A DNA stretch of 64,000 bases from Eledone cirrhosa (Eukaryota): NCBI GenBank assembly GCA_964016885.1, contig OZ024743.1:84258001-84322000 (forward strand), read 5' to 3'. Below the pieces are notes generated by a model that saw nothing but the letters and a program-made list of their open reading frames with translations, was not told the DNA's origin and made no database searches. The position numbers and the translations under genes were made by a program. The first letter of the stretch is position 1. Each line of letters starts with the position of its first letter. This document shows positions 1 to 64,000 of the stretch, in pieces.

Positions 1-241
1 CGTTTTACGTCCGTTCTTCCACGCTAGCATGGGTTAGACGGGTTGTCCTGTTGTGGGCAGTGTCTGGTCGGCTGACCATGCCTTGCTCATACAGGAACTG
101 ATCTGGCTTGATTTCTACAGCTGGATGCCCTTCCTAACACCAACCTCATTTACAGTGAGTGCTGGGTGTATATGTACATTTATGTATGTGTATGTATATT
201 TATGTATGTGTATATATATGTATATTTATTTATTGACCTAG

Positions 242-400
242 CTTGTACACTGAAGACATCTGGTGGTGTGATGGATATTTTAAGTGGCAGTAAACCTGTC
301 GATAGTAGCAGCAGCACCGCCACCAACAGTGGAGGAATTCAGGCTGCTTCTACTCTGAAGACTGGCAGTGTGATGGATATACTGGGTGGCCAAAAGAAAG
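242..400 (+). CDS. NUP153: NUP153 internal exon (gene 5' part lies outside the window); twice-repeated LKTxG(S/G)VMDIL motif
   Basis: AG at 240-241, GT at 401, phase 1/1. Encodes (A)CTLKTSGGVMDILSG...LKTGSVMDILGGQKK, resembling the vertebrate NUP153 LKEGSVLDIL motif as I recall it. Splices in frame to the next exon. Confidence 0.85.
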
Positions 401-559
401 GTAATGTTCTATCTTTCTCATACTTTTAGTGTCTTGGTATGTCTAGCTACCTGCAGTCTCCACCAATCTTTATATTCACCTTTATTGGCAGTTTTCTGTT
501 GGAACTTTTTCACATATTCTCTTTTATCATCATTTACTGTCCATCTTCCCTATTGCTGC

Positions 560-900
560 TCCTCTTCCTCCTCCTCTCCCTAGCTGGTGATTGGGGGAGT
601 CTGTCCTCTCCACCAATATGCTGCTGGATGATGGACTCCGATGATGATGTTCTTCCACACTTTCCTGACCATGGCGCTGACCTTAGCATGGTCACAGTCA
701 AAGCACTGCGATTTCAGGTCCTCATTGATTTGTTTCACTCATGTCTTCAGTGCACTGTGCTGGATTCTCCAGTGCATGGGTCACTGTCATGACAAAAGTT
801 GGTGTGGTAGTTTTCTGGTGCTCATCCTGCAGATGTGGCCAAACTACTGTAGCCAGTTTTGCCAGATTTGGTCTTCAAAGGAACTCCTTGAGCTAGCAAG
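560..900 (-). mobile_element. Degraded RTE-like LINE 3' fragment
   Basis: Minus strand reads RLQ*FGHICRM...KLPHQLL, typical of the RTE ORF C-terminus, and ends in a GAG/GAA-rich tail. Confidence 0.5.
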
Positions 901-1168
901 GGTTAAACTATTTAAACATCTTACACACATACATTGTGCTATACTTATACATATATTACAATGGTTGTATTCTATTCATGTGGTTAAGTCATCGAAAGCG
1001 AAACTCTGAAAAGTAATCAATCTCAGATGTATGAGAAATTTGCCTCTACTAACAGTATTGAGTCCCCTCATCAGTAAATGTTTGTTTTTCATAATTTTAT
1101 GAGTTAACGACCCCAACACTAACATTTATATACACAGCTGTAGAAAATTTACTAAACAAAAGGTTTAA

Positions 1169-3654
1169 CCCTTTAGCATTCAAACCGACAAGATTATGTC
1201 CCCTTTCATTTATTCAAACCGACAAAAACCGACATTTAATACCACACGGAGATCTCCTTCTAAAAATAAACATTGACATCATCGAAATTACTGCGAGATA
1301 AAGCCCTTACGCGCGAAAATTAACTCTTAGTATAGTTAAAGAACTTGCGATAACACGTGTTTTTAATGTTGAAAGTGTAACGGCTTCCGAAAGTAGCGAC
1401 AACGAATTTGAAGGTTTTACGTCCGATGACATTCGAGATCAAAAAGAAACAGAAGATAATATCAGTGATTTATCTTCCAACGAATCAGATATATTTATTT
1501 CTGATATATCTGATGATGATGATAGTCACTTTGAAAGTGAAAGAGATTTGACTGACACCATTGAAAAAACACCAACGTGGTTGAAAGAAACAACACCGAT
1601 ACATGTTTCGATTTTACTGAAAATATTGGACCACAAAACACAGTACCACCCGGTGCTAAAGCACTGGATTATTTTTTTTTTATTTTTACCACAAACTTTC
1701 TTCGAAGTTGTGGCAGAAGAGACAAATCGCTATGCACAACAACAGATTTCTAATATCGGAAAACCCGATCTGTTATGGCGTCCGACAGATTCTGCCGAAA
1801 TGAAAGCGTTTTTTACCATAAACATTGTTTGGTATTAAACAATTTCCACGACTGTGGAATTATTGGAGTACTGATATAAGGTTTGGTGACCCTTATATAT
1901 CTAGTATTATGGCAAAAACGAGATTCATCAAATTAAACCAGTATTTCCATCTGGTTGATACTTCAAATGCCCCTGGTAGAAATGAATCAAATTACGACCC
2001 ACTGTACAAAGTACAACCATTAATTGAAATGTTATCAGAAAAATTTAAAAGTGTGTATATACCTGGAAAAAATCTTAGTGTTGATGAAGCTATGATTGGG
2101 TATAAGGGTAGGGTTCATTTCAGACGGTATAAGCCAGCTAAACCCACCAAATGGGGCATCAAAGTGTGGGAACTGTGTGAATCGGACACAGGATACTGTG
2201 TAAACTTTGATGTTTACACAGGAAAAAAACATAACGGAGAGAGAAAACACGGGTTGGGTTACGATGTTGTGTGGTCGCTGACTCAACCCTTCCACTTTCA
2301 ACACAGACATATTTATTTTGACCGTTTCTTTCTTCGGTGCTTTTAGCAGAGGGTCTTGCCCTTGTAAATACGTACACCTGCGGCACAATAATGAGCAATC
2401 GGAAAGGGCTACCCCAAGAAATAAAAGTTGCGAAACTTAAAACAGAGGGGACATTCTCCAAATGCAAAAAGGGAACATGTTAGCCACAGTGTTCAAAGAC
2501 AAACGGCAAATTTTGTTCTAACCAATAACCAGGTGTTGGGGCTGAGGGTAGACCTTTAGTTAACCTCTCCTACAATAAATATATGGGTGGGGTTGACAAA
2601 TCTGACCAGTACTGTGCTTATTACCCAGTTGGATGCCCTGGAAAGAAATGGTGGAGATACATCTTGTGGTTTTTAGTGAATTTAACCATTGTGAATTCTT
2701 TTATTGTATTTACTAAAAGCCACAAGGATCCGTCACCACCAAAGGACTACTGTCATGAAGTTTCGCATGGACATTGCATCCCAGCTACATGGAGGATATA
2801 CTTCTCGCAAACACAAAGCTGGGAAAAAATCAAAATTAGCAGTGGTCCACAAAGAAAATATTGATTTTCACAAAGTGGAGAGAATTGATGGTAGGAGGAG
2901 GTTTGCCGATTGTGCTCTTTGCAAAAGAGAAAAACTGTTAAAGGTTACGCAATCCAAACCCTATTTATGTGTTCCTTTTGCAAAGTGCCATGATGTAAAG
3001 GGTGTTTTGGGCAGTATCACGATAGAAATATTGAAAACAATATTTTTAAAATATATTAGAACACATATACAAAAACACCTGCGTCACACCTGTTAGTGAA
3101 CTTATATATTGGGAACATTCTGTTAGGTAAATTTACACCGTACATTGTGTAAGAGTACATTGCCAATATTATTTTGACTGGTGAAAAGGTTTTATACATT
3201 TTTTTTCAATGAAAATATTTGCCTGGAATGTAGAGAAAGACTAAAACCTTGTACTGATTACACCTGCATTTTTAATTAATTCACCTGTTTGGAAAACTGC
3301 TAGAATTGATGGAAATGAACATCTAGGTCATTATTGGATTTTTGTTGCAACAAATCTAACAGGTAAGGCAGATAAAGTTTAAATTTTTGTGTTTATCCAT
3401 AAAGTTATTACTTTTACACCTGTTAATTAATTTCACCTGCCCATAAAAGTCAAATTTAACAAAAAAAATTCAGGTAAAAATATGTTGTAAATTATAGTTA
3501 TTTAAACATCTAATGACAAAATTTCAAGTCTGCACATAGAAAATTAAAGTAATTACAAACAAATAAAATTGATAACCCTCTTGAGTATAATTAAGTGAAA
3601 ATAATGCGAATAGATGAACATGACGGTTGACAATTCAATGTGAATGCTAAAGGG
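1169..3654 (+). mobile_element. Full-length piggyBac DNA transposon (2486 bp)
   Basis: TTAA at 1165-1168 and 3655-3658. Perfect 14-bp TIR CCCTTTAGCATTCA / TGAATGCTAAAGGG. Subterminal AAACCGAC repeats. Internal transposase. Confidence 0.95.
1336..3030 (+). pseudogene. piggyBac (PGBD-like) transposase pseudogene
   Basis: Acidic N-terminus (SDNEFEGF). Catalytic-D motifs LSVDEAMIGYKGR, IYFDRFF and YNKYMGGVDKSDQ. KPTKWGIKVW, KKWWR and a Cys-rich C-terminus. Split over several frames. Boundaries approximate. Confidence 0.92.
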
Positions 3655-3894
3655 TTAAAGGACTGTTCAATTGTGTCAAGAACATGACAACCTTTCTAAT
3701 GTCAGTGCCACAATAAAATACACCCAGTACACTCTGTAAAGTGGTTGGCATTAGGAAGAGCATCCAACTCTAGAAACCATGCCAAAATCTGGACATATGT
3801 AAGTAAGACATGGTCCTTGGCCTATTTGGGAAGACATTAACTCTGATTAAATAATGATGACATTATTAACATATGTGTCAGAATGGTAAAATAA

Positions 3895-4085
3895 ACTGCA
3901 AAGTGGTGTAGCTGTTAACGACAAAAGACACCCAGCCCACATTGTAAAGTGGTGTAGGTGTCACGACAAAAGGCACACTGTAAAGTGGTATAGATGTCAT
4001 GACAAAAGGCACCCAGCCCACACTGTAAAGTGGTCGTGTCGGTGTCACAATAAAAAGCATACAGTACTCACTGTAAATGTAGATG
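3895..4085. repeat. Short tandem repeat (~35-45 bp, 4-5 copies) derived from a SINE segment
   Basis: ctgtaaagtggtgtaggtgtcacgacaaaaggcacccagcccaca repeats run directly into the SINE body. Confidence 0.7.
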
Positions 4086-4329
4086 GCGTTAAGAAGGGCA
4101 TCCAGCTATAGAAACCAAGCCAAAATCAGTTCTGTATGAGCAAGACATGGTCATCTGATCTAGTTAGTCTCACAACAGGTCAACTCGTCTAACCCATGCT
4201 ATCATGGAAAAACAGACATTAAACAATGATGATGATGACACAATCATACACATTCTGATGTACATAAATTTTTTGTTCATTTGATGAAACAAAAGGTTTC
4301 AACTAACCTTGTTATGTTATTGTTTCCAG

Positions 4330-4479
4330 AAACTTCTGAATCACAAGTTGACCCTTTGATGGCCAAATTCTTAAATTCTGACACATGGGATTGCGACACT
4401 TGTATGCTTCAGAATAAAGCTGAGGACAAGAAATGTATTGCATGTGAAACACCACGACCAGGTGCAGCTTCCAGTAAAG
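4330..4479 (+). CDS. NUP153: NUP153 exon, RanBP2-type zinc finger 1
   Basis: ttccag|...AAAG|gtttgt, phase 1/1, 150 nt. WDCDTCMLQNKAEDKKCIAC fits W-x-C-x2-C-x3-N-x6-C-x2-C. Confidence 0.93.
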
Positions 4480-5196
4480 GTTTGTTTGTTTTTAAAACAT
4501 CAGTACACTTTGTACGGTGGGAGTGTTGGGGCCCATGATAAAATCTACCCAGTATACACAGTAAAATAGTGCTGGTGCCGTTAGAGTTCACTCAGTACAT
4601 TAAAAAGAATAATTAATAAGTAATAACCTTAATAGATTATTGTAGCAATATTTATATAGATTATTGTATCAATATTTGATTAAATTAAGTATTTTTTGCT
4701 CCGTCATTAGACTGTTGCTGTGTTGGGGCACCACCTTATAGGGATTTAGTTTTTTTCATGTCAGCCCTAGTATGTATTTTTTAACGCCGGTACATATTCT
4801 TTTACCTTTTTTGTTGAACCTTTAAGTTATGGGACAAAGACATGGCCTGGGCCAATACTGGCCGAAAGCTATTAAAGTTATATATATGTAGATACGCACA
4901 CATATACAACATGCTTCTGCAGTTTTGATCTACCAAATTCCACTCAAGAGAACTTTTGTCAACCTGATGCTATTATGGTAGACACTTGCCCAAGGTGCCA
5001 TGCAGTAGGTCTGAACCTAGAACCATGTGGTTGTGAAGCAAACTCCTTAACCACTCAGCTATATCTGTACATATGTGGAAATAATTATTTTTTATAATCT
5101 ATCTCTATCATTATCACAATGAAATTCTAATCCATTAAATGCAATGTCAGTATTGTTGTTGTTTTGTTTGTCATATTTCTCTAATTATTTCTTCAG

Positions 5197-5361
5197 CTAC
5201 AACAAGTACAGCTAATATTGTCACCGACAGTCTGATGGCAAGGTTAATCAGTTCCCCTGATTCGTGGGAGTGTGAAACATGTATGCTTCAAAACAAACCA
5301 CAAGCCACAAAGTGCATTGCTTGTGCAGCACCAAAACCATCGACAGCATCACAACCAAAAG
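5197..5361 (+). CDS. NUP153: NUP153 exon, RanBP2-type zinc finger 2
   Basis: cttcag|...AAAG|gt, phase 1/1, 165 nt. WECETCMLQNKPQATKCIAC. Confidence 0.92.
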
Positions 5362-5939
5362 GTTTTTTAGAGTTTTATTCTTAATACTTATGAAATATAC
5401 TGATTTTGTTACTAACCCACATAGAACTGCTCCTATTATGAAAACCCCTTTTGTATTAAAGGGCTCATATTTTAATTTAAACTTTCCATTATAATTTTAT
5501 GTAAGAACCTTTTCTTTAAATATAAGCTAAACATTAACTTAATAAGAAAGTTAGTTCCTCTTCTTCTTCACCCACTTATTCCTGAGAGGGTTGTGGGGTT
5601 AGAGCCTTCAAACACTGCTTCCAATGGGTCCTGTCAGAAGCAACTGTTTCCAACTGATCCGGCTGAATCCCCAAGTGAGACCAGCAGAGCTCATGGATGT
5701 TATTCAACCATCTTGCTCTAGGTCTTCTGCCAGTAAAATCTGCCGAAAAAGTTTAATTTACTAAATCCTTTGAAATTCTTGATTATTTAAATGAAAAATT
5801 TCAGGCTTTCGTTAGAAATATGGTAATGAAAAGTGAATTGTTTTCATGTTACATTAAATGTCTACACCCATTCTGCTATATTTATATTCTGTGATTTTTA
5901 AAGAAATTTAAATAGATTTTTTTTTTTTTTAAATTTTAG

Positions 5940-6125
5940 TTGGGGTACCTTCAAAACCTGATAGCTTGATGGCCAAATTTCTACAGCCATCTGATTCATG
6001 GGACTGTGACACGTGCATGCTTCAGAATAAAGCAGAAGCTACAAAATGCATTGCTTGTGAATCACCCAGGCCTGGTTATAAACCAACACTGTCTTCTACT
6101 GTTGCTCCAACTTTACCTGAAAAGG
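5940..6125 (+). CDS. NUP153: NUP153 exon, RanBP2-type zinc finger 3
   Basis: Poly-T tract then ttttag|...AAGG|gtttgt, phase 1/1, 186 nt. WDCDTCMLQNKAEATKCIAC. Confidence 0.92.
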
Positions 6126-6917
6126 GTTTGTTTATTGTTTTCTTTATCTCATTTTATTCTACATTCAATTACATCTGTTGATTCTTCTCTCAGTAGACCA
6201 ATTTTCTGTAACCTCTCTTGTTTATTATACAATCTCTCTCTCTCATTCTCAAGGAAAATGGTCGATAAATTATGATATATAACATTATCATATATATATA
6301 TATATTATGGTGAATTCGCAAAGTCATTAGAACTTTGGTTAGAATGCTTTGCAGTATTCATTCTAGCTCACTGCACTCTGTTCAAATCCAGCTGAGGTCA
6401 ACTTCGCTTTCAGCCATTCAATGTCGATAAAAAACCAACAGTACCAATGCAGCGTTGGAGTTGATTTTTTCTCACTTCTCTATCACTCTCGTTTTCTGGA
6501 AAGAAATCAGCTATGCGCAAGACATGCCATATCATTATGGGGTCTCTGTGACTTTATCAAAAGTTAAGAGTCCATACATCATGTATTATGACTACATGCT
6601 CCCTGATAGATATAACCTGTATGTACAACAGGTGGATGGAAAGGGAAGAGATGGGTTGGTCCCATCTCTAATATTGTCTATATTTTAATTGGCAGAGTTG
6701 TTTCAGGATCTCTCCACTCTGAGTTCAAATCCCTCTGAACTTGATAAATTAGTACTGGTCAAAGAGTGGTGGACTGTCAAATGTTGTGCTTGGTGCTATC
6801 CTGCCTCCTGATAGTATCAACAATGGAAAAATGGTTTCTTTTATCCAATACAGACTGAACCTTTTTTTTTCTTTCTTTTTCTTGTTAATATTAACTAAAT
6901 ATTATTTTATTTGGCAG

Positions 6918-7061
6918 TTGATCCGTTGATGGCTAAATTCCTGAAACCTGCTGATTCTTGGGAATGCAGTGTGTGTATGTTAGAGAATAAAGGAACAGAT
7001 AGAGCATGTGTTGCTTGTCAAACTGCCAATCCCAATGCTCCAGCTGCAACACCATCTTCAA
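6918..7061 (+). CDS. NUP153: NUP153 exon, RanBP2-type zinc finger 4 (not in the ORF track)
   Basis: tggcag|...TCAA|gtgagt, phase 1/1, 144 nt. DPLMAKFLKPADSWECSVCMLENKGTDRACVACQTANP. Confidence 0.92.
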
Positions 7062-7220
7062 GTGAGTAAATTCCTCCACTAGTTGTTTTCTCCATAGTTT
7101 AGTTTCAGACCCCCTCCCAGACAAATAAGGGTGCTACTTCAGTGGGCAGTCTATTACAGTATCTCTAGTCTATGCTGTGTAATGATCTGACCTGACTGCC
7201 TGCTTAGGGTTCAAGTAGGC

Positions 7221-7630
7221 CACACACTGAACAGTAAATGACCAGGTAAACCATACACTGAACAGTAAATGACCAGGTAAACCACACACTGAACAGTAAA
7301 TGACCAGGTAAACCACACACACACTGAACAGTAAATGACCAGGTAGACTACACTGAACAGTAAATGACCAGGTAAACCACACACACACTGAACAGTAAAT
7401 GACCAGGTAAACCACACACACACTGAACAGTAAATGACCAGGTAAACCACACACACACTGAACAGTAAATGACCAGGTAGACTACACTGAACAGTAAATG
7501 ACCAGGTAGATTACACTGAACAGTAAATGACCAGGTAGATCACACACTAAAGTGTAAATGGCCAGGTAGACCACACTGAATTGTAAATGACCAGGTAGCC
7601 TGCACGCTAAAGTGTAAATGATCTGGTAGA
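7221..7630. repeat. Minisatellite, 29-35 bp, about 13 copies
   Basis: Unit (ca)n-ctgaacagtaaatgaccaggta(a/g)ac. Confidence 0.95.
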
Positions 7631-7774
7631 TGAGGTACAGGTCAGCCAAGCATTGAAGTGGCACTCATATTAGTTAGTGTCTAACTTATCTGGATTTTGT
7701 GTTATTTGAAATCTGGCTTGATTTCTTCATACACATTTCAACAATATATATTAGATTTTGTACATGTTTCAACA

Positions 7775-7821
<47 letters not shown>

Positions 7822-8449
7822 AAATAGAAATATTAACACCACCAGAAAGGAAATCTTCATAAAATCATCTATTTTAGGTGTTTGTAGATATAACAATGAT
7901 TTCATTTTCAACATAATAGTGACATCAAACAACAGTAAAGTATGTAGATAATAATGGTTTCTAACATTGGCACAAGGCCAGCAATTTTAGGGAAGCAGCA
8001 AGTTGATTATGCCAACACCAGTACTTTACTTTCTCAACCTCGGGGCGATGAAAGACAGTTTATTTTGGCCGAATTTGAACTGATAGCGTAAAGAGCTGGA
8101 ACAAATACTGCTAAGCATTTTATTCAATAATGGCATAAGGCTAATAATTTAGTGAGGAAAGGGAAAGTCATTTATACTGATTCCCAGTTCATAACTGGTA
8201 CCTTATTTTATCAATCCTGGAAGGATGAAATGCAAATTTGACCTGAACAGGATTTGAACTCGGAGTGTAAAGAGCCAGAACAAATACTGCTATGCATTTT
8301 ATCAGAAATGTGTGTATATAATTAATGACAGTAATGTACCGTGTATAAAATGTAAGGTGGGGGGATGTCTTTTTCTTTTCTTTTTTTTCTTTTTTTTTTT
8401 TTACCATATTGGTTATATTAAAATACATTTAGCTTTCTTTTACTGGCAG

Positions 8450-8647
8450 ATGCTGCTAGCCATTGTTTGTCTCAGACTGAACCACAGTCAGTTGGGACCA
8501 GTAACTGTCAGCTTGATAAAGCCTTGTCTATGTGGAAATGTGATACATGTCTCGTCTCCAATCCACTACATTTTAGAAAATGTATTGCTTGTGACACCCC
8601 GCATATCAAGCCTGCAGTTATGGCCACTATTGCTGCCAATTCCTCAG
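8450..8647 (+). CDS. NUP153: NUP153 exon, divergent RanBP2-type zinc finger 5
   Basis: tggcag|...TCAG|gtaaga, phase 1/1, 198 nt. WKCDTCLVSNPLHFRKCIACDTP. Confidence 0.82.
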
Positions 8648-8857
8648 GTAAGATATTGTCATATTGCTGTCTACTTGCCTACTGTTTGGCTGCAGCTTGA
8701 CTGACCATTATGGGCAGAACAGTCAGTTCATGACCCACTGACCCTCTAACCTCACTATCACACCTTTATCTTGCAGATACTACCCATAGCAGCTTTATAT
8801 GCAAGTCTCTTTCACTCTTTCTCTCTGCTTCGCATTTAAAACTAGTCTTGAATATTG

Positions 8858-9497
8858 CTTGATATTCAAATTTGAGGGTGCCCTCAACTATAACTTGATA
8901 TACAGACCCGAGGGTACACTCAATTAGAACTTGATATACAGACTTGAGGGTACACTCAACTATAACTTGATATACAGACTTGAGGGTACACTCAACTATA
9001 ACTTGATATACAGACCTGAGGGTACACTCAACTATAACTTGATATACAGACTTGAGGGTACACTCAACTATAACTTGATATACAGACCTGAGGATACACT
9101 CAACTATAACTTGATATACAGACTTGAGGGTACACTCAACTATAACTTGATATACAGACTTGAGGGTACACTCAACTATAACTTGATATACAGACTTGAG
9201 AGTACACTCAACTATAACTTGATATACAGACTTGAGGGTACACTCAACTATAACTTGATATGCAGACCTGAGGGTACACTCAACTATAACTTGATATACA
9301 GACTTGAGGGTACACTCAACTATAACTTGATATACAGACTTGAGGGTACACTCAACTATGACTTGATATACAGACTTGAGGGTACACTCAACTTGATTTA
9401 CAGACCTGAGGGTGCACTTAACTTGATATACAGACATGAGGGTACACTCAAATATAACTTGTTATACAGATTTGAGGGTACTCTCAGCTATAACTAG
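8858..9497. repeat. Minisatellite, 36 bp, about 17 copies
   Basis: Unit gacttgagggtacactcaactataacttgatataca. Confidence 0.97.
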
Positions 9498-9619
9498 TTT
9501 ATCATTATCATCATCATCATCATCATATAATAATAAGCATGTTTTTATATAATTCACTTGACCAAACTGAATGACCTGTGCAACTATGTCATTATATAAT
9601 TATTCCTTAATTAGTTAAT

Positions 9620-9842
9620 AGCCCTTGGTCAGTTCTTGACCTAGAAGTTGGTCCCTGGTCAGTTCTTGCTTAGTCATATAACACACAGGAGGTGGCCCTG
9701 GTCAGTTTTTGTCTAGGTCTATAACACACAGGAGGTGGCCCTGGTCAGTTTTTGTCTAGGTCTATAACACACAGGAGGTGGTTCCTGGTCAGTTTTTGTC
9801 TAGGCCTATAACACACACAGGAGGTAGTACTTGGTCAGTTCT
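9620..9842. repeat. Minisatellite, about 43 bp, about 5 copies
   Basis: Unit ggtcagtttttgtctaggtctataacacacaggaggtggccct. Confidence 0.9.
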
Positions 9843-10849
9843 ACACGCATGCACATGAATGTATATAATCATGTTTGTGTGTAAACCAGTTTAGAATAGG
9901 TACATTGTTGTAAGAGGTCACTAAAAAGTTAGTTCCATGAAGGGTATCTGGCCATAAAACCTGAATGAAGTCTTGCATTGGGTCCACTTTAACATGGTAA
10001 AATGGCCTTTAAATGCTGTTTTGTTTATGCCTTTTTTATCTCTATGTATGTCCACATTGACATGACTTATGCAACATGACATTTGTTTATGCCTTCCATA
10101 AACAATGTGTCACAGTGCAGTAGGTTTTACACTTGCAGATCAATGGGATAAAGTACCTTACTTAAAAGCAAATAAATGTTGGTATTGGGAAGGGGAGCTA
10201 GATGTAGAATACTGCCCCATGGAATCCTATAACAGCTGGAAAAAGGTGATATTGTTGCTGGCCCACTGAACTTAACCCTTTCATAACCACATTTCTAATT
10301 AAATAGTTCAAATAATTAATAAAGAATTCTAACGAGTTTACTAAAATTATGTTGGAAGATTTTAATTTATATGCGGTGGTTGTGTTTCCTAAACTCACAT
10401 CCAGAATTAGTCAGATTGGTATCAAAAGGATTCTTTCATTAGATTGATACAGTGTTAACTTATTTCTGTTGATAAAATTGGATTCCTTGTTCATGGAAAC
10501 CAATGTCATATAAATTATATATATATATAATATATATATATATAGATTAGATGAGTTAACTCAACCATATAAGGCAAAAAAAAATTCAAAGCTCAAATGT
10601 GATTTTATAGTCCACAGCAATATATGTAAATGACAGTTCAGAGTTTAATCCAATTGGCAAATTTCCAATCACAGTAGTTTTACAATATCACAGAACATAT
10701 ATGAAATTAATAAAAATAACCAGGACTAAGTAATTTAATGTAATTTATTCCTGATTATTTTTATTCAATTTACTCATACATATATATACACACACACTCA
10801 CTACTTTTGGAAGTTGTTTTTAAAGCATAGTAGCTAGAAAAAGTTCAAG

Positions 10850-11490
10850 GAGCTACTGCTGCTGTTGACAAGAGACAAGAGTAGGATTTTCTGTCTAAGC
10901 AAAAGACAGATGGTATGGTGTCTGTGTGCAAAGCGCAATGCTGCATGGTAGAGACTTGGGCAGTGAATGCAAGGGATATGCAAAGACTGGACAAAAATTA
11001 ATTGAGCCTTCTCTGAGAGATGTGTAATGTTAATCATCATCATTTAACATCTATTTTTCCACATTATGAGACAAGTCTGGCCAGTTGGCTGCACTGTACC
11101 TTGCTTAAACAGAACTGGATTTTGGCTGGATTTTTTACAGCTGGATGCCCTTGACATCAACCACGTTTCCAGTTAATGTGTATGAAAAATGAAGTATGGA
11201 GTTGAGAGAGAAACTAGGCTTAAGAGAAATCAGAAGTTGCAACCAGGAGAGATCATATTGATGTGAACATGTAATGTGTATGGTGATGATTGTTGAGTGA
11301 AGAAGTACTGAGTGATCCTAGTGGAAGGAAGTTGAAGAGGAAGACCAAGGAAAACCTGGGTTGATGTATTGAGAGATGATTTCAAATCACTGAACCCTCA
11401 CAGGGAAGATGATGAAAGAACACAGTAGGTGGAGAGGGGTTGTGCTGGAGAAAACCTGTCCAACCCATGTATACATGGAAATATGAGGAA
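10850..11490 (+). mobile_element. Degraded RTE-like LINE fragment interrupted by a SINE; relatives at 26500-26720 and 31795-32160
   Basis: KFKELLLLLT..., LHGRETWAV..., RGRPRKTW-like remnants. The 3' end resembles the SINE tail. Confidence 0.55.
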
Positions 11491-12739
11491 AATAATGTGA
11501 GAGATACTTACGTTATCTCTTTGGTCCCAACCAGTGGGCTGTAGCCATGCTAGTATGGTCATCATGTGTGTGTATGATGTATATGTAGAGCTGTGTATAC
11601 AATGAGGAAAAGGGTGATATTTGTCTAAATATTCATCTAAAGCATCAGCAAATACTGATTTTTGTGCTATGTTCGTTGCATCATGTGTTAATTCTCATAG
11701 GGGCACAAAAAGAAGGATTTTTTTTAATTTTATGTCAGTATATAACACATTGTAGATGGGTGTCAACTGGATGTGTATGTATATGTTTAAAATAAAATAT
11801 GTATGGATGTGCTAGTGCTATGATAAAATTCATCCAGTACACTCTGTAAAGTTGTTGGTATTAGAAAGGGCATCCCGCTGTAGAAACCATGCTAAAATAT
11901 GGAATGTTTGAGCAAGACCTGGCATTCTGACCCAACTAGACTTGGACCATGGCAATCTATCTCACCCATGCCATCGTTGTAGCTATATTAACTTCACAGA
12001 ATGGTCCAAAGTGTAGGGATGAGATGGAAGGGATCGGTTATAGACTGGTAAGGAGGTGCCAAAATAGGTCATGTTAAACTAGCCATGGTCAAAGTACCGT
12101 CTCTGGTTAGATTCTTTCTAAAGACTTAGCTGTGAACACTTGGGACTTTGTACTGGGTTTTCTGGCAATATAACCAGCCTGGCGAACGCATGTGAAGAAT
12201 AACTATCAGCCTTATAATCCCTTTAGGAGAAGTGTCTATGGTTTTATACCAACACTACTATATAGCATAACTGGATATATTAAATACTAATAATTCAAAT
12301 AATGGAATAAATTTTATGATGTGGCTAAGAAGAGAATTGTATCCCCTTTGCTACTTTATTTTTAATGAAATGCACTTCATAATGTCTATCAATTAATTTT
12401 AAAAATTTAATATCTAGCTTATTGATTACTAGGGTGGTGTTTAAAACATTACTTAACAAAAATTTCATAAATAATATGATGAAAGCTTTAAATATAAGTA
12501 TAAACAGTTGTGTATCATAAAACTAGTGGGGTTCAGGCAGGTTAGTATCAAAAGGCTTAATCTGTTTTATACCAGACTACCTAGAGCTGCTCCAAGTCCT
12601 ACAATACAAAACTTTATTTTTAAAGTGTTTATATTTATCTAAAAAACTTTCCATCATAATTTTATGTAAGAACCTTTATTTTCCAGACACCAGAAAGTTA
12701 GTTATATTATTAAATAATTCCAATTTCTTGGTTATTTAA

Positions 12740-12901
12740 CCCTTGAGCATTTAAACCGACCATATCCAACCAGAATTCTATCACTTCTTTCTGTTCATAC
12801 TAATGTTAAAGTATTGTTCTCAAAATAATATCAGGTAATGAGGTAAAGCCTTTACCATGAAAATATATTAGTATATATAGAGTAATCTAAATGCTAAAGG
12901 G
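12740..12901 (+). mobile_element. Non-autonomous piggyBac MITE (family A), 162 bp
   Basis: TTAA|CCCTTGAGCATTTAAACCGAC...AATGCTAAAGGG|TTAA. Confidence 0.85.
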
Positions 12902-13074
12902 TTAAAAAAATATTTGAAAATATAAAGTGTCTGGCAAAATGTTTAAGCCATAATGTTAGCCATCTCTTCTTCCTCACAGCTTAGAATTTATTCCACTGTT
13001 TGACCTATGCTGAACATCACTAGCTTCCTTCGACTCTACTGTTTTGCTATATTGATCTCTATATTTAAGTTAGG

Positions 13075-13665
13075 AATGTTGCATGGCAGGAATGAAAATC
13101 AGTGCTGCGAAAACTGAGACACTCGTCCTCTCAAGGAAGCCTGCGCAGTGCACTCTACATGTGAATGGAGTTCCACTGAAGCAGGTAGAGATGTTCAAAT
13201 ATCTCTGGGCCGTGATCATAAGTGATGGAAGGCAGGAGGCTGAATTAAGTGCAAGAATTGTAGGGGCTGGTGCACTAATGTGCCAGTTTCAGTAATCTGA
13301 AGAAGGGAGGTGGGCATAAAAACAAACTCGCTATCTTCAAGTCATGCCAACCCTTAGCTATGGTAATGAGCGAAAGAATACAATTGTAAATAGAAGTGGC
13401 TGAAGTGGGATTCCGCCGAAGGGTCTTTGGAGTAATGTTTGTTACTCAATAAAGTGCGCGGCTCAGATCAAAGAGGCACTCCAGGTAGAGTTGCTACTTC
13501 TCCGAATTGAGAGATCACAGTGGAATAGATTCTAAGCTGCCCATGGCTGGTCAAGCTTGGGGAGCCAGCCAGATCAGTTGGAGATGGTTGCTTCTGACAG
13601 GACTTGCTGGAAGGAGTGTTTGAAGACTGCCCTCACTACCCTTTCAGGAATAAGTGGGCGAAGAA
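13075..13665 (+). mobile_element. RTE-type LINE 3' fragment; the same family at 33100-33485 (+) and 5557-5735 (-)
   Basis: GMKISAAKTETLVLSRK...LKQVEMFKYL. Shared 3' end tcaggaataagtgggNgaagaag. Confidence 0.8.
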
Positions 13666-13877
13666 AAGTTAGTTCAATATATCTACAGTAGGATACAAGT
13701 GTTTTAAGGCCATTTTTCCCTCTTATAGCAGGGGATGGCTTTGTGGGCCTCACATTAGGCTTCATACTCATCTTGGGTTCCCTTTTAAGGTAATGTTTTA
13801 CAGTCAAATGCCATTTTGGTCATTTATGACCTGAATACGCACAGATGATGCCAACCCTTCTAGTCGCCTCATGACAT

Positions 13878-14172
13878 GGATACGGTGTACCTATTCTAAA
13901 CCAGATACATACAGGGATACAGTGTACCTATTCTAAACCAGATACATACAGGGATACAGTGTACCTATTCTAAACCAGATACATACAGGGATACAGTGTA
14001 CCTATTCTAAACCAGATACCCATAGGAATACAGGGTATACCTATTCTAAACCAGATACACATAGGGATACAGGGTATACCTATTCTAAACTAGATACATA
14101 CAGGGATACAGTGTACCTATTCTAAACTAGATACATACAGGGATACAGTGTACCTATTCTAAACCAGATACA
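13878..14172. repeat. 37-bp minisatellite, about 8 copies (inverse of the 59148-59732 array)
   Basis: Unit ggatacagtgtacctattctaaaccagatacatacag. Confidence 0.95.
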
Positions 14173-14221
14173 CACAGCAGGTATTTAATAGAATATGCTT
14201 TCTTATTTGATCAGTTGTTAA

Positions 14222-14399
14222 CCCTTTAGCATTGAAACGGCCATATCTGGCCAGAATTCTCTCTCTTTCTGTTCAAACCGACCATAACCGGCTCCTTATG
14301 CAGACTTTAAATATTGTTCTCAAAATAAATATTAAAATCTCATAGATTCGATACTATGAAATACAATAGTAAATATAAAGTAATGTAAATGCTAAAGGG
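14222..14399 (+). mobile_element. Non-autonomous piggyBac MITE (family A), 178 bp
   Basis: TTAA|CCCTTTAGCATT...AATGCTAAAGGG|TTAA. Ends 56 bp upstream of the FG exon acceptor. Confidence 0.88.
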
Positions 14400-14455
14400 T
14401 TAAAGATACTTTGAATAATTACCAAATAATCAGTGCAACTTATTGTTTATTTCAG

Positions 14456-15484
14456 GTTCTGTTGATGTTCTACCAAAATATGGAGTCATCACCTCAACAG
14501 GTTTCAAATTCGATACAAGTTCTATATTTGACTCTTCAAAAGGTTCTTCAGGTTTTAAATTTATTGTCAGTACATCTAGTTCTACACCAATCTCTTCAAG
14601 TTTCAAGTTAAGTACAGCTTCCAGTAATGACTCTACTCCAGCTTCTTCAGGTTTTAAACTTGGTACCAGTTCCAACACGGACACTACACCAGCTTCATCT
14701 GGTTTTAAATTTGGTACCAGTTCCAACACGGACACTACTCCAGCTTCTTCAGGTTTTAAATTTGGTACCAGTTCCAACACGGACACTACACCAGCTTCAT
14801 CTGGTTTTAAATTTGGTACCAGTTCCAACACGGACACTACACCAGCTTCATCTGGTTTTAAATTTGGTACCAGTTCCAACACGGACACTACACCAGCTTC
14901 ATCTGGTTTTAAATTTGGTACCAGTTCCAACACCGACTCTACTTCAACTTCTTCAGGTTTTAAATTTGGAGGACCATCTTCACAGGCAGATTCAGCCAAA
15001 AGTGAGTCTGGCAATGGGAGCTCAAGTTTTAAATTTGGTTATGTTGCACCATCTGGTGATGAGCAAACTGACAGTGGCTTTAAATTTGGAAATAGTGGTG
15101 AGACAAAAGAGAAAAGTGATGACCAAACTAAGTTCGGTGGTTTTGTCTTTTCACAGACTAAATCTGATGGCTTTTCATTTAGCAATAAAGAAATAACACC
15201 TGTCAGCTCTGTAGCTGATCCTTCTCCTTCAAACAGTGGCAGTACTTCATCACCGAGTTGCACAACTGCAGTTGCAGCACCTGTTACAACAACTGTTTCC
15301 ACTTTTGCTACAACAGCTGCAGCATCAACAACAACAGGGTTTTCTTTCGTGGGGACAGATAGGCCTATCGCCACTGCTTTTAAGATCCCTGCTTCCGATA
15401 TCAAAACTACATTTCCAGTCAGTACAGAGAAATCAGCAACATCCATTTTTGGGACTACAGCAAGTTCTGATAGCACTAAAAACA
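14456..15484 (+). CDS. NUP153: NUP153 large FG (FKFG) repeat exon
   Basis: tttcag|...AACA|gtaagt, phase 1/1, 1029 nt open. Many SSGFKFG, FVFS and FSF motifs in S/T-rich spacers. Confidence 0.93.
14635..14940 (+). repeat. Exonic 51-bp (17-aa) tandem repeat, 6 copies plus a partial copy
   Basis: TPASSGFKFGTSSNTDT x6, nearly identical at the DNA level. Confidence 0.97.
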
Positions 15485-15859
15485 GTAAGTTAAACTCTTT
15501 CTTTTTTTCTTCTTTTTTTGTTTGTTTCTGTCATAACCTCCCAGCCTTTTAAGGGTGCATGACCAAGTGGTTAGTGTGTTGAACTCATGATCATAAAGTC
15601 ATGGATTCGATTCCTGAACCAGGTGGTGCATTCTTTGCACAAGTTGCTTCATTTTATGGGGTTTTTCTTTTTCGTGATAATCCTGGGCGCACAATCATTA
15701 AAACACCCGAGGAACCTCTTATAAGATAGTTCATAGGAGGCCAGATTAACTTACATAGGTGCAAGCTGAAACAGCAACAATCTCAGAGCCTTCTTAATCT
15801 GTTTGCCTGTCATAGAAGAGGAAATATGACTTGTCATTACTGAAGTCCCTGTTGGGCTC

Positions 15860-17460
15860 CACATGTGGACAGGTGTGACAGGTAGGTGGAGTGGTACTGG
15901 TAGTATTAACTGGACTCCTTGGTAGATTACACATGTGGAGTGGTACTGGTAGTATTAACTGAAGTCCTTGGTAGATTACACATGTGGATAGGTGGAGTGG
16001 TACTGGTAGTATTAACTGAAGTCCTTGGTAGTTACACATGTGGATAGGTGGAGTGGTACTGGTAGTATTAACTGGAGTCCTTGGTAGATTACACATGTGG
16101 ATAGGTGGAGTGGTACTGGTAGTATTAACTGAAGTCCTTGGTAGATTACACATGTGGATAGGTGGAGTGGTACTGGTAGTATTAACTGGAGTCCTTGGTA
16201 GATTGCACATGTGGATAGGTGGAGTGGTACTGGTAGTATTAACTGAAGTCCTTGGTAGATTACACATGTGGATAGGTGGAGTGGTACTGGTAGTATTAAC
16301 TGGAGTCCTTGGTAGATTGCACATGTGGATAGGTGGAGTGGTACTGGTAGTATTAACTGGAGTCCTTGGTAGATTACACATGTGGATAGGTGGAGTGGTA
16401 CTGGTAGTATTAACTGAAGTCCTTGGTAGATTACACATGTGGATAGGTGGAGTGGTACTGGTAGTATTAACTGGAGTCCTTGGTAGATTGCACATGTGGA
16501 TAGGTGGAGTGGTACTGGTAGTATTAACTGAAGTCCTTGGTAGATTACACATGTGGATAGGTGGAGTGGTACTGGTAGTATTAACTGGAGTCCTTGGTAG
16601 ATTGCACATGTGGATAGGTGGAGTGGTACTGGTAGTATTAACTGGAGTCCTTGGTAGATTGCACATGTGGATAGGTGGAGTGGTACTGGTAGTATTAACT
16701 GGAGTCCTTGGTAGATTGCACATGTGGATAGGTGGAGTGGTACTGGTAGTATTAACTGGACTCCTTGGTAGATTACACATGTGGAGTGGTACTGGTAGTA
16801 TTAACTGAAGTCCTTGGTAGATTACACATGTGGATAGGTGGAGTGGTACTGGTAGTATTAACTGAAGTCCTTGGTAGTTACACATGTGGATAGGTGGAGT
16901 GGTACTGGTAGTATTAACTGGAGTCCTTGGTAGATTGCACATGGGGATAGGTGGAGTGGTACTGGTAGTATTAACTGAAGTCCTTGGTAGTTACACATGT
17001 GGATAGGTGGAGTGGTACTGGTAGTATTAACTGGAGTCCTTGGTAGATTGCACATGTGGATAGGTGGAGTGGTACTGGTAGTATTAACTGGAGTCCTTGG
17101 TAGATTGCACATGTGGATAGGTGGAGTGGTACTGGTAGTATTAACTGGAGTCCTTGGTAGTTACACATGGGGATAGGTGGAGTGGTACTGGTAGTATTAA
17201 CTGGAGTCCTTGGTAGTTACACATGGGGATAGGTGGAGTGGTACTGGTAGTATTAACTGGAGTCCTTGGTAGATTGCACATGTGGATAGGTGGAGTGGTA
17301 CTGGTAGTATTAACTGAAGTCCTTGGTAGATTGCACATGTGGATAGGTGGAGTGGTACTGGTAGTATTAACTGAAGTCCTTGGTAGATTGCACATGTGGA
17401 TAGGTGGAGTGGTACTGGTAGTATTAACTGGAGTCCTTGGTAGATTGCACATGTGGATAG
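15860..17460. repeat. 57-bp minisatellite, about 28 copies
   Basis: Unit cacatgtggataggtggagtggtactggtagtattaactg(g/a)agtccttggtagatt(a/g). Confidence 0.98.
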
Positions 17461-18144
17461 CTGTAATGGGGAGGTGGGCATTAATTGAGAGTTTGAAAAG
17501 TTGGGGGTTGGCATATTCACAACATATTTGAGGGGCTGTGTTAAACAGGATGGAGGTGTGATGATGATTGGTGCACGTGTGTAGAGAGATATACAAGATG
17601 TGAATAATTCAACCTATATAACTGGCTAGTTTGGAGAAAAGATGAGCATTATATAGTGTTGGGTATATCAGAGAGGGTGGGGTGAGGTGACATAATGAAG
17701 TAGAAAAGAATATTAAACTGATAAATATGGGTGGTATCAATTATGTTGACAGTGACAGTCCATTCTGCTATTTTAAAGATCGAACAGTTGTCTAGATGTG
17801 GAATGTTTCTTGGTTCTAAACCCCAAATCATCCATTCCCTTCTTGCACATCTTGATTACATGCGTGTATGTGTGTGTGTGTATAACAAATTTTTTTCTTC
17901 CTCCCTGTTAACTTTCTGATGAAGAGCAATTAAAGAAACGTAATGCATCCGAATGAGCATTGTATAATGTAGATAGTTATGTAATTCTATAGAAACTGTT
18001 AAAGATTGAACACTCAATAAATTTCTCCTTCTGACTAGTTCTTCATGCTTTACTTGGTACCATATTTATACTTATATAGATTATATCACTAGAGACTTTC
18101 AGGATCTGAACTATTGATTTCTAAATGTCTATTTTTACTTTCAG

Positions 18145-18273
18145 TTGGCAGTACCTTTACCTTTGGGGCTGTCAGTGACAATAGCAACAATACCAACCCT
18201 CCAACTAGTGGCCAACCAAAGTTACCTTTCACAGCAACTTCCCCCTTGAAGAGAGAACGAGACGAAGACGCAG
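18145..18273 (+). CDS. NUP153: NUP153 FG-region exon
   Basis: tttcag|...GCAG|gtaaga, phase 1/1. GSTFTFGAVSD...SPLKRERDEDA. Confidence 0.9.
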
Positions 18274-19044
18274 GTAAGATTATAAATTTCTGTTTCTGTC
18301 TTATGTTACACTTGTATGTTAGTGTGTTGTGTTACATTGCAGCTGTTTGTTACAGTAAGTTATGTTACAGTATGTTGGTATCGGGAAGAGAATCCAGCCA
18401 TTAAAAAAACTTCCTCAAAAAAACCTTGTCCAACCCATGCCAGCATAGAAAATCAAACATAAGAACAGCCGTGGTAATGATGAGTCTAACATTGACATAA
18501 GACCAGGTGAAAGAATGACCCATGGTAAGATTTGACCTCGGAATGTGAAGTGACTTCATTAACTACTTTGGGGGAAGGGGGAAAGTCCATTAAATTGTCC
18601 ATAGTACTGAACTGATGCCTCATTACATCAAACCTTGTCGTTTTTTGCAGAACTGCTAAGTTACTGGAGATAAACACAGGCATGGACGGACACACACACA
18701 CACACACACACACGCACGCACGCACGTGTGTGTGTGTGATAGGCTTCTGCACAGTTTCCATCTGTCAAATTTCTTTCACAAGGTATTGGTCAATGCAAGG
18801 CTCTAGTGAAGCTGAACCCAAAACCCACATGGTTGCAAAGAGAACTCCTTGACCACACAGTCATTCTGCACCTTATAATATCATTATCATTATTATCATT
18901 TAGTTCTGTTTTTTTCCATGCTTACATGGCTTGGATAGGTCTTCTTCAACACAGCTTCACTTGCATTCCTTCATCATCTTCTCTAATAAATAGTTTCATA
19001 ACTTCTGTATGTCTACTAAATTATTATTATTTGTTGTTGTCCAG

Positions 19045-19170
19045 ATGGTCCAAGTGGAGCGAAACGGTCAGGAAGTTCAGCTGCCATCAACACAACACCT
19101 GCTGACTTCAACTTCAGTGCTGCAGTTCAACCTAATGCCGTTTTCTCTGGAGGATTTACAGCTTTTTCTG
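19045..19170 (+). CDS. NUP153: NUP153 FG-region exon
   Basis: gtccag|...TCTG|gtaaga, phase 1/1. DGPSGAKRSGSS...DFNFSAA...FSGGFTAFS. Confidence 0.88.
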
Positions 19171-19207
19171 GTAAGAGAATTTTTACTCTCTCTATCCCCC
19201 TCCCTCC

Positions 19208-19261
<54 letters not shown>

Positions 19262-19544
19262 TTCCTGTCTTTCTTGTGATGTTCCATTGAAAACCTCAAG
19301 TTAATTTAACCTGTATTACATCTATTGTCAATTCTAACACACAAACACACTCAGTGATATGATGACTTGTTACATACACACAGTGTGGTGACCTGTTACA
19401 CACACACACACAATATGGTGTGACCTTATGGTCACCATACACTCACATAGTGTGGTGACCATAATCTGTGGAATGTAACCAGCATTATGAACCAGTTTTA
19501 ACTAGTTCTTCATCTATTAATAAACTGTTTTGTTCTATGTTCAG

Positions 19545-19922
19545 ACTCTACCAATAAGAATCCATTCTCAACCACAACCACCAACAGCAGCACAGCTTCA
19601 AACAATCAACAGTTTCAGTTTGGGAGTCCAATACCAACGTTTGGTGCTATAAGTAGCAGTAGTAGCAGCAGTACAACTGCTTCTTCAACTTTTACTTCTC
19701 CAGGCTTTGGGTTTGTCCCAGCCCCAACAACAGCCCCGGCACCTACCACTACAACCACCCAGTCAACACCAACTTTTGTGTTTGGTAGTCCAGCTTCTGC
19801 AGCCGCTTCTCCTGCTACTTTCGGTGCCACACCAGCTACATTTCCATTTAACCCAACCACCCCCGCTGCACCATTGTTCAACAGTAAGCCTTTCAGTGTA
19901 GCCACTACCACACCTGCAACTA
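19545..19922 (+). CDS. NUP153: NUP153 FG-region exon
   Basis: gttcag|...ACTA|gtaagt, phase 1/1, 378 nt. FQFG, PTFG, FVFG and ATFG motifs. Confidence 0.92.
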
Positions 19923-20389
19923 GTAAGTATTCTGGATTGAAGTCAGTTCAATGTTTCAAAAATTAGGTTGATTTCTCTTGTGTAAAATATGAATGTCCCT
20001 GGCCTAGTGGTTAGAATGCTGAAATCAATCTCAAGATCACAGCTTCAGCTCCTGGATTAGGAAGCACGTTGTATTCTTGAAGGAGATGATTCATTTCTTA
20101 AACACCCAAGAAACTTTCTGTGAGGCCAGTTAAACCTTCCTATGAGATACAGTTATCAGACCTATTTATAGGATTAACTGGCCTATAAGTAGGTATGAGC
20201 GATAGATTGTAATTTTCATTTCTGTATAATGAAGGTTGATGTCAGTAGTACACTGGAATGGGGCAGTGTTTTGACAATCCACCACAATTACACCTTTTTT
20301 TGTGGAGGGAACTCTGACAAGAATGCATCTCCATTTACAAACTATTTTAGTTGAAAGCTTATTAACTATAGTTTCAGGCTTGACTGGCT

Positions 20390-21600
20390 AGTATTGGATT
20401 GTCAGTACCGATAGATGGTCGGACACCATGCTTTGCAGCATCGTTACGGCCCTTTACAGTCCGAGTTCAAATCCCACTGAGGTTAACTTTGCCTTTCATC
20501 CTTATGCAGTTGATAAAATAAAGCACCAGTAATGCACTGGGGTAATTGCTGGCCTCATGTCAAAAGAAGAAACAATTATTTAGTGATAGAACTAAGTCTC
20601 CTGTAGTGATTATCTGCCCATGGTGGATTAAGAAATCTGGAAATACATGTATATGTCGTTCTTTTAACCCTTTAATGTTCAAGCCGGCCAGAATTCTCTA
20701 CATTTTTCTGTTGAAACTGGCTGTAACTGGTCACTCAAACTGATGTTAAGGTATTGTTTTCAAAATCTCATAGATTCGATATTATGCGAGATAAAACATT
20801 TACCATGAAAATATAATAGTATATATAGAATAATGGGAATGTTAAAGGGTTAATTGTGATATGACTACAGCAAGACTGTTTATTATACATAAATGTTGAA
20901 TTATGGGTCTATATACATCTTTATTCTGAATCACTGTTGGTGATACCATTAATATATTATTATTATTATTATTATTACTACTACTAGGGCGGTGGATTGG
21001 CAGTATCGGTAGAGGGTCGGACACCATGCTTTGCAGCATAGTTATGGCCCTTTACGTTCATGTCCGGCTGAGGTTACCTTTGCCTTTTATCTTTACAGGG
21101 GTCGATAAAATAAAGTACCAGTAATGCACTGGGGTAATTGCTGGCCTTGTGCCAAAAGTAGAAACAATTATTACTACTACTACTACTACTACAACCTCTA
21201 CTACAGTGGTGGATTTACAGAATCATTAGGGAATTGAAGAAATGCCTTAATGTATCTGTTCTAGCTCTTTTCACTCTGTGTTCAAACTTTGCCTTTCATT
21301 CTTCCAGGGTCAATAACATAATGTAGCAATCAAGTATTGGGATTGATATAATCAACTTTCCTTCCCTCTAAAATTGTTGGTCTTGTGCCTAAATTAGAAA
21401 CCATTATTGCGGTGGATTGGCAGTATCAGTAGAGGGTCAGACGCCATGCTTTGACACATAGAGTTACGGCCTTTGCCATTCTGAGTTCAAATCCCGCTGA
21501 GGTTAACTTTGCCTTTCATCCTTATGGGGTCGATAAAATAAAGTAGCAGTAATGCACTGGGTAATTGCTGGCCTTATGCCAAAAGTAGAAACAATTATTA
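20390..21600 (+). mobile_element. Cluster of four same-orientation copies of a ~190-bp SINE; many minus-strand copies at 7950-8300, 29950-30135, 32815-33100, 40355-40712, 57450-58065 and 58770-58930
   Basis: gcggtggattggcagtatc...gagttcaaatccc...aactttgcctttcatcc...tcgataaaataaagtaccagta...gtagaaacaattatt. Confidence 0.85.
20668..20849 (+). mobile_element. Non-autonomous piggyBac MITE (family A), 182 bp, diverged
   Basis: TTAA|CCCTTTAATGTTC...AATGTTAAAGGG|TTAA. Same internal sequence (ggccagaattctc, aaatctcatagattcgat). Confidence 0.8.
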
Positions 21601-21660
21601 CCTCTACTCTAGCTGCACTATTGCTAATTCTGGTTCTAATGTTTTTCTGTTTATTTTCAG

Positions 21661-21737
21661 CTAATTTCACCTCAAATCGTGGTTCTGAACCATTTAGTTT
21701 CTCCACTACAGGTGGCTTTCAGTTCCAAGGAAAACAG
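21661..21737 (+). CDS. NUP153: NUP153 FG-region exon
   Basis: tttcag|...ACAG|gtaaga, phase 1/0. NFTSNRGSEPFSFSTTGGFQFQGKQ. Confidence 0.88.
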
Positions 21738-22111
21738 GTAAGAACAACAAAATATCTATTTCCTTGATTAGATGGATAATTCACAGTGTCACATTATGAG
21801 GTAAGACAAATCAGGGAGCCACGTCTTACTCATACAATCTATGCCCTTCTTAATGCCAACCACTTTACAGTGTGGACTGGTAATAAAAACTGACCTTGCT
21901 CACTTACACCTCTCTAAGACAATGTCACTGGATCGACATCTTTGGCACTATGCAGTAATACAGAAGACACACCTTCCCTTATGTACGAACGTAAGCCTAC
22001 AGTCAGTAGGCACCTCTTCACCAAATATACACCCCACCCACACCCCTTCGTCCTACCACTTCCACCCAGACCACCCTTTCTCTGTATAGTTATGTTGGTA
22101 CCACAGAACAT

Positions 22112-22261
22112 CCAGTCCACACTGTAAAGTGGTTGGTGTCAGGAAGGGCATCCAACCGTAGGAAACCAGCAAGAGACGGTCACCTGACCAATCTTGCCTC
22201 AAGTTGGACAAACCTGTATAACCCATGCTAGCGTGGAAGATGGACGTTAAACGATGATGAT
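22112..22261 (+). mobile_element. SINE 3' part with (GAT)n tail; copies at 1-170 (-), 3700-4240, 11830-11975, 27165-27310 and 62460-63030
   Basis: ctgtaaagtggttgg..ggaagggcatccagc..aacccatgctagc(a/g)tggaa..gacgttaaacgatgatga. Confidence 0.8.
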
Positions 22262-22280
22262 ATATGTATTCATTAAAAGT

Positions 22281-22620
22281 GAGGACGCATGGCTTAGTGG
22301 TTAGAGCATCAGGCTTACAATCGCGACGTTGTGAGTTCGGTTCTTGGATCGAGCTCTGCATTGTGTCCCTGACCAAGACACTTTATTTCATGTTGTTCCA
22401 GTTCATTCAGCTGAAGAAATGAGAGTTGTAACGTCACTGGTGCCAAGATCTATTGGCCATTGCCTTTCCCTTGGACAACATTGGCAGTGTGGAGAGGGGA
22501 GACTGGTATGCATGAGCGACTGCTGGTCTTCTATAAACAACCTTGTCCAGGCTTGTGCCTCTGAGGGGAACTTTCTAGGTGCAAATCCCATGGTCATTTG
22601 TGACCAAAGGAGGTCTTTAC
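22281..22620 (+). mobile_element. tRNA-derived SINE, about 340 bp; full copies also at 36341-36675 and 63412-63740; related heads at 15553, 19995 and 59760
   Basis: Pol III A-box TGGCTTAGTGG and B-box-like GTTCGGTTC/GTTTGATTC. Shared body (caagacactttatttc...ggtgcaaatcccatggtcatt). Confidence 0.85.
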
Positions 22621-22821
22621 TTTACAGAGGAAATAATGATTTTGATTTTTACTTTGACAGAGACAACTCTGATCATGTTTTAGTCTTATTCTAACCTCAT
22701 TAACAAGCCACTAAGTCAATATACAATACTCTAGACAGAAATGTTTTGGTACTAAATGTTAATTTATTGTCTGTACGGCAACAATAATAGTAATCTGTCA
22801 TTTTTCTGTTTGTTCTCTCAG

Positions 22822-22988
22822 TCAAGTGACAATACTACTACTGCTACTGCTGCTACTACTGCTGCAAACAGTAATTTGTTCCAGTTTGGCCAGACACCTC
22901 CCATAAACACAAACACAAGTTTCCAGTTCAGTTCAACTCCAAATTTCAACTTTACTTCCGGAAATACTTCTGCGGGTTTCTCATTCAG
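22822..22988 (+). CDS. NUP153: NUP153 penultimate exon
   Basis: tctcag|...TCAG|gttagt, phase 0/2. LFQFGQ...FQFSSTPNFNFT...GFSF, similar to the vertebrate PxFNFT C-terminal region. Confidence 0.9.
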
Positions 22989-23156
22989 GTTAGTTTTTAA
23001 CCTTTCTTTCCACTTTTGCCTCTGCCTCTACCTCTACTGCCACTCTCTCTCTCTCATACACATGCTTATACTCATACATACACAAGTGAATACATACTTA
23101 CTCACACACACACACACACACACGGATGTTTATATTCTATAATGTTGTTGTTTCAG

Positions 23157-23232
23157 TGGTAACAGCGACAGTTCCCTGCCCCAGGCTGGTCGTGTTATGA
23201 AGAAAGCCATCAGAAGGAACCGCAAGTTGTAA
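23157..23232 (+). CDS. NUP153: NUP153 last coding exon with basic C-terminus
   Basis: tttcag|T GGT... SGNSDSSLPQAGRVMKKAIRRNRKL*, matching the GRKIKTAVRRRK-type basic tail of NUP153. TAA at 23230-23232. Confidence 0.93.
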
Positions 23233-23847
23233 CAATGATGTCACCTGCTCCGGGAACATTCCGCTATAGTCTGGTGGCACCTCCACTGCTCCTCCAGCTG
23301 GGCCACACAGCAGTTAAACATTTTTAGAAGACAAAAATATTAAATTATCAGGTGATTCCCTCTTCCCTCTCTCTTTCTCCCACTCTTTGTAAATTTTTTT
23401 TCTTGTAATTTCCTGTAAATTCTCAATTGTCTCCTCCCCACCACCCAGGCTGTCAGCCTACCCCCATCTCGCAGGTCGTTAGCCCATTCCCTTCCTAATC
23501 CCATCATCCATGCCTACCTCACCATACTCTATGCTACCCATCTATACCACATCACCCTCATAATCATTATTAGCCTCCTCCTCCTCTTTATCCCTCTCCT
23601 ACTCATCACTGCCCTCTCACTATGTCACATGTCATCAGCCCTCTCCTCTCACATGCTACCAGTCTCTCAACCCTGCTACTGCTCTCTATATTACATTTTA
23701 TCATTTCCTCCGCTGCCCCCTCTATACCACACGTTACCAGTCTCCCCTTCCTTTCCCCCTCTTTATTTCTTCTACCAGACAGACAGACAGACGTGAACAC
23801 CTAAGATGTGGAGATTTTTTTTTTTTTTTTTAACAAGGAAATTTGTA

Positions 23848-23853
23848 AATAAA
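23848..23853 (+). terminator. Candidate NUP153 polyadenylation signal AATAAA
   Basis: First AATAAA I noted after the stop, about 615 nt downstream. No transcript evidence. Confidence 0.45.
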
Positions 23854-24071
23854 TATTATTTGAAAACTTTTAACATTTTAACTCTCCAATCTGTTTTAAA
23901 TGAATCAATAATCATGTCTAATTTATTGATTGGAGATCAATAACATCACCCCCACCCCCATCATCTGTTCATATTTCATTAGCCCCCTACCCTCACCACA
24001 CCTTCCATCTCTACAGCTGCCTTGACTGTTGTTGTTGTTGTATGGACATTACCATACACTGATGGTATGTG

Positions 24072-24108
<37 letters not shown>

Positions 24109-24109
24109 T

Positions 24110-24301
24110 GATATATATTATGTAGACACGTGTATATATATATTTATGTATAATGTATATTATGTAGACACGTGTGTGTATATATGCATATTATGTAGAC
24201 ACGTGTGTGTATATATATTTATGTATGACGTATATTATGTAGACACGTGTGTATGTGTATATATATAATATATATTTATGTATAATGTATATTATGTAGA
24301 C

Positions 24302-24332
<31 letters not shown>

Positions 24333-24372
24333 GACGTGTATGTATATTATGTAGGCGTGTGTGTGTATATAT
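24110..24372. repeat. Degenerate repeat of tatattatgtagacacgtg+(TG/TA)n, about 6 copies
   Basis: Directly visible in the sequence. Confidence 0.8.
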
Positions 24373-25310
24373 ATGTTATGCATTTAGCGAGGTATGGCAG
24401 AAACTGACATCAGTCTAAGTAGTCAGGTACCTGTTGTTATTCTGTCTCATTTCACTGCCACCTGTACAAATCCCTGTCAAATTGAATTTGTAGTTACCTC
24501 TCAGAGAAAACGGATTATTTCCATCTACCATCGAATGATGATCAGGAAATTCCGGGTTTCTTAGCTCATGTTGAATTAGGGCAGTGTTAACAATGGATTC
24601 CTCACACACACACATAATTGTGTGTCTGTAATCAGGTACTTCTGTCTGCTTATTCATTATAGTTTCAATATATATATTGTGTATCATCATCACCATTTTA
24701 TGTCCATTTTTCCATGCCAGCATGTTGTTGAATGATGTGTATATATATATATATCAGCATTCTCTGTTTTTCTATCCTATCCTAGGTTAGACAGGTTGAT
24801 ACAAACCAAGTTAGTACTTGACTTGAGTCATTGTCCTCACGGGAAGACCACGGGCTGTGTTTTGATTACGCACATTATGGTTTGGGAATAGTTTCTACAC
24901 CTGGATGCCCTTCCTAGCTCTAATTTTTTTACAAAGAGCATTTGGTGTATTTTATCAAGAGTCCTCTCAGTCCATTGTTGGTATGGATTCTATGGCTGGG
25001 TATCTGGAGGAATTTTATCATAGGTCACAGGTGTCGAGGAATTGGTGCTATCAACTCTTTGTTTGGCATGGATTCTGTTGCTGGATGCTCTTTCTAACAT
25101 TATCAATAAAGAGATTGTCAGGTCATTAACTTGACCACAGGCCCTTCCCTATCTTATATTACCTGATTGAATGAATGTCAACCATTTCACTGAAAGTATT
25201 GAGTGCATTTTATGGAGTGGGGATAGGTGATGGTGGAACAGGGATGTATAAAGGGAATGGTGAGAAAATAGAACTGATGTAAAGGTGTTTGTGTGTGGTG
25301 TGTATGTATG

Positions 25311-25345
<35 letters not shown>

Positions 25346-28300
25346 GACTCTTCTGTTGCTTCAAGGGCAATTAACCTCCCTTGTGTTGGCACCATGACAT
25401 GGTGTGGCTCCTGGTTTGTCTGAAAAATCAGTAGCTCCAATTAAGTACTGACTTGGGGACAACTCATCCAACTCCTGCTAGTAGGGAAAAATAGATATTA
25501 AATGATGGTGATACTTAAAGATAAGTCAACCCCCTATTTAATGTCTGAGAAATGGGCAAAAATCCAGGCCCTGTGTTTAATTCTCATGAGTGGAGAGTAT
25601 ATTTATGAAGTTTCAATATTTTGATATTTAAAGTGTTTTAAGTGTCATTTAGAATATACTTTTTGTTTCACAACTCCATTGCGTACCAATTTCCAACTGT
25701 TTTTGAAGGCATTATTCAAAACGCACCAAAAAAAAAAAAGTTTCACCTCCAGAGCAAATATATTTTTGCTCCTCATTTACTTAGAATTTGAAGTTGGTGA
25801 AAATCAGCAAAACATTGACTGCAAATATAAGCTTGACCTCACCCTCTTACCTTGGGTTTTTTGTCACATATTTTTTAGCTTATATAGGAGTATATAGATA
25901 TCATTTATCCAGTTTAGAATAAGTATACCATATTCCTGCATATCATAAGAGTCGCTTCTGTGTCATGGGGCCTGTAAAGCTAACATCTTTAGCTGGGAAA
26001 ATGTCCTACACAAGGTTGTCAGCTACTCTCTGGTTTTGTATCTGTTAAGCATTCTTCAGACCTTGATGGTGTTAGATTGTGAGTAAAATAAGAAACCTGT
26101 ATAGTAAGTAAGGTGTGGCCTGTGACAACAGAGGACTTACACAAGCTTTAAGTATTTGACTAACTTTCTTTTCACTGAATCCTCTTATGTTCCCATACTG
26201 TAGATTTTGAAGTTACTATGGTTGGGTTATTTGCATCAGAGAACTCTAGGAGAGTTCTACCCTCTTCATTCAATGTTCCATAATTATAACTTTCATATAC
26301 ATCAGAATAGCAATCATGGTGTTACTCAGCATGTCCACTGTTTTAAATAGCTTATTGTTAAGACTTTCATAGAAACAGTCCTTCAGTTTATATGTTAATC
26401 TTGATTGTAGTAGATTTTAGAGATGTGTGTGAAGGTTTTCCAAAGTTATGTAGTCTAATGGGCATTTAGGAATAGATGAACAACTAATGAGTACAGCAAT
26501 AAATTTAGTGTTCTCATCCTTCTCTTTATTACAGTCCTAGTCATAACTGGTTACGTATGCGTGTGACAGATGCACAGGAATAGTCAATAATAAAAGTACT
26601 TAGAGAAATTAACTCCCTTGTGCTCGGATGGTTTTCTAGAAGTAATAGAAAGCTTTTGTCATCTAGGGGATCTCATTAGAGGTGGAAGAAGTTTGGTGAG
26701 CTGGTGGGAGATGATGGTTGTGTTGAAACTGCTATGTTACTTAGCAGTGAGGTATCAGCTTTGAATGGAGGTTTCCACTAGCTAAAATGAAATGAGACAT
26801 GCATGCTTTGCTAGATGTGTGTAATGTTAGTGTATATGATTGTCAGAGCAGAAGTGAACTAAGACAAAAGTTAAGTATAAGAGGACTTGAAAGTGACATG
26901 CAAGAGAGGTGATTGCACTGGTACAGTCATGTGATGTACAAGCGTGTGGAAGGGGAAGACATGACACGAGATGACACAGGACAGAGCTGACTAGCAATAT
27001 ACTATAATACAGCAAGCACTACATTAAATGTAGCAAGAGGCAGGAGACAACATAAGGTGGAAAGGTGTCATAATAGAATGTACATGATACCTAGCAGCCC
27101 CTGTAAAATGGTGGGTGAACAGAGACAACATAGAATAGAGAGGCTCTCTGGTCCTCTCTAAAGTGCATCTAGTACATTCTGTAAAGGTGGTTGGCATTAG
27201 GGAGGACATCGAGCCATAGAAACCAAGCTGAATGTGGTACATAGCAGATGAGGTATCTCTGAACAACCTGTCCAACCAATGCCAGCATAGAATGTGGACA
27301 TAAAATGATGATATATATGTGTATGTATATAATACATTCTGTATAAACATGTATGTATGTAATCTTAGCAGGTCGATGACAAATATCTGCAGCACATTCA
27401 TTTTCCTGGGGGAAATTGTTTAACTTTTTGGGAATACAAAAAAAAACCGTCTTCTGATTCCAGTGTAGGTGTTTAGCAGTAATTTGTGAGTATTTGACTC
27501 CATTTGAGGTTGGCAGACTATTTCTTGGGTAAATGTTGTCAGATGTGAACATATTTATTTCCTCAGCTTTTCTCTCTGCAGACTCAGAAAACAAATTCTT
27601 CCAATGAAAATATTTAATATAGAATCTATCAATTCCATGGGATTATCAACATTATTAATACTGGCCTTTTCTTCCTTTATCTGCCATTTTGTAAAAAAGA
27701 ATTTCTAATATATCTTTCCTTCTGATATTTGGGAGTCTCATTGAGAAAAAGTCAGACAATTTAGTAGAACTGAATATGTCGCATTCGGCATCTCTAACTG
27801 CCCAAAATAGGGTCTGCAATGTTTATAAATAGAAAACCAAAGTCTTTGCTTCAATATTTTTTCTAATTTCCTTTGTTCTGTACATTATTGATTCTACATC
27901 ACATTTTTAGAAGTTAAATTTAGATACTGACCATATTCCATGCCTTTATTGAAATAGTTGTAGTTGCTGGGTTAAAGGATTGTTTAAGGTCCAACATTCT
28001 TTTTGTTTTTTAATGTCAACCTAACTCGGATACTAATATCTCTCTCCTTCCTCCATCGAACAATAATACAAACAAGCAAAGACCTTCGTTTAACAAATTG
28101 TTTCCATTTGTGAATTTTTGGTAAATTTGTCAATGTTATATTTTTATCCAAATTTCAAGCTGTGATATTTGTCATCTGCAAAAATTTATCATTGTAGTTG
28201 TGGTAGTTTGCAGAATTTCACAAATATGAGAAACCTGACCCTATTACAGTGAGGCTACTCCCAAAACTTAGCTCTATTATAATAAGGCTATCTTTGCTCC

Positions 28301-31289
28301 CCACCCCCCTCTAAAAGAAAAAAACCCTGGCCTTGTTATAGTAAAGCTACCCTTGCTCCTTCTCCCCACCCCAAATAAAATGGGCCCCATTACAGTAAGG
28401 CTACATTAGCCAACACAAAATATATTACAGAAAATCATTTTCAAAAATTTTAAACTAAACTGAAACCAAAAAGATAAAAACAATAACAAAAAAAAAACCT
28501 TTAAAGTTCTATTTTTACACATTTTGATGGCTGAAGAATGTATGTGTGAAGTTTGACTGAAGACAGGGTCTTGCTCTGTTGAAGGTATCATGTAATAGTG
28601 GTGGTGGAAGATTGAGGCATACAAGCAGCTGTTCACTATGCTATTGTGACATTAAACTATGTAAGCCACATTCTGTGTCTCTCTTATTTATTTTATCAAC
28701 ATTAAATCCGGTTTTGCTGTTACATTCAATATGTTGAATTACAACAGTGCATGTATATATTGACCCCCATAACTCCTGAGGAAGGGGTGTATCTTGGACA
28801 TTTTCTTTATAACCTGGCAGAACCCATTCCTCTTTCAGAAAAGGAGAAAGAGATATAGAGGAATAATCAACCCCAGTACTGGTACTTTTTTTTTTCTTTC
28901 GTTAATTTTAATGACCCCGAAAGAATAAATACGTTGATCTCAGTGTGCTGAAACAAATACCACAAAGCATTTTAGTAAAAGAGATTCCTAGATAAATTTC
29001 AGCAACCCTAATGTTAGCATAATTCTAATGAAAGACACTGCCTGTAATTTCTGAAAACAAACAATTGGAGGAATTTAGTAAACTTGTCTTTGGAATATAA
29101 CTAACCTTTTTGATACCAAACTTCCTTAAACTGCTCCAGGTTCTATTTTTTTTATGTAAGAAAGTTATGTTCCAAATGCCAGCTAAATAAGGATTTTTAA
29201 TTTAGGCACAAGGCCAACAATAACTAAATGCCACAAAGATTTTGAAAATCCAAAGTTATATTACAAAACCACTCCAAATTGTTTGAAAAGCAAAGTCTTT
29301 CATTAGAAATACAGTAACAAATGGGTTAACGAAAGTTCATAGGTAAATATAAACACTTTAAAATAACTTTGTCATAGAACCAAGGATAGTTTGGTTCTAT
29401 CAAAAGGGTTACTGAAATGAAATGAAATGAAATGAAAGAAATTTTTAAAATTCCATCTTCAGCAAATGGTAAGCACAGAGAGAAAATATTGAAGTCTAAA
29501 ATTGATATTTATTGTAATTGGAGAGGTTGTTTGTAGATTTAGATTCTTTTATAATGTAGTGTAAACTTGTAGGGTCTTTTATAGTATAGATTACCAATTG
29601 ATAGTGGAATTGTTAGCGAGAGGAAGAGCTCTCTTAACATTTATATTACCAACTGAGAGCGACTTGTTAGAAAGAGAGTTCTTTCTCTTCTAACAGATAT
29701 AGGAGAGATGAGCTCTCTTTTTTACATTTGACTAGAGGGGGATGAATTGTTAAAAGATACAGGAATGACAGTAAAAGACTTCTTTCTCATATTTCCATAA
29801 TATAGATTGGCAGATAAATTAATTACATTGCTCAGCTCAGAATTTAAGGAGGTAAAGTCAATTTTTGCGATACCATTCAGTTCTAAAGAGGAGATTCATG
29901 GTTTTGTTAAAGGACTGCAGAATATTAGTAACAAATGAAAAGAAATAGAATGGTTTCTAATTTAGGCACAAGGCCAGCAATTTCAGGGAAAGAAATAGAA
30001 TCGATTATACCAACTGCAGTACTGGACTGATATTTTATCGACCTTGGCAGGATTTGAACTCAGAAAATAGAGCAGTGGAACAAATACTAGTAAACATTTG
30101 TCCAATGTTTTAATGATTCTGCCAATCCACTACTGTCAGGGGGGAAAAAGAATGAAAATTAGAGAGAGTGGGCTATTGGAGAGTTCACAGTTGATATGTT
30201 AAGTATAAGAGAGTAGAATATAGTTTGATAGTATAGAGTCAATATTATGTGAAGTGGAAGAGAGAGATGTAGATTGTTGTTGAAGAGTTTACAGTGAAGA
30301 AGGTGAGAGAGAGTAGTTACTGTTTAACAGGCCTTTCTCTTCCATGAAATATGTGGTGGAAGACAACTAAATTAGAATTGCAACTAAAACCTATATATTT
30401 AGGGTGGTCAATTTTGTTTCAATGTTTGCATGTAGTAGTAGTTCAACAGATTTTGGACATGATTCCATTCTATGCCACTTAGAATAACAATTATAACAAC
30501 ATTATCTAGAATCTGTAACACGAGGGATTGAGGTGGGAACAATAAGCCTGGCGTTACTAACGGTTCAATTCTCAACAAAATGGATTTTTTTTTTTTTTTT
30601 AGGAACTGACATTATTATTTTGGAGATATATATATCAAATGTGACAGGAACAGAATGAAAAGGAGAGAAGACAAAAACCAAAACAATATTTTCAAGTACA
30701 GTAGGGGGGGGGGGGGGGGGTCATATAAGAGATGCTTGAAAGATTTTTAGTAGGCAGAAATGCTGAGTTGAAAGTACCTGTGGGTAGTTTTCAAGACTAG
30801 ATGAGGTGTATACATATATGTACAGACACATTATAGACAGTTTCAATACTAGTGAGGTGTATACACACTTTCAACACTAGAGATACATATGCGTAGCTGA
30901 CAGCTTCTATTCAACACTACAGAGGTATATATATATATATACACATACATGTTTATACAAATGTAGACACTATGGACATTAGAGGTACATATATAGACAG
31001 TACCAACATTAAGGAGTATATATATACACACATGTGGGCAGTTTTACCTGACCTATGGTCAGTATGAAGACAAAGAGAACAGATGACAGTCCAACAAAAT
31101 CACCATGACGACTGTTGCCAAGATAGTAAAAAGAAAAAAACAAGTGAAGTATTAAATAAAAAGAAAATCAAGCTGAACAACAGATTTACAAGGTCAGATG
31201 ATAATCTAAATAGATTAGACAACAATATCTGAAACAGTTGTAATCAAGTCTTCCCAAACATCTGTGTGTTTTTATATATTCTCTGTCCT

Positions 31290-31555
31290 CTGCTACAGGG
31301 GAGGAAAAGGGACCCTGACATGGAAGGTTGCTACAGAGGAGCAGGAGGGGGGGAGGGCCTTGACATGAAATATTGCTAAAGACGAGGAGAGCCCTAACAT
31401 GAAAGGTTTCTACAGAGAAAAATGAGGCCCTAACACGAGATGTTGCAACAGCGGAAGAGTAGGGGTGTTGTTACAGAGGAAGGGGAGAGCGGAGTCCTTG
31501 ACATGAAATGTTGCTACAGAGGAGGGAGGGAAATCCTTGACAGGGGATGTTGTTT
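31290..31555. repeat. Degenerate ~40-bp tandem repeat in the MIB1 3' UTR
   Basis: About 7 copies of tgttgctacagagga...ccttgacatgaaa. Confidence 0.75.
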
Positions 31556-31564
31556 TGATGTCAA

Positions 31565-31705
31565 TCAGTAGAGAAGGATTCGTTTTTCGACGGCCTTGCG
31601 ACATATTGGACACTCGGCCATTCGGTCACCACACATTTGACAGGTCCCATGGCCACACAGGAATATCATGTTCTTTAGCCGATCCATGCAAACTGGACAG
31701 CAAGT
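31565..31705 (-). CDS. MIB1: MIB1 last coding exon, C-terminal RING3 (not in the ORF track)
   Basis: tttcag|[46 protein letters not shown], near-identical to the human MIB1 C-terminus as recalled. Confidence 0.96.
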
Positions 31706-33099
31706 CTGAAATAGAAAACAAAGAATTAAAACCTAGTAAAGAGGAAAACAATTCTAGAATTAAGACTAGTGGGTTTCTCTCTATGAACAAAAGGTCAGCT
31801 GTGTGATGTTGCATAATAGTGAGGCAGAGGACATGTGAAGGCTGGAGAGAAATGAAGTGAACATGCTTCGATTGATGTGCAACATTAATATCTGTGAATG
31901 ATGAACTGAGGCAAAAACTGGGTATAAGAGGAATCAGGCATAGTGTGTGGACATGTGATGTGTACCAAGGATAATTGTTGGATAAAGAAGTGACAAGAAA
32001 TCCAATTGGAAGGTAACTACAGTAGAGGAAGACCTGATCAATTGCTAAAGCTCACAGGAGATGACAAAAGAATGCAGCAAATGGAAGGATGTTGTTTTGA
32101 AAAAGACCTGCCTAATCCATACAAACATGGAAAAGGGGATGTTAAATGATTATGATAATGATATGCTCTGAGTCACTTCAGCCACAAATCCCAGTACCAC
32201 AACCTGCAATGCAGAGGACAGGAAGACAAGCAAATGCTGGGGTTTGTCTGGCCACTTCCTTGGACCCCATACAGCTGAGCTCCTCCATAAAATTAGAACA
32301 TAAGGAGCCACATGAGGTGGGGTGGCTGTTGCAGCGGGTGTCACTGGCCATTGCCCATGGAAATGCTTTTGCAGTTTTGTCCGTGGGTAGCAGACAAAAC
32401 ACCACCCCGACCTAGGCATAGAGCCTCTCATCCTCACCCCTTCCCCCTCCCTTTCTACCGTAGCCTATTTTGCCCTTGCTCTTTCCCTCCTTTTCTTCTC
32501 ATTTATAGGCCTTTCCTTTACTATACAGCCAGACCTGCCCTTCTTTACCCCTTCTCCCCTTAATTAGATAATTAATTATGAAAACTTAAATAATTTAAAT
32601 AAACAGTACTGTATCATAAAACTAGGGTCTGTTTGGTATAAAAAAATTGTTGCCACCTTTGATATGGGTGCTTGTCACTCAATGACAGATTGGCAACTGA
32701 CACAGTATGAGCAGAGTAAGCTCCCTTTATACAGGACTACACTACAATGTTAACGTCTTCAGGCAATGCTATCCAGTTTATAGCATCACATCCATTGGGT
32801 AATGCTATAATATTCATTTCTAGACACAAGGCCAGCAAAGGTGATTAAATCAACCCCAGTACTTGATTGGAATTTTATTTTATCAACTCAGGAAGAATGA
32901 CAGGCAAAGTTAACCTTGGTGGGATTTGAACTCAGAATAAATATTGCAATGGTATTTTATCCAATGTTCAACTAATTCTGCCAATTCACAAGCATTTAAT
33001 GATGGTATAATATTGATTTCTAATTTAGATACATGGCCAATAAAATTGATTAAATCAACCCCAGTACATGACTGGTACTTTATTTTATCAACCCAGAAG

Positions 33100-33485
33100 G
33101 ATGAAAGAATACAAGCGGCTGAAATGGAGTTCTTCTGAAGGGTCTCTGGAGTAACATTGCTTGACAGAGTGCATTGCTCAGAGATCAGAGAGTCACTCCA
33201 CATAGAGTCGCTATTACTTCAAATTGAGAGATCACAGCTCCAATATTACGGGCAGGTGGTGAGAATGTCTCAGGAAAGATTTTATGGATAAAACCAATGG
33301 GCAGGAGACCCAGAGGTAGACCCCGAGAAATATGGTTGGATAACATCCATGAGTTTGGCTGGTCTTGCTTGGAGATCCAGTCGGATCAGTTGGAAATGGT
33401 TAATTCTGACAGGACCTGCTGGAAGGAGTGTTTGAGGACTCTGCCCCAACAACCCTCTCAGGAATAAGTGGGCAAAGAAGAGAAG
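33100..33485 (+). mobile_element. RTE-type LINE 3' fragment
   Basis: ERIQAAEMEFF*RVSG...QLQYYGQVVRM...GRRPRGRPR..WLDNI. Confidence 0.8.
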
Positions 33486-33528
33486 GACGAAAGGCAAAGT
33501 TGACAGACAGACAAACAGAGTATCTTAC

Positions 33529-33632
33529 CTGGTCTTTGATATCCTGTAGTTGTTGTTGCAGTTTCTGTATATCCCGGGATAAATCTCTAGAGCCATTGTT
33601 CATGACACCAATTGGTTGCGGAATTGGTGGGG
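33529..33632 (-). CDS. MIB1: MIB1 coiled-coil exon
   Basis: ttgtag|...CCAG|gtaaga, phase 1/0. ...DIQKLQQQLQDIKDQ (human DVQKLQQQLQDIKEQ). Confidence 0.94.
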
Positions 33633-34326
33633 CTACAACAACAACAATATATAACTGTTGTTAGTACTGTATTAGGTGGTCACCCCCTTCAGTATATATA
33701 CACACACACATACTAGTGGATGTATATATATTCAAACTGCTCACAGAATACATGAAAAAACATTTTTTAAATATTTGATAAGATTATTATACCAATCAAA
33801 ACCAGTTATATTTAATGCAACAATTATAAAATTATTCATTGTCGGATTATAGAAAAAAATGTGCATTTTCACCTTCAATTTTTAACTAAGAGATGTCAAC
33901 ATGAATGGATCTGTTTTCAATTTTTTCCAATTCCATCCTGCCCATCCCCTAAATCTATCTTATTTCTCATACTTTCTTCTAATGAAGGACTAGCATCCAA
34001 AACGTTAAGACCCACTTCCTGCTATATCAAGCGTTAACCTAATACTGTACCGATTGTGTTGTTATTTCTGTTTACCTTTTACACACACACACACACGCAC
34101 GCATATATATATATATATGTATATATATACACATCATCATTATCATATATATATACATACACACACAGGCGTATGTAACGTAATCATCATTTATATGTTA
34201 AACCCTCCAGTATTCCGATGATTTGTAAGGTCGAGTGACACAACTTTGAGTGATTAGCAGCCTTTAGATTCACCTGATCAATGAAACAATTGTTAATACT
34301 ATAAATAAAACCCTTGTTGTACAGTG

Positions 34327-34362
<36 letters not shown>

Positions 34363-34398
34363 AATATACAGAACAATATAGATAGAATATATACTTAC

Positions 34399-34485
34399 GG
34401 TTGCCACCACAACAAACAATGAAAGGAACAGTTTTCTCGATCTGTGTTCTACACTGGACACATTTCTTCATTAAGGCGGCACAGC
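34399..34485 (-). CDS. MIB1: MIB1 RING2, second half
   Basis: tatcag|...AACC|gtaagt, phase 1/1. [28 protein letters not shown]. Confidence 0.94.
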
Positions 34486-34574
34486 CTGATAACGAGAGTG
34501 AGTCATGAATTACCTTCTACTATTAGCAGAATGACGGTATTTGGTGTCTAACAGACAACAACACATAGCAAAAA

Positions 34575-34990
34575 TACAGTAGGTCAAAGGTTGCACAGTG
34601 ACATATGTGACCACAGTAGAAAACATGCTACATACAACCACGCAACCATAATGGGTCAAAGGTCACATACCATCACAATCACAGGTGACCCAACAGATAA
34701 AATGTTACCATGTAAACCACAAGTCAAAGGATGTATACCATCACACACAGACTATAGAAGGTCAAAGGTCACATACTATGACAAGCAGACATGTGACTAT
34801 AGTAGGTCAAAGGTCATATACTATAGCAAACACACATGTGACTACAACAGGTCAAAGGTCACCATCACAAGCACATGTGCCTGTATAAAGTCAAAGGTCA
34901 CATACCACCATAAACACATATGTGACCACAATAAAAGAGTAAGGTGAAATATTACATACCATCACAAGCACACATGTGTCCACAGGGTTT
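34575..34990. repeat. Degenerate 45-bp tandem repeat copying the MIB1 exon end and donor
   Basis: Period 45 (gtcaaaggtc at 34761, 34806 and 34851). The unit matches 34955-35000. Confidence 0.85.
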
Positions 34991-35038
34991 GAAAAGGATG
35001 GAAGCCTTTTTGTCAGAGCAAACCACACATTCTTCAAT
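34960..35038 (-). CDS. MIB1: MIB1 RING2, first half (not in the ORF track)
   Basis: ttccag|[27 protein letters not shown]|gtatgt, phase 0/1. Confidence 0.95.
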
Positions 35039-35545
35039 CTGGAAAGAAATGGAAATATTAGAGAATGCTTATTTAAACTGAAGTGTATGTGATGTGCTAA
35101 ATAAATACATATACACCAGGTCTGAACACAACAGAACCAAATTGCCACTGGCACTGCCTCCCCCCACTCACCCCATCTCTTGACCCACAAACCTGTCGGA
35201 GAGCGACTGATATTTGGAGTGTTTACCCTCCTTGGCCCAAAATGCAGCCGAACCTGGGTTAGTTATCAAGAAGATTACATATGAAAATGGGGGCCCACAT
35301 GCTGGCTGCCTTGTGGCCCCAGTAGCCAAATCCATGCCAATTGTGGTGAGTAGGAGGATGGTCCTAGGGCAAAGGACACCAGAAGTCCCCATTGCTACAG
35401 GCTTGACCACAAACCTGTCGAAGAGGGACCGATATCTGGAAAGTTTACCCTCCTCGTCCCGAAGTACAGCAGAGCCTGGATTAGTTATCAAGAAAATTAC
35501 ATATAAAACAGTTCAACTATTTTGATACCAACTTGGCCAAAACTA

Positions 35546-35797
<252 letters not shown>

Positions 35798-36962
35798 TTA
35801 AAACATGCACAGAAATATGGTAAATGTATATAGATTATAATTCTACAGAGAAGACCCAGCAGGCTCATTGAGATCACCAGAAATATAGTAAATATGTGTG
35901 TGTGTACTATATATGTCTGTGTGTGTGTGTACAGAGAAGAAGACCCAGCAGACATTTTGATGTCACCAGAGATATGGTAAATATATATGTCTATATATAT
36001 ATGTACAAAGAAGACCCAGCAGATTCACTGAGATCCCCAATGAGATTATACACCCATTGTTGCTGGATTCTATTAAGATTAATGGCATTGCCAGGATGCA
36101 AACATTATTGTGCTGTCACTAACTTATCAACACCAAGTGACCTGAATCACTTATTAAGAGATCCTTAAGCAGTATGACTCCAACTTCCAGTCTCCATCTT
36201 GTTTCACTTTTCTCGAAAACACATTTAGAAGTGTTTTCATCTTGAAACTGCTGGTAGTGCAAACTTCCACATGATGTGTTGATTGCTCTTTGTTTTCATT
36301 TGTACCAATAATTGTGTGTGTATATATATAGCTGTGTGTGAAGGCACGTCGCTTAGTGGTTAGAGCATTGAGCTCACAATTGTAAGGTCATGATTTTCAA
36401 TCGCAGACTGGGCTTTGCATTGTGTTCTTGAGCAAGACACTTTATTTCACATTGCTCCAGCTTAGTCAGCTGTAGAAATGAGTTGCAACGTCACTGGTGC
36501 CAAGCTGTAACCACCATCGCCTTTCAGTGGACAACATCAGTGGTGTGGAGAGGAGGAGACTGGCATGATGGAGGGACTGCTGGTCTTCCACAAACACACC
36601 TTGCCCAGACTTGTACCTCGGAGGGGAACTTTGCAGGTGCAAAACCATGGTCATTCATGACCGAAAGGGGGCCTATGACAACTGAGTGATCAGTAGCTCA
36701 GCTTGTATACTGACTCGTCAGTGACAACCTGTTCAAAGCTTTGCTAGCAGGTGTAAACTGCGTGGAAGTCCATGGTGTGCATATTTGTGTCTGTGACTGC
36801 GTTTGCTATTTGTTTATGTCATGTAGCTTAGTGTGGATAAAACAAGTACCAAAATAAGTGCTGGGTTTGATATGATCAACTAAATCCTTCTGAGTCAGTG
36901 TCCCATCTTGGCTACAGTCTGATGACTGAAACCAGTAAAAGAGTAAAAAGGTAGCGCCTTAC

Positions 36963-37144
36963 CTGTTCCTTTCCTTGTGGCACTTAGTAAGGGCCTTGCA
37001 TAAATTAGGGTCTGGACAGAGATCAAGGGGTGACTGACCCTTCTTGTTCTTGATATTTAGGTCTGCCCCACTGGCAGCCAGGAAGCAGGCAATAGAGGCA
37101 CTAGATTTCTTGTCCCCACCTGGGGTCCCTAAACCCATCAGAAG
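36963..37144 (-). CDS. MIB1: MIB1 last ankyrin-region exon
   Basis: ttgcag|[60 protein letters not shown]|gtaagg, phase 0/2. Confidence 0.95.
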
Positions 37145-37311
37145 CTGCAAAGATAACAATAAAAGAAAAAGGTTAGTAAAATAGAAATAACAACTAACTT
37201 TACTATGTTTCCAGGTAGAAATCTTCCTGTTTATATATATATATATATGGTGTTGGTGGTGAAGGGTATGTCAGAGGTTGTTGGGGAGGTGGATATGTTT
37301 TTTTACTAAAT

Positions 37312-37351
<40 letters not shown>

Positions 37352-37393
37352 TATATATGTATATATATTATATATATATATATATATATTATA

Positions 37394-37430
<37 letters not shown>

Positions 37431-38460
37431 TTATAATGATTATATATATAAAAAGTAGAATCACAATGGCAAGCCCAGCCATTTCAACTTGTTTTACCCT
37501 TAGACTCACCATTGGGATTCTACTTCTTCAATATACCCACTCTGCATCTTGTCATGCATCAAGTACTACTCGGTTTTTGCACCATAGACATTACACACAC
37601 AGACATCTATATATCTAGAGAGAGATTTGTTCATGTATAATTTGCACTTTTCCTCCACATTTTTAGACCTAAAAATCCACACTGATGTGTAACGAAAAGC
37701 TTAAATCACTAATAATGTTAGTAATAATACTGTATAAACTCATTGACAAGATTTTACTCAAATAAATGGTGCAAAAAACAGCCGGTGACTTATCTACTGA
37801 ACTTTGCTCTGGGCATGAAATAACCTGCATGCACTAACACACACACCAGAAAATGATTGAGTATGTAGGGCAGTTTGATTATGCTAGTATGCAGTCTGTT
37901 GTAAAGAAACATAGAATGGTGATGTCACATGTAGAAACAACCATGACTGCTTGTTTATAGAGAATATGGTTTTGTTAGAAAACAAAGGCATCTGTGACTA
38001 TACAAATATTATATTATTCATATTCTGTCTAAACATTTTGCTTGTGTATTACAGATAAATTTATTAGCAGAAGTGTTGAAAACATTCACTGTATTTCTGA
38101 CAGAACAATATGACTAAAAATTAAACCATAGGTACAACTTATGAGGTTGGCTTTAAATTGCATGATATTGAAGAGACTGAAGCGCTGGGGACATTGTAGT
38201 GTGGGGAGAGCAGGAAAAAAGGGTGTTTGTATGTTGAAAAAAAAATAGTGAGGGACTGATGGGAACAAAAAAGGAAAAAAGAAACACTGAAGACAATGTC
38301 AAAAACAAAACATGCTGTTTGTCTCCACAAGTAGGAAATTAGAAAGAAATACTGGGCATGTGAATTATGCAGGGATGGGGTTATGCATGGTTATTCGAAT
38401 AGAAGCTAATAGATAGCTAACAACTATCCATGGATACCTAAGGGCTATCTATCAATACAA

Positions 38461-38523
<63 letters not shown>

Positions 38524-38649
38524 CTGTCCCCAAAATGTATGTATGTATATAGGGGTGTGTGTATATATATATATATACATACATATATATATATTCAAGA
38601 AGAATCCCTACCGCAAGCCATTCAATTTCAGTTTTTCTCAAGCTTTTTC

Positions 38650-38943
38650 AAAGGTACTGATATTTCACGCTCAGAGTTGCTGAAGCACGGAACAAACTAC
38701 CTGCATCAGTAGTTAGCTGTTGAGACACTGCATCCTTTAAGGCCTCCATGCTTCCCGAGATTCGCCAATACTACACCTAATGTTCCCCCTCCATACACAT
38801 ATACACATGTATACCATGACTCATACACTGTTCACTTCCCTGACATTTGTATATTATTCTATGTACTATACATGCACCTTTGACGAGTTGTAGTGCACCT
38901 GAGCACTGTACACAATAATTTCATTATTATTATTATTATTATT
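38650..38943 (+). mobile_element. CR1/L2-like LINE 3' end
   Basis: [23 protein letters not shown] resembles the F.RV..WN.LP..VV C-terminal motif. Ends in an (ATT)n tail. Confidence 0.65.
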
Positions 38944-38997
38944 TTATATATACATAGCTGTTGAAACAGCAAGAGCTCAGCCATCAGGCCCTGACTC

Positions 38998-39055
<58 letters not shown>

Positions 39056-39431
39056 CAGTGGTTTACTGAGGGGCGTGGGGTGGAAAGAAACCACAATTAA
39101 ATAAGGTACTCAATACCTTAGTAGAAAAGAAGAAATATATTTATTTTATATAAAAATTATTTCTACAAGACTAGAATTGTTTTATTAATAGAATAATTTC
39201 ATATGAATGAAACAGTTCTAGTCCTTAAAGAGTAATATATATATAATACTGAAAATTTCCCTTATTCAGCAGGGTCATGTACAGGGTTCATGAACAGAAA
39301 TGGGTTAACATTACAAAAGGGTTCCAATAGCAAGGATTGACTCATGAAACCTGTGTGGGGATATGACAAATGGTTTTCAATAAATTCTAATAAAATCAAT
39401 TTTCAAATATTTATTTCATCCTAATACAGTC

Positions 39432-39464
<33 letters not shown>

Positions 39465-40484
39465 CACACACACTTCCCACATGTACAAAACAATCTATTC
39501 AGTTCTCTATCCTCTAGCTGCATATGTCAGTCAAACAGAGGTGGCCATTAAAAAGACAATTGACTTTATATACCAAACATAGATCAAATTTCTATTGTCC
39601 CAGGTCTCTGCTAGACTGTATTGGCCAGGGTTGGGATCATTTCATCAAAAAATATTCTATTATTTAAACAGAACCAAAAGCAAAGCAGCAGACTGTATCC
39701 ACAAAAAGCAACATGCAACTTACATATAGAAGTCATGAAATAAAGCCAAAATTTTATAACCACAAAAGAAGTGCAAATTATTGACTGGTGTGTAATGTGT
39801 ATCTGAGAATAAAGAATGTATTATATGCATCATATTTCTTCACAAGTATATACACATTGGATATTGTATCAAGCAATGTCTGACTAAATAAAATATTTTA
39901 CCTGTGATTGTTGATATGAACTAATCAGAAAATAAGAATAACATTGGTAGCAACAAAACATCATTCTCTGTTTATACCTGGACATAAATTCCTACCACAT
40001 ATATATATATTATCTACATGTTCAGTGTCGACACAATTCCTACCATATATATATATATATATATATGGTCTTTATTCTCTCGTTCACGATTCCACCGAAT
40101 TTATATTCATAGAAATCTGGGACTTGTTTCTTTCTTCTTCATCACTTTCTGCTGCTTAAACCATTTTGTTTGTTTACCCTAGCGTCCCCTTTATTTACGT
40201 GTCCCAACGACTTTTTTTAGCCGTTGCTCGCACCAACCTGAGGTATATGGCCTTTAATGTGATGAAATGCCTACGACGGTTGGAAGGCCACTGATGAGGA
40301 CAAACTTTTTCATATATATATATATATATATATATAGTATCTATATATATATATTTGTTTCTACTTTTGGCACAAGGCCAGCAATTATCCCAGTGTATTA
40401 CTGGTACTTTATTTTATCGACCCTGTAAGGATGAAAGGCAAAGTTAACCTCGGCGGGATTTGTACAGTGCCAACAGAATTCCTA

Positions 40485-40538
<54 letters not shown>

Positions 40539-40716
40539 AAAAAGGAAATTTTCGCTCTACATGACTGAATACAATAAATGTAATCTGAGTTTTTCGAATA
40601 TTAATAATTGTTTCTACTTTTGGCACAAGGCCAGCAATTACCCAATGCATTACTGGTACTTTATTCTATCGACCCTGGAAGGATGAAAGGCAAAGTTAAG
40701 CTCAGCGGGATTTTCT

Positions 40717-40924
40717 AATATTAATAATAACATTCGATTTGTTTGCAATTATGCAAACAAGCCTCAATTTTATAGCCATGTCAGTAGAATGAACCCTTCA
40801 TTCTTGCTCTTGTGTTCACATGCCAACACAAGAGCAAGAATGAAGGGTTCATTCTACTGACATGGCTATAAAATTGAGGCTTGTTTGCATAATTGCAAAC
40901 AAATCGAATGTTATTATTAATATT
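40717..40924. repeat. Perfect inverted repeat, 100-bp arms, 8-nt loop
   Basis: 40717-40816 is the exact reverse complement of 40825-40924. Loop cacatgcc. Confidence 0.97.
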
Positions 40925-40938
40925 CGAAAATCTCAGAT

Positions 40939-40975
<37 letters not shown>

Positions 40976-41319
40976 ACAGTGTCAAAACAATTCCTACCAC
41001 ATATAGATACTATCTACTTGTACATACTATGTAGAGTGTTTGAGATCAACTTTGCCTTTCATACTTTTGAGCTCGAATATTGGGGTCAATTCTTTCTCTG
41101 CAAGAAATTGTCTGTGTTCCGGGCCTGATGAACGACCCTTAAAGTGCCCATAACAACCTACAACCCCACTAGGTGTTAAGAGGCCTTCCCTTTATCTACT
41201 GTGTCATCACAATTAATACTATATATTGAGCTTATTGTAGAGCAGGGAAAAGTGGACATAGTTGCTGACACTGTCCACTTTTTATATGGGTTTATATACC
41301 CAACAGAAGACATGTCTGT

Positions 41320-44300
41320 GTTCTACAACCCTAGGTCTACAGGATCAGGACAGACCTAATGACAATATAGCTATGTTCTACAACCCTAGGTCTACAGGAT
41401 CAGGACAGACCTAATGACAATATAGCTATGCTCTACAACCCTAGGTCTACAGGATCAGGACAGACCTAAAGACAATGGAGCTATGTTCTACAACCCTAGG
41501 TCTACAGGATCAGGACAGACCTAATGACAATGGAGCTATGTTCTACAACCCTAGGTCTACAGGATCAGGACAGACCTAATGACAATATAGCTATGTTCTA
41601 CAACCCTAGGTCTACAGGATCAGGACAGACCTAATGACAATATAGCTATGTTCTACAACCCTAGGTCTACAGGATCAGGACAGACCTAAAGACAATGGAG
41701 CTATGTTCTACAACCCTAGGTCTACAGGATCAGGACAGACCTAATGACACTATAGCTATGTTCTACAACCCTAGGTCTACAGGATCAGGACAGACCTAAA
41801 GACAATATAGCTATGTTCTACAACCCTAGGTCTACAGGATCAGGACAGACCTAAAGACAATATAGCTATGTTCTACAACCCTAGGTCTACAGGATCAGGA
41901 CAGACCTAAAGACAATGGAGCTATGTTCTACAACCCTAGGTCTACAGGATCAGGACAGACCTAAAGACAATATAGCTATGTTCTACAACCCTAGGTCTAC
42001 AGGATCAGGACAGACCTAAAGACAATATAGCTATGTTCTACAACCCTAGGTCTACAGGATCAGGACAGACCTAAAGACACTGTAGCTATGTTCTACAACC
42101 CTAGGTCTACAGGATCAGGACAGACCTAATGACAATATAGCTATGTTCTACAACCCTAGGTCTACAGGATCAGGACAGACCTAAAGACAATATAGCTATG
42201 TTCTACAGCCCTAGGTCTACAGGATCAGGACAGACCTAAAGACAATATAGCTATGTTCTACAACCCTAGGTCTACAGGATCAGGACAGACCTAAAGACAA
42301 TATAGCTATGTTCTACAACCCTAGGTCTACAGGATCAGAACAGACCTAAAGACACTGTAGCTATGATCTACAACCCTAGATCTACAGGATCAGGACAGAC
42401 CTAAAGACAATATAGCTATGTTCTACAACCCTAGGCCTACAGGATCAGGACAGACCTAATGACAATATAGCTATGCTCTACAACCCTAGGTCTACAGGAT
42501 CAGGACAGACCTAAAGACAATATAGCTATGTTCTACAACCCTAGGCCTACAGGATCAGGACAGACCTAATGACAATATAGCTATGCTCTACAACCCTAGG
42601 CCTACAGGATCAGGACAGACCTAATGACAATATAGCTATGTTCTACAACCCTAGGTCTACAGGATCAGGACAGACCTAATGACAATATAGCTATGTTCTA
42701 CAACCCTAGGTCTACAGGATCAGGACAGACCTAATGACAATATAGCTATGCTCTACAACCCTAGGCCTACAGGATCAGGACAGACCTAATGACAATATAG
42801 CTATGTTCTACAACCCTAGGTCTACAGGATCAGGACAGACCTAAAGACAATATAGCTATGTTCTACAACCCTAGGTCTACAGGATCAGGACAGACCTAAA
42901 GACAATATAGCTATGTTCTACAACCCTAGGTCTACAGGATCAGGACAGACCTAAAGACAATATAGCTATGTTCTACAACCCTAGGTCTACAGGATCAGGA
43001 CAGACCTAAAGACAATATAGCTATGTTCTACAGCCCTAGGTCTACAGGATCAGGACAGACCTAAAGACAATATAGCTATGTTCTACAACCCTAGGTCTAC
43101 AGGATCAGGACAGACCTAAAGACAATATAGCTATGTTCTACAGCCCTAGGTCTACAGGATCAGAACAGACCTAAAGACAATATAGCTATGTTCTACAACC
43201 CTAGGTCTACAGGATCAGAACAGACCTAAAGACACTGTAGCTATGATCTACAACCCTAGGTCTACAGGATCAGGACAGACCTAAAGACAATATAGCTATG
43301 ATCTACAGCCCTAGGTCTACAGGATCAGGACAGACCTAAAGACAATATAGCTATGTTCTACAACCCTAGGCCTACAGGATCAGGACAGACCTAATGACAA
43401 TATAGCTATGTTCTACAACCCTAGGCCTACAGGATCAGGACAGACCTAATGACAATATAGCTATGTTCTACAACCCTAGGCCTACAGGATCAGGACAGAC
43501 CTAAAGACAATGGAGCTATGTTCTACAACCCTAGGTCTACAGGATCAGGACAGACCTAAAGACAATGGAGCTATGTTCTACAACCCTAGGTCTACAGGAT
43601 CAGGACAGACCTAATGACAATATAGCTATGCTCTACAACCCTAGGTCTACAGGATCAGGACAGACCTAAAGACAATATAGCTATGTTCTACAACCCTAGG
43701 TCTACAGGATCAGGACAGACCTAATGACAATATAGCTATGCTCTACAACCCTAGGTCTACAGGATCAGGACAGACCTAAAGACAATATAGCTATGTTCTA
43801 CAACCCTAGGTCTACAGGATCAGAACAGACCTAAAGACACTGTAGCTATGATCTACAACCCTAGGTCTACAGGATCAGGACAGACCTAAAGACAATATAG
43901 CTATGATCTACAGCCCTAGGTCTACAGGATCAGGACAGACCTAAAGACAATATAGCTATGTTCTACAACCCTAGGCCTACAGGATCAGGACAGACCTAAT
44001 GACAATATAGCTATGTTCTACAACCCTAGGCCTACAGGATCAGGACAGACCTAATGACAATATAGCTATGTTCTACAACCCTAGGCCTACAGGATCAGGA
44101 CAGACCTAAAGACAATGGAGCTATGTTCTACAACCCTAGGTCTACAGGATCAGGACAGACCTAAAGACAATGGAGCTATGTTCTACAACCCTAGGTCTAC
44201 AGGATCAGGACAGACCTAATGACAATATAGCTATGCTCTACAACCCTAGGTCTACAGGATCAGGACAGACCTAAAGACAATATAGCTATGTTCTACAACC

Positions 44301-44985
44301 CTAGGTCTACAGGATCAGGACAGACCTAATGACAATATAGCTATGCTCTACAACCCTAGGTCTACAGGATCAGGACAGACCTAAAGACAATATAGCTATG
44401 TTCTACAACCCTAGGTCTACAGGATCAGGACAGACCTAATGACAATATAGCTATGCTCTACAACCCTAGGCCGACAGGATCAGGACAGACCTAATGACAA
44501 TATAGCTATGTTCTACAACCCTAGGTCTACAGGATCAGGACAGACCTAATGACAATATAGCTATGCTCTACAACCCTAGGCCGACAGGATCAGGACAGAC
44601 CTAATGACAATATAGCTATGTTCTACAACCCTAGGTCTACAGGATCAGGACACACCTAATGACAATATAGCTATGCTCTACAACCCTAGGCCGACAGGAT
44701 CAGGACAGACCTAATGACAATATAGCTATGTTCTACAACCCTAGGCCTACAGGATCAGGACAGACCTAATGACAATATAGCTATGCTCTACAACCCTAGG
44801 CCTACAGGATCAGGACAGACCTAATGACAATATAGCTATGTTCTACAACCCTAGGTCTACAGGATCAGGACAGACCTAAAGACAATATAGCTATGATCTA
44901 CAGCCCTAGGTCTACAGGATCAGGACTGACCTAAAGACACTATAGCTATGATCTACAGCCCTAGATCTACAGGATCTGGACTGAT
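41320..44985. repeat. 55-bp satellite, about 66 copies
   Basis: Unit ttctacaaccctaggtctacaggatcaggacagacctaa(t/a)gacaatatagctatg. Confidence 0.98.
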
Positions 44986-45245
44986 CTAGAGAAGATAAAC
45001 AACAACATCTGATGACTCTGTCATTCCAACCTCAACTTCTGATAATCTCCACAACATTACTTTCATCTTTTCTGTCTACATGTGTTTTTAGCAGCTGCCC
45101 ATGTCACACTGTCCCACCCAGTTCTGCATTGTGTCCTCTCCCTCTTTCCATCTCACACAAACAAACTCTCTCTGTTTCATACACACACTTTCTCTCTGTT
45201 TCTCTCTCACACACACACACACGCACGCACGCACGCGCGCGCGCG

Positions 45246-45298
<53 letters not shown>

Positions 45299-45504
45299 TC
45301 CCTGTCATCAATAAAAACCATATGTTGTCTATAAACCACTTCTACACCCAAACTCTCATTTGCTACTACATCTGTGAGTCACTAGGCTATAATCCTCCTC
45401 ATCATCATCATAATCATCACCATCACCACCATCGTCACCATCACCACCATCATCATCACACTCACCACCACCACAACCACTACCACCAGGACCAGCACCC
45501 AATC

Positions 45505-48500
45505 CACACAAACTATGCCCAACACCCAGTCTACACCACAAACTACCACCCACACCCAGTCTACACCACAAACTACCACCCACACCCAGTCTACACCACA
45601 AACTACCACCCACACCCAGTCTACACCACAAACTATGCCCAACACCCAGTCTACACCACAAACTACCACCCACACCCAGTCTACACCCCAAACTACCACC
45701 AACACAGTCTTCACCACAAACTACCACCCTCACCCAGTCTTCACCACAAACTACCACCCTCACCCAGTCTACACCACAAACTACCACCCACACAGTCTTC
45801 ACCACAAACTACCACCCTCACCCAGTCTACACCACAAACTACCACCCTCACCCAGTCTACACCACAAACTACCACCCACACAGTCTACACCACAAACTAC
45901 CACCCACACAGTCTTCACCACAAACTACCACCCTCACCCAGTCTACACCACAAACTACCACCCACACCCAGTCTACACCACAAACTACCACCCACACCCA
46001 GTCTACACCACAAACTACCACCAACACAGTCTTCACCACAAACTACCACCCTCACCCAGTCTACACCACAAACTACCACCCTCACCCAGTCTACACCACA
46101 AACTACCACCCACACAGTCTTCACCACAAACTACCACCCTCACCCAGTCTACACCACAAACTACCACCCTCACCCAGTCTACACCACAAACTACCACCCA
46201 CACAGTCTACACCACAAACTACCACCCACACAGTCTTCACCACAAACTACCACCCTCACCCAGTCTACACCACAAACTACCACCCTCACCCAGTCTACAC
46301 CACAAACTACCACCCACACAGTCTTCACCACAAACTACCACCCTCACCCAGTCTACACCACAAACTACCACCCTCACCCAGTCTACACCACAAACTACCA
46401 CCCACACAGTCTTCACCACAAACTACCACCCTCACCCAGTCTACACCACAAACTACCACCCTCACCCAGTCTACACCACAAACTACCACCTCACCCAGTC
46501 TACACCACAAACTACCACCCTCACCCAGTCTACACCACAAACTACCACCCTCACCCAGTCTTCACCACAAACTACCACCCTCACCCAGTCTACACCACAA
46601 ACTACCACCCTCACCCAGTCTACACCACAAACTACCACCCTCACCCAGTCTACACCACAAACTACCACCCACACAGTCTTCACCACAAACTACCACCTCA
46701 CCCAGTCTACACCACAAACTACCACCCACACAGTCTTCACCCTAAACTACCACCCATACAGTCTTCACCACAAACTACCACCCTCACCCAGTCTACACCA
46801 CAAACTACCACCCACACAGTCTTCACCCTAAACTACCACCCACACAGTCTTCACCACAAACTACCACCTCACCCAGTCTACACCACAAACTACCACCCAC
46901 ACAGTCTACACCACAAACTACCACCCACACAGTCTTCACCACAAACTACCACCCTCACCCAGTCTACACCACAAACTACCACCCACACAGTCTTCACCCT
47001 AAACTACCACCCATACAGTCTTCACCACAAACTACCACCCACACAGTCTACACCACAAACTACCACCCACATAGTCTTCACCACAAACTACCACCCACAC
47101 AGTCTTCACCACAAACTACCACCCTCACCCAGTCTACACCACAAACTACCACCCACACAGTCTTCACCACAAACTACCACCCTCACCCAGTCTACACCAC
47201 AAACTACCACCCTCACCCAGTCTACACCACAAACTACCACCCACACAGTCTTCACCACAAACTACCACCCTCACCCAGTCTACACCACAAACTACCACCC
47301 TCACCCAGTCTACACCACAAACTACCACCCTCACCCAGTCTACACCACAAACTACCACCCACACAGTCTACACCACAAACTACCACCCACACAGTCTTCA
47401 CCACAAACTACCACCCTCACCCAGTCTACACCACAAACTACCACCCACACAGTCTTCACCACAAACTACCACCCTCACCCAGTCTACACCACAAACTACC
47501 ACCCTCACCCAGTCTACACCACAAACTACCACCCTCACCCAGTCTACACCACAAACTACCACCCACACAGTCTTCACCACAAACTACCACCTCACCCAGT
47601 CTACACCACAAACTACCACCCACACAGTCTACACCACAAACTACCACCCACACAGTCTTCACCACAAACTACCACCCTCACCCAGTCTACACCACAAACT
47701 ACCACCCACACAGTCTTCACCCTAAACTACCACCCATACAGTCTTCACCACAAACTACCACCCACACAGTCTACACCACAAACTACCACCCACATAGTCT
47801 TCACCACAAACTACCACCCACACAGTCTTCACCACAAACTACCACCCACACAGTCTTCACCCCAAACTACCACCCACAGTCTTCACCACAAACTACCACC
47901 CACACAGTCTTCACCCCAAACTACCACCCACAGTCTTCACCACAAACTACCACCCACACAGTCTTCACCCCAAACTACCACCCACACAGTCTTCACCCCA
48001 AACTACCACCCACAGTCTTCACCCCAAACTACCACCCACACAGTCTTCACCACAAACTACCACCCACACAGCCTATACCACAAACTACCACCCACACAGT
48101 CTTAACCACAAACTACCACCCACACAGTCTTCACCACAAACTACCACCCACACAGCCTATACCACAAAGTCTTCACCCCAAACTACCACCCACACAGTCT
48201 TCACCACAAACTACCACCCACACAGTCTACACTACAAACTACCACCCTCACCCAGTCTACACCACAAACTACCACCCACACAGTCTACACCACAAACTAC
48301 CACCCACACAGTCTTCACCACAAACTACCACCCACACAGTCTTCACCCCAAACTACCACCCACACAGTCTTCACCCCGAACTACCACCCACAGTCTTCAC
48401 CACAAACTACCACCCACACAGTCTTCACCCCAAACTACCACCCACACAGTCTTCACCACAAACTACCACCCACACAGTCTTCACCACAAACTACCACCCA

Positions 48501-51307
48501 CACAGTCTTCACCACAAACTACCACCCACACAGTCTTCACCACAAACTACCACCCACACAGCCTATACCACAAAGTCTTCACCCCAAACTACCACCCACA
48601 CAGTCTTCACCACAAACTACCACCCACACAGTCTACACTACAAACTACCACCCTCACCCAGTCTACACCCCAAACTACCACCCACAGTCTTCACCACAAA
48701 CTACCACCCACACAGTCTTCACCCCAAACTACCACCCACAGTCTTCACCCCAAACTACCACCCACACAGTCTTCACCACAAACTACCACCCACACAGTCT
48801 TCACCACAAACTACCACCCACACAGTCTTCACCACAAACTACCACCCACACAGACTTAACCACAAACTACCACCCACACAGTCTACACCACAAACTACCA
48901 CCCACACAGTCTTCACCACAAACTACCACCCACACAGCCTATACCACAAACTACCACCCACACAGTCTTAACCACAAACTACCACCCACACAGGCTTCAC
49001 CACAAACTACCACCCACACAGTCTTCACCACAAACTACCACCCACACAGTCTTCACCACAAACTACCACCCACAGAGTCTACACCACAAACTACCACCCA
49101 CACCCAGTCTACACCACAAACTACCACCCAGACAGTCTTCACCCCAAACTACCACCCACAGAGTCTACACCACAATCTACCACCCACCCAGTCTACACTA
49201 CAAACTACCACCCACACCCAGTCTACACCACAAAGTACCACGCACACAGTCTACACCACAAACTACCACCCACACAGTCTTAACCCCAAACTACCACCCA
49301 GACAGTCTTCACCCCAAACTACCACCCACAGAGTCTACACCACAATCTACCACCCACCCAGTCTACACTACAAACTACCACCCTCACCCAGTCTACACCA
49401 CAAAGTACCACGCACACAGTCTACACCACAAACTACCACCCACACAGTCTTAACCCCAAACTACCACCCACACAGTCTTAACCACAAACTACCACCCACA
49501 GTCTTCACCACAAACTACCACCCAGAGTCTACACCACAAACTACCACCCACACCCAGTTTACACTACAAACTACCACCCAGACAGTCATCACCCCAAACT
49601 ACCACCCACAGAGTCTACACCACAAACTACCACCCACACAGTCTACACCACAAACTACCACCCACACAGTTTTCACCCCAAACTACCACCCTCACCCAGT
49701 CTACACCACAAACTACCACCCACAGAGTCTACACCACAAACTACCACCCACACCCAGTCTACACCACAAACTACCACCCAGACAGTCATCACCCCAAACT
49801 ACCACCCAGAGTCTACACCACAAACTACCACCCACACAGTCTACACCACAAACTACCACCCACACAGTCTTCACCACAAACTACCACCCTCACCCAGTCT
49901 ACACCACAAACTACCACCCACACAGTCTACACCACAAACTACCACCCACACCCAGTCTACACCACAAACTACCACCCTCACCCAGTCTACACTACAAACT
50001 ACCACCCACAGTCATCATCACAAACTACCACCCACACAGTCTACACCACAAACTACCACCCACACAGTCTTCACCACAAACTACCACCCACACAGTCTAC
50101 ACCACAAACTACCACCCACACAGTCTTCACCACAAACTACCACCCACACAGTCTTCACCACAAACTACCACCCTCACCCAGTCTACACCACAAACTACCA
50201 CCCACACCCAGTCTACACCACAAACTACCACCCTCACCCAGTCTACACTACAAACTACCACCCACAGTCATCATCACAAACTATCACCCACACAGTCTAC
50301 ACCACAAACTACCACCCACACAGTCTTCACCACAAACTACCACCCACACAGTCTACACCACAAACTACCACCCACACAGTCTTCACCACAAACTACCACC
50401 CACACAGTCTACACCACAAACTACCACCCACACAGTCTTCACCACAAACTACCACCCACAGAGTCTACACCACAAACTACCACCCACAGTCTTCACCACA
50501 AACTACCACCCACACAGTCTACACCACAAACTACCACCCACACAGTCTTCACCACAAACTACCACCCACAGAGTCTACACCACAAACTACCACCCACACA
50601 GTCTTCACCACAAACTACCACCCACAGAGTCTACACCACAACAAACTACCACCCACAGTCTTCACCACAACAAACTACCACCCACATCTAGTCTTCAGCA
50701 CAAACTACCACCCATACCCAATCTTAACCACAAACTACCACCCACACCCAGTCTACACCACAAACTACCACCCACACCCAGTCTACACCACAAACTACCA
50801 CCCTCACACAGTCTACACAACAAACTACCACCCACACCCAGTCTACACCACAAACTACCACCCACACCCAGTCTACACCACAAACTACCACCCACACCAC
50901 AAACTACCACCCACACCCAGTCTACACCACAAACTAACACCCGCACCCAGTTTACACCACAAACTACCACCCACACAGTCTACACCACAAACTACCACCC
51001 ACACCCAGTCTACACCACAAACTACCACCCACCCAGTCTACACCACAAACTAACACCCACACCCAGTTTACACCACAAACTACCACCCACACCCAGTCTA
51101 CACCACAAACTACCACCCACACCCAGTCTACACCACAAACTACCACCCACCCAGTCTACACCACAAACTACCACCCACACCCAGTCTACACCACAAACTA
51201 CCACCCACACCCAGTCTACACGACAAACTACCACCCACACCCAGTCTACACCACAAACTACCACCCACACCCAGTCTACACCACAAACTACCACCCACAC
51301 CCAGTCT
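45505..51307. repeat. 30/28-bp C/A-rich satellite, about 200 copies, preceded by (CA)n and (CAY)n microsatellites
   Basis: Units c(a/t)cacccagtctacaccacaaactaccacc and cacacagtcttcaccacaaactaccacc. Confidence 0.98.
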
Positions 51308-51371
51308 TAACCTTTTCACTAAAAATTAAATATTCTGACCTTAAAAAATAACAAAAAACAAAACAGCAGCA

Positions 51372-54300
51372 ACAGACCAGAGGCAACTGCACTACTGCAA
51401 CAATAGCTGCAATAGACCAGGCACTACTGCAACAGTAGCTGCAATAGACCAGGTACCACTGCAACAGTAGCTGCAATAGACCAGGTACCACTGCAACAGT
51501 AGCTGCAATAGACCAGGTACCACTGCAAGAGTAGCTGCAATAGACCAGGTACTACTGCAACAGTAGCTGCAATAGACCAGGTACCACTGCAACAGTAGCT
51601 GCAATAGACCAGGTACCACTGCAACAGTAGCTGCAATAGACCAGGCACCACTGCAACAGTAGCTGCAATAGACCAGGCACCACTGCAACAGTAGCTGCAA
51701 TAGACCAGGTACCACTGCAACAGTAGCTGCAATAGACCAGGTACCACTGCAACAGTAGCTGCAATAGACCAGGTACCACTGCAACAGTAGCTGCAATAGA
51801 CCAGGTACTACTACAACAGTAGCTGCAATAGACCAGGTACTACTGCAACAGTAGCTGCAATAGACCAGGTACCACTGCAACAGTAGCTGCTATAGACCAG
51901 GTACCACTGCAACAGTAGCTGCAATAGACCAGGTACTACTGCAACAGTAACTGCAATAGACCAGGTACTACTGCAACAGTAGCTGCAATAGACCAGGTAC
52001 CACTGCAATAGACCAGGTACCACTGCAACAGTAGCTGCAATAGACCAGGTACCACTGCAACAGTAGCTGCAATAGACCAGGTACTACTGCAATAGACCAG
52101 GTACTACTGCAACAGTAGCTGCAATAGACCAGGTACCACTGCAACAGTAGCTGCAATAGACCAGGTACCACTGCAACAGTAGCTGCAATAGACCAGGTAC
52201 CACTGCAACAGTAGCTGCAATAGACCAGGTACTACTGCAATAGACCAGGTACTACTGCAACAGTAGCTGCAATAGACCAGGTACTACTGCAACAGTAGCT
52301 GCAATAGACCAGGTACTACTGCAACTGTAGCTGCAATAGACCAGGCACTACTGCAAGAGTAGCTACAATAGACCAGGTACTACTGCAACTGTAGCTGCAA
52401 TAGACCAGGCACTACTGCAACAGTAGCTGCAATAGACCAGGTACTACTGCAACTGTAGCTGCAATAGACCAGGCACTACTGCAAGAGTAGCTGCAATAGA
52501 CCAGGCACTACTGCAACAGTAGCTGCAATAGACCAGGTACTACTGCAACTGTAGCTGCAATAGACCAGGTACTACTGCAACAGTAGCTGCAATAGACCAG
52601 GCACTACTGCAACAGTAGCTGCAATAGACCAGGTACTACTGCAACAGTAGCTGCAATAGACCAGGCACTACTGCAACAGTAGCTACAATAGACCAGGTAC
52701 TACTACAACAGTAGCTGCAATAGACCAGGTACTACTGCAACAGTAGCTGCAATAGACCAGGTACCACTGCAACAGTAGCTGCAATAGACCAGGTACTACT
52801 GCAACAGTAGCTGCAATAGACCAGGTACTACTGCAATAGACCAGGTACTACTGCAACAGTAGCTGCAATAGACCAGGCACTACTGCAACAGTAGCTGCAA
52901 TAGACCAGGTACAACTGCCACAGTAGCTGCAATAGACCAGGCACTACTGCAACAGTAGCTGCAATAGACCAGGTACAACTGCCACAGTAGCTGCAATAGA
53001 CCAGCCACTACTGCAACAGTAGCTGCAATAGACCAGGTACTACTGCAATAGACCAGGTACCACTGCAACAGTAGCTGCAATAGACCAGGCACTACTGCAA
53101 CAGTAGCTGCAATAGACCAGGCACTACTGCAACAGTAGCTGCAATAGACCAGGTACAACTGCCACAGTAGCTGCAATAGACCAGCCACTACTGCAACAGT
53201 AGCTGCAATAGACCAGGTACAACTGCCACAGTAGCTGCAATAGACCAGGCACTACTGCAACAGTAGCTGCAATAGACCAGGTACAACTGCCACAGTAGCT
53301 GCAATAGACCAGCCACTACTGCAACAGTAGCTGCAATAGACCAGGTACTACTGCAATAGACCAGGTACCACTGCAACAGTAGCTGCAATAGACCAGGTAC
53401 AACTGCCACAGTAGCTGCAATAGACCAGCCACTACTGCAACAGTAGCTGCAATAGACCAGGTACAACTGCCACAGTAGCTGCAATAGACCAGGCACTACT
53501 GCAACAGTAGCTGCAATAGACCAGGTACAACTGCCACAGTAGCTGCAATAGACCAGGTACTACTGCAACAGTAGCTGCAATAGACCAGGCACTACTGCAA
53601 CAGTAGCTGCAATAGACCAGGCACTACTGCAACAGTAGCTGCAATAGACCAGGTACTACTGCAACAGTAGCTGCAATAGACCAGGTACTACTGCAACAGT
53701 AGCTGCAATATACCAGGCACTACTGCAACAGTAGCTGTAATAGACCAGGCACTACTGCAACAGTAGCTGCAATAGACCAGGTACTACTGCAACAGTAGCT
53801 GCAATAGACCAGGTACTACTGCAACAGTAGCTGCAATAGACCAGGTACTACTACAACAGTAGCTGCAATAGACCAGGTACTACTGCAACAGTAGCTGCAA
53901 TAGACCAGGTACTACTGCAACAGTAGCTGCAATAGACCAGGTACTACTGCAACAGTAGCTGCAATAGACCAGGTACTACTGCAACAGTAGCTGCAATAGA
54001 CCAGGCACCACTGCAACAGTAGCTGCAATAGACCAGGTACTACTGCAACAGAGCAGGTCCCACTGCAACAGTAACTGCAATAGACCAGATACCACTGCAA
54101 CAGTAGCTGCAATAGACCAGGTACTACTGCAACTGCAATAGCAACAACAAACCAAGTGCAACTATTACAATAGCTGCAATAGACCACTGCAACAATAGCA
54201 ACAAACCAAATGCAGCTACTACAGTAGCTGCAATTGCAACCATAACAACAAAGTGCAACTATTACAGTAGCTGCAATAGAGCAGGTACTACTGCAACACT

Positions 54301-54480
54301 ACTGCAACTGCAATAGCAACAACAAACCACGTACAACTACTACAGTAGCTGCAACAGACCACTGCAACTGCAACAATAGCAACAAACCAAGTGCAACTAC
54401 TACAGTAGCTGCAACATACCACTGCAACTACTACAGTAGCTACAATACAGCATGTGCAACTGCAACAACAACAATAACAA
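51372..54480. repeat. 32-bp satellite, about 95 copies, degenerating toward 54480
   Basis: Unit gcaatagaccagg(t/c)ac(t/c)actgcaacagtagct, with occasional 21-bp deletion units. Confidence 0.98.
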
Positions 54481-54724
54481 ACCAAGTGCAACTGCAAAGA
54501 CAAAGTGCCAGTGCAGTTAGTAAGACAATAGCTGAAGGGTAACAACAGCCCATTGGTAAAAGATGAGAGAAAGAGGTTGTATGGTAGAGCACAGAAGGAA
54601 GTGGGTTGGGGTGAGGTGGGGAGGGAGGGGAGAGAGACAAATACAAAGAAAGCGGGGAAGAAAGCAAAGAAGACAGCAGCAACAGCAGCTGGTAGTGACT
54701 GTGGTGCAGAAAATAAACCCTTAC

Positions 54725-54817
54725 AGTAGTGCTTTTCCAAACTGCATTTTGCTGGGAGTTGGCATCTGTCTCAGGGTTGTTGCCAATGGAAGTCATCCCC
54801 CCAAATGGTTCCACAGC
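54725..54817 (-). CDS. MIB1: Candidate MIB1 93-nt cassette exon (AVEPFGGMTSIGNNPETDANSQQNAVWKSTT)
   Basis: tttcttgtattatag|...ACT|gtaagg. Open in phase 0/0, matching the phase-0 acceptor at 37144. Unique, protein-like sequence. Confidence 0.6.
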
Positions 54818-55025
54818 CTATAATACAAGAAATTTTGCTCATTCTTTCTTTTGGCTCACAAATATCTTGGATAACAAAAATCTTCAAGACATTTTTACTT
54901 GAGTTTTCTATCAGGTTCTTTGCATTGAGGTCGTAATCCCACAACAAAGGTTGTGGTGATTTAAAGCCCAATATAAACTACAGTGAATATAGCTATTCTT
55001 CAGACCAACATAACACATTATTTAT

Positions 55026-55244
55026 CCCTTTAGCATTTACATTACTCTATATATACTTTTGTATTCTTGTGGTAAAGGCTTTATCTTACATAATTATCTC
55101 ATAATATCGAATCTACAAGATTTTGATATTATTTATGTTGAGAACAATACCTTAACATCAGTATGAGTGGCTGGTTATGGCCGGTTTAAACAGAAAGATG
55201 TGGGAGAATTCTGGTCAGATACAGCCAGTTTAAATGCTAAAGGG
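55026..55244 (-). mobile_element. Non-autonomous piggyBac MITE (family A), 219 bp
   Basis: TTAT|CCCTTTAGCATTTA...TAAATGCTAAAGGG|TTAA. Reverse orientation relative to the + copies. Confidence 0.85.
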
Positions 55245-55932
55245 TTAACAAAGATTTCATTTTAAAGAATCTTATTAGAGATGTACTTAATTCAACATTT
55301 CTGATTGTCATGAAATACAGAGCTAGTTTCTTTAGTTTCACATTTAATGATCAGAAGAGAACAGCCATGTAGTGTTTTAAAGTGTATTTATGACATATTA
55401 ATGGTCAATTGGCAGAGTCATTAGCACATAGGATAACATGCCTTGTGGTAGTTCTATCTCTCTGGGCTCAGAGTTCAAATCACACTGAAGTCAATTTTGC
55501 CTTTCATCTTTTCATGGGGCCAATAAAATAAAGTATTAATCCCAGTGGAATTGGTAGCATTGTGAGAGTGTCAGACCAGATACTTTATGGTGTTTGTTTT
55601 GGCTCTTTACATTCTGATTTCAAAATAACTCCAAGGCCTATTTTGGGTGGTAGACTTAATTCACTGTCCAATTTAAAACCACCAGCTGGCTCTTGGAGGG
55701 CTTTTAGTAGAGTCCCCTCTGTTGCAAACCTTCATTTGGGTCAGATCCCCAGTTTGAGGATACTTTCCTCCATCTCACCAACCAAACTATGAGGCCCTAT
55801 AAAGGATCATGGGCACTGTCCTTCCAACCATGACTAAACAATAAAAACAAAAAAAACATTGTTTTATATGAAATTCCAGTTAAGAATAATTAATATTGAT
55901 AATAGAATATGGAATATTGAAATTCCAGTTAA

Positions 55933-56164
55933 CCCTTTCTTGACTGTATTTTTAATGGAATACACTCTGTTTCAATTAATTAATGAAGAATTTTGAAGGA
56001 TTTACTAAAATTACTAATTATTTCATTACCAAGATACTAACTTAATGTAAGGTTCATATATAAAATTATGTTGGAAGATTTTAATTTAAATTGTAAACCT
56101 TTAAAATGGGTGACTTTATTTTATAGAACCAGAGGCAGTTTTGGCCGAGTTGGTAACAAAAGGA
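55933..56164. mobile_element. Second, older TTAA-type MITE family (B); related pieces near 10273-10430, 12330-12560, 29102-29410, 58960-59006 and 62025-62264
   Basis: TTAACCCTTT... and ...GGTA(T/A)CAAAAGG(G/A)TTAA ends. Shared internal aaaattatgttggaagattttaattta. Confidence 0.6.
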
Positions 56165-56319
56165 TTAAGTTATAAGCAAAAATAAAATTTACATCTCACA
56201 CCAATACAGGTATCTCATAAGTTTCTGAGGTGTTTTAATGATTGAGAGCCCTAGTCATATCACAAAAAGTAATGTAAAATGAAACATCTTGCTCAAGAAT
56301 ACAAATGCATTGCCTGTAA

Positions 56320-57010
56320 ATAAGTAATATTTAGTGTAGTATAGTTGTAGTTTTATATGGAATTTTAGTAAAGTAATATTTAATAGCTGTGCAAGAATAT
56401 ATTCCCAGTATAATAGATGTAGTTTCAAGTGGAAACTAGTTAAGTATTATTTAATATTAACCCTTTAGTATTTAAACCGGCCATAACCAGCCAGAACTCT
56501 TTCATCTCTTTCTGTTCAAACTGGCCATAACTGGCCACTCATACTGACATTAAGGTATTGTTCTCAAAATAAATAATCTCAAAATCTCATAGATTTGATA
56601 TTATGTGAGATAATTGGGTAAGGTAAAGTGTTTACCATGAAAACACAATAGTAAATATAGAGTAATGTAAATGCTAAAGGGTTAATACTAGAATATATTT
56701 TTAGTGTAGTATAAATGTAGTTTATATGGAATTTTAGTAAAGCAATATTTAATAGTTGTGTCAGAATATATTCCCAGTATAGTTTATCTAGAAATTTTGA
56801 TTAAGTAATAGTTAATATTGGTATTAGAATATACACCCAGTGTAGTATAGAAGTAGTTTTGTATAAAATTCCTGTTAAGTAATAGTTAATATTAGTACAA
56901 GAATATACACCCAGTGTAGTATAGAAGTAGTTTTGTATAAAATTCCTGTTAAGTAATAGTTAATATTAGTACAAGAATATACACCCAGTGTAGTATATAT
57001 GTAGTTTTTG
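56320..57010. repeat. ~74-bp AT-rich tandem repeat interrupted by a MITE
   Basis: Unit aagtaatagttaatattagtacaagaatatacacccagtgtagtatagaagtagttttgtataaaattcctgtt (period 74 at 56877/56951). Confidence 0.85.
56461..56681 (+). mobile_element. Non-autonomous piggyBac MITE (family A), 221 bp, inserted in a 74-bp tandem repeat
   Basis: TTAA|CCCTTTAGTATTTAAACCGG...TAAATGCTAAAGGG|TTAA. Confidence 0.88.
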
Positions 57011-57278
57011 GTCAAATTGAACCTAGAACTTTTGTTTTGTGATTGCATCCAAGACAAGATGTTTTCTTAACTATTTTTTTCTTTTTATTTGATAAAATTC
57101 CAAGAACAATAAAATATATTTCAAAATATGTAAGAAAATATGATAATATTGTGAAGCAAATAAAACAAAAGATGTGCCAAGTTGCAAAGAAACACACAAT
57201 GTCTGCAACATTGTCATGTTTGGTAGAAATACTAAACATTTTAGTAGTTTGGTTACTGAATTCTGAGACGAAACTAAC

Positions 57279-57293
57279 CAAAGTCACAGCAGC
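57279..57293 (-). CDS. MIB1: Candidate MIB1 15-nt microexon (AAVTL)
   Basis: catcatttgcttcaatgcag|GCTGCTGTGACTTTG|gttagt. Phase 0/0 with no stop. Confidence 0.4.
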
Positions 57294-58468
57294 CTGCATT
57301 GAAGCAAATGATGTCTTTATTAACCATCTTTATGTAAACCATTGTAGTTAATAAAGAAATCATTATTATTATTATTGTTATCATTATTATCCACCATAAT
57401 GAGGATGATGATGATGATGGTGATGACAAAGACAGCACAATAAATAAAATCATGGTTTCAAATACAGGCACAAGGAGGGGGTAGTTAATTACACAAAAAT
57501 CAGTATATTACTGGTACTTTATTTTACCGAACCCCCAAAAGCATGACGGACAAAGTTGACCTCAGCAGGATTTGAACAGAAAATGATAAGAGCTGAAACA
57601 AATATTGTATAGCATCTTGTCTGACACTAATGATTCTGCCAATCTACCGCCCAATAAATATAATTGTTTTTAAGGCCAACAATTTGGGGGAGGGAGAGGG
57701 GAAGTTGAATAAATCAACCACAGTACTTTACTGGTACTTTATTTCATCACACCCCCAGCAAGGAGAGGGGAAGTTGAATAAATCAACCCCAGTACTTTAC
57801 TGGTACTTTATTTTATCCAACCAAGAAGGATGAAAGGCAAAGTTGACCTCAGTAGGAATTGAACTAAGAATGTTAAGAGCTGGAACAAATACTGCTAAAC
57901 ATTTTGCCCGATGCTCTACTAATTCTACCAATCCAACACCCTATGGTTTCTAATTTAAGCACAAGGCAAATAATTTTGGAGGAAAAGAGTGAGTTGATTA
58001 TAACGACCCCAGTACTTTACTGGTACTTTATTTTATTGGCTCTGGAAGGATTTGAACTCAGAATGTTTATTGTGTCCCTGTGTATATCTAGTTTAGAATA
58101 AGTAAGCCATATCTCCCTGTGTATCTGGTTTAGAATAGGTACAGCATAAATATAATGATATAATTCATTTGTCTATCCTGATGTGGGTTGGCTGGATCTG
58201 TAGTATATTATATTTGCTGCTCTTCACAATCCTAACTTATCTGTTAGGTTTAATACATATTTATTAGATGAATCATACCTCAGCTCTGCCATAGTTAATT
58301 CTTCCATCATTGATTCACAGAATTATCTCATCACATGTCTTCCACACACACTCCCTGATAACTTTAACCCTTTCATTAAGCTGGTGTTTGGAACAACAAA
58401 GTTTCTTTCATAATTCCAAATGGAGTCATAGGGGCACTGTAATAACATACATGCCTTATGCAGTTTAA

Positions 58469-58667
58469 CCCTTTAGCATTTACATTACTCTATATATACT
58501 GTTGTATTCTCACGGTAAAGGCTTTATCTCACACAATTATCTCACATAGTATTGATCTATGAGATTTTGATGTTATTTATTTTGAGAACAATACCTTAAC
58601 ATCAGTGTGAGTGACCAGTTACGGCTAGTTTGAACAGAAAGAAACGGCTGGTTTAAATACCATAGGG
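58469..58667 (-). mobile_element. Non-autonomous piggyBac MITE (family A), 199 bp
   Basis: TTAA|CCCTTTAGCATTTAC...AATACCATAGGG|TTAA. Reverse orientation. Confidence 0.82.
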
Positions 58668-59147
58668 TTAAACCTGGTAGAGCCCATCCTTCTCTAGGAC
58701 TGAACACAGTTGATTTCTTCCAAAGAAGAAGAGACAGTGATAGAGAGGCAGTGAGAAAGGCATATATAGGAAGAATCAACCCCAGTATTGAACTGGTATA
58801 ATTTTTATTGACCTTGAAAAGATGACAGGCAAAGTTGATCTCAGCAGGATTTGAACTCAGAAGACAAGAGTCAGAACGAATACAAAAACATTCTATACAA
58901 TGTTCTAATGATTCTGCTAGTTCGCCATCTTTAGATAAATATAAACAGTTTTACATATCATACAACCAGGGGTCAGTTATAGTTAGTTTAGTATCAAAAG
59001 GGTTAATATCATCTGCTCATTTTCTGGTGATCAACCTTCTATAGCAGTGAATGATACTCTTGTTGGTTTCAATCACTGGGTTGTGGCCATACAGGACTAC
59101 CACCGCCAACAATATTGATAATTATATTGATTCTAATAATTGTTGGG

Positions 59148-59732
59148 TATATCTAGTTTAGAATAGGTACACTGTATCCCTGTGTGTACCTAGTTTAGAA
59201 TAGGTACACTGTATCCCTGTGTGTACCTAATTTAGAATAGGTACACTGTATCCCTGTGTGTACCTAGTTTAGAATAGGTACACTGTATTCCTGTGTGTAC
59301 CTAGTTTAGAATAGCTACACTGTATTCCTGTGTGTACCTAGTTTAGAATAGGTACACTGTATTCCTGTGTGTACCTAGTTTAGAATAGGTACACTGTATC
59401 CCTGTGTGTACCTAGTTTAGAATAGGTACACTGTATTCCTGTGTGTACCTAGTTTAGAATAAGTACACTGTATCCCTGTGTGTACCTAGTTTAGAATAAG
59501 TACACTGTATCCCCGTGTGTACCTAGTTTAGAATAGGTACACTGTATCCCTGTGTATATCTAGTTTAAAATAGGTACACTGTGTCTCTGTGTATATCTAG
59601 TTTAGAATAGGTACACTGTGTCCCTTTGTATATCTAGTTTAGAATAGGTACAACATAGTCATGTGTGTATACAGTTTAAGACAGGTACACTGTATCCCTG
59701 TGTGTATCTGGTTTAAGATAGGTAAACTGTAT
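59148..59732. repeat. 37-bp minisatellite, about 15 copies
   Basis: Unit ctagtttagaataggtacactgtatccctgtgtgtac. Confidence 0.96.
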
Positions 59733-60269
59733 CCAGATCCCATGATGAGTATGTCATGGAAAATGCATGGCCTAGTTGTAAGGGTGTTGGACTTACGATC
59801 ATAATGTTGTGGGTTTGATTTCTGGACAGGGTTGTGTGTTGTGTTCTTGAGCAAAACACTTCATTTCGCATTGCTCCAGTATACTCAGCTGAAAATGAGT
59901 ACCAGCAATAATTGGGGGTTTAACCCTGCGATGGACTGGCGTCCTGTCCAGAGCAAGTCTTGTACTCTCAGTTGTTTCATGCCATGGAAACTGGTATAAG
60001 CACCAACCTGATGAGCCTCCAGGGTCAAGACAGACTTTAGATATAGGAGCCCACATGGCTAAACCCTGCTTTATCAGTGAAAAATTATCTTCAAATACTT
60101 ACTACATTAACTCTACTACTTGTTGACTGCTACTTATGTTATCAACGACCAGCCTGGGAGAAATTTTAACTCAGAATATAAAGGGATGTAACAAAATCAA
60201 GCACCTTATGTAATGCTCTACTGATTCTGCCAATGACTAATTACTTATACAAAATACACTCAATATATG

Positions 60270-60958
60270 TGAATATAACCTTTGTAGATTTACAGTCAAC
60301 ACCCATGTCTACATAACATATGCACCATACATGTATATATAACATATTCACAACATGTATATATAACATCACTTGATCTACTTTCAACACCCATGCCTCT
60401 ATAACATATACACATCACTTGTATATATAACATATACACAACATATGTATATATAACCTTTGTAGATCTACATTCAACACCCACATCTATATAACATATA
60501 CACAACATATGTATGTACATACCACATGTATATATAACATCTACAGATTTAAATTCAACACTCATGTGTATATAACATACACTCAACACATGTATATATA
60601 ACATCTACATTCAACACTCATGTCTATATAACATATATACTACACATGTATATATAACCTTTATAGATCTACATTCAACACCCATGTATACAACATATGT
60701 ATATATAATATCTATAGATCTAATTTCAACATCCATGTGTATATAACATATACACAACATTTTTATATATATATCACATCTACATTCAACACTCATGTCT
60801 ATATAACATATATACAACACATGTATATATAGATCTATAGATCTAAATTCAACATTCATGTCTATATAACATCTATAGATCTAATTTCAACACTCGTGTA
60901 TATATAACATATACATACCACATGTATATAAAATATCTATAGATCTACATTCAACACC
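60270..60958. repeat. Degenerate ~60-bp tandem repeat
   Basis: Recurrent agatctacattcaacac(c/t)catgtctatataacatatacacaacatgtatatataac. Confidence 0.85.
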
Positions 60959-61420
60959 AAGAAAAAATACTGCCGCATTTAATGAGACACACTAACGACT
61001 GTCAATTAACAGATTGACAGCCAATAAAACTCAAAGGTTTTTAAAAAGACAACAACAAATGCAAAGAAATATTTGTTTTTAGTTAAAAGAGAAAGTTCTG
61101 CAGTTGTTTCACTATAAATACAGCACCATTGCATTATATCAAATAAACGAGCCTACTAGTTACTTTGCCATGATTCTCTCTCTCTCTCTGTCTGACTATC
61201 TGTCTCTCTTCCTCTCTCTCATTCTGTCTGTCTCTCCCTCTCGCGCTCCAACACAGCATAGTCCAATAGCTTTAGGAATCAGTTATCTCCCCTCTCCAGT
61301 GTATCAGTTAACAAACCTATTGTCATGTGAAGTAACACACTGCTGCATTAACACTATCACATGAATTAACTATCACACACACACACACACTTATATTGCT
61401 CTCCCTGCAGACAGACCCAC

Positions 61421-61438
61421 AGCTATTGCAGGTTCAAT
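61421..61438 (-). CDS. MIB1: Candidate MIB1 18-nt microexon (IEPAIA)
   Basis: catcatttgtcatgtctcatctcaatgtag|ATTGAACCTGCAATAGCT|gtgggt. Phase 0/0. Upstream CTAAT and GACTAAC branch-like motifs. Confidence 0.35.
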
Positions 61439-61544
61439 CTACATTGAGATGAGACATGACAAATGATGATTGATAAGGCAAGACAGACCATTAGAGCACA
61501 GTTCACTTTACAGACCACCCAAGCGATCATGTTAGTCATGTGTA

Positions 61545-61831
61545 CAGGGTTGGATTTAAACCTTGGGGGCCCGGGGCACTTCAGATTGGGGGGGGGGGGG
61601 GGGGTCCTCATACACAAAAAATTAGAATACACAGCAAACCCCCCAATTTTACATATCAAAGTTAGCTTGGCGCAAGTAATTGGAATTACAAAATTCTACC
61701 CATCCTAAAATTAAAAAGCCCAGCTGAGGGCACAAATATATTGCTACGGCTGTCACTGGTGGGGTCCCCCACTGCATGGGGCTGGGGCAATTGCCCTCCC
61801 ACCCCACCGCACTCCATTAAATCAGGCCCTG
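61545..61831. mobile_element. hAT-like MITE, 287 bp
   Basis: 8-bp TSD CATGTGTA (61537-61544 and 61832-61839). Imperfect TIR CAGGGTTGGATTTAA / TTAAATCAGGCCCTG. GC-rich GGGGCCC subterminal motifs. Confidence 0.85.
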
Positions 61832-64000
61832 CATGTGTAGGATGGAAAACAATGTTTCTATTGGTTTTTCCATTGCTGATACAATCTGCTGATTGCAACT
61901 CCTGGCAGAAGAAAGAAGCTCATCATAAGATCAGACCAGAGAAACAATGTTTCCATTGGACTTCACATTGCCAGCATAGAACCTGATCAAATACTTCAAG
62001 GTATCCTTTCCAATTCTTTTATCAATTCTGATACCAATACCAGCTAGGCTAGGACTGGCCCTGATTCTATGAAACAGACTACTCCTTTTAAAGGGTTCTT
62101 ATTTAAATTAAAATCTTTCAACATTAATTTTCCATAAGAATTACACATTAAGCTACTATCTTAGTAATGAATTAATAATTTTAGTAAATCCCTCAAAATT
62201 ATTCATTAATTAATTGAAAAAAAAAAAGTGTATTTCATTAGAAACACAGTGACATAAGGGTTAAGAATTCCATCCATTCACTGCCTCCTGGACTGGTATT
62301 TTATCAATCCCAAAAGGATCAAAGGTAAAGTGAAGCTCAGCAGGATTTGAACTCAGAAAATAGTAATCCAGAACAAACATCAAGAGACATATTTGTGTAT
62401 ATGTCAACTAGGTTAGAGCAGGTTCTTCAGTCCGGTCAATGACCGACAATCTCCTTAATGCTGGTACCACAATAAAAGCACCCAGTAGACTCTGCAAAGT
62501 GATTGCTGTTAGTAAGGGCATCTAGTCCAAGAAACCATGCACAAAAAGGATTGAGATGACACTTCAGTCACATGACAACCTATGTAGTGCTGGTGCCACA
62601 ATAAAACATACCTAGTTCACTCTGTAAGGTAGTTGGCGATAGAAAGGGCATTCAGCTGTAGAGACCATGCCAAAAAGGGATTGAAAGGACTCTTCAGATG
62701 TGTCAAGGCCACAACAACTATTCTGGTGGTGGTGACACAATAAAATGCACCCAGCACACTCTATTATGGCATCCAGCCATAGAAAACTTGCCAAACAAAG
62801 AATAGAGAGGATTCTTTAGCTGTATCAAAGACATAACTATCTCCATAGTGCTTGTGCCACAATAAAATGCACGGTGTACTCTGTAGAGTGAGAGATTGTA
62901 TATTAGCAATACGCAGCTCCCAGCTCGTCTGAGATATCAATGGCACTGATTAAGTACTGATTTTGTCTGTAACAACCTACCCAACCCTTACTAGCAGGGA
63001 AAACGAACGTTAAATGATGATGATGATGTATAAATATGAAGCATAAATATATAGTTTATATGAACCATTGAGATATGTTTGTGTGTGTGTGTGTGTGTGT
63101 GTATATATGAAGTTTATATGAAGCACTGAGAGATATGAATGCTTTGAGAAAGCTGGTACAAAGCAAATTAAAAATTTGAGAGTGAAAATTATATGAGAAT
63201 AAAGCAAGAAACCCCCAAACAAAACAATAGTTTACAGTTTTACCAAATATTCCACAATATTTCTAGGATAGGGGCTCTTTTTCATCACCCTGTAAGGTGG
63301 TTTGTATAGGAAGGGCATCCAGCTATAGAAACCATGCTAAAAAAGGGTTGAGAGGACTTTTCAGGACTCTACATTACTTTTCATTTGAAAACGACCTCAA
63401 AATATGATGAAATGGTATGGCTTAGTGGTTAGAGCGTTGGGCTTGCAATTGTAAAGTTGTCAGTTTGATTCTCAGACCGGATGATGGGTTGTGTTCTTAA
63501 GACACTTTATTTCATGTTGCTCCAGTTTACCCAGCTGTAGACATGAGTTACAACATCACTGGTGTCAAGCTGTAATGGCCATTGCCTTTCCCTTGGACAA
63601 CATCGGTGGTGTGGAGAGGGGAGACTGGTATGCATGGGCGACTGCTGGTCTTCCACAAACAACCTTGCCCTGACATGCACTTTGGAGGAGAGCTTTCTAG
63701 GTGCAAATCCCATGGTCATTCGTGACCATAGGGGGTCTTAAATAATAGAATAAAAGTGTAAAATCTTGTTTTTTTTTTTTTTTTTTTGCTTTACTGAACT
63801 TGAGTTTTCACTCTTGTATTTCAAATTTGTATAGTACCAACTTCCCCAAAACAATCTTAACCAAACCCAATTTAATAGTGTATTAGCAATGCCCCACATC
63901 CTCAAACAGACTCATAGCAAAGGTGAGTTGTTAGTTACAAAGATTAGAACAAAGATTTTCAGGGCCTTAAATGAGGTGATCAGCAAAACTACATACGATG

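Follow-up and report, generated by a model that had tools for sequence, protein, structure and literature searches.

The MIB1 intron and its three segments

The window (the whole stretch of DNA analysed, 64,000 nt) contains a MIB1 intron with three large satellite arrays (41319-54133) and, between these and its upstream end, three AG/GT-bounded segments of 93, 15 and 18 nt, all at the positions given in an initial annotation (Table 1). We refer to the 18- and 15-nt segments as ME1 and ME2. Their assignment to MIB1 and their phase were confirmed by locating the upstream MIB1 exon, which terminates 25 nt beyond the window end at a phase-0 donor, so that the three segments share a single phase-0 intron. 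That exon had rightly been placed outside the window, while its end, read as DVGK, is actually DVSR.

Table 1. Features of the MIB1 locus; coordinates are window positions unless marked otherwise
Feature	Position	Strand	Details
MIB1 intron, phase 0/0	37145..64000, running 24 nt past the window end	-	26,880 nt in total
Upstream MIB1 exon, 129 nt, ends ...DMQDVSR	contig positions 84322025-84322153, outside the window		phase-0 donor GTAAGG
Downstream MIB1 exon, LLMGLG...KERN, end of ankyrin region	36963..37144	-	
Candidate microexon ME1, 18 nt, IEPAIA, unproven	61421..61438	-	sequence only
ME1 acceptor region	61439..61503	-	65-nt AG-free zone, CTAAT at -56, TGC at -42, four YCAY within 40 nt
Candidate microexon ME2, 15 nt, AAVTL, unproven	57279..57293	-	sequence only
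ME2 acceptor region	57294..57313	-	CATCATTTG and TCAATGCAG, TGC at -13 and -5, AG-free zone of 19 nt
Alternative cassette exon, 93 nt, 31 aa	54725..54817	-	protein records, relatives' contigs

The description of the segments as islands of unique sequence holds insofar as the flanks of all three match their own genomic place only, in a search that omits common words and therefore leaves their rarity unproven; a repeat origin is, within the same limit, not supported. Descent of ME1 and ME2 from each other or from the cassette was rejected, as local alignments among the three are no better than those of shuffled sequences (86/200, 14/200 and 39/200 shuffles reached the alignment score in the three pairwise comparisons). 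A high-copy repeat occupies about 61546-61700 of the intron.

The 93-nt cassette exon

The 93-nt segment has canonical splice sites (a TAG acceptor and a GTAAGG donor) and preserves the reading frame. Evidence for its inclusion and skipping comes from records and contigs of relatives rather than from RNA of this genome. Fifteen cephalopod MIB1 records span the junction; the cassette peptide is present in seven, from octopus species, an argonaut and a cuttlefish, and is cleanly skipped in six, while one of the remaining two contains only a different 12-aa exon and the other runs into the intron. Forms with and without the same 93-nt cassette occur in Octopus bimaculoides (XP_014787470/471) and O. 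sinensis (XP_029643860/861), where the two members of each RefSeq isoform X1/X2 pair are distinguished by these 31 aa and nothing else, and at the same junction in Sepia (CAE1285820/817). The Octopus records differ from the cassette described here at one residue (S for R near the end); identity is 28-30/31 to octopod peptides and 18/31 to cuttlefish. These records, together with relatives' contigs, establish the segment as the optional, frame-preserving exon that had been proposed, although it was not hidden, being already listed in RefSeq isoform X1 of both Octopus species.

The contigs derive from four RNA-like runs (organisms A, B and C, all relatives, in four studies), none of which is recorded as RNA. 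In all four, contigs cover the 93-nt exon, and a long MIB1 contig ends precisely where the upstream donor lies, as a fork in splicing would produce. Contigs in runs X1 and X8, which come from two studies, are spliced at the 5' end of the cassette and continue into the downstream intron (L029 261-324), and the cassette donor is followed by 94 codons of open frame. Such contigs could mean that the segment mainly opens a retained intron or forms an alternative last exon, yielding a MIB1 without RING domains, with the cassette form a minor or annotation product. We consider this highly improbable: the cassette is joined to the downstream exon in proteins of five named species and two Logan assemblies, its peptide and frame are maintained between octopus and cuttlefish, and partly spliced pre-mRNA accounts for the contigs that read into the intron. 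The 93-nt exon is real and alternatively spliced, and the finding as a whole is mostly one of ordinary alternative splicing. Its weak acceptor and strong donor suggest that inclusion would be partial and open to regulation.

The cassette is already in databases and is seen in cephalopod records only; it is absent from the bivalve, gastropod and chiton MIB1 records examined. Region searches for proteins of shorter or similar length returned no further cephalopod isoform, and metagenome contigs yielded no cephalopod DNA carrying the cassette stretch. In O. vulgaris the same intron holds an additional optional 36-nt exon (12 aa), to which none of the frames of the MIB1 intron here gave a match (best score 22). 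Literature searches on MIB1/mind bomb splicing and octopus microexons listed no paper on the cassette.

Two candidate microexons

ME1 and ME2 have the form of eMIC microexons, falling within their 3-27 nt length range, preserving the frame and being flanked by AG and GT. However, the MIB1 intron contains 1,484 in-frame, stop-free AG...GT segments of 6-30 nt, so this form alone is not above chance, and a TGC within 45 nt, found in 310 of the 1,484, is a weak criterion. The TGC words reported near both acceptors are there, at -42 and -60 for ME1 and at -13 and -5 for ME2.

ME1 has a TAG acceptor and a weak donor (GTGGGT) that scores 0.3, versus 5.2-13.5 for 18 constitutive donors scored in-sample; its splice score ranks 136 of 1,484. 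The TGC at -42 follows the CTAAT at -56, which places a UGC between the branch point and the AG, and precedes most of the pyrimidine stretch. AG-free zone, branch point and TGC are found together at just one further acceptor elsewhere in the gene, both strands counted, and this set is expected 0.04 times per intron by criteria fitted post hoc; at least four YCAY words, as in ME1, are found in 42 of 3,595 candidates. ME2, with a CAG acceptor and the donor GTTAGT, ranks third of 1,484 and first of the 61 candidates in low-repeat bins, and 0.35 segments matching its score at both sites are expected per such intron. Its TGC at -13 follows a TTAAT at -30; there is no CTAAY, and the AG-free zone is not long.

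Both of the upstream words said to be shared by the two segments were recovered: CATCATTTG precedes ME1 (61468-61460) and ME2 (57313-57305), and TCAATGYAG forms both acceptors, as TCAATGTAG in ME1 (61447-61439) and TCAATGCAG in ME2 (57302-57294). On the MIB1 strand, TCAATGYAG is confined to these two acceptors within 264 kb, and only 7 of 300 simulations produced a pair with two such 9-mers in common, a comparison made post hoc. As a genome-wide microexon signature the shared motif was rejected, with 5 occurrences versus 4.0 expected (the three other matches were judged by eye) and no enrichment of the acceptor half where a donor follows (168 versus 174 in the control). The extra features of ME1 and ME2 are modestly above chance, in tests chosen after the sequences had been seen.

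These features could reflect one or two real microexons, likely neuron-restricted and included by Srrm234/eMIC, ME1 possibly being under Nova-type control as well through its YCAY cluster; together with the cassette, the tip of ankyrin repeat 9 could then have as many as eight lengths. Fly eMIC exons are described as having a long AG exclusion zone, a CUAAY branch point, a UGC and a weak 5' site (PMC8797185), all of which ME1 displays, and outside tandem repeats no candidate scores higher than ME2. The rarity of the shared acceptor words points the same way, as do the second optional exon of O. vulgaris and an SRRM_C profile match (29.3 bits against a Pfam cut-off of 27, E 0.004) at an Srrm234-like locus in the genome, which would be a candidate regulator. 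On the other side, neither peptide occurs in the 15 junction-spanning cephalopod records, which include five O. vulgaris isoforms, or in a set of 257 proteins, and ME1 has both its low donor score and a UGC lying upstream of most of the pyrimidine stretch, while ME2 has neither a long AG-free zone nor CTAAY.

Contigs of relatives also weigh against regular use. In runs X1 and X8 the contigs appear to join the upstream exon directly to the 93-nt exon, skipping ME1 and ME2: ahead of position 416 of L029 they have just 31 letters, which would fit an overlap of 30 letters with the upstream exon and so leave no room for a microexon. Microexon junctions were not seen in the relatives' longer assembled contigs. 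Inclusion of the 18- and 15-nt segments, and the combinatorial use of all three exons and the neural specificity suggested in the initial annotation, are not supported so far.

On balance, we favour the reading that the MIB1 intron holds one real optional exon of 93 nt, shared by octopus and cuttlefish, and that ME1 and ME2 are likely exon look-alikes that are not regularly used. Against this stand the top rank of ME2 among low-repeat candidates, the rare feature combination of ME1, the infrequency of 9-mer-sharing pairs in simulation and the presence of the Srrm234-like locus; in addition, assembled contigs and annotations tend to lose rare or very short exons, and other lineages carry optional inserts of 2-3 residues at the same junction. 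We put the use of at least one of the two segments slightly below an even chance, and regard their inclusion as eMIC- or Nova-type neural exons as a serious but somewhat lesser prospect.

The insertion point and comparison with known systems

Alignment to PDB 8V0E places the junction at what we infer to be the tip of the unusually long helix in ankyrin repeat 9, where flexibility would let extra residues be tolerated. A structure model shows a helix at 79-108 and then a low-confidence stretch at 101-146, and a preprint describes an extended helix in MIB1 ankyrin repeat nine (bioRxiv 10.1101/2024.03.01.582834). This placement agrees with the proposal that the ankyrin region has an insertion point of variable length. 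The preprint also reports that Notch reporter output in cells falls only slightly when the ANK domain is deleted. With the extra residues included, MIB1 would keep its ligand binding (MZM/REP) and its ubiquitin transfer (RING3); the change would most probably fall on a surface that binds a partner or sets spacing, and would not act as an on/off switch for Notch signalling. The cassette is a naturally variable site within a conserved domain of the main Notch-ligand ligase.

In other animals, MIB1 inserts occupy the same position, between DVGK and L(L/I)MGLG. The cephalopod cassette inserts where human MIB1 has its own 11-residue insert, VDAAWEPSKNT, which the initial annotation had pointed out and which is present in 19 of 225 junction-spanning records; insect MIB1 records, such as those of beetles, are without it. 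Inserts at this junction comprise the vertebrate VDAAWEPSKNT and its kin, chelicerate inserts of 13-17 aa, and optional inserts of 2-3 residues in decapod crustaceans (with or without SPQ) and amphioxus (with or without VN). By eye, none resembles the cephalopod cassette in sequence. Most begin with Val, which, judged from the proteins, fits a shifted donor and not a separate exon. Records of O. bimaculoides, O. sinensis and Sepia share the cassette, and none contains the 18- or 15-nt segment.

A broader reading is that the helix tip is a splicing hotspot made variable independently in several lineages, with an octopus combinatorial module in which the 93-nt cassette and two neural microexons, their acceptors bearing a common code, specify up to eight neuron-tuned ligase forms; we think this unlikely. 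A further preprint describes how, across bilaterians, neural exons have been gained repeatedly in the same genes (bioRxiv 10.64898/2026.09.05.749416). If the microexons are real, they would add further cases of the kind outlined there, here in a gene of the Notch pathway and in an animal whose large brain evolved independently, which would be useful but not surprising.

Another close comparison among known systems is with the neural microexons that depend on SRRM3/4 or the eMIC domain of Srrm234. ME1 and ME2 are like these in being 15-18 nt long and a multiple of three, with a UGC upstream. ME1 is additionally alike in its long AG-free zone and CUAAY branch point, whereas ME2 differs in having no long AG-free zone. 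The 93-nt exon is unlike eMIC microexons in its excessive length and in lacking a UGC close by.

The 93-nt exon and its host intron

In the 3.0-Gb Eledone cirrhosa genome, tblastn of the window and neighbouring sequence, including 200 kb past the window end, located 20 pieces of MIB1 exons on the minus strand. The exon that closes the intron considered here (LLMGLG...) has a 100% match to MIB1 of both Argonauta and Octopus bimaculoides, with 98% of the query aligned. The upstream exon ends 25 nt outside the window in a phase-0 donor, GTAAGG; the initial annotation had not found it within the window, and its end reads ...DMQDVSR, not DVGK. The intron between them is 26,880 nt long, of which more than half is tandem repeats and 12,072 nt are unmasked. 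It holds a 93-nt cassette and two candidate microexons, ME1 (18 nt, IEPAIA) and ME2 (15 nt, AAVTL). Re-reading the sequence reproduced these three segments, their ends and the upstream words shared by ME1 and ME2, and a genome search that skips common words matched the flanks of each segment to its own genomic place alone. On the downstream side of the cassette, about 600 nt lie between it and the last satellite array. Elsewhere in MIB1 there is an intron of about 110.8 kb (G000:C4:84354694-84465459, loci L012-L023), and the whole gene covers more than 230 kb.

Features of the MIB1 intron and its surroundings (window coordinates)
Feature	Position	Strand	Remarks
Transposase fragments	1302-2861	+	DDE_Tnp_1_7 profile match; presumably piggyBac-like
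Convergent neighbour gene	4239-22124	+	RanBP2-type zinc-finger exons (Pfam PF00641 at 5933-6178 and 6899-7066), FG-rich exons further on; taken to be NUP153-like
Downstream MIB1 exon	37144-36963	-	LLMGLG...
Three adjoining satellite arrays	41319-54133		55-mer x67, 28-mer x202, 32-mer x83 or more
93-nt cassette	54817-54725	-	31 aa
ME2 candidate	57293-57279	-	AAVTL
ME1 candidate	61438-61421	-	IEPAIA

The 93-nt cassette is a real, conserved and ordinary alternative exon. The evidence includes 15 cephalopod MIB1 records that reach across the junction between the two flanking exons, drawn from the P0004 protein cluster (14 of 14 members read, two of them short of the junction) and from P0024, P0030 and P0137. 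Seven carry the insert, namely Argonauta, O. bimaculoides X1, O. vulgaris/O. sinensis, another O. vulgaris isoform, Sepia pharaonis and two Logan assemblies, which are counted as cephalopod because their insert is identical to that of Sepia. Six skip it cleanly, which bears out its reading as a frame-preserving optional exon; of the remaining two, one contains just a different 12-aa exon, while the other continues into the intron. Octopod records agree with the window peptide at 28-30 of 31 residues and cuttlefish-type records at 18 of 31, and the exon is absent from the bivalve, gastropod and chiton MIB1 records seen. Being annotated already in cephalopod records, it is not the hidden exon first supposed. 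In O. vulgaris the cassette is followed by one more optional exon, of 36 nt (12 aa); a search of the window intron (37145-64000, minus strand) found no counterpart, and the sequence comparison therefore suggests exon turnover here.

Contigs were also compared from runs of three other organisms, 21 of the 24 listed being RNA by guess and none recorded as RNA; seven different runs of the 21 were set against the MIB1 locus, X6 serving in both comparisons (cassette and upstream donor). Contigs cover the cassette in four of four runs, and in four of four a 2.3-2.4 kb contig ends exactly at the upstream donor, which fits a splicing fork there. Cassette to upstream exon depths are 117/286, 10/35, 34/386 and 10/79 in these runs of unlabelled tissue, although contig depths measure expression poorly. 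The X1 and X8 contigs with the cassette extend just 31 letters before position 416 of L029, the stretch holding the cassette, which would fit a single base of the exon and an assembly overlap of 30 letters with the exon upstream. These contigs, from two studies, seem to enter the cassette spliced and then continue into the downstream intron (window 54443-54724, minus strand; L029 261-324). In the Eledone genome the frame past the cassette donor stays open for 94 more codons, and the read-on could come either from incompletely spliced RNA or from a MIB1 form that lacks the RING domains. An O. vulgaris record of 772 aa continues past the upstream donor into the intron; the same path in the Eledone genome stops after 4 codons.

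Position of the insert in the protein

Aligned to human MIB1 of PDB 8V0E, the junction falls at the corresponding place. Mammalian MIB1 records carry VDAAWEPSKNT at this point, before L(L/I)MGLG, the insert that the initial annotation gave for human MIB1. The structural study (bioRxiv 10.1101/2024.03.01.582834) describes ten ankyrin repeats, the ninth with an atypically extended helix, activity that depends on RING3, and a slight drop in Notch reporter signal on deletion of the whole ANK domain. The predicted structure of the cuttlefish cassette form (mean pLDDT 55.6; 31 sequences), whose best structural match is 8V0E, shows residues 79-108 as a helix and is of low confidence over 101-146, spanning the insert at 104-134. 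Together, the alignment, the model and the extended ninth-repeat helix suggest that the cassette likely lengthens a flexible tip projecting from the ankyrin stack, and it may thereby alter partner binding or spacing. The earlier proposal of a length-variable loop in the ankyrin region is supported for the cassette and so far unsupported for ME1 and ME2, whose peptides occur in 0 of 15 cephalopod records and 0 of 257 stored proteins.

Among 225 junction-spanning MIB1 records, 152 have no insert; vertebrate inserts are mostly 10-12 aa and chelicerate inserts 13-17 aa. Within single species, proteins P0258-P0299 include records that differ at this junction by VN in Branchiostoma floridae and by SPQ in three decapod crustaceans. 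The difference in the crab, lobster and prawn proteins may reflect a 9-nt crustacean microexon or a shifted splice site. A convergent hotspot at this junction is a lead, many of these records being gene predictions.

The microexon candidates

ME1 and ME2 are unproven microexon candidates, better than average. That at least one is real falls somewhat short of an even chance; each taken singly is doubtful, to the same degree, and both together are unlikely. Very short exons tend to be missed by contigs and gene models, but the missing peptides count against the pair, as does the apparent direct overlap with the upstream exon in X1 and X8. Chance also offers many rivals, since the same intron contains 1,484 in-frame, stop-free AG...GT segments of 6-30 nt, 310 with TGC within 45 nt and 93 of these with YAG and a fair donor too. 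All feature tests were framed post hoc, with the sequences already seen, and the splice matrices come from a small set, 18 donors and 18 acceptors of MIB1 itself. On these scores ME2 ranks 3 of 1,484 in the intron and first among the 61 candidates of the low-repeat bins, although 0.35 segments scoring like it are expected per intron. ME1 ranks 136 of 1,484 with a weak donor (0.3), yet its acceptor (1.9) equals that of the real cassette (2.0). It combines an AG-free zone of 65 nt with CTAAT at -56 and TGC at -42, a set that recurs at a single further acceptor when both strands of the remaining gene are considered. Four YCAY words lie within 40 nt of it, and 42 of 3,595 candidates have four or more; Nova binds YCAY clusters. 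Among 300 simulated sets of 104 acceptors, 7 produced a pair with two shared 9-mers like those of ME1 and ME2, but the two-part shared motif has 5 genome matches against 4.0 expected, and strong donors are not enriched after its acceptor half (168 vs 174).

Literature listings on octopus microexons and on MIB1/mind bomb isoforms and splicing showed no paper on this event, and the main text of a bilaterian splicing preprint that includes O. bimaculoides (bioRxiv 10.64898/2026.09.05.749416) leaves MIB1 unmentioned. Fly eMIC exons are described as having a long AG exclusion zone, a CUAAY branch point, UGC and a weak 5' splice site (PMC8797185). For SRRM3/4 targets, another preprint (bioRxiv 10.1101/2024.09.17.613571) reports UGC between branch point and AG in 74-79% of those examined and does not treat it as strictly required. 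The Eledone genome has an RS-rich, Srrm234-like exon matching SRRM_C (L035, G000:C22:28167743-28167880, minus strand), likely part of an Srrm234 gene to judge from its sequence. ME1 and ME2 are kept as candidates outside the eMIC microexon class, whose pattern ME2 matches in part only and ME1 fits.
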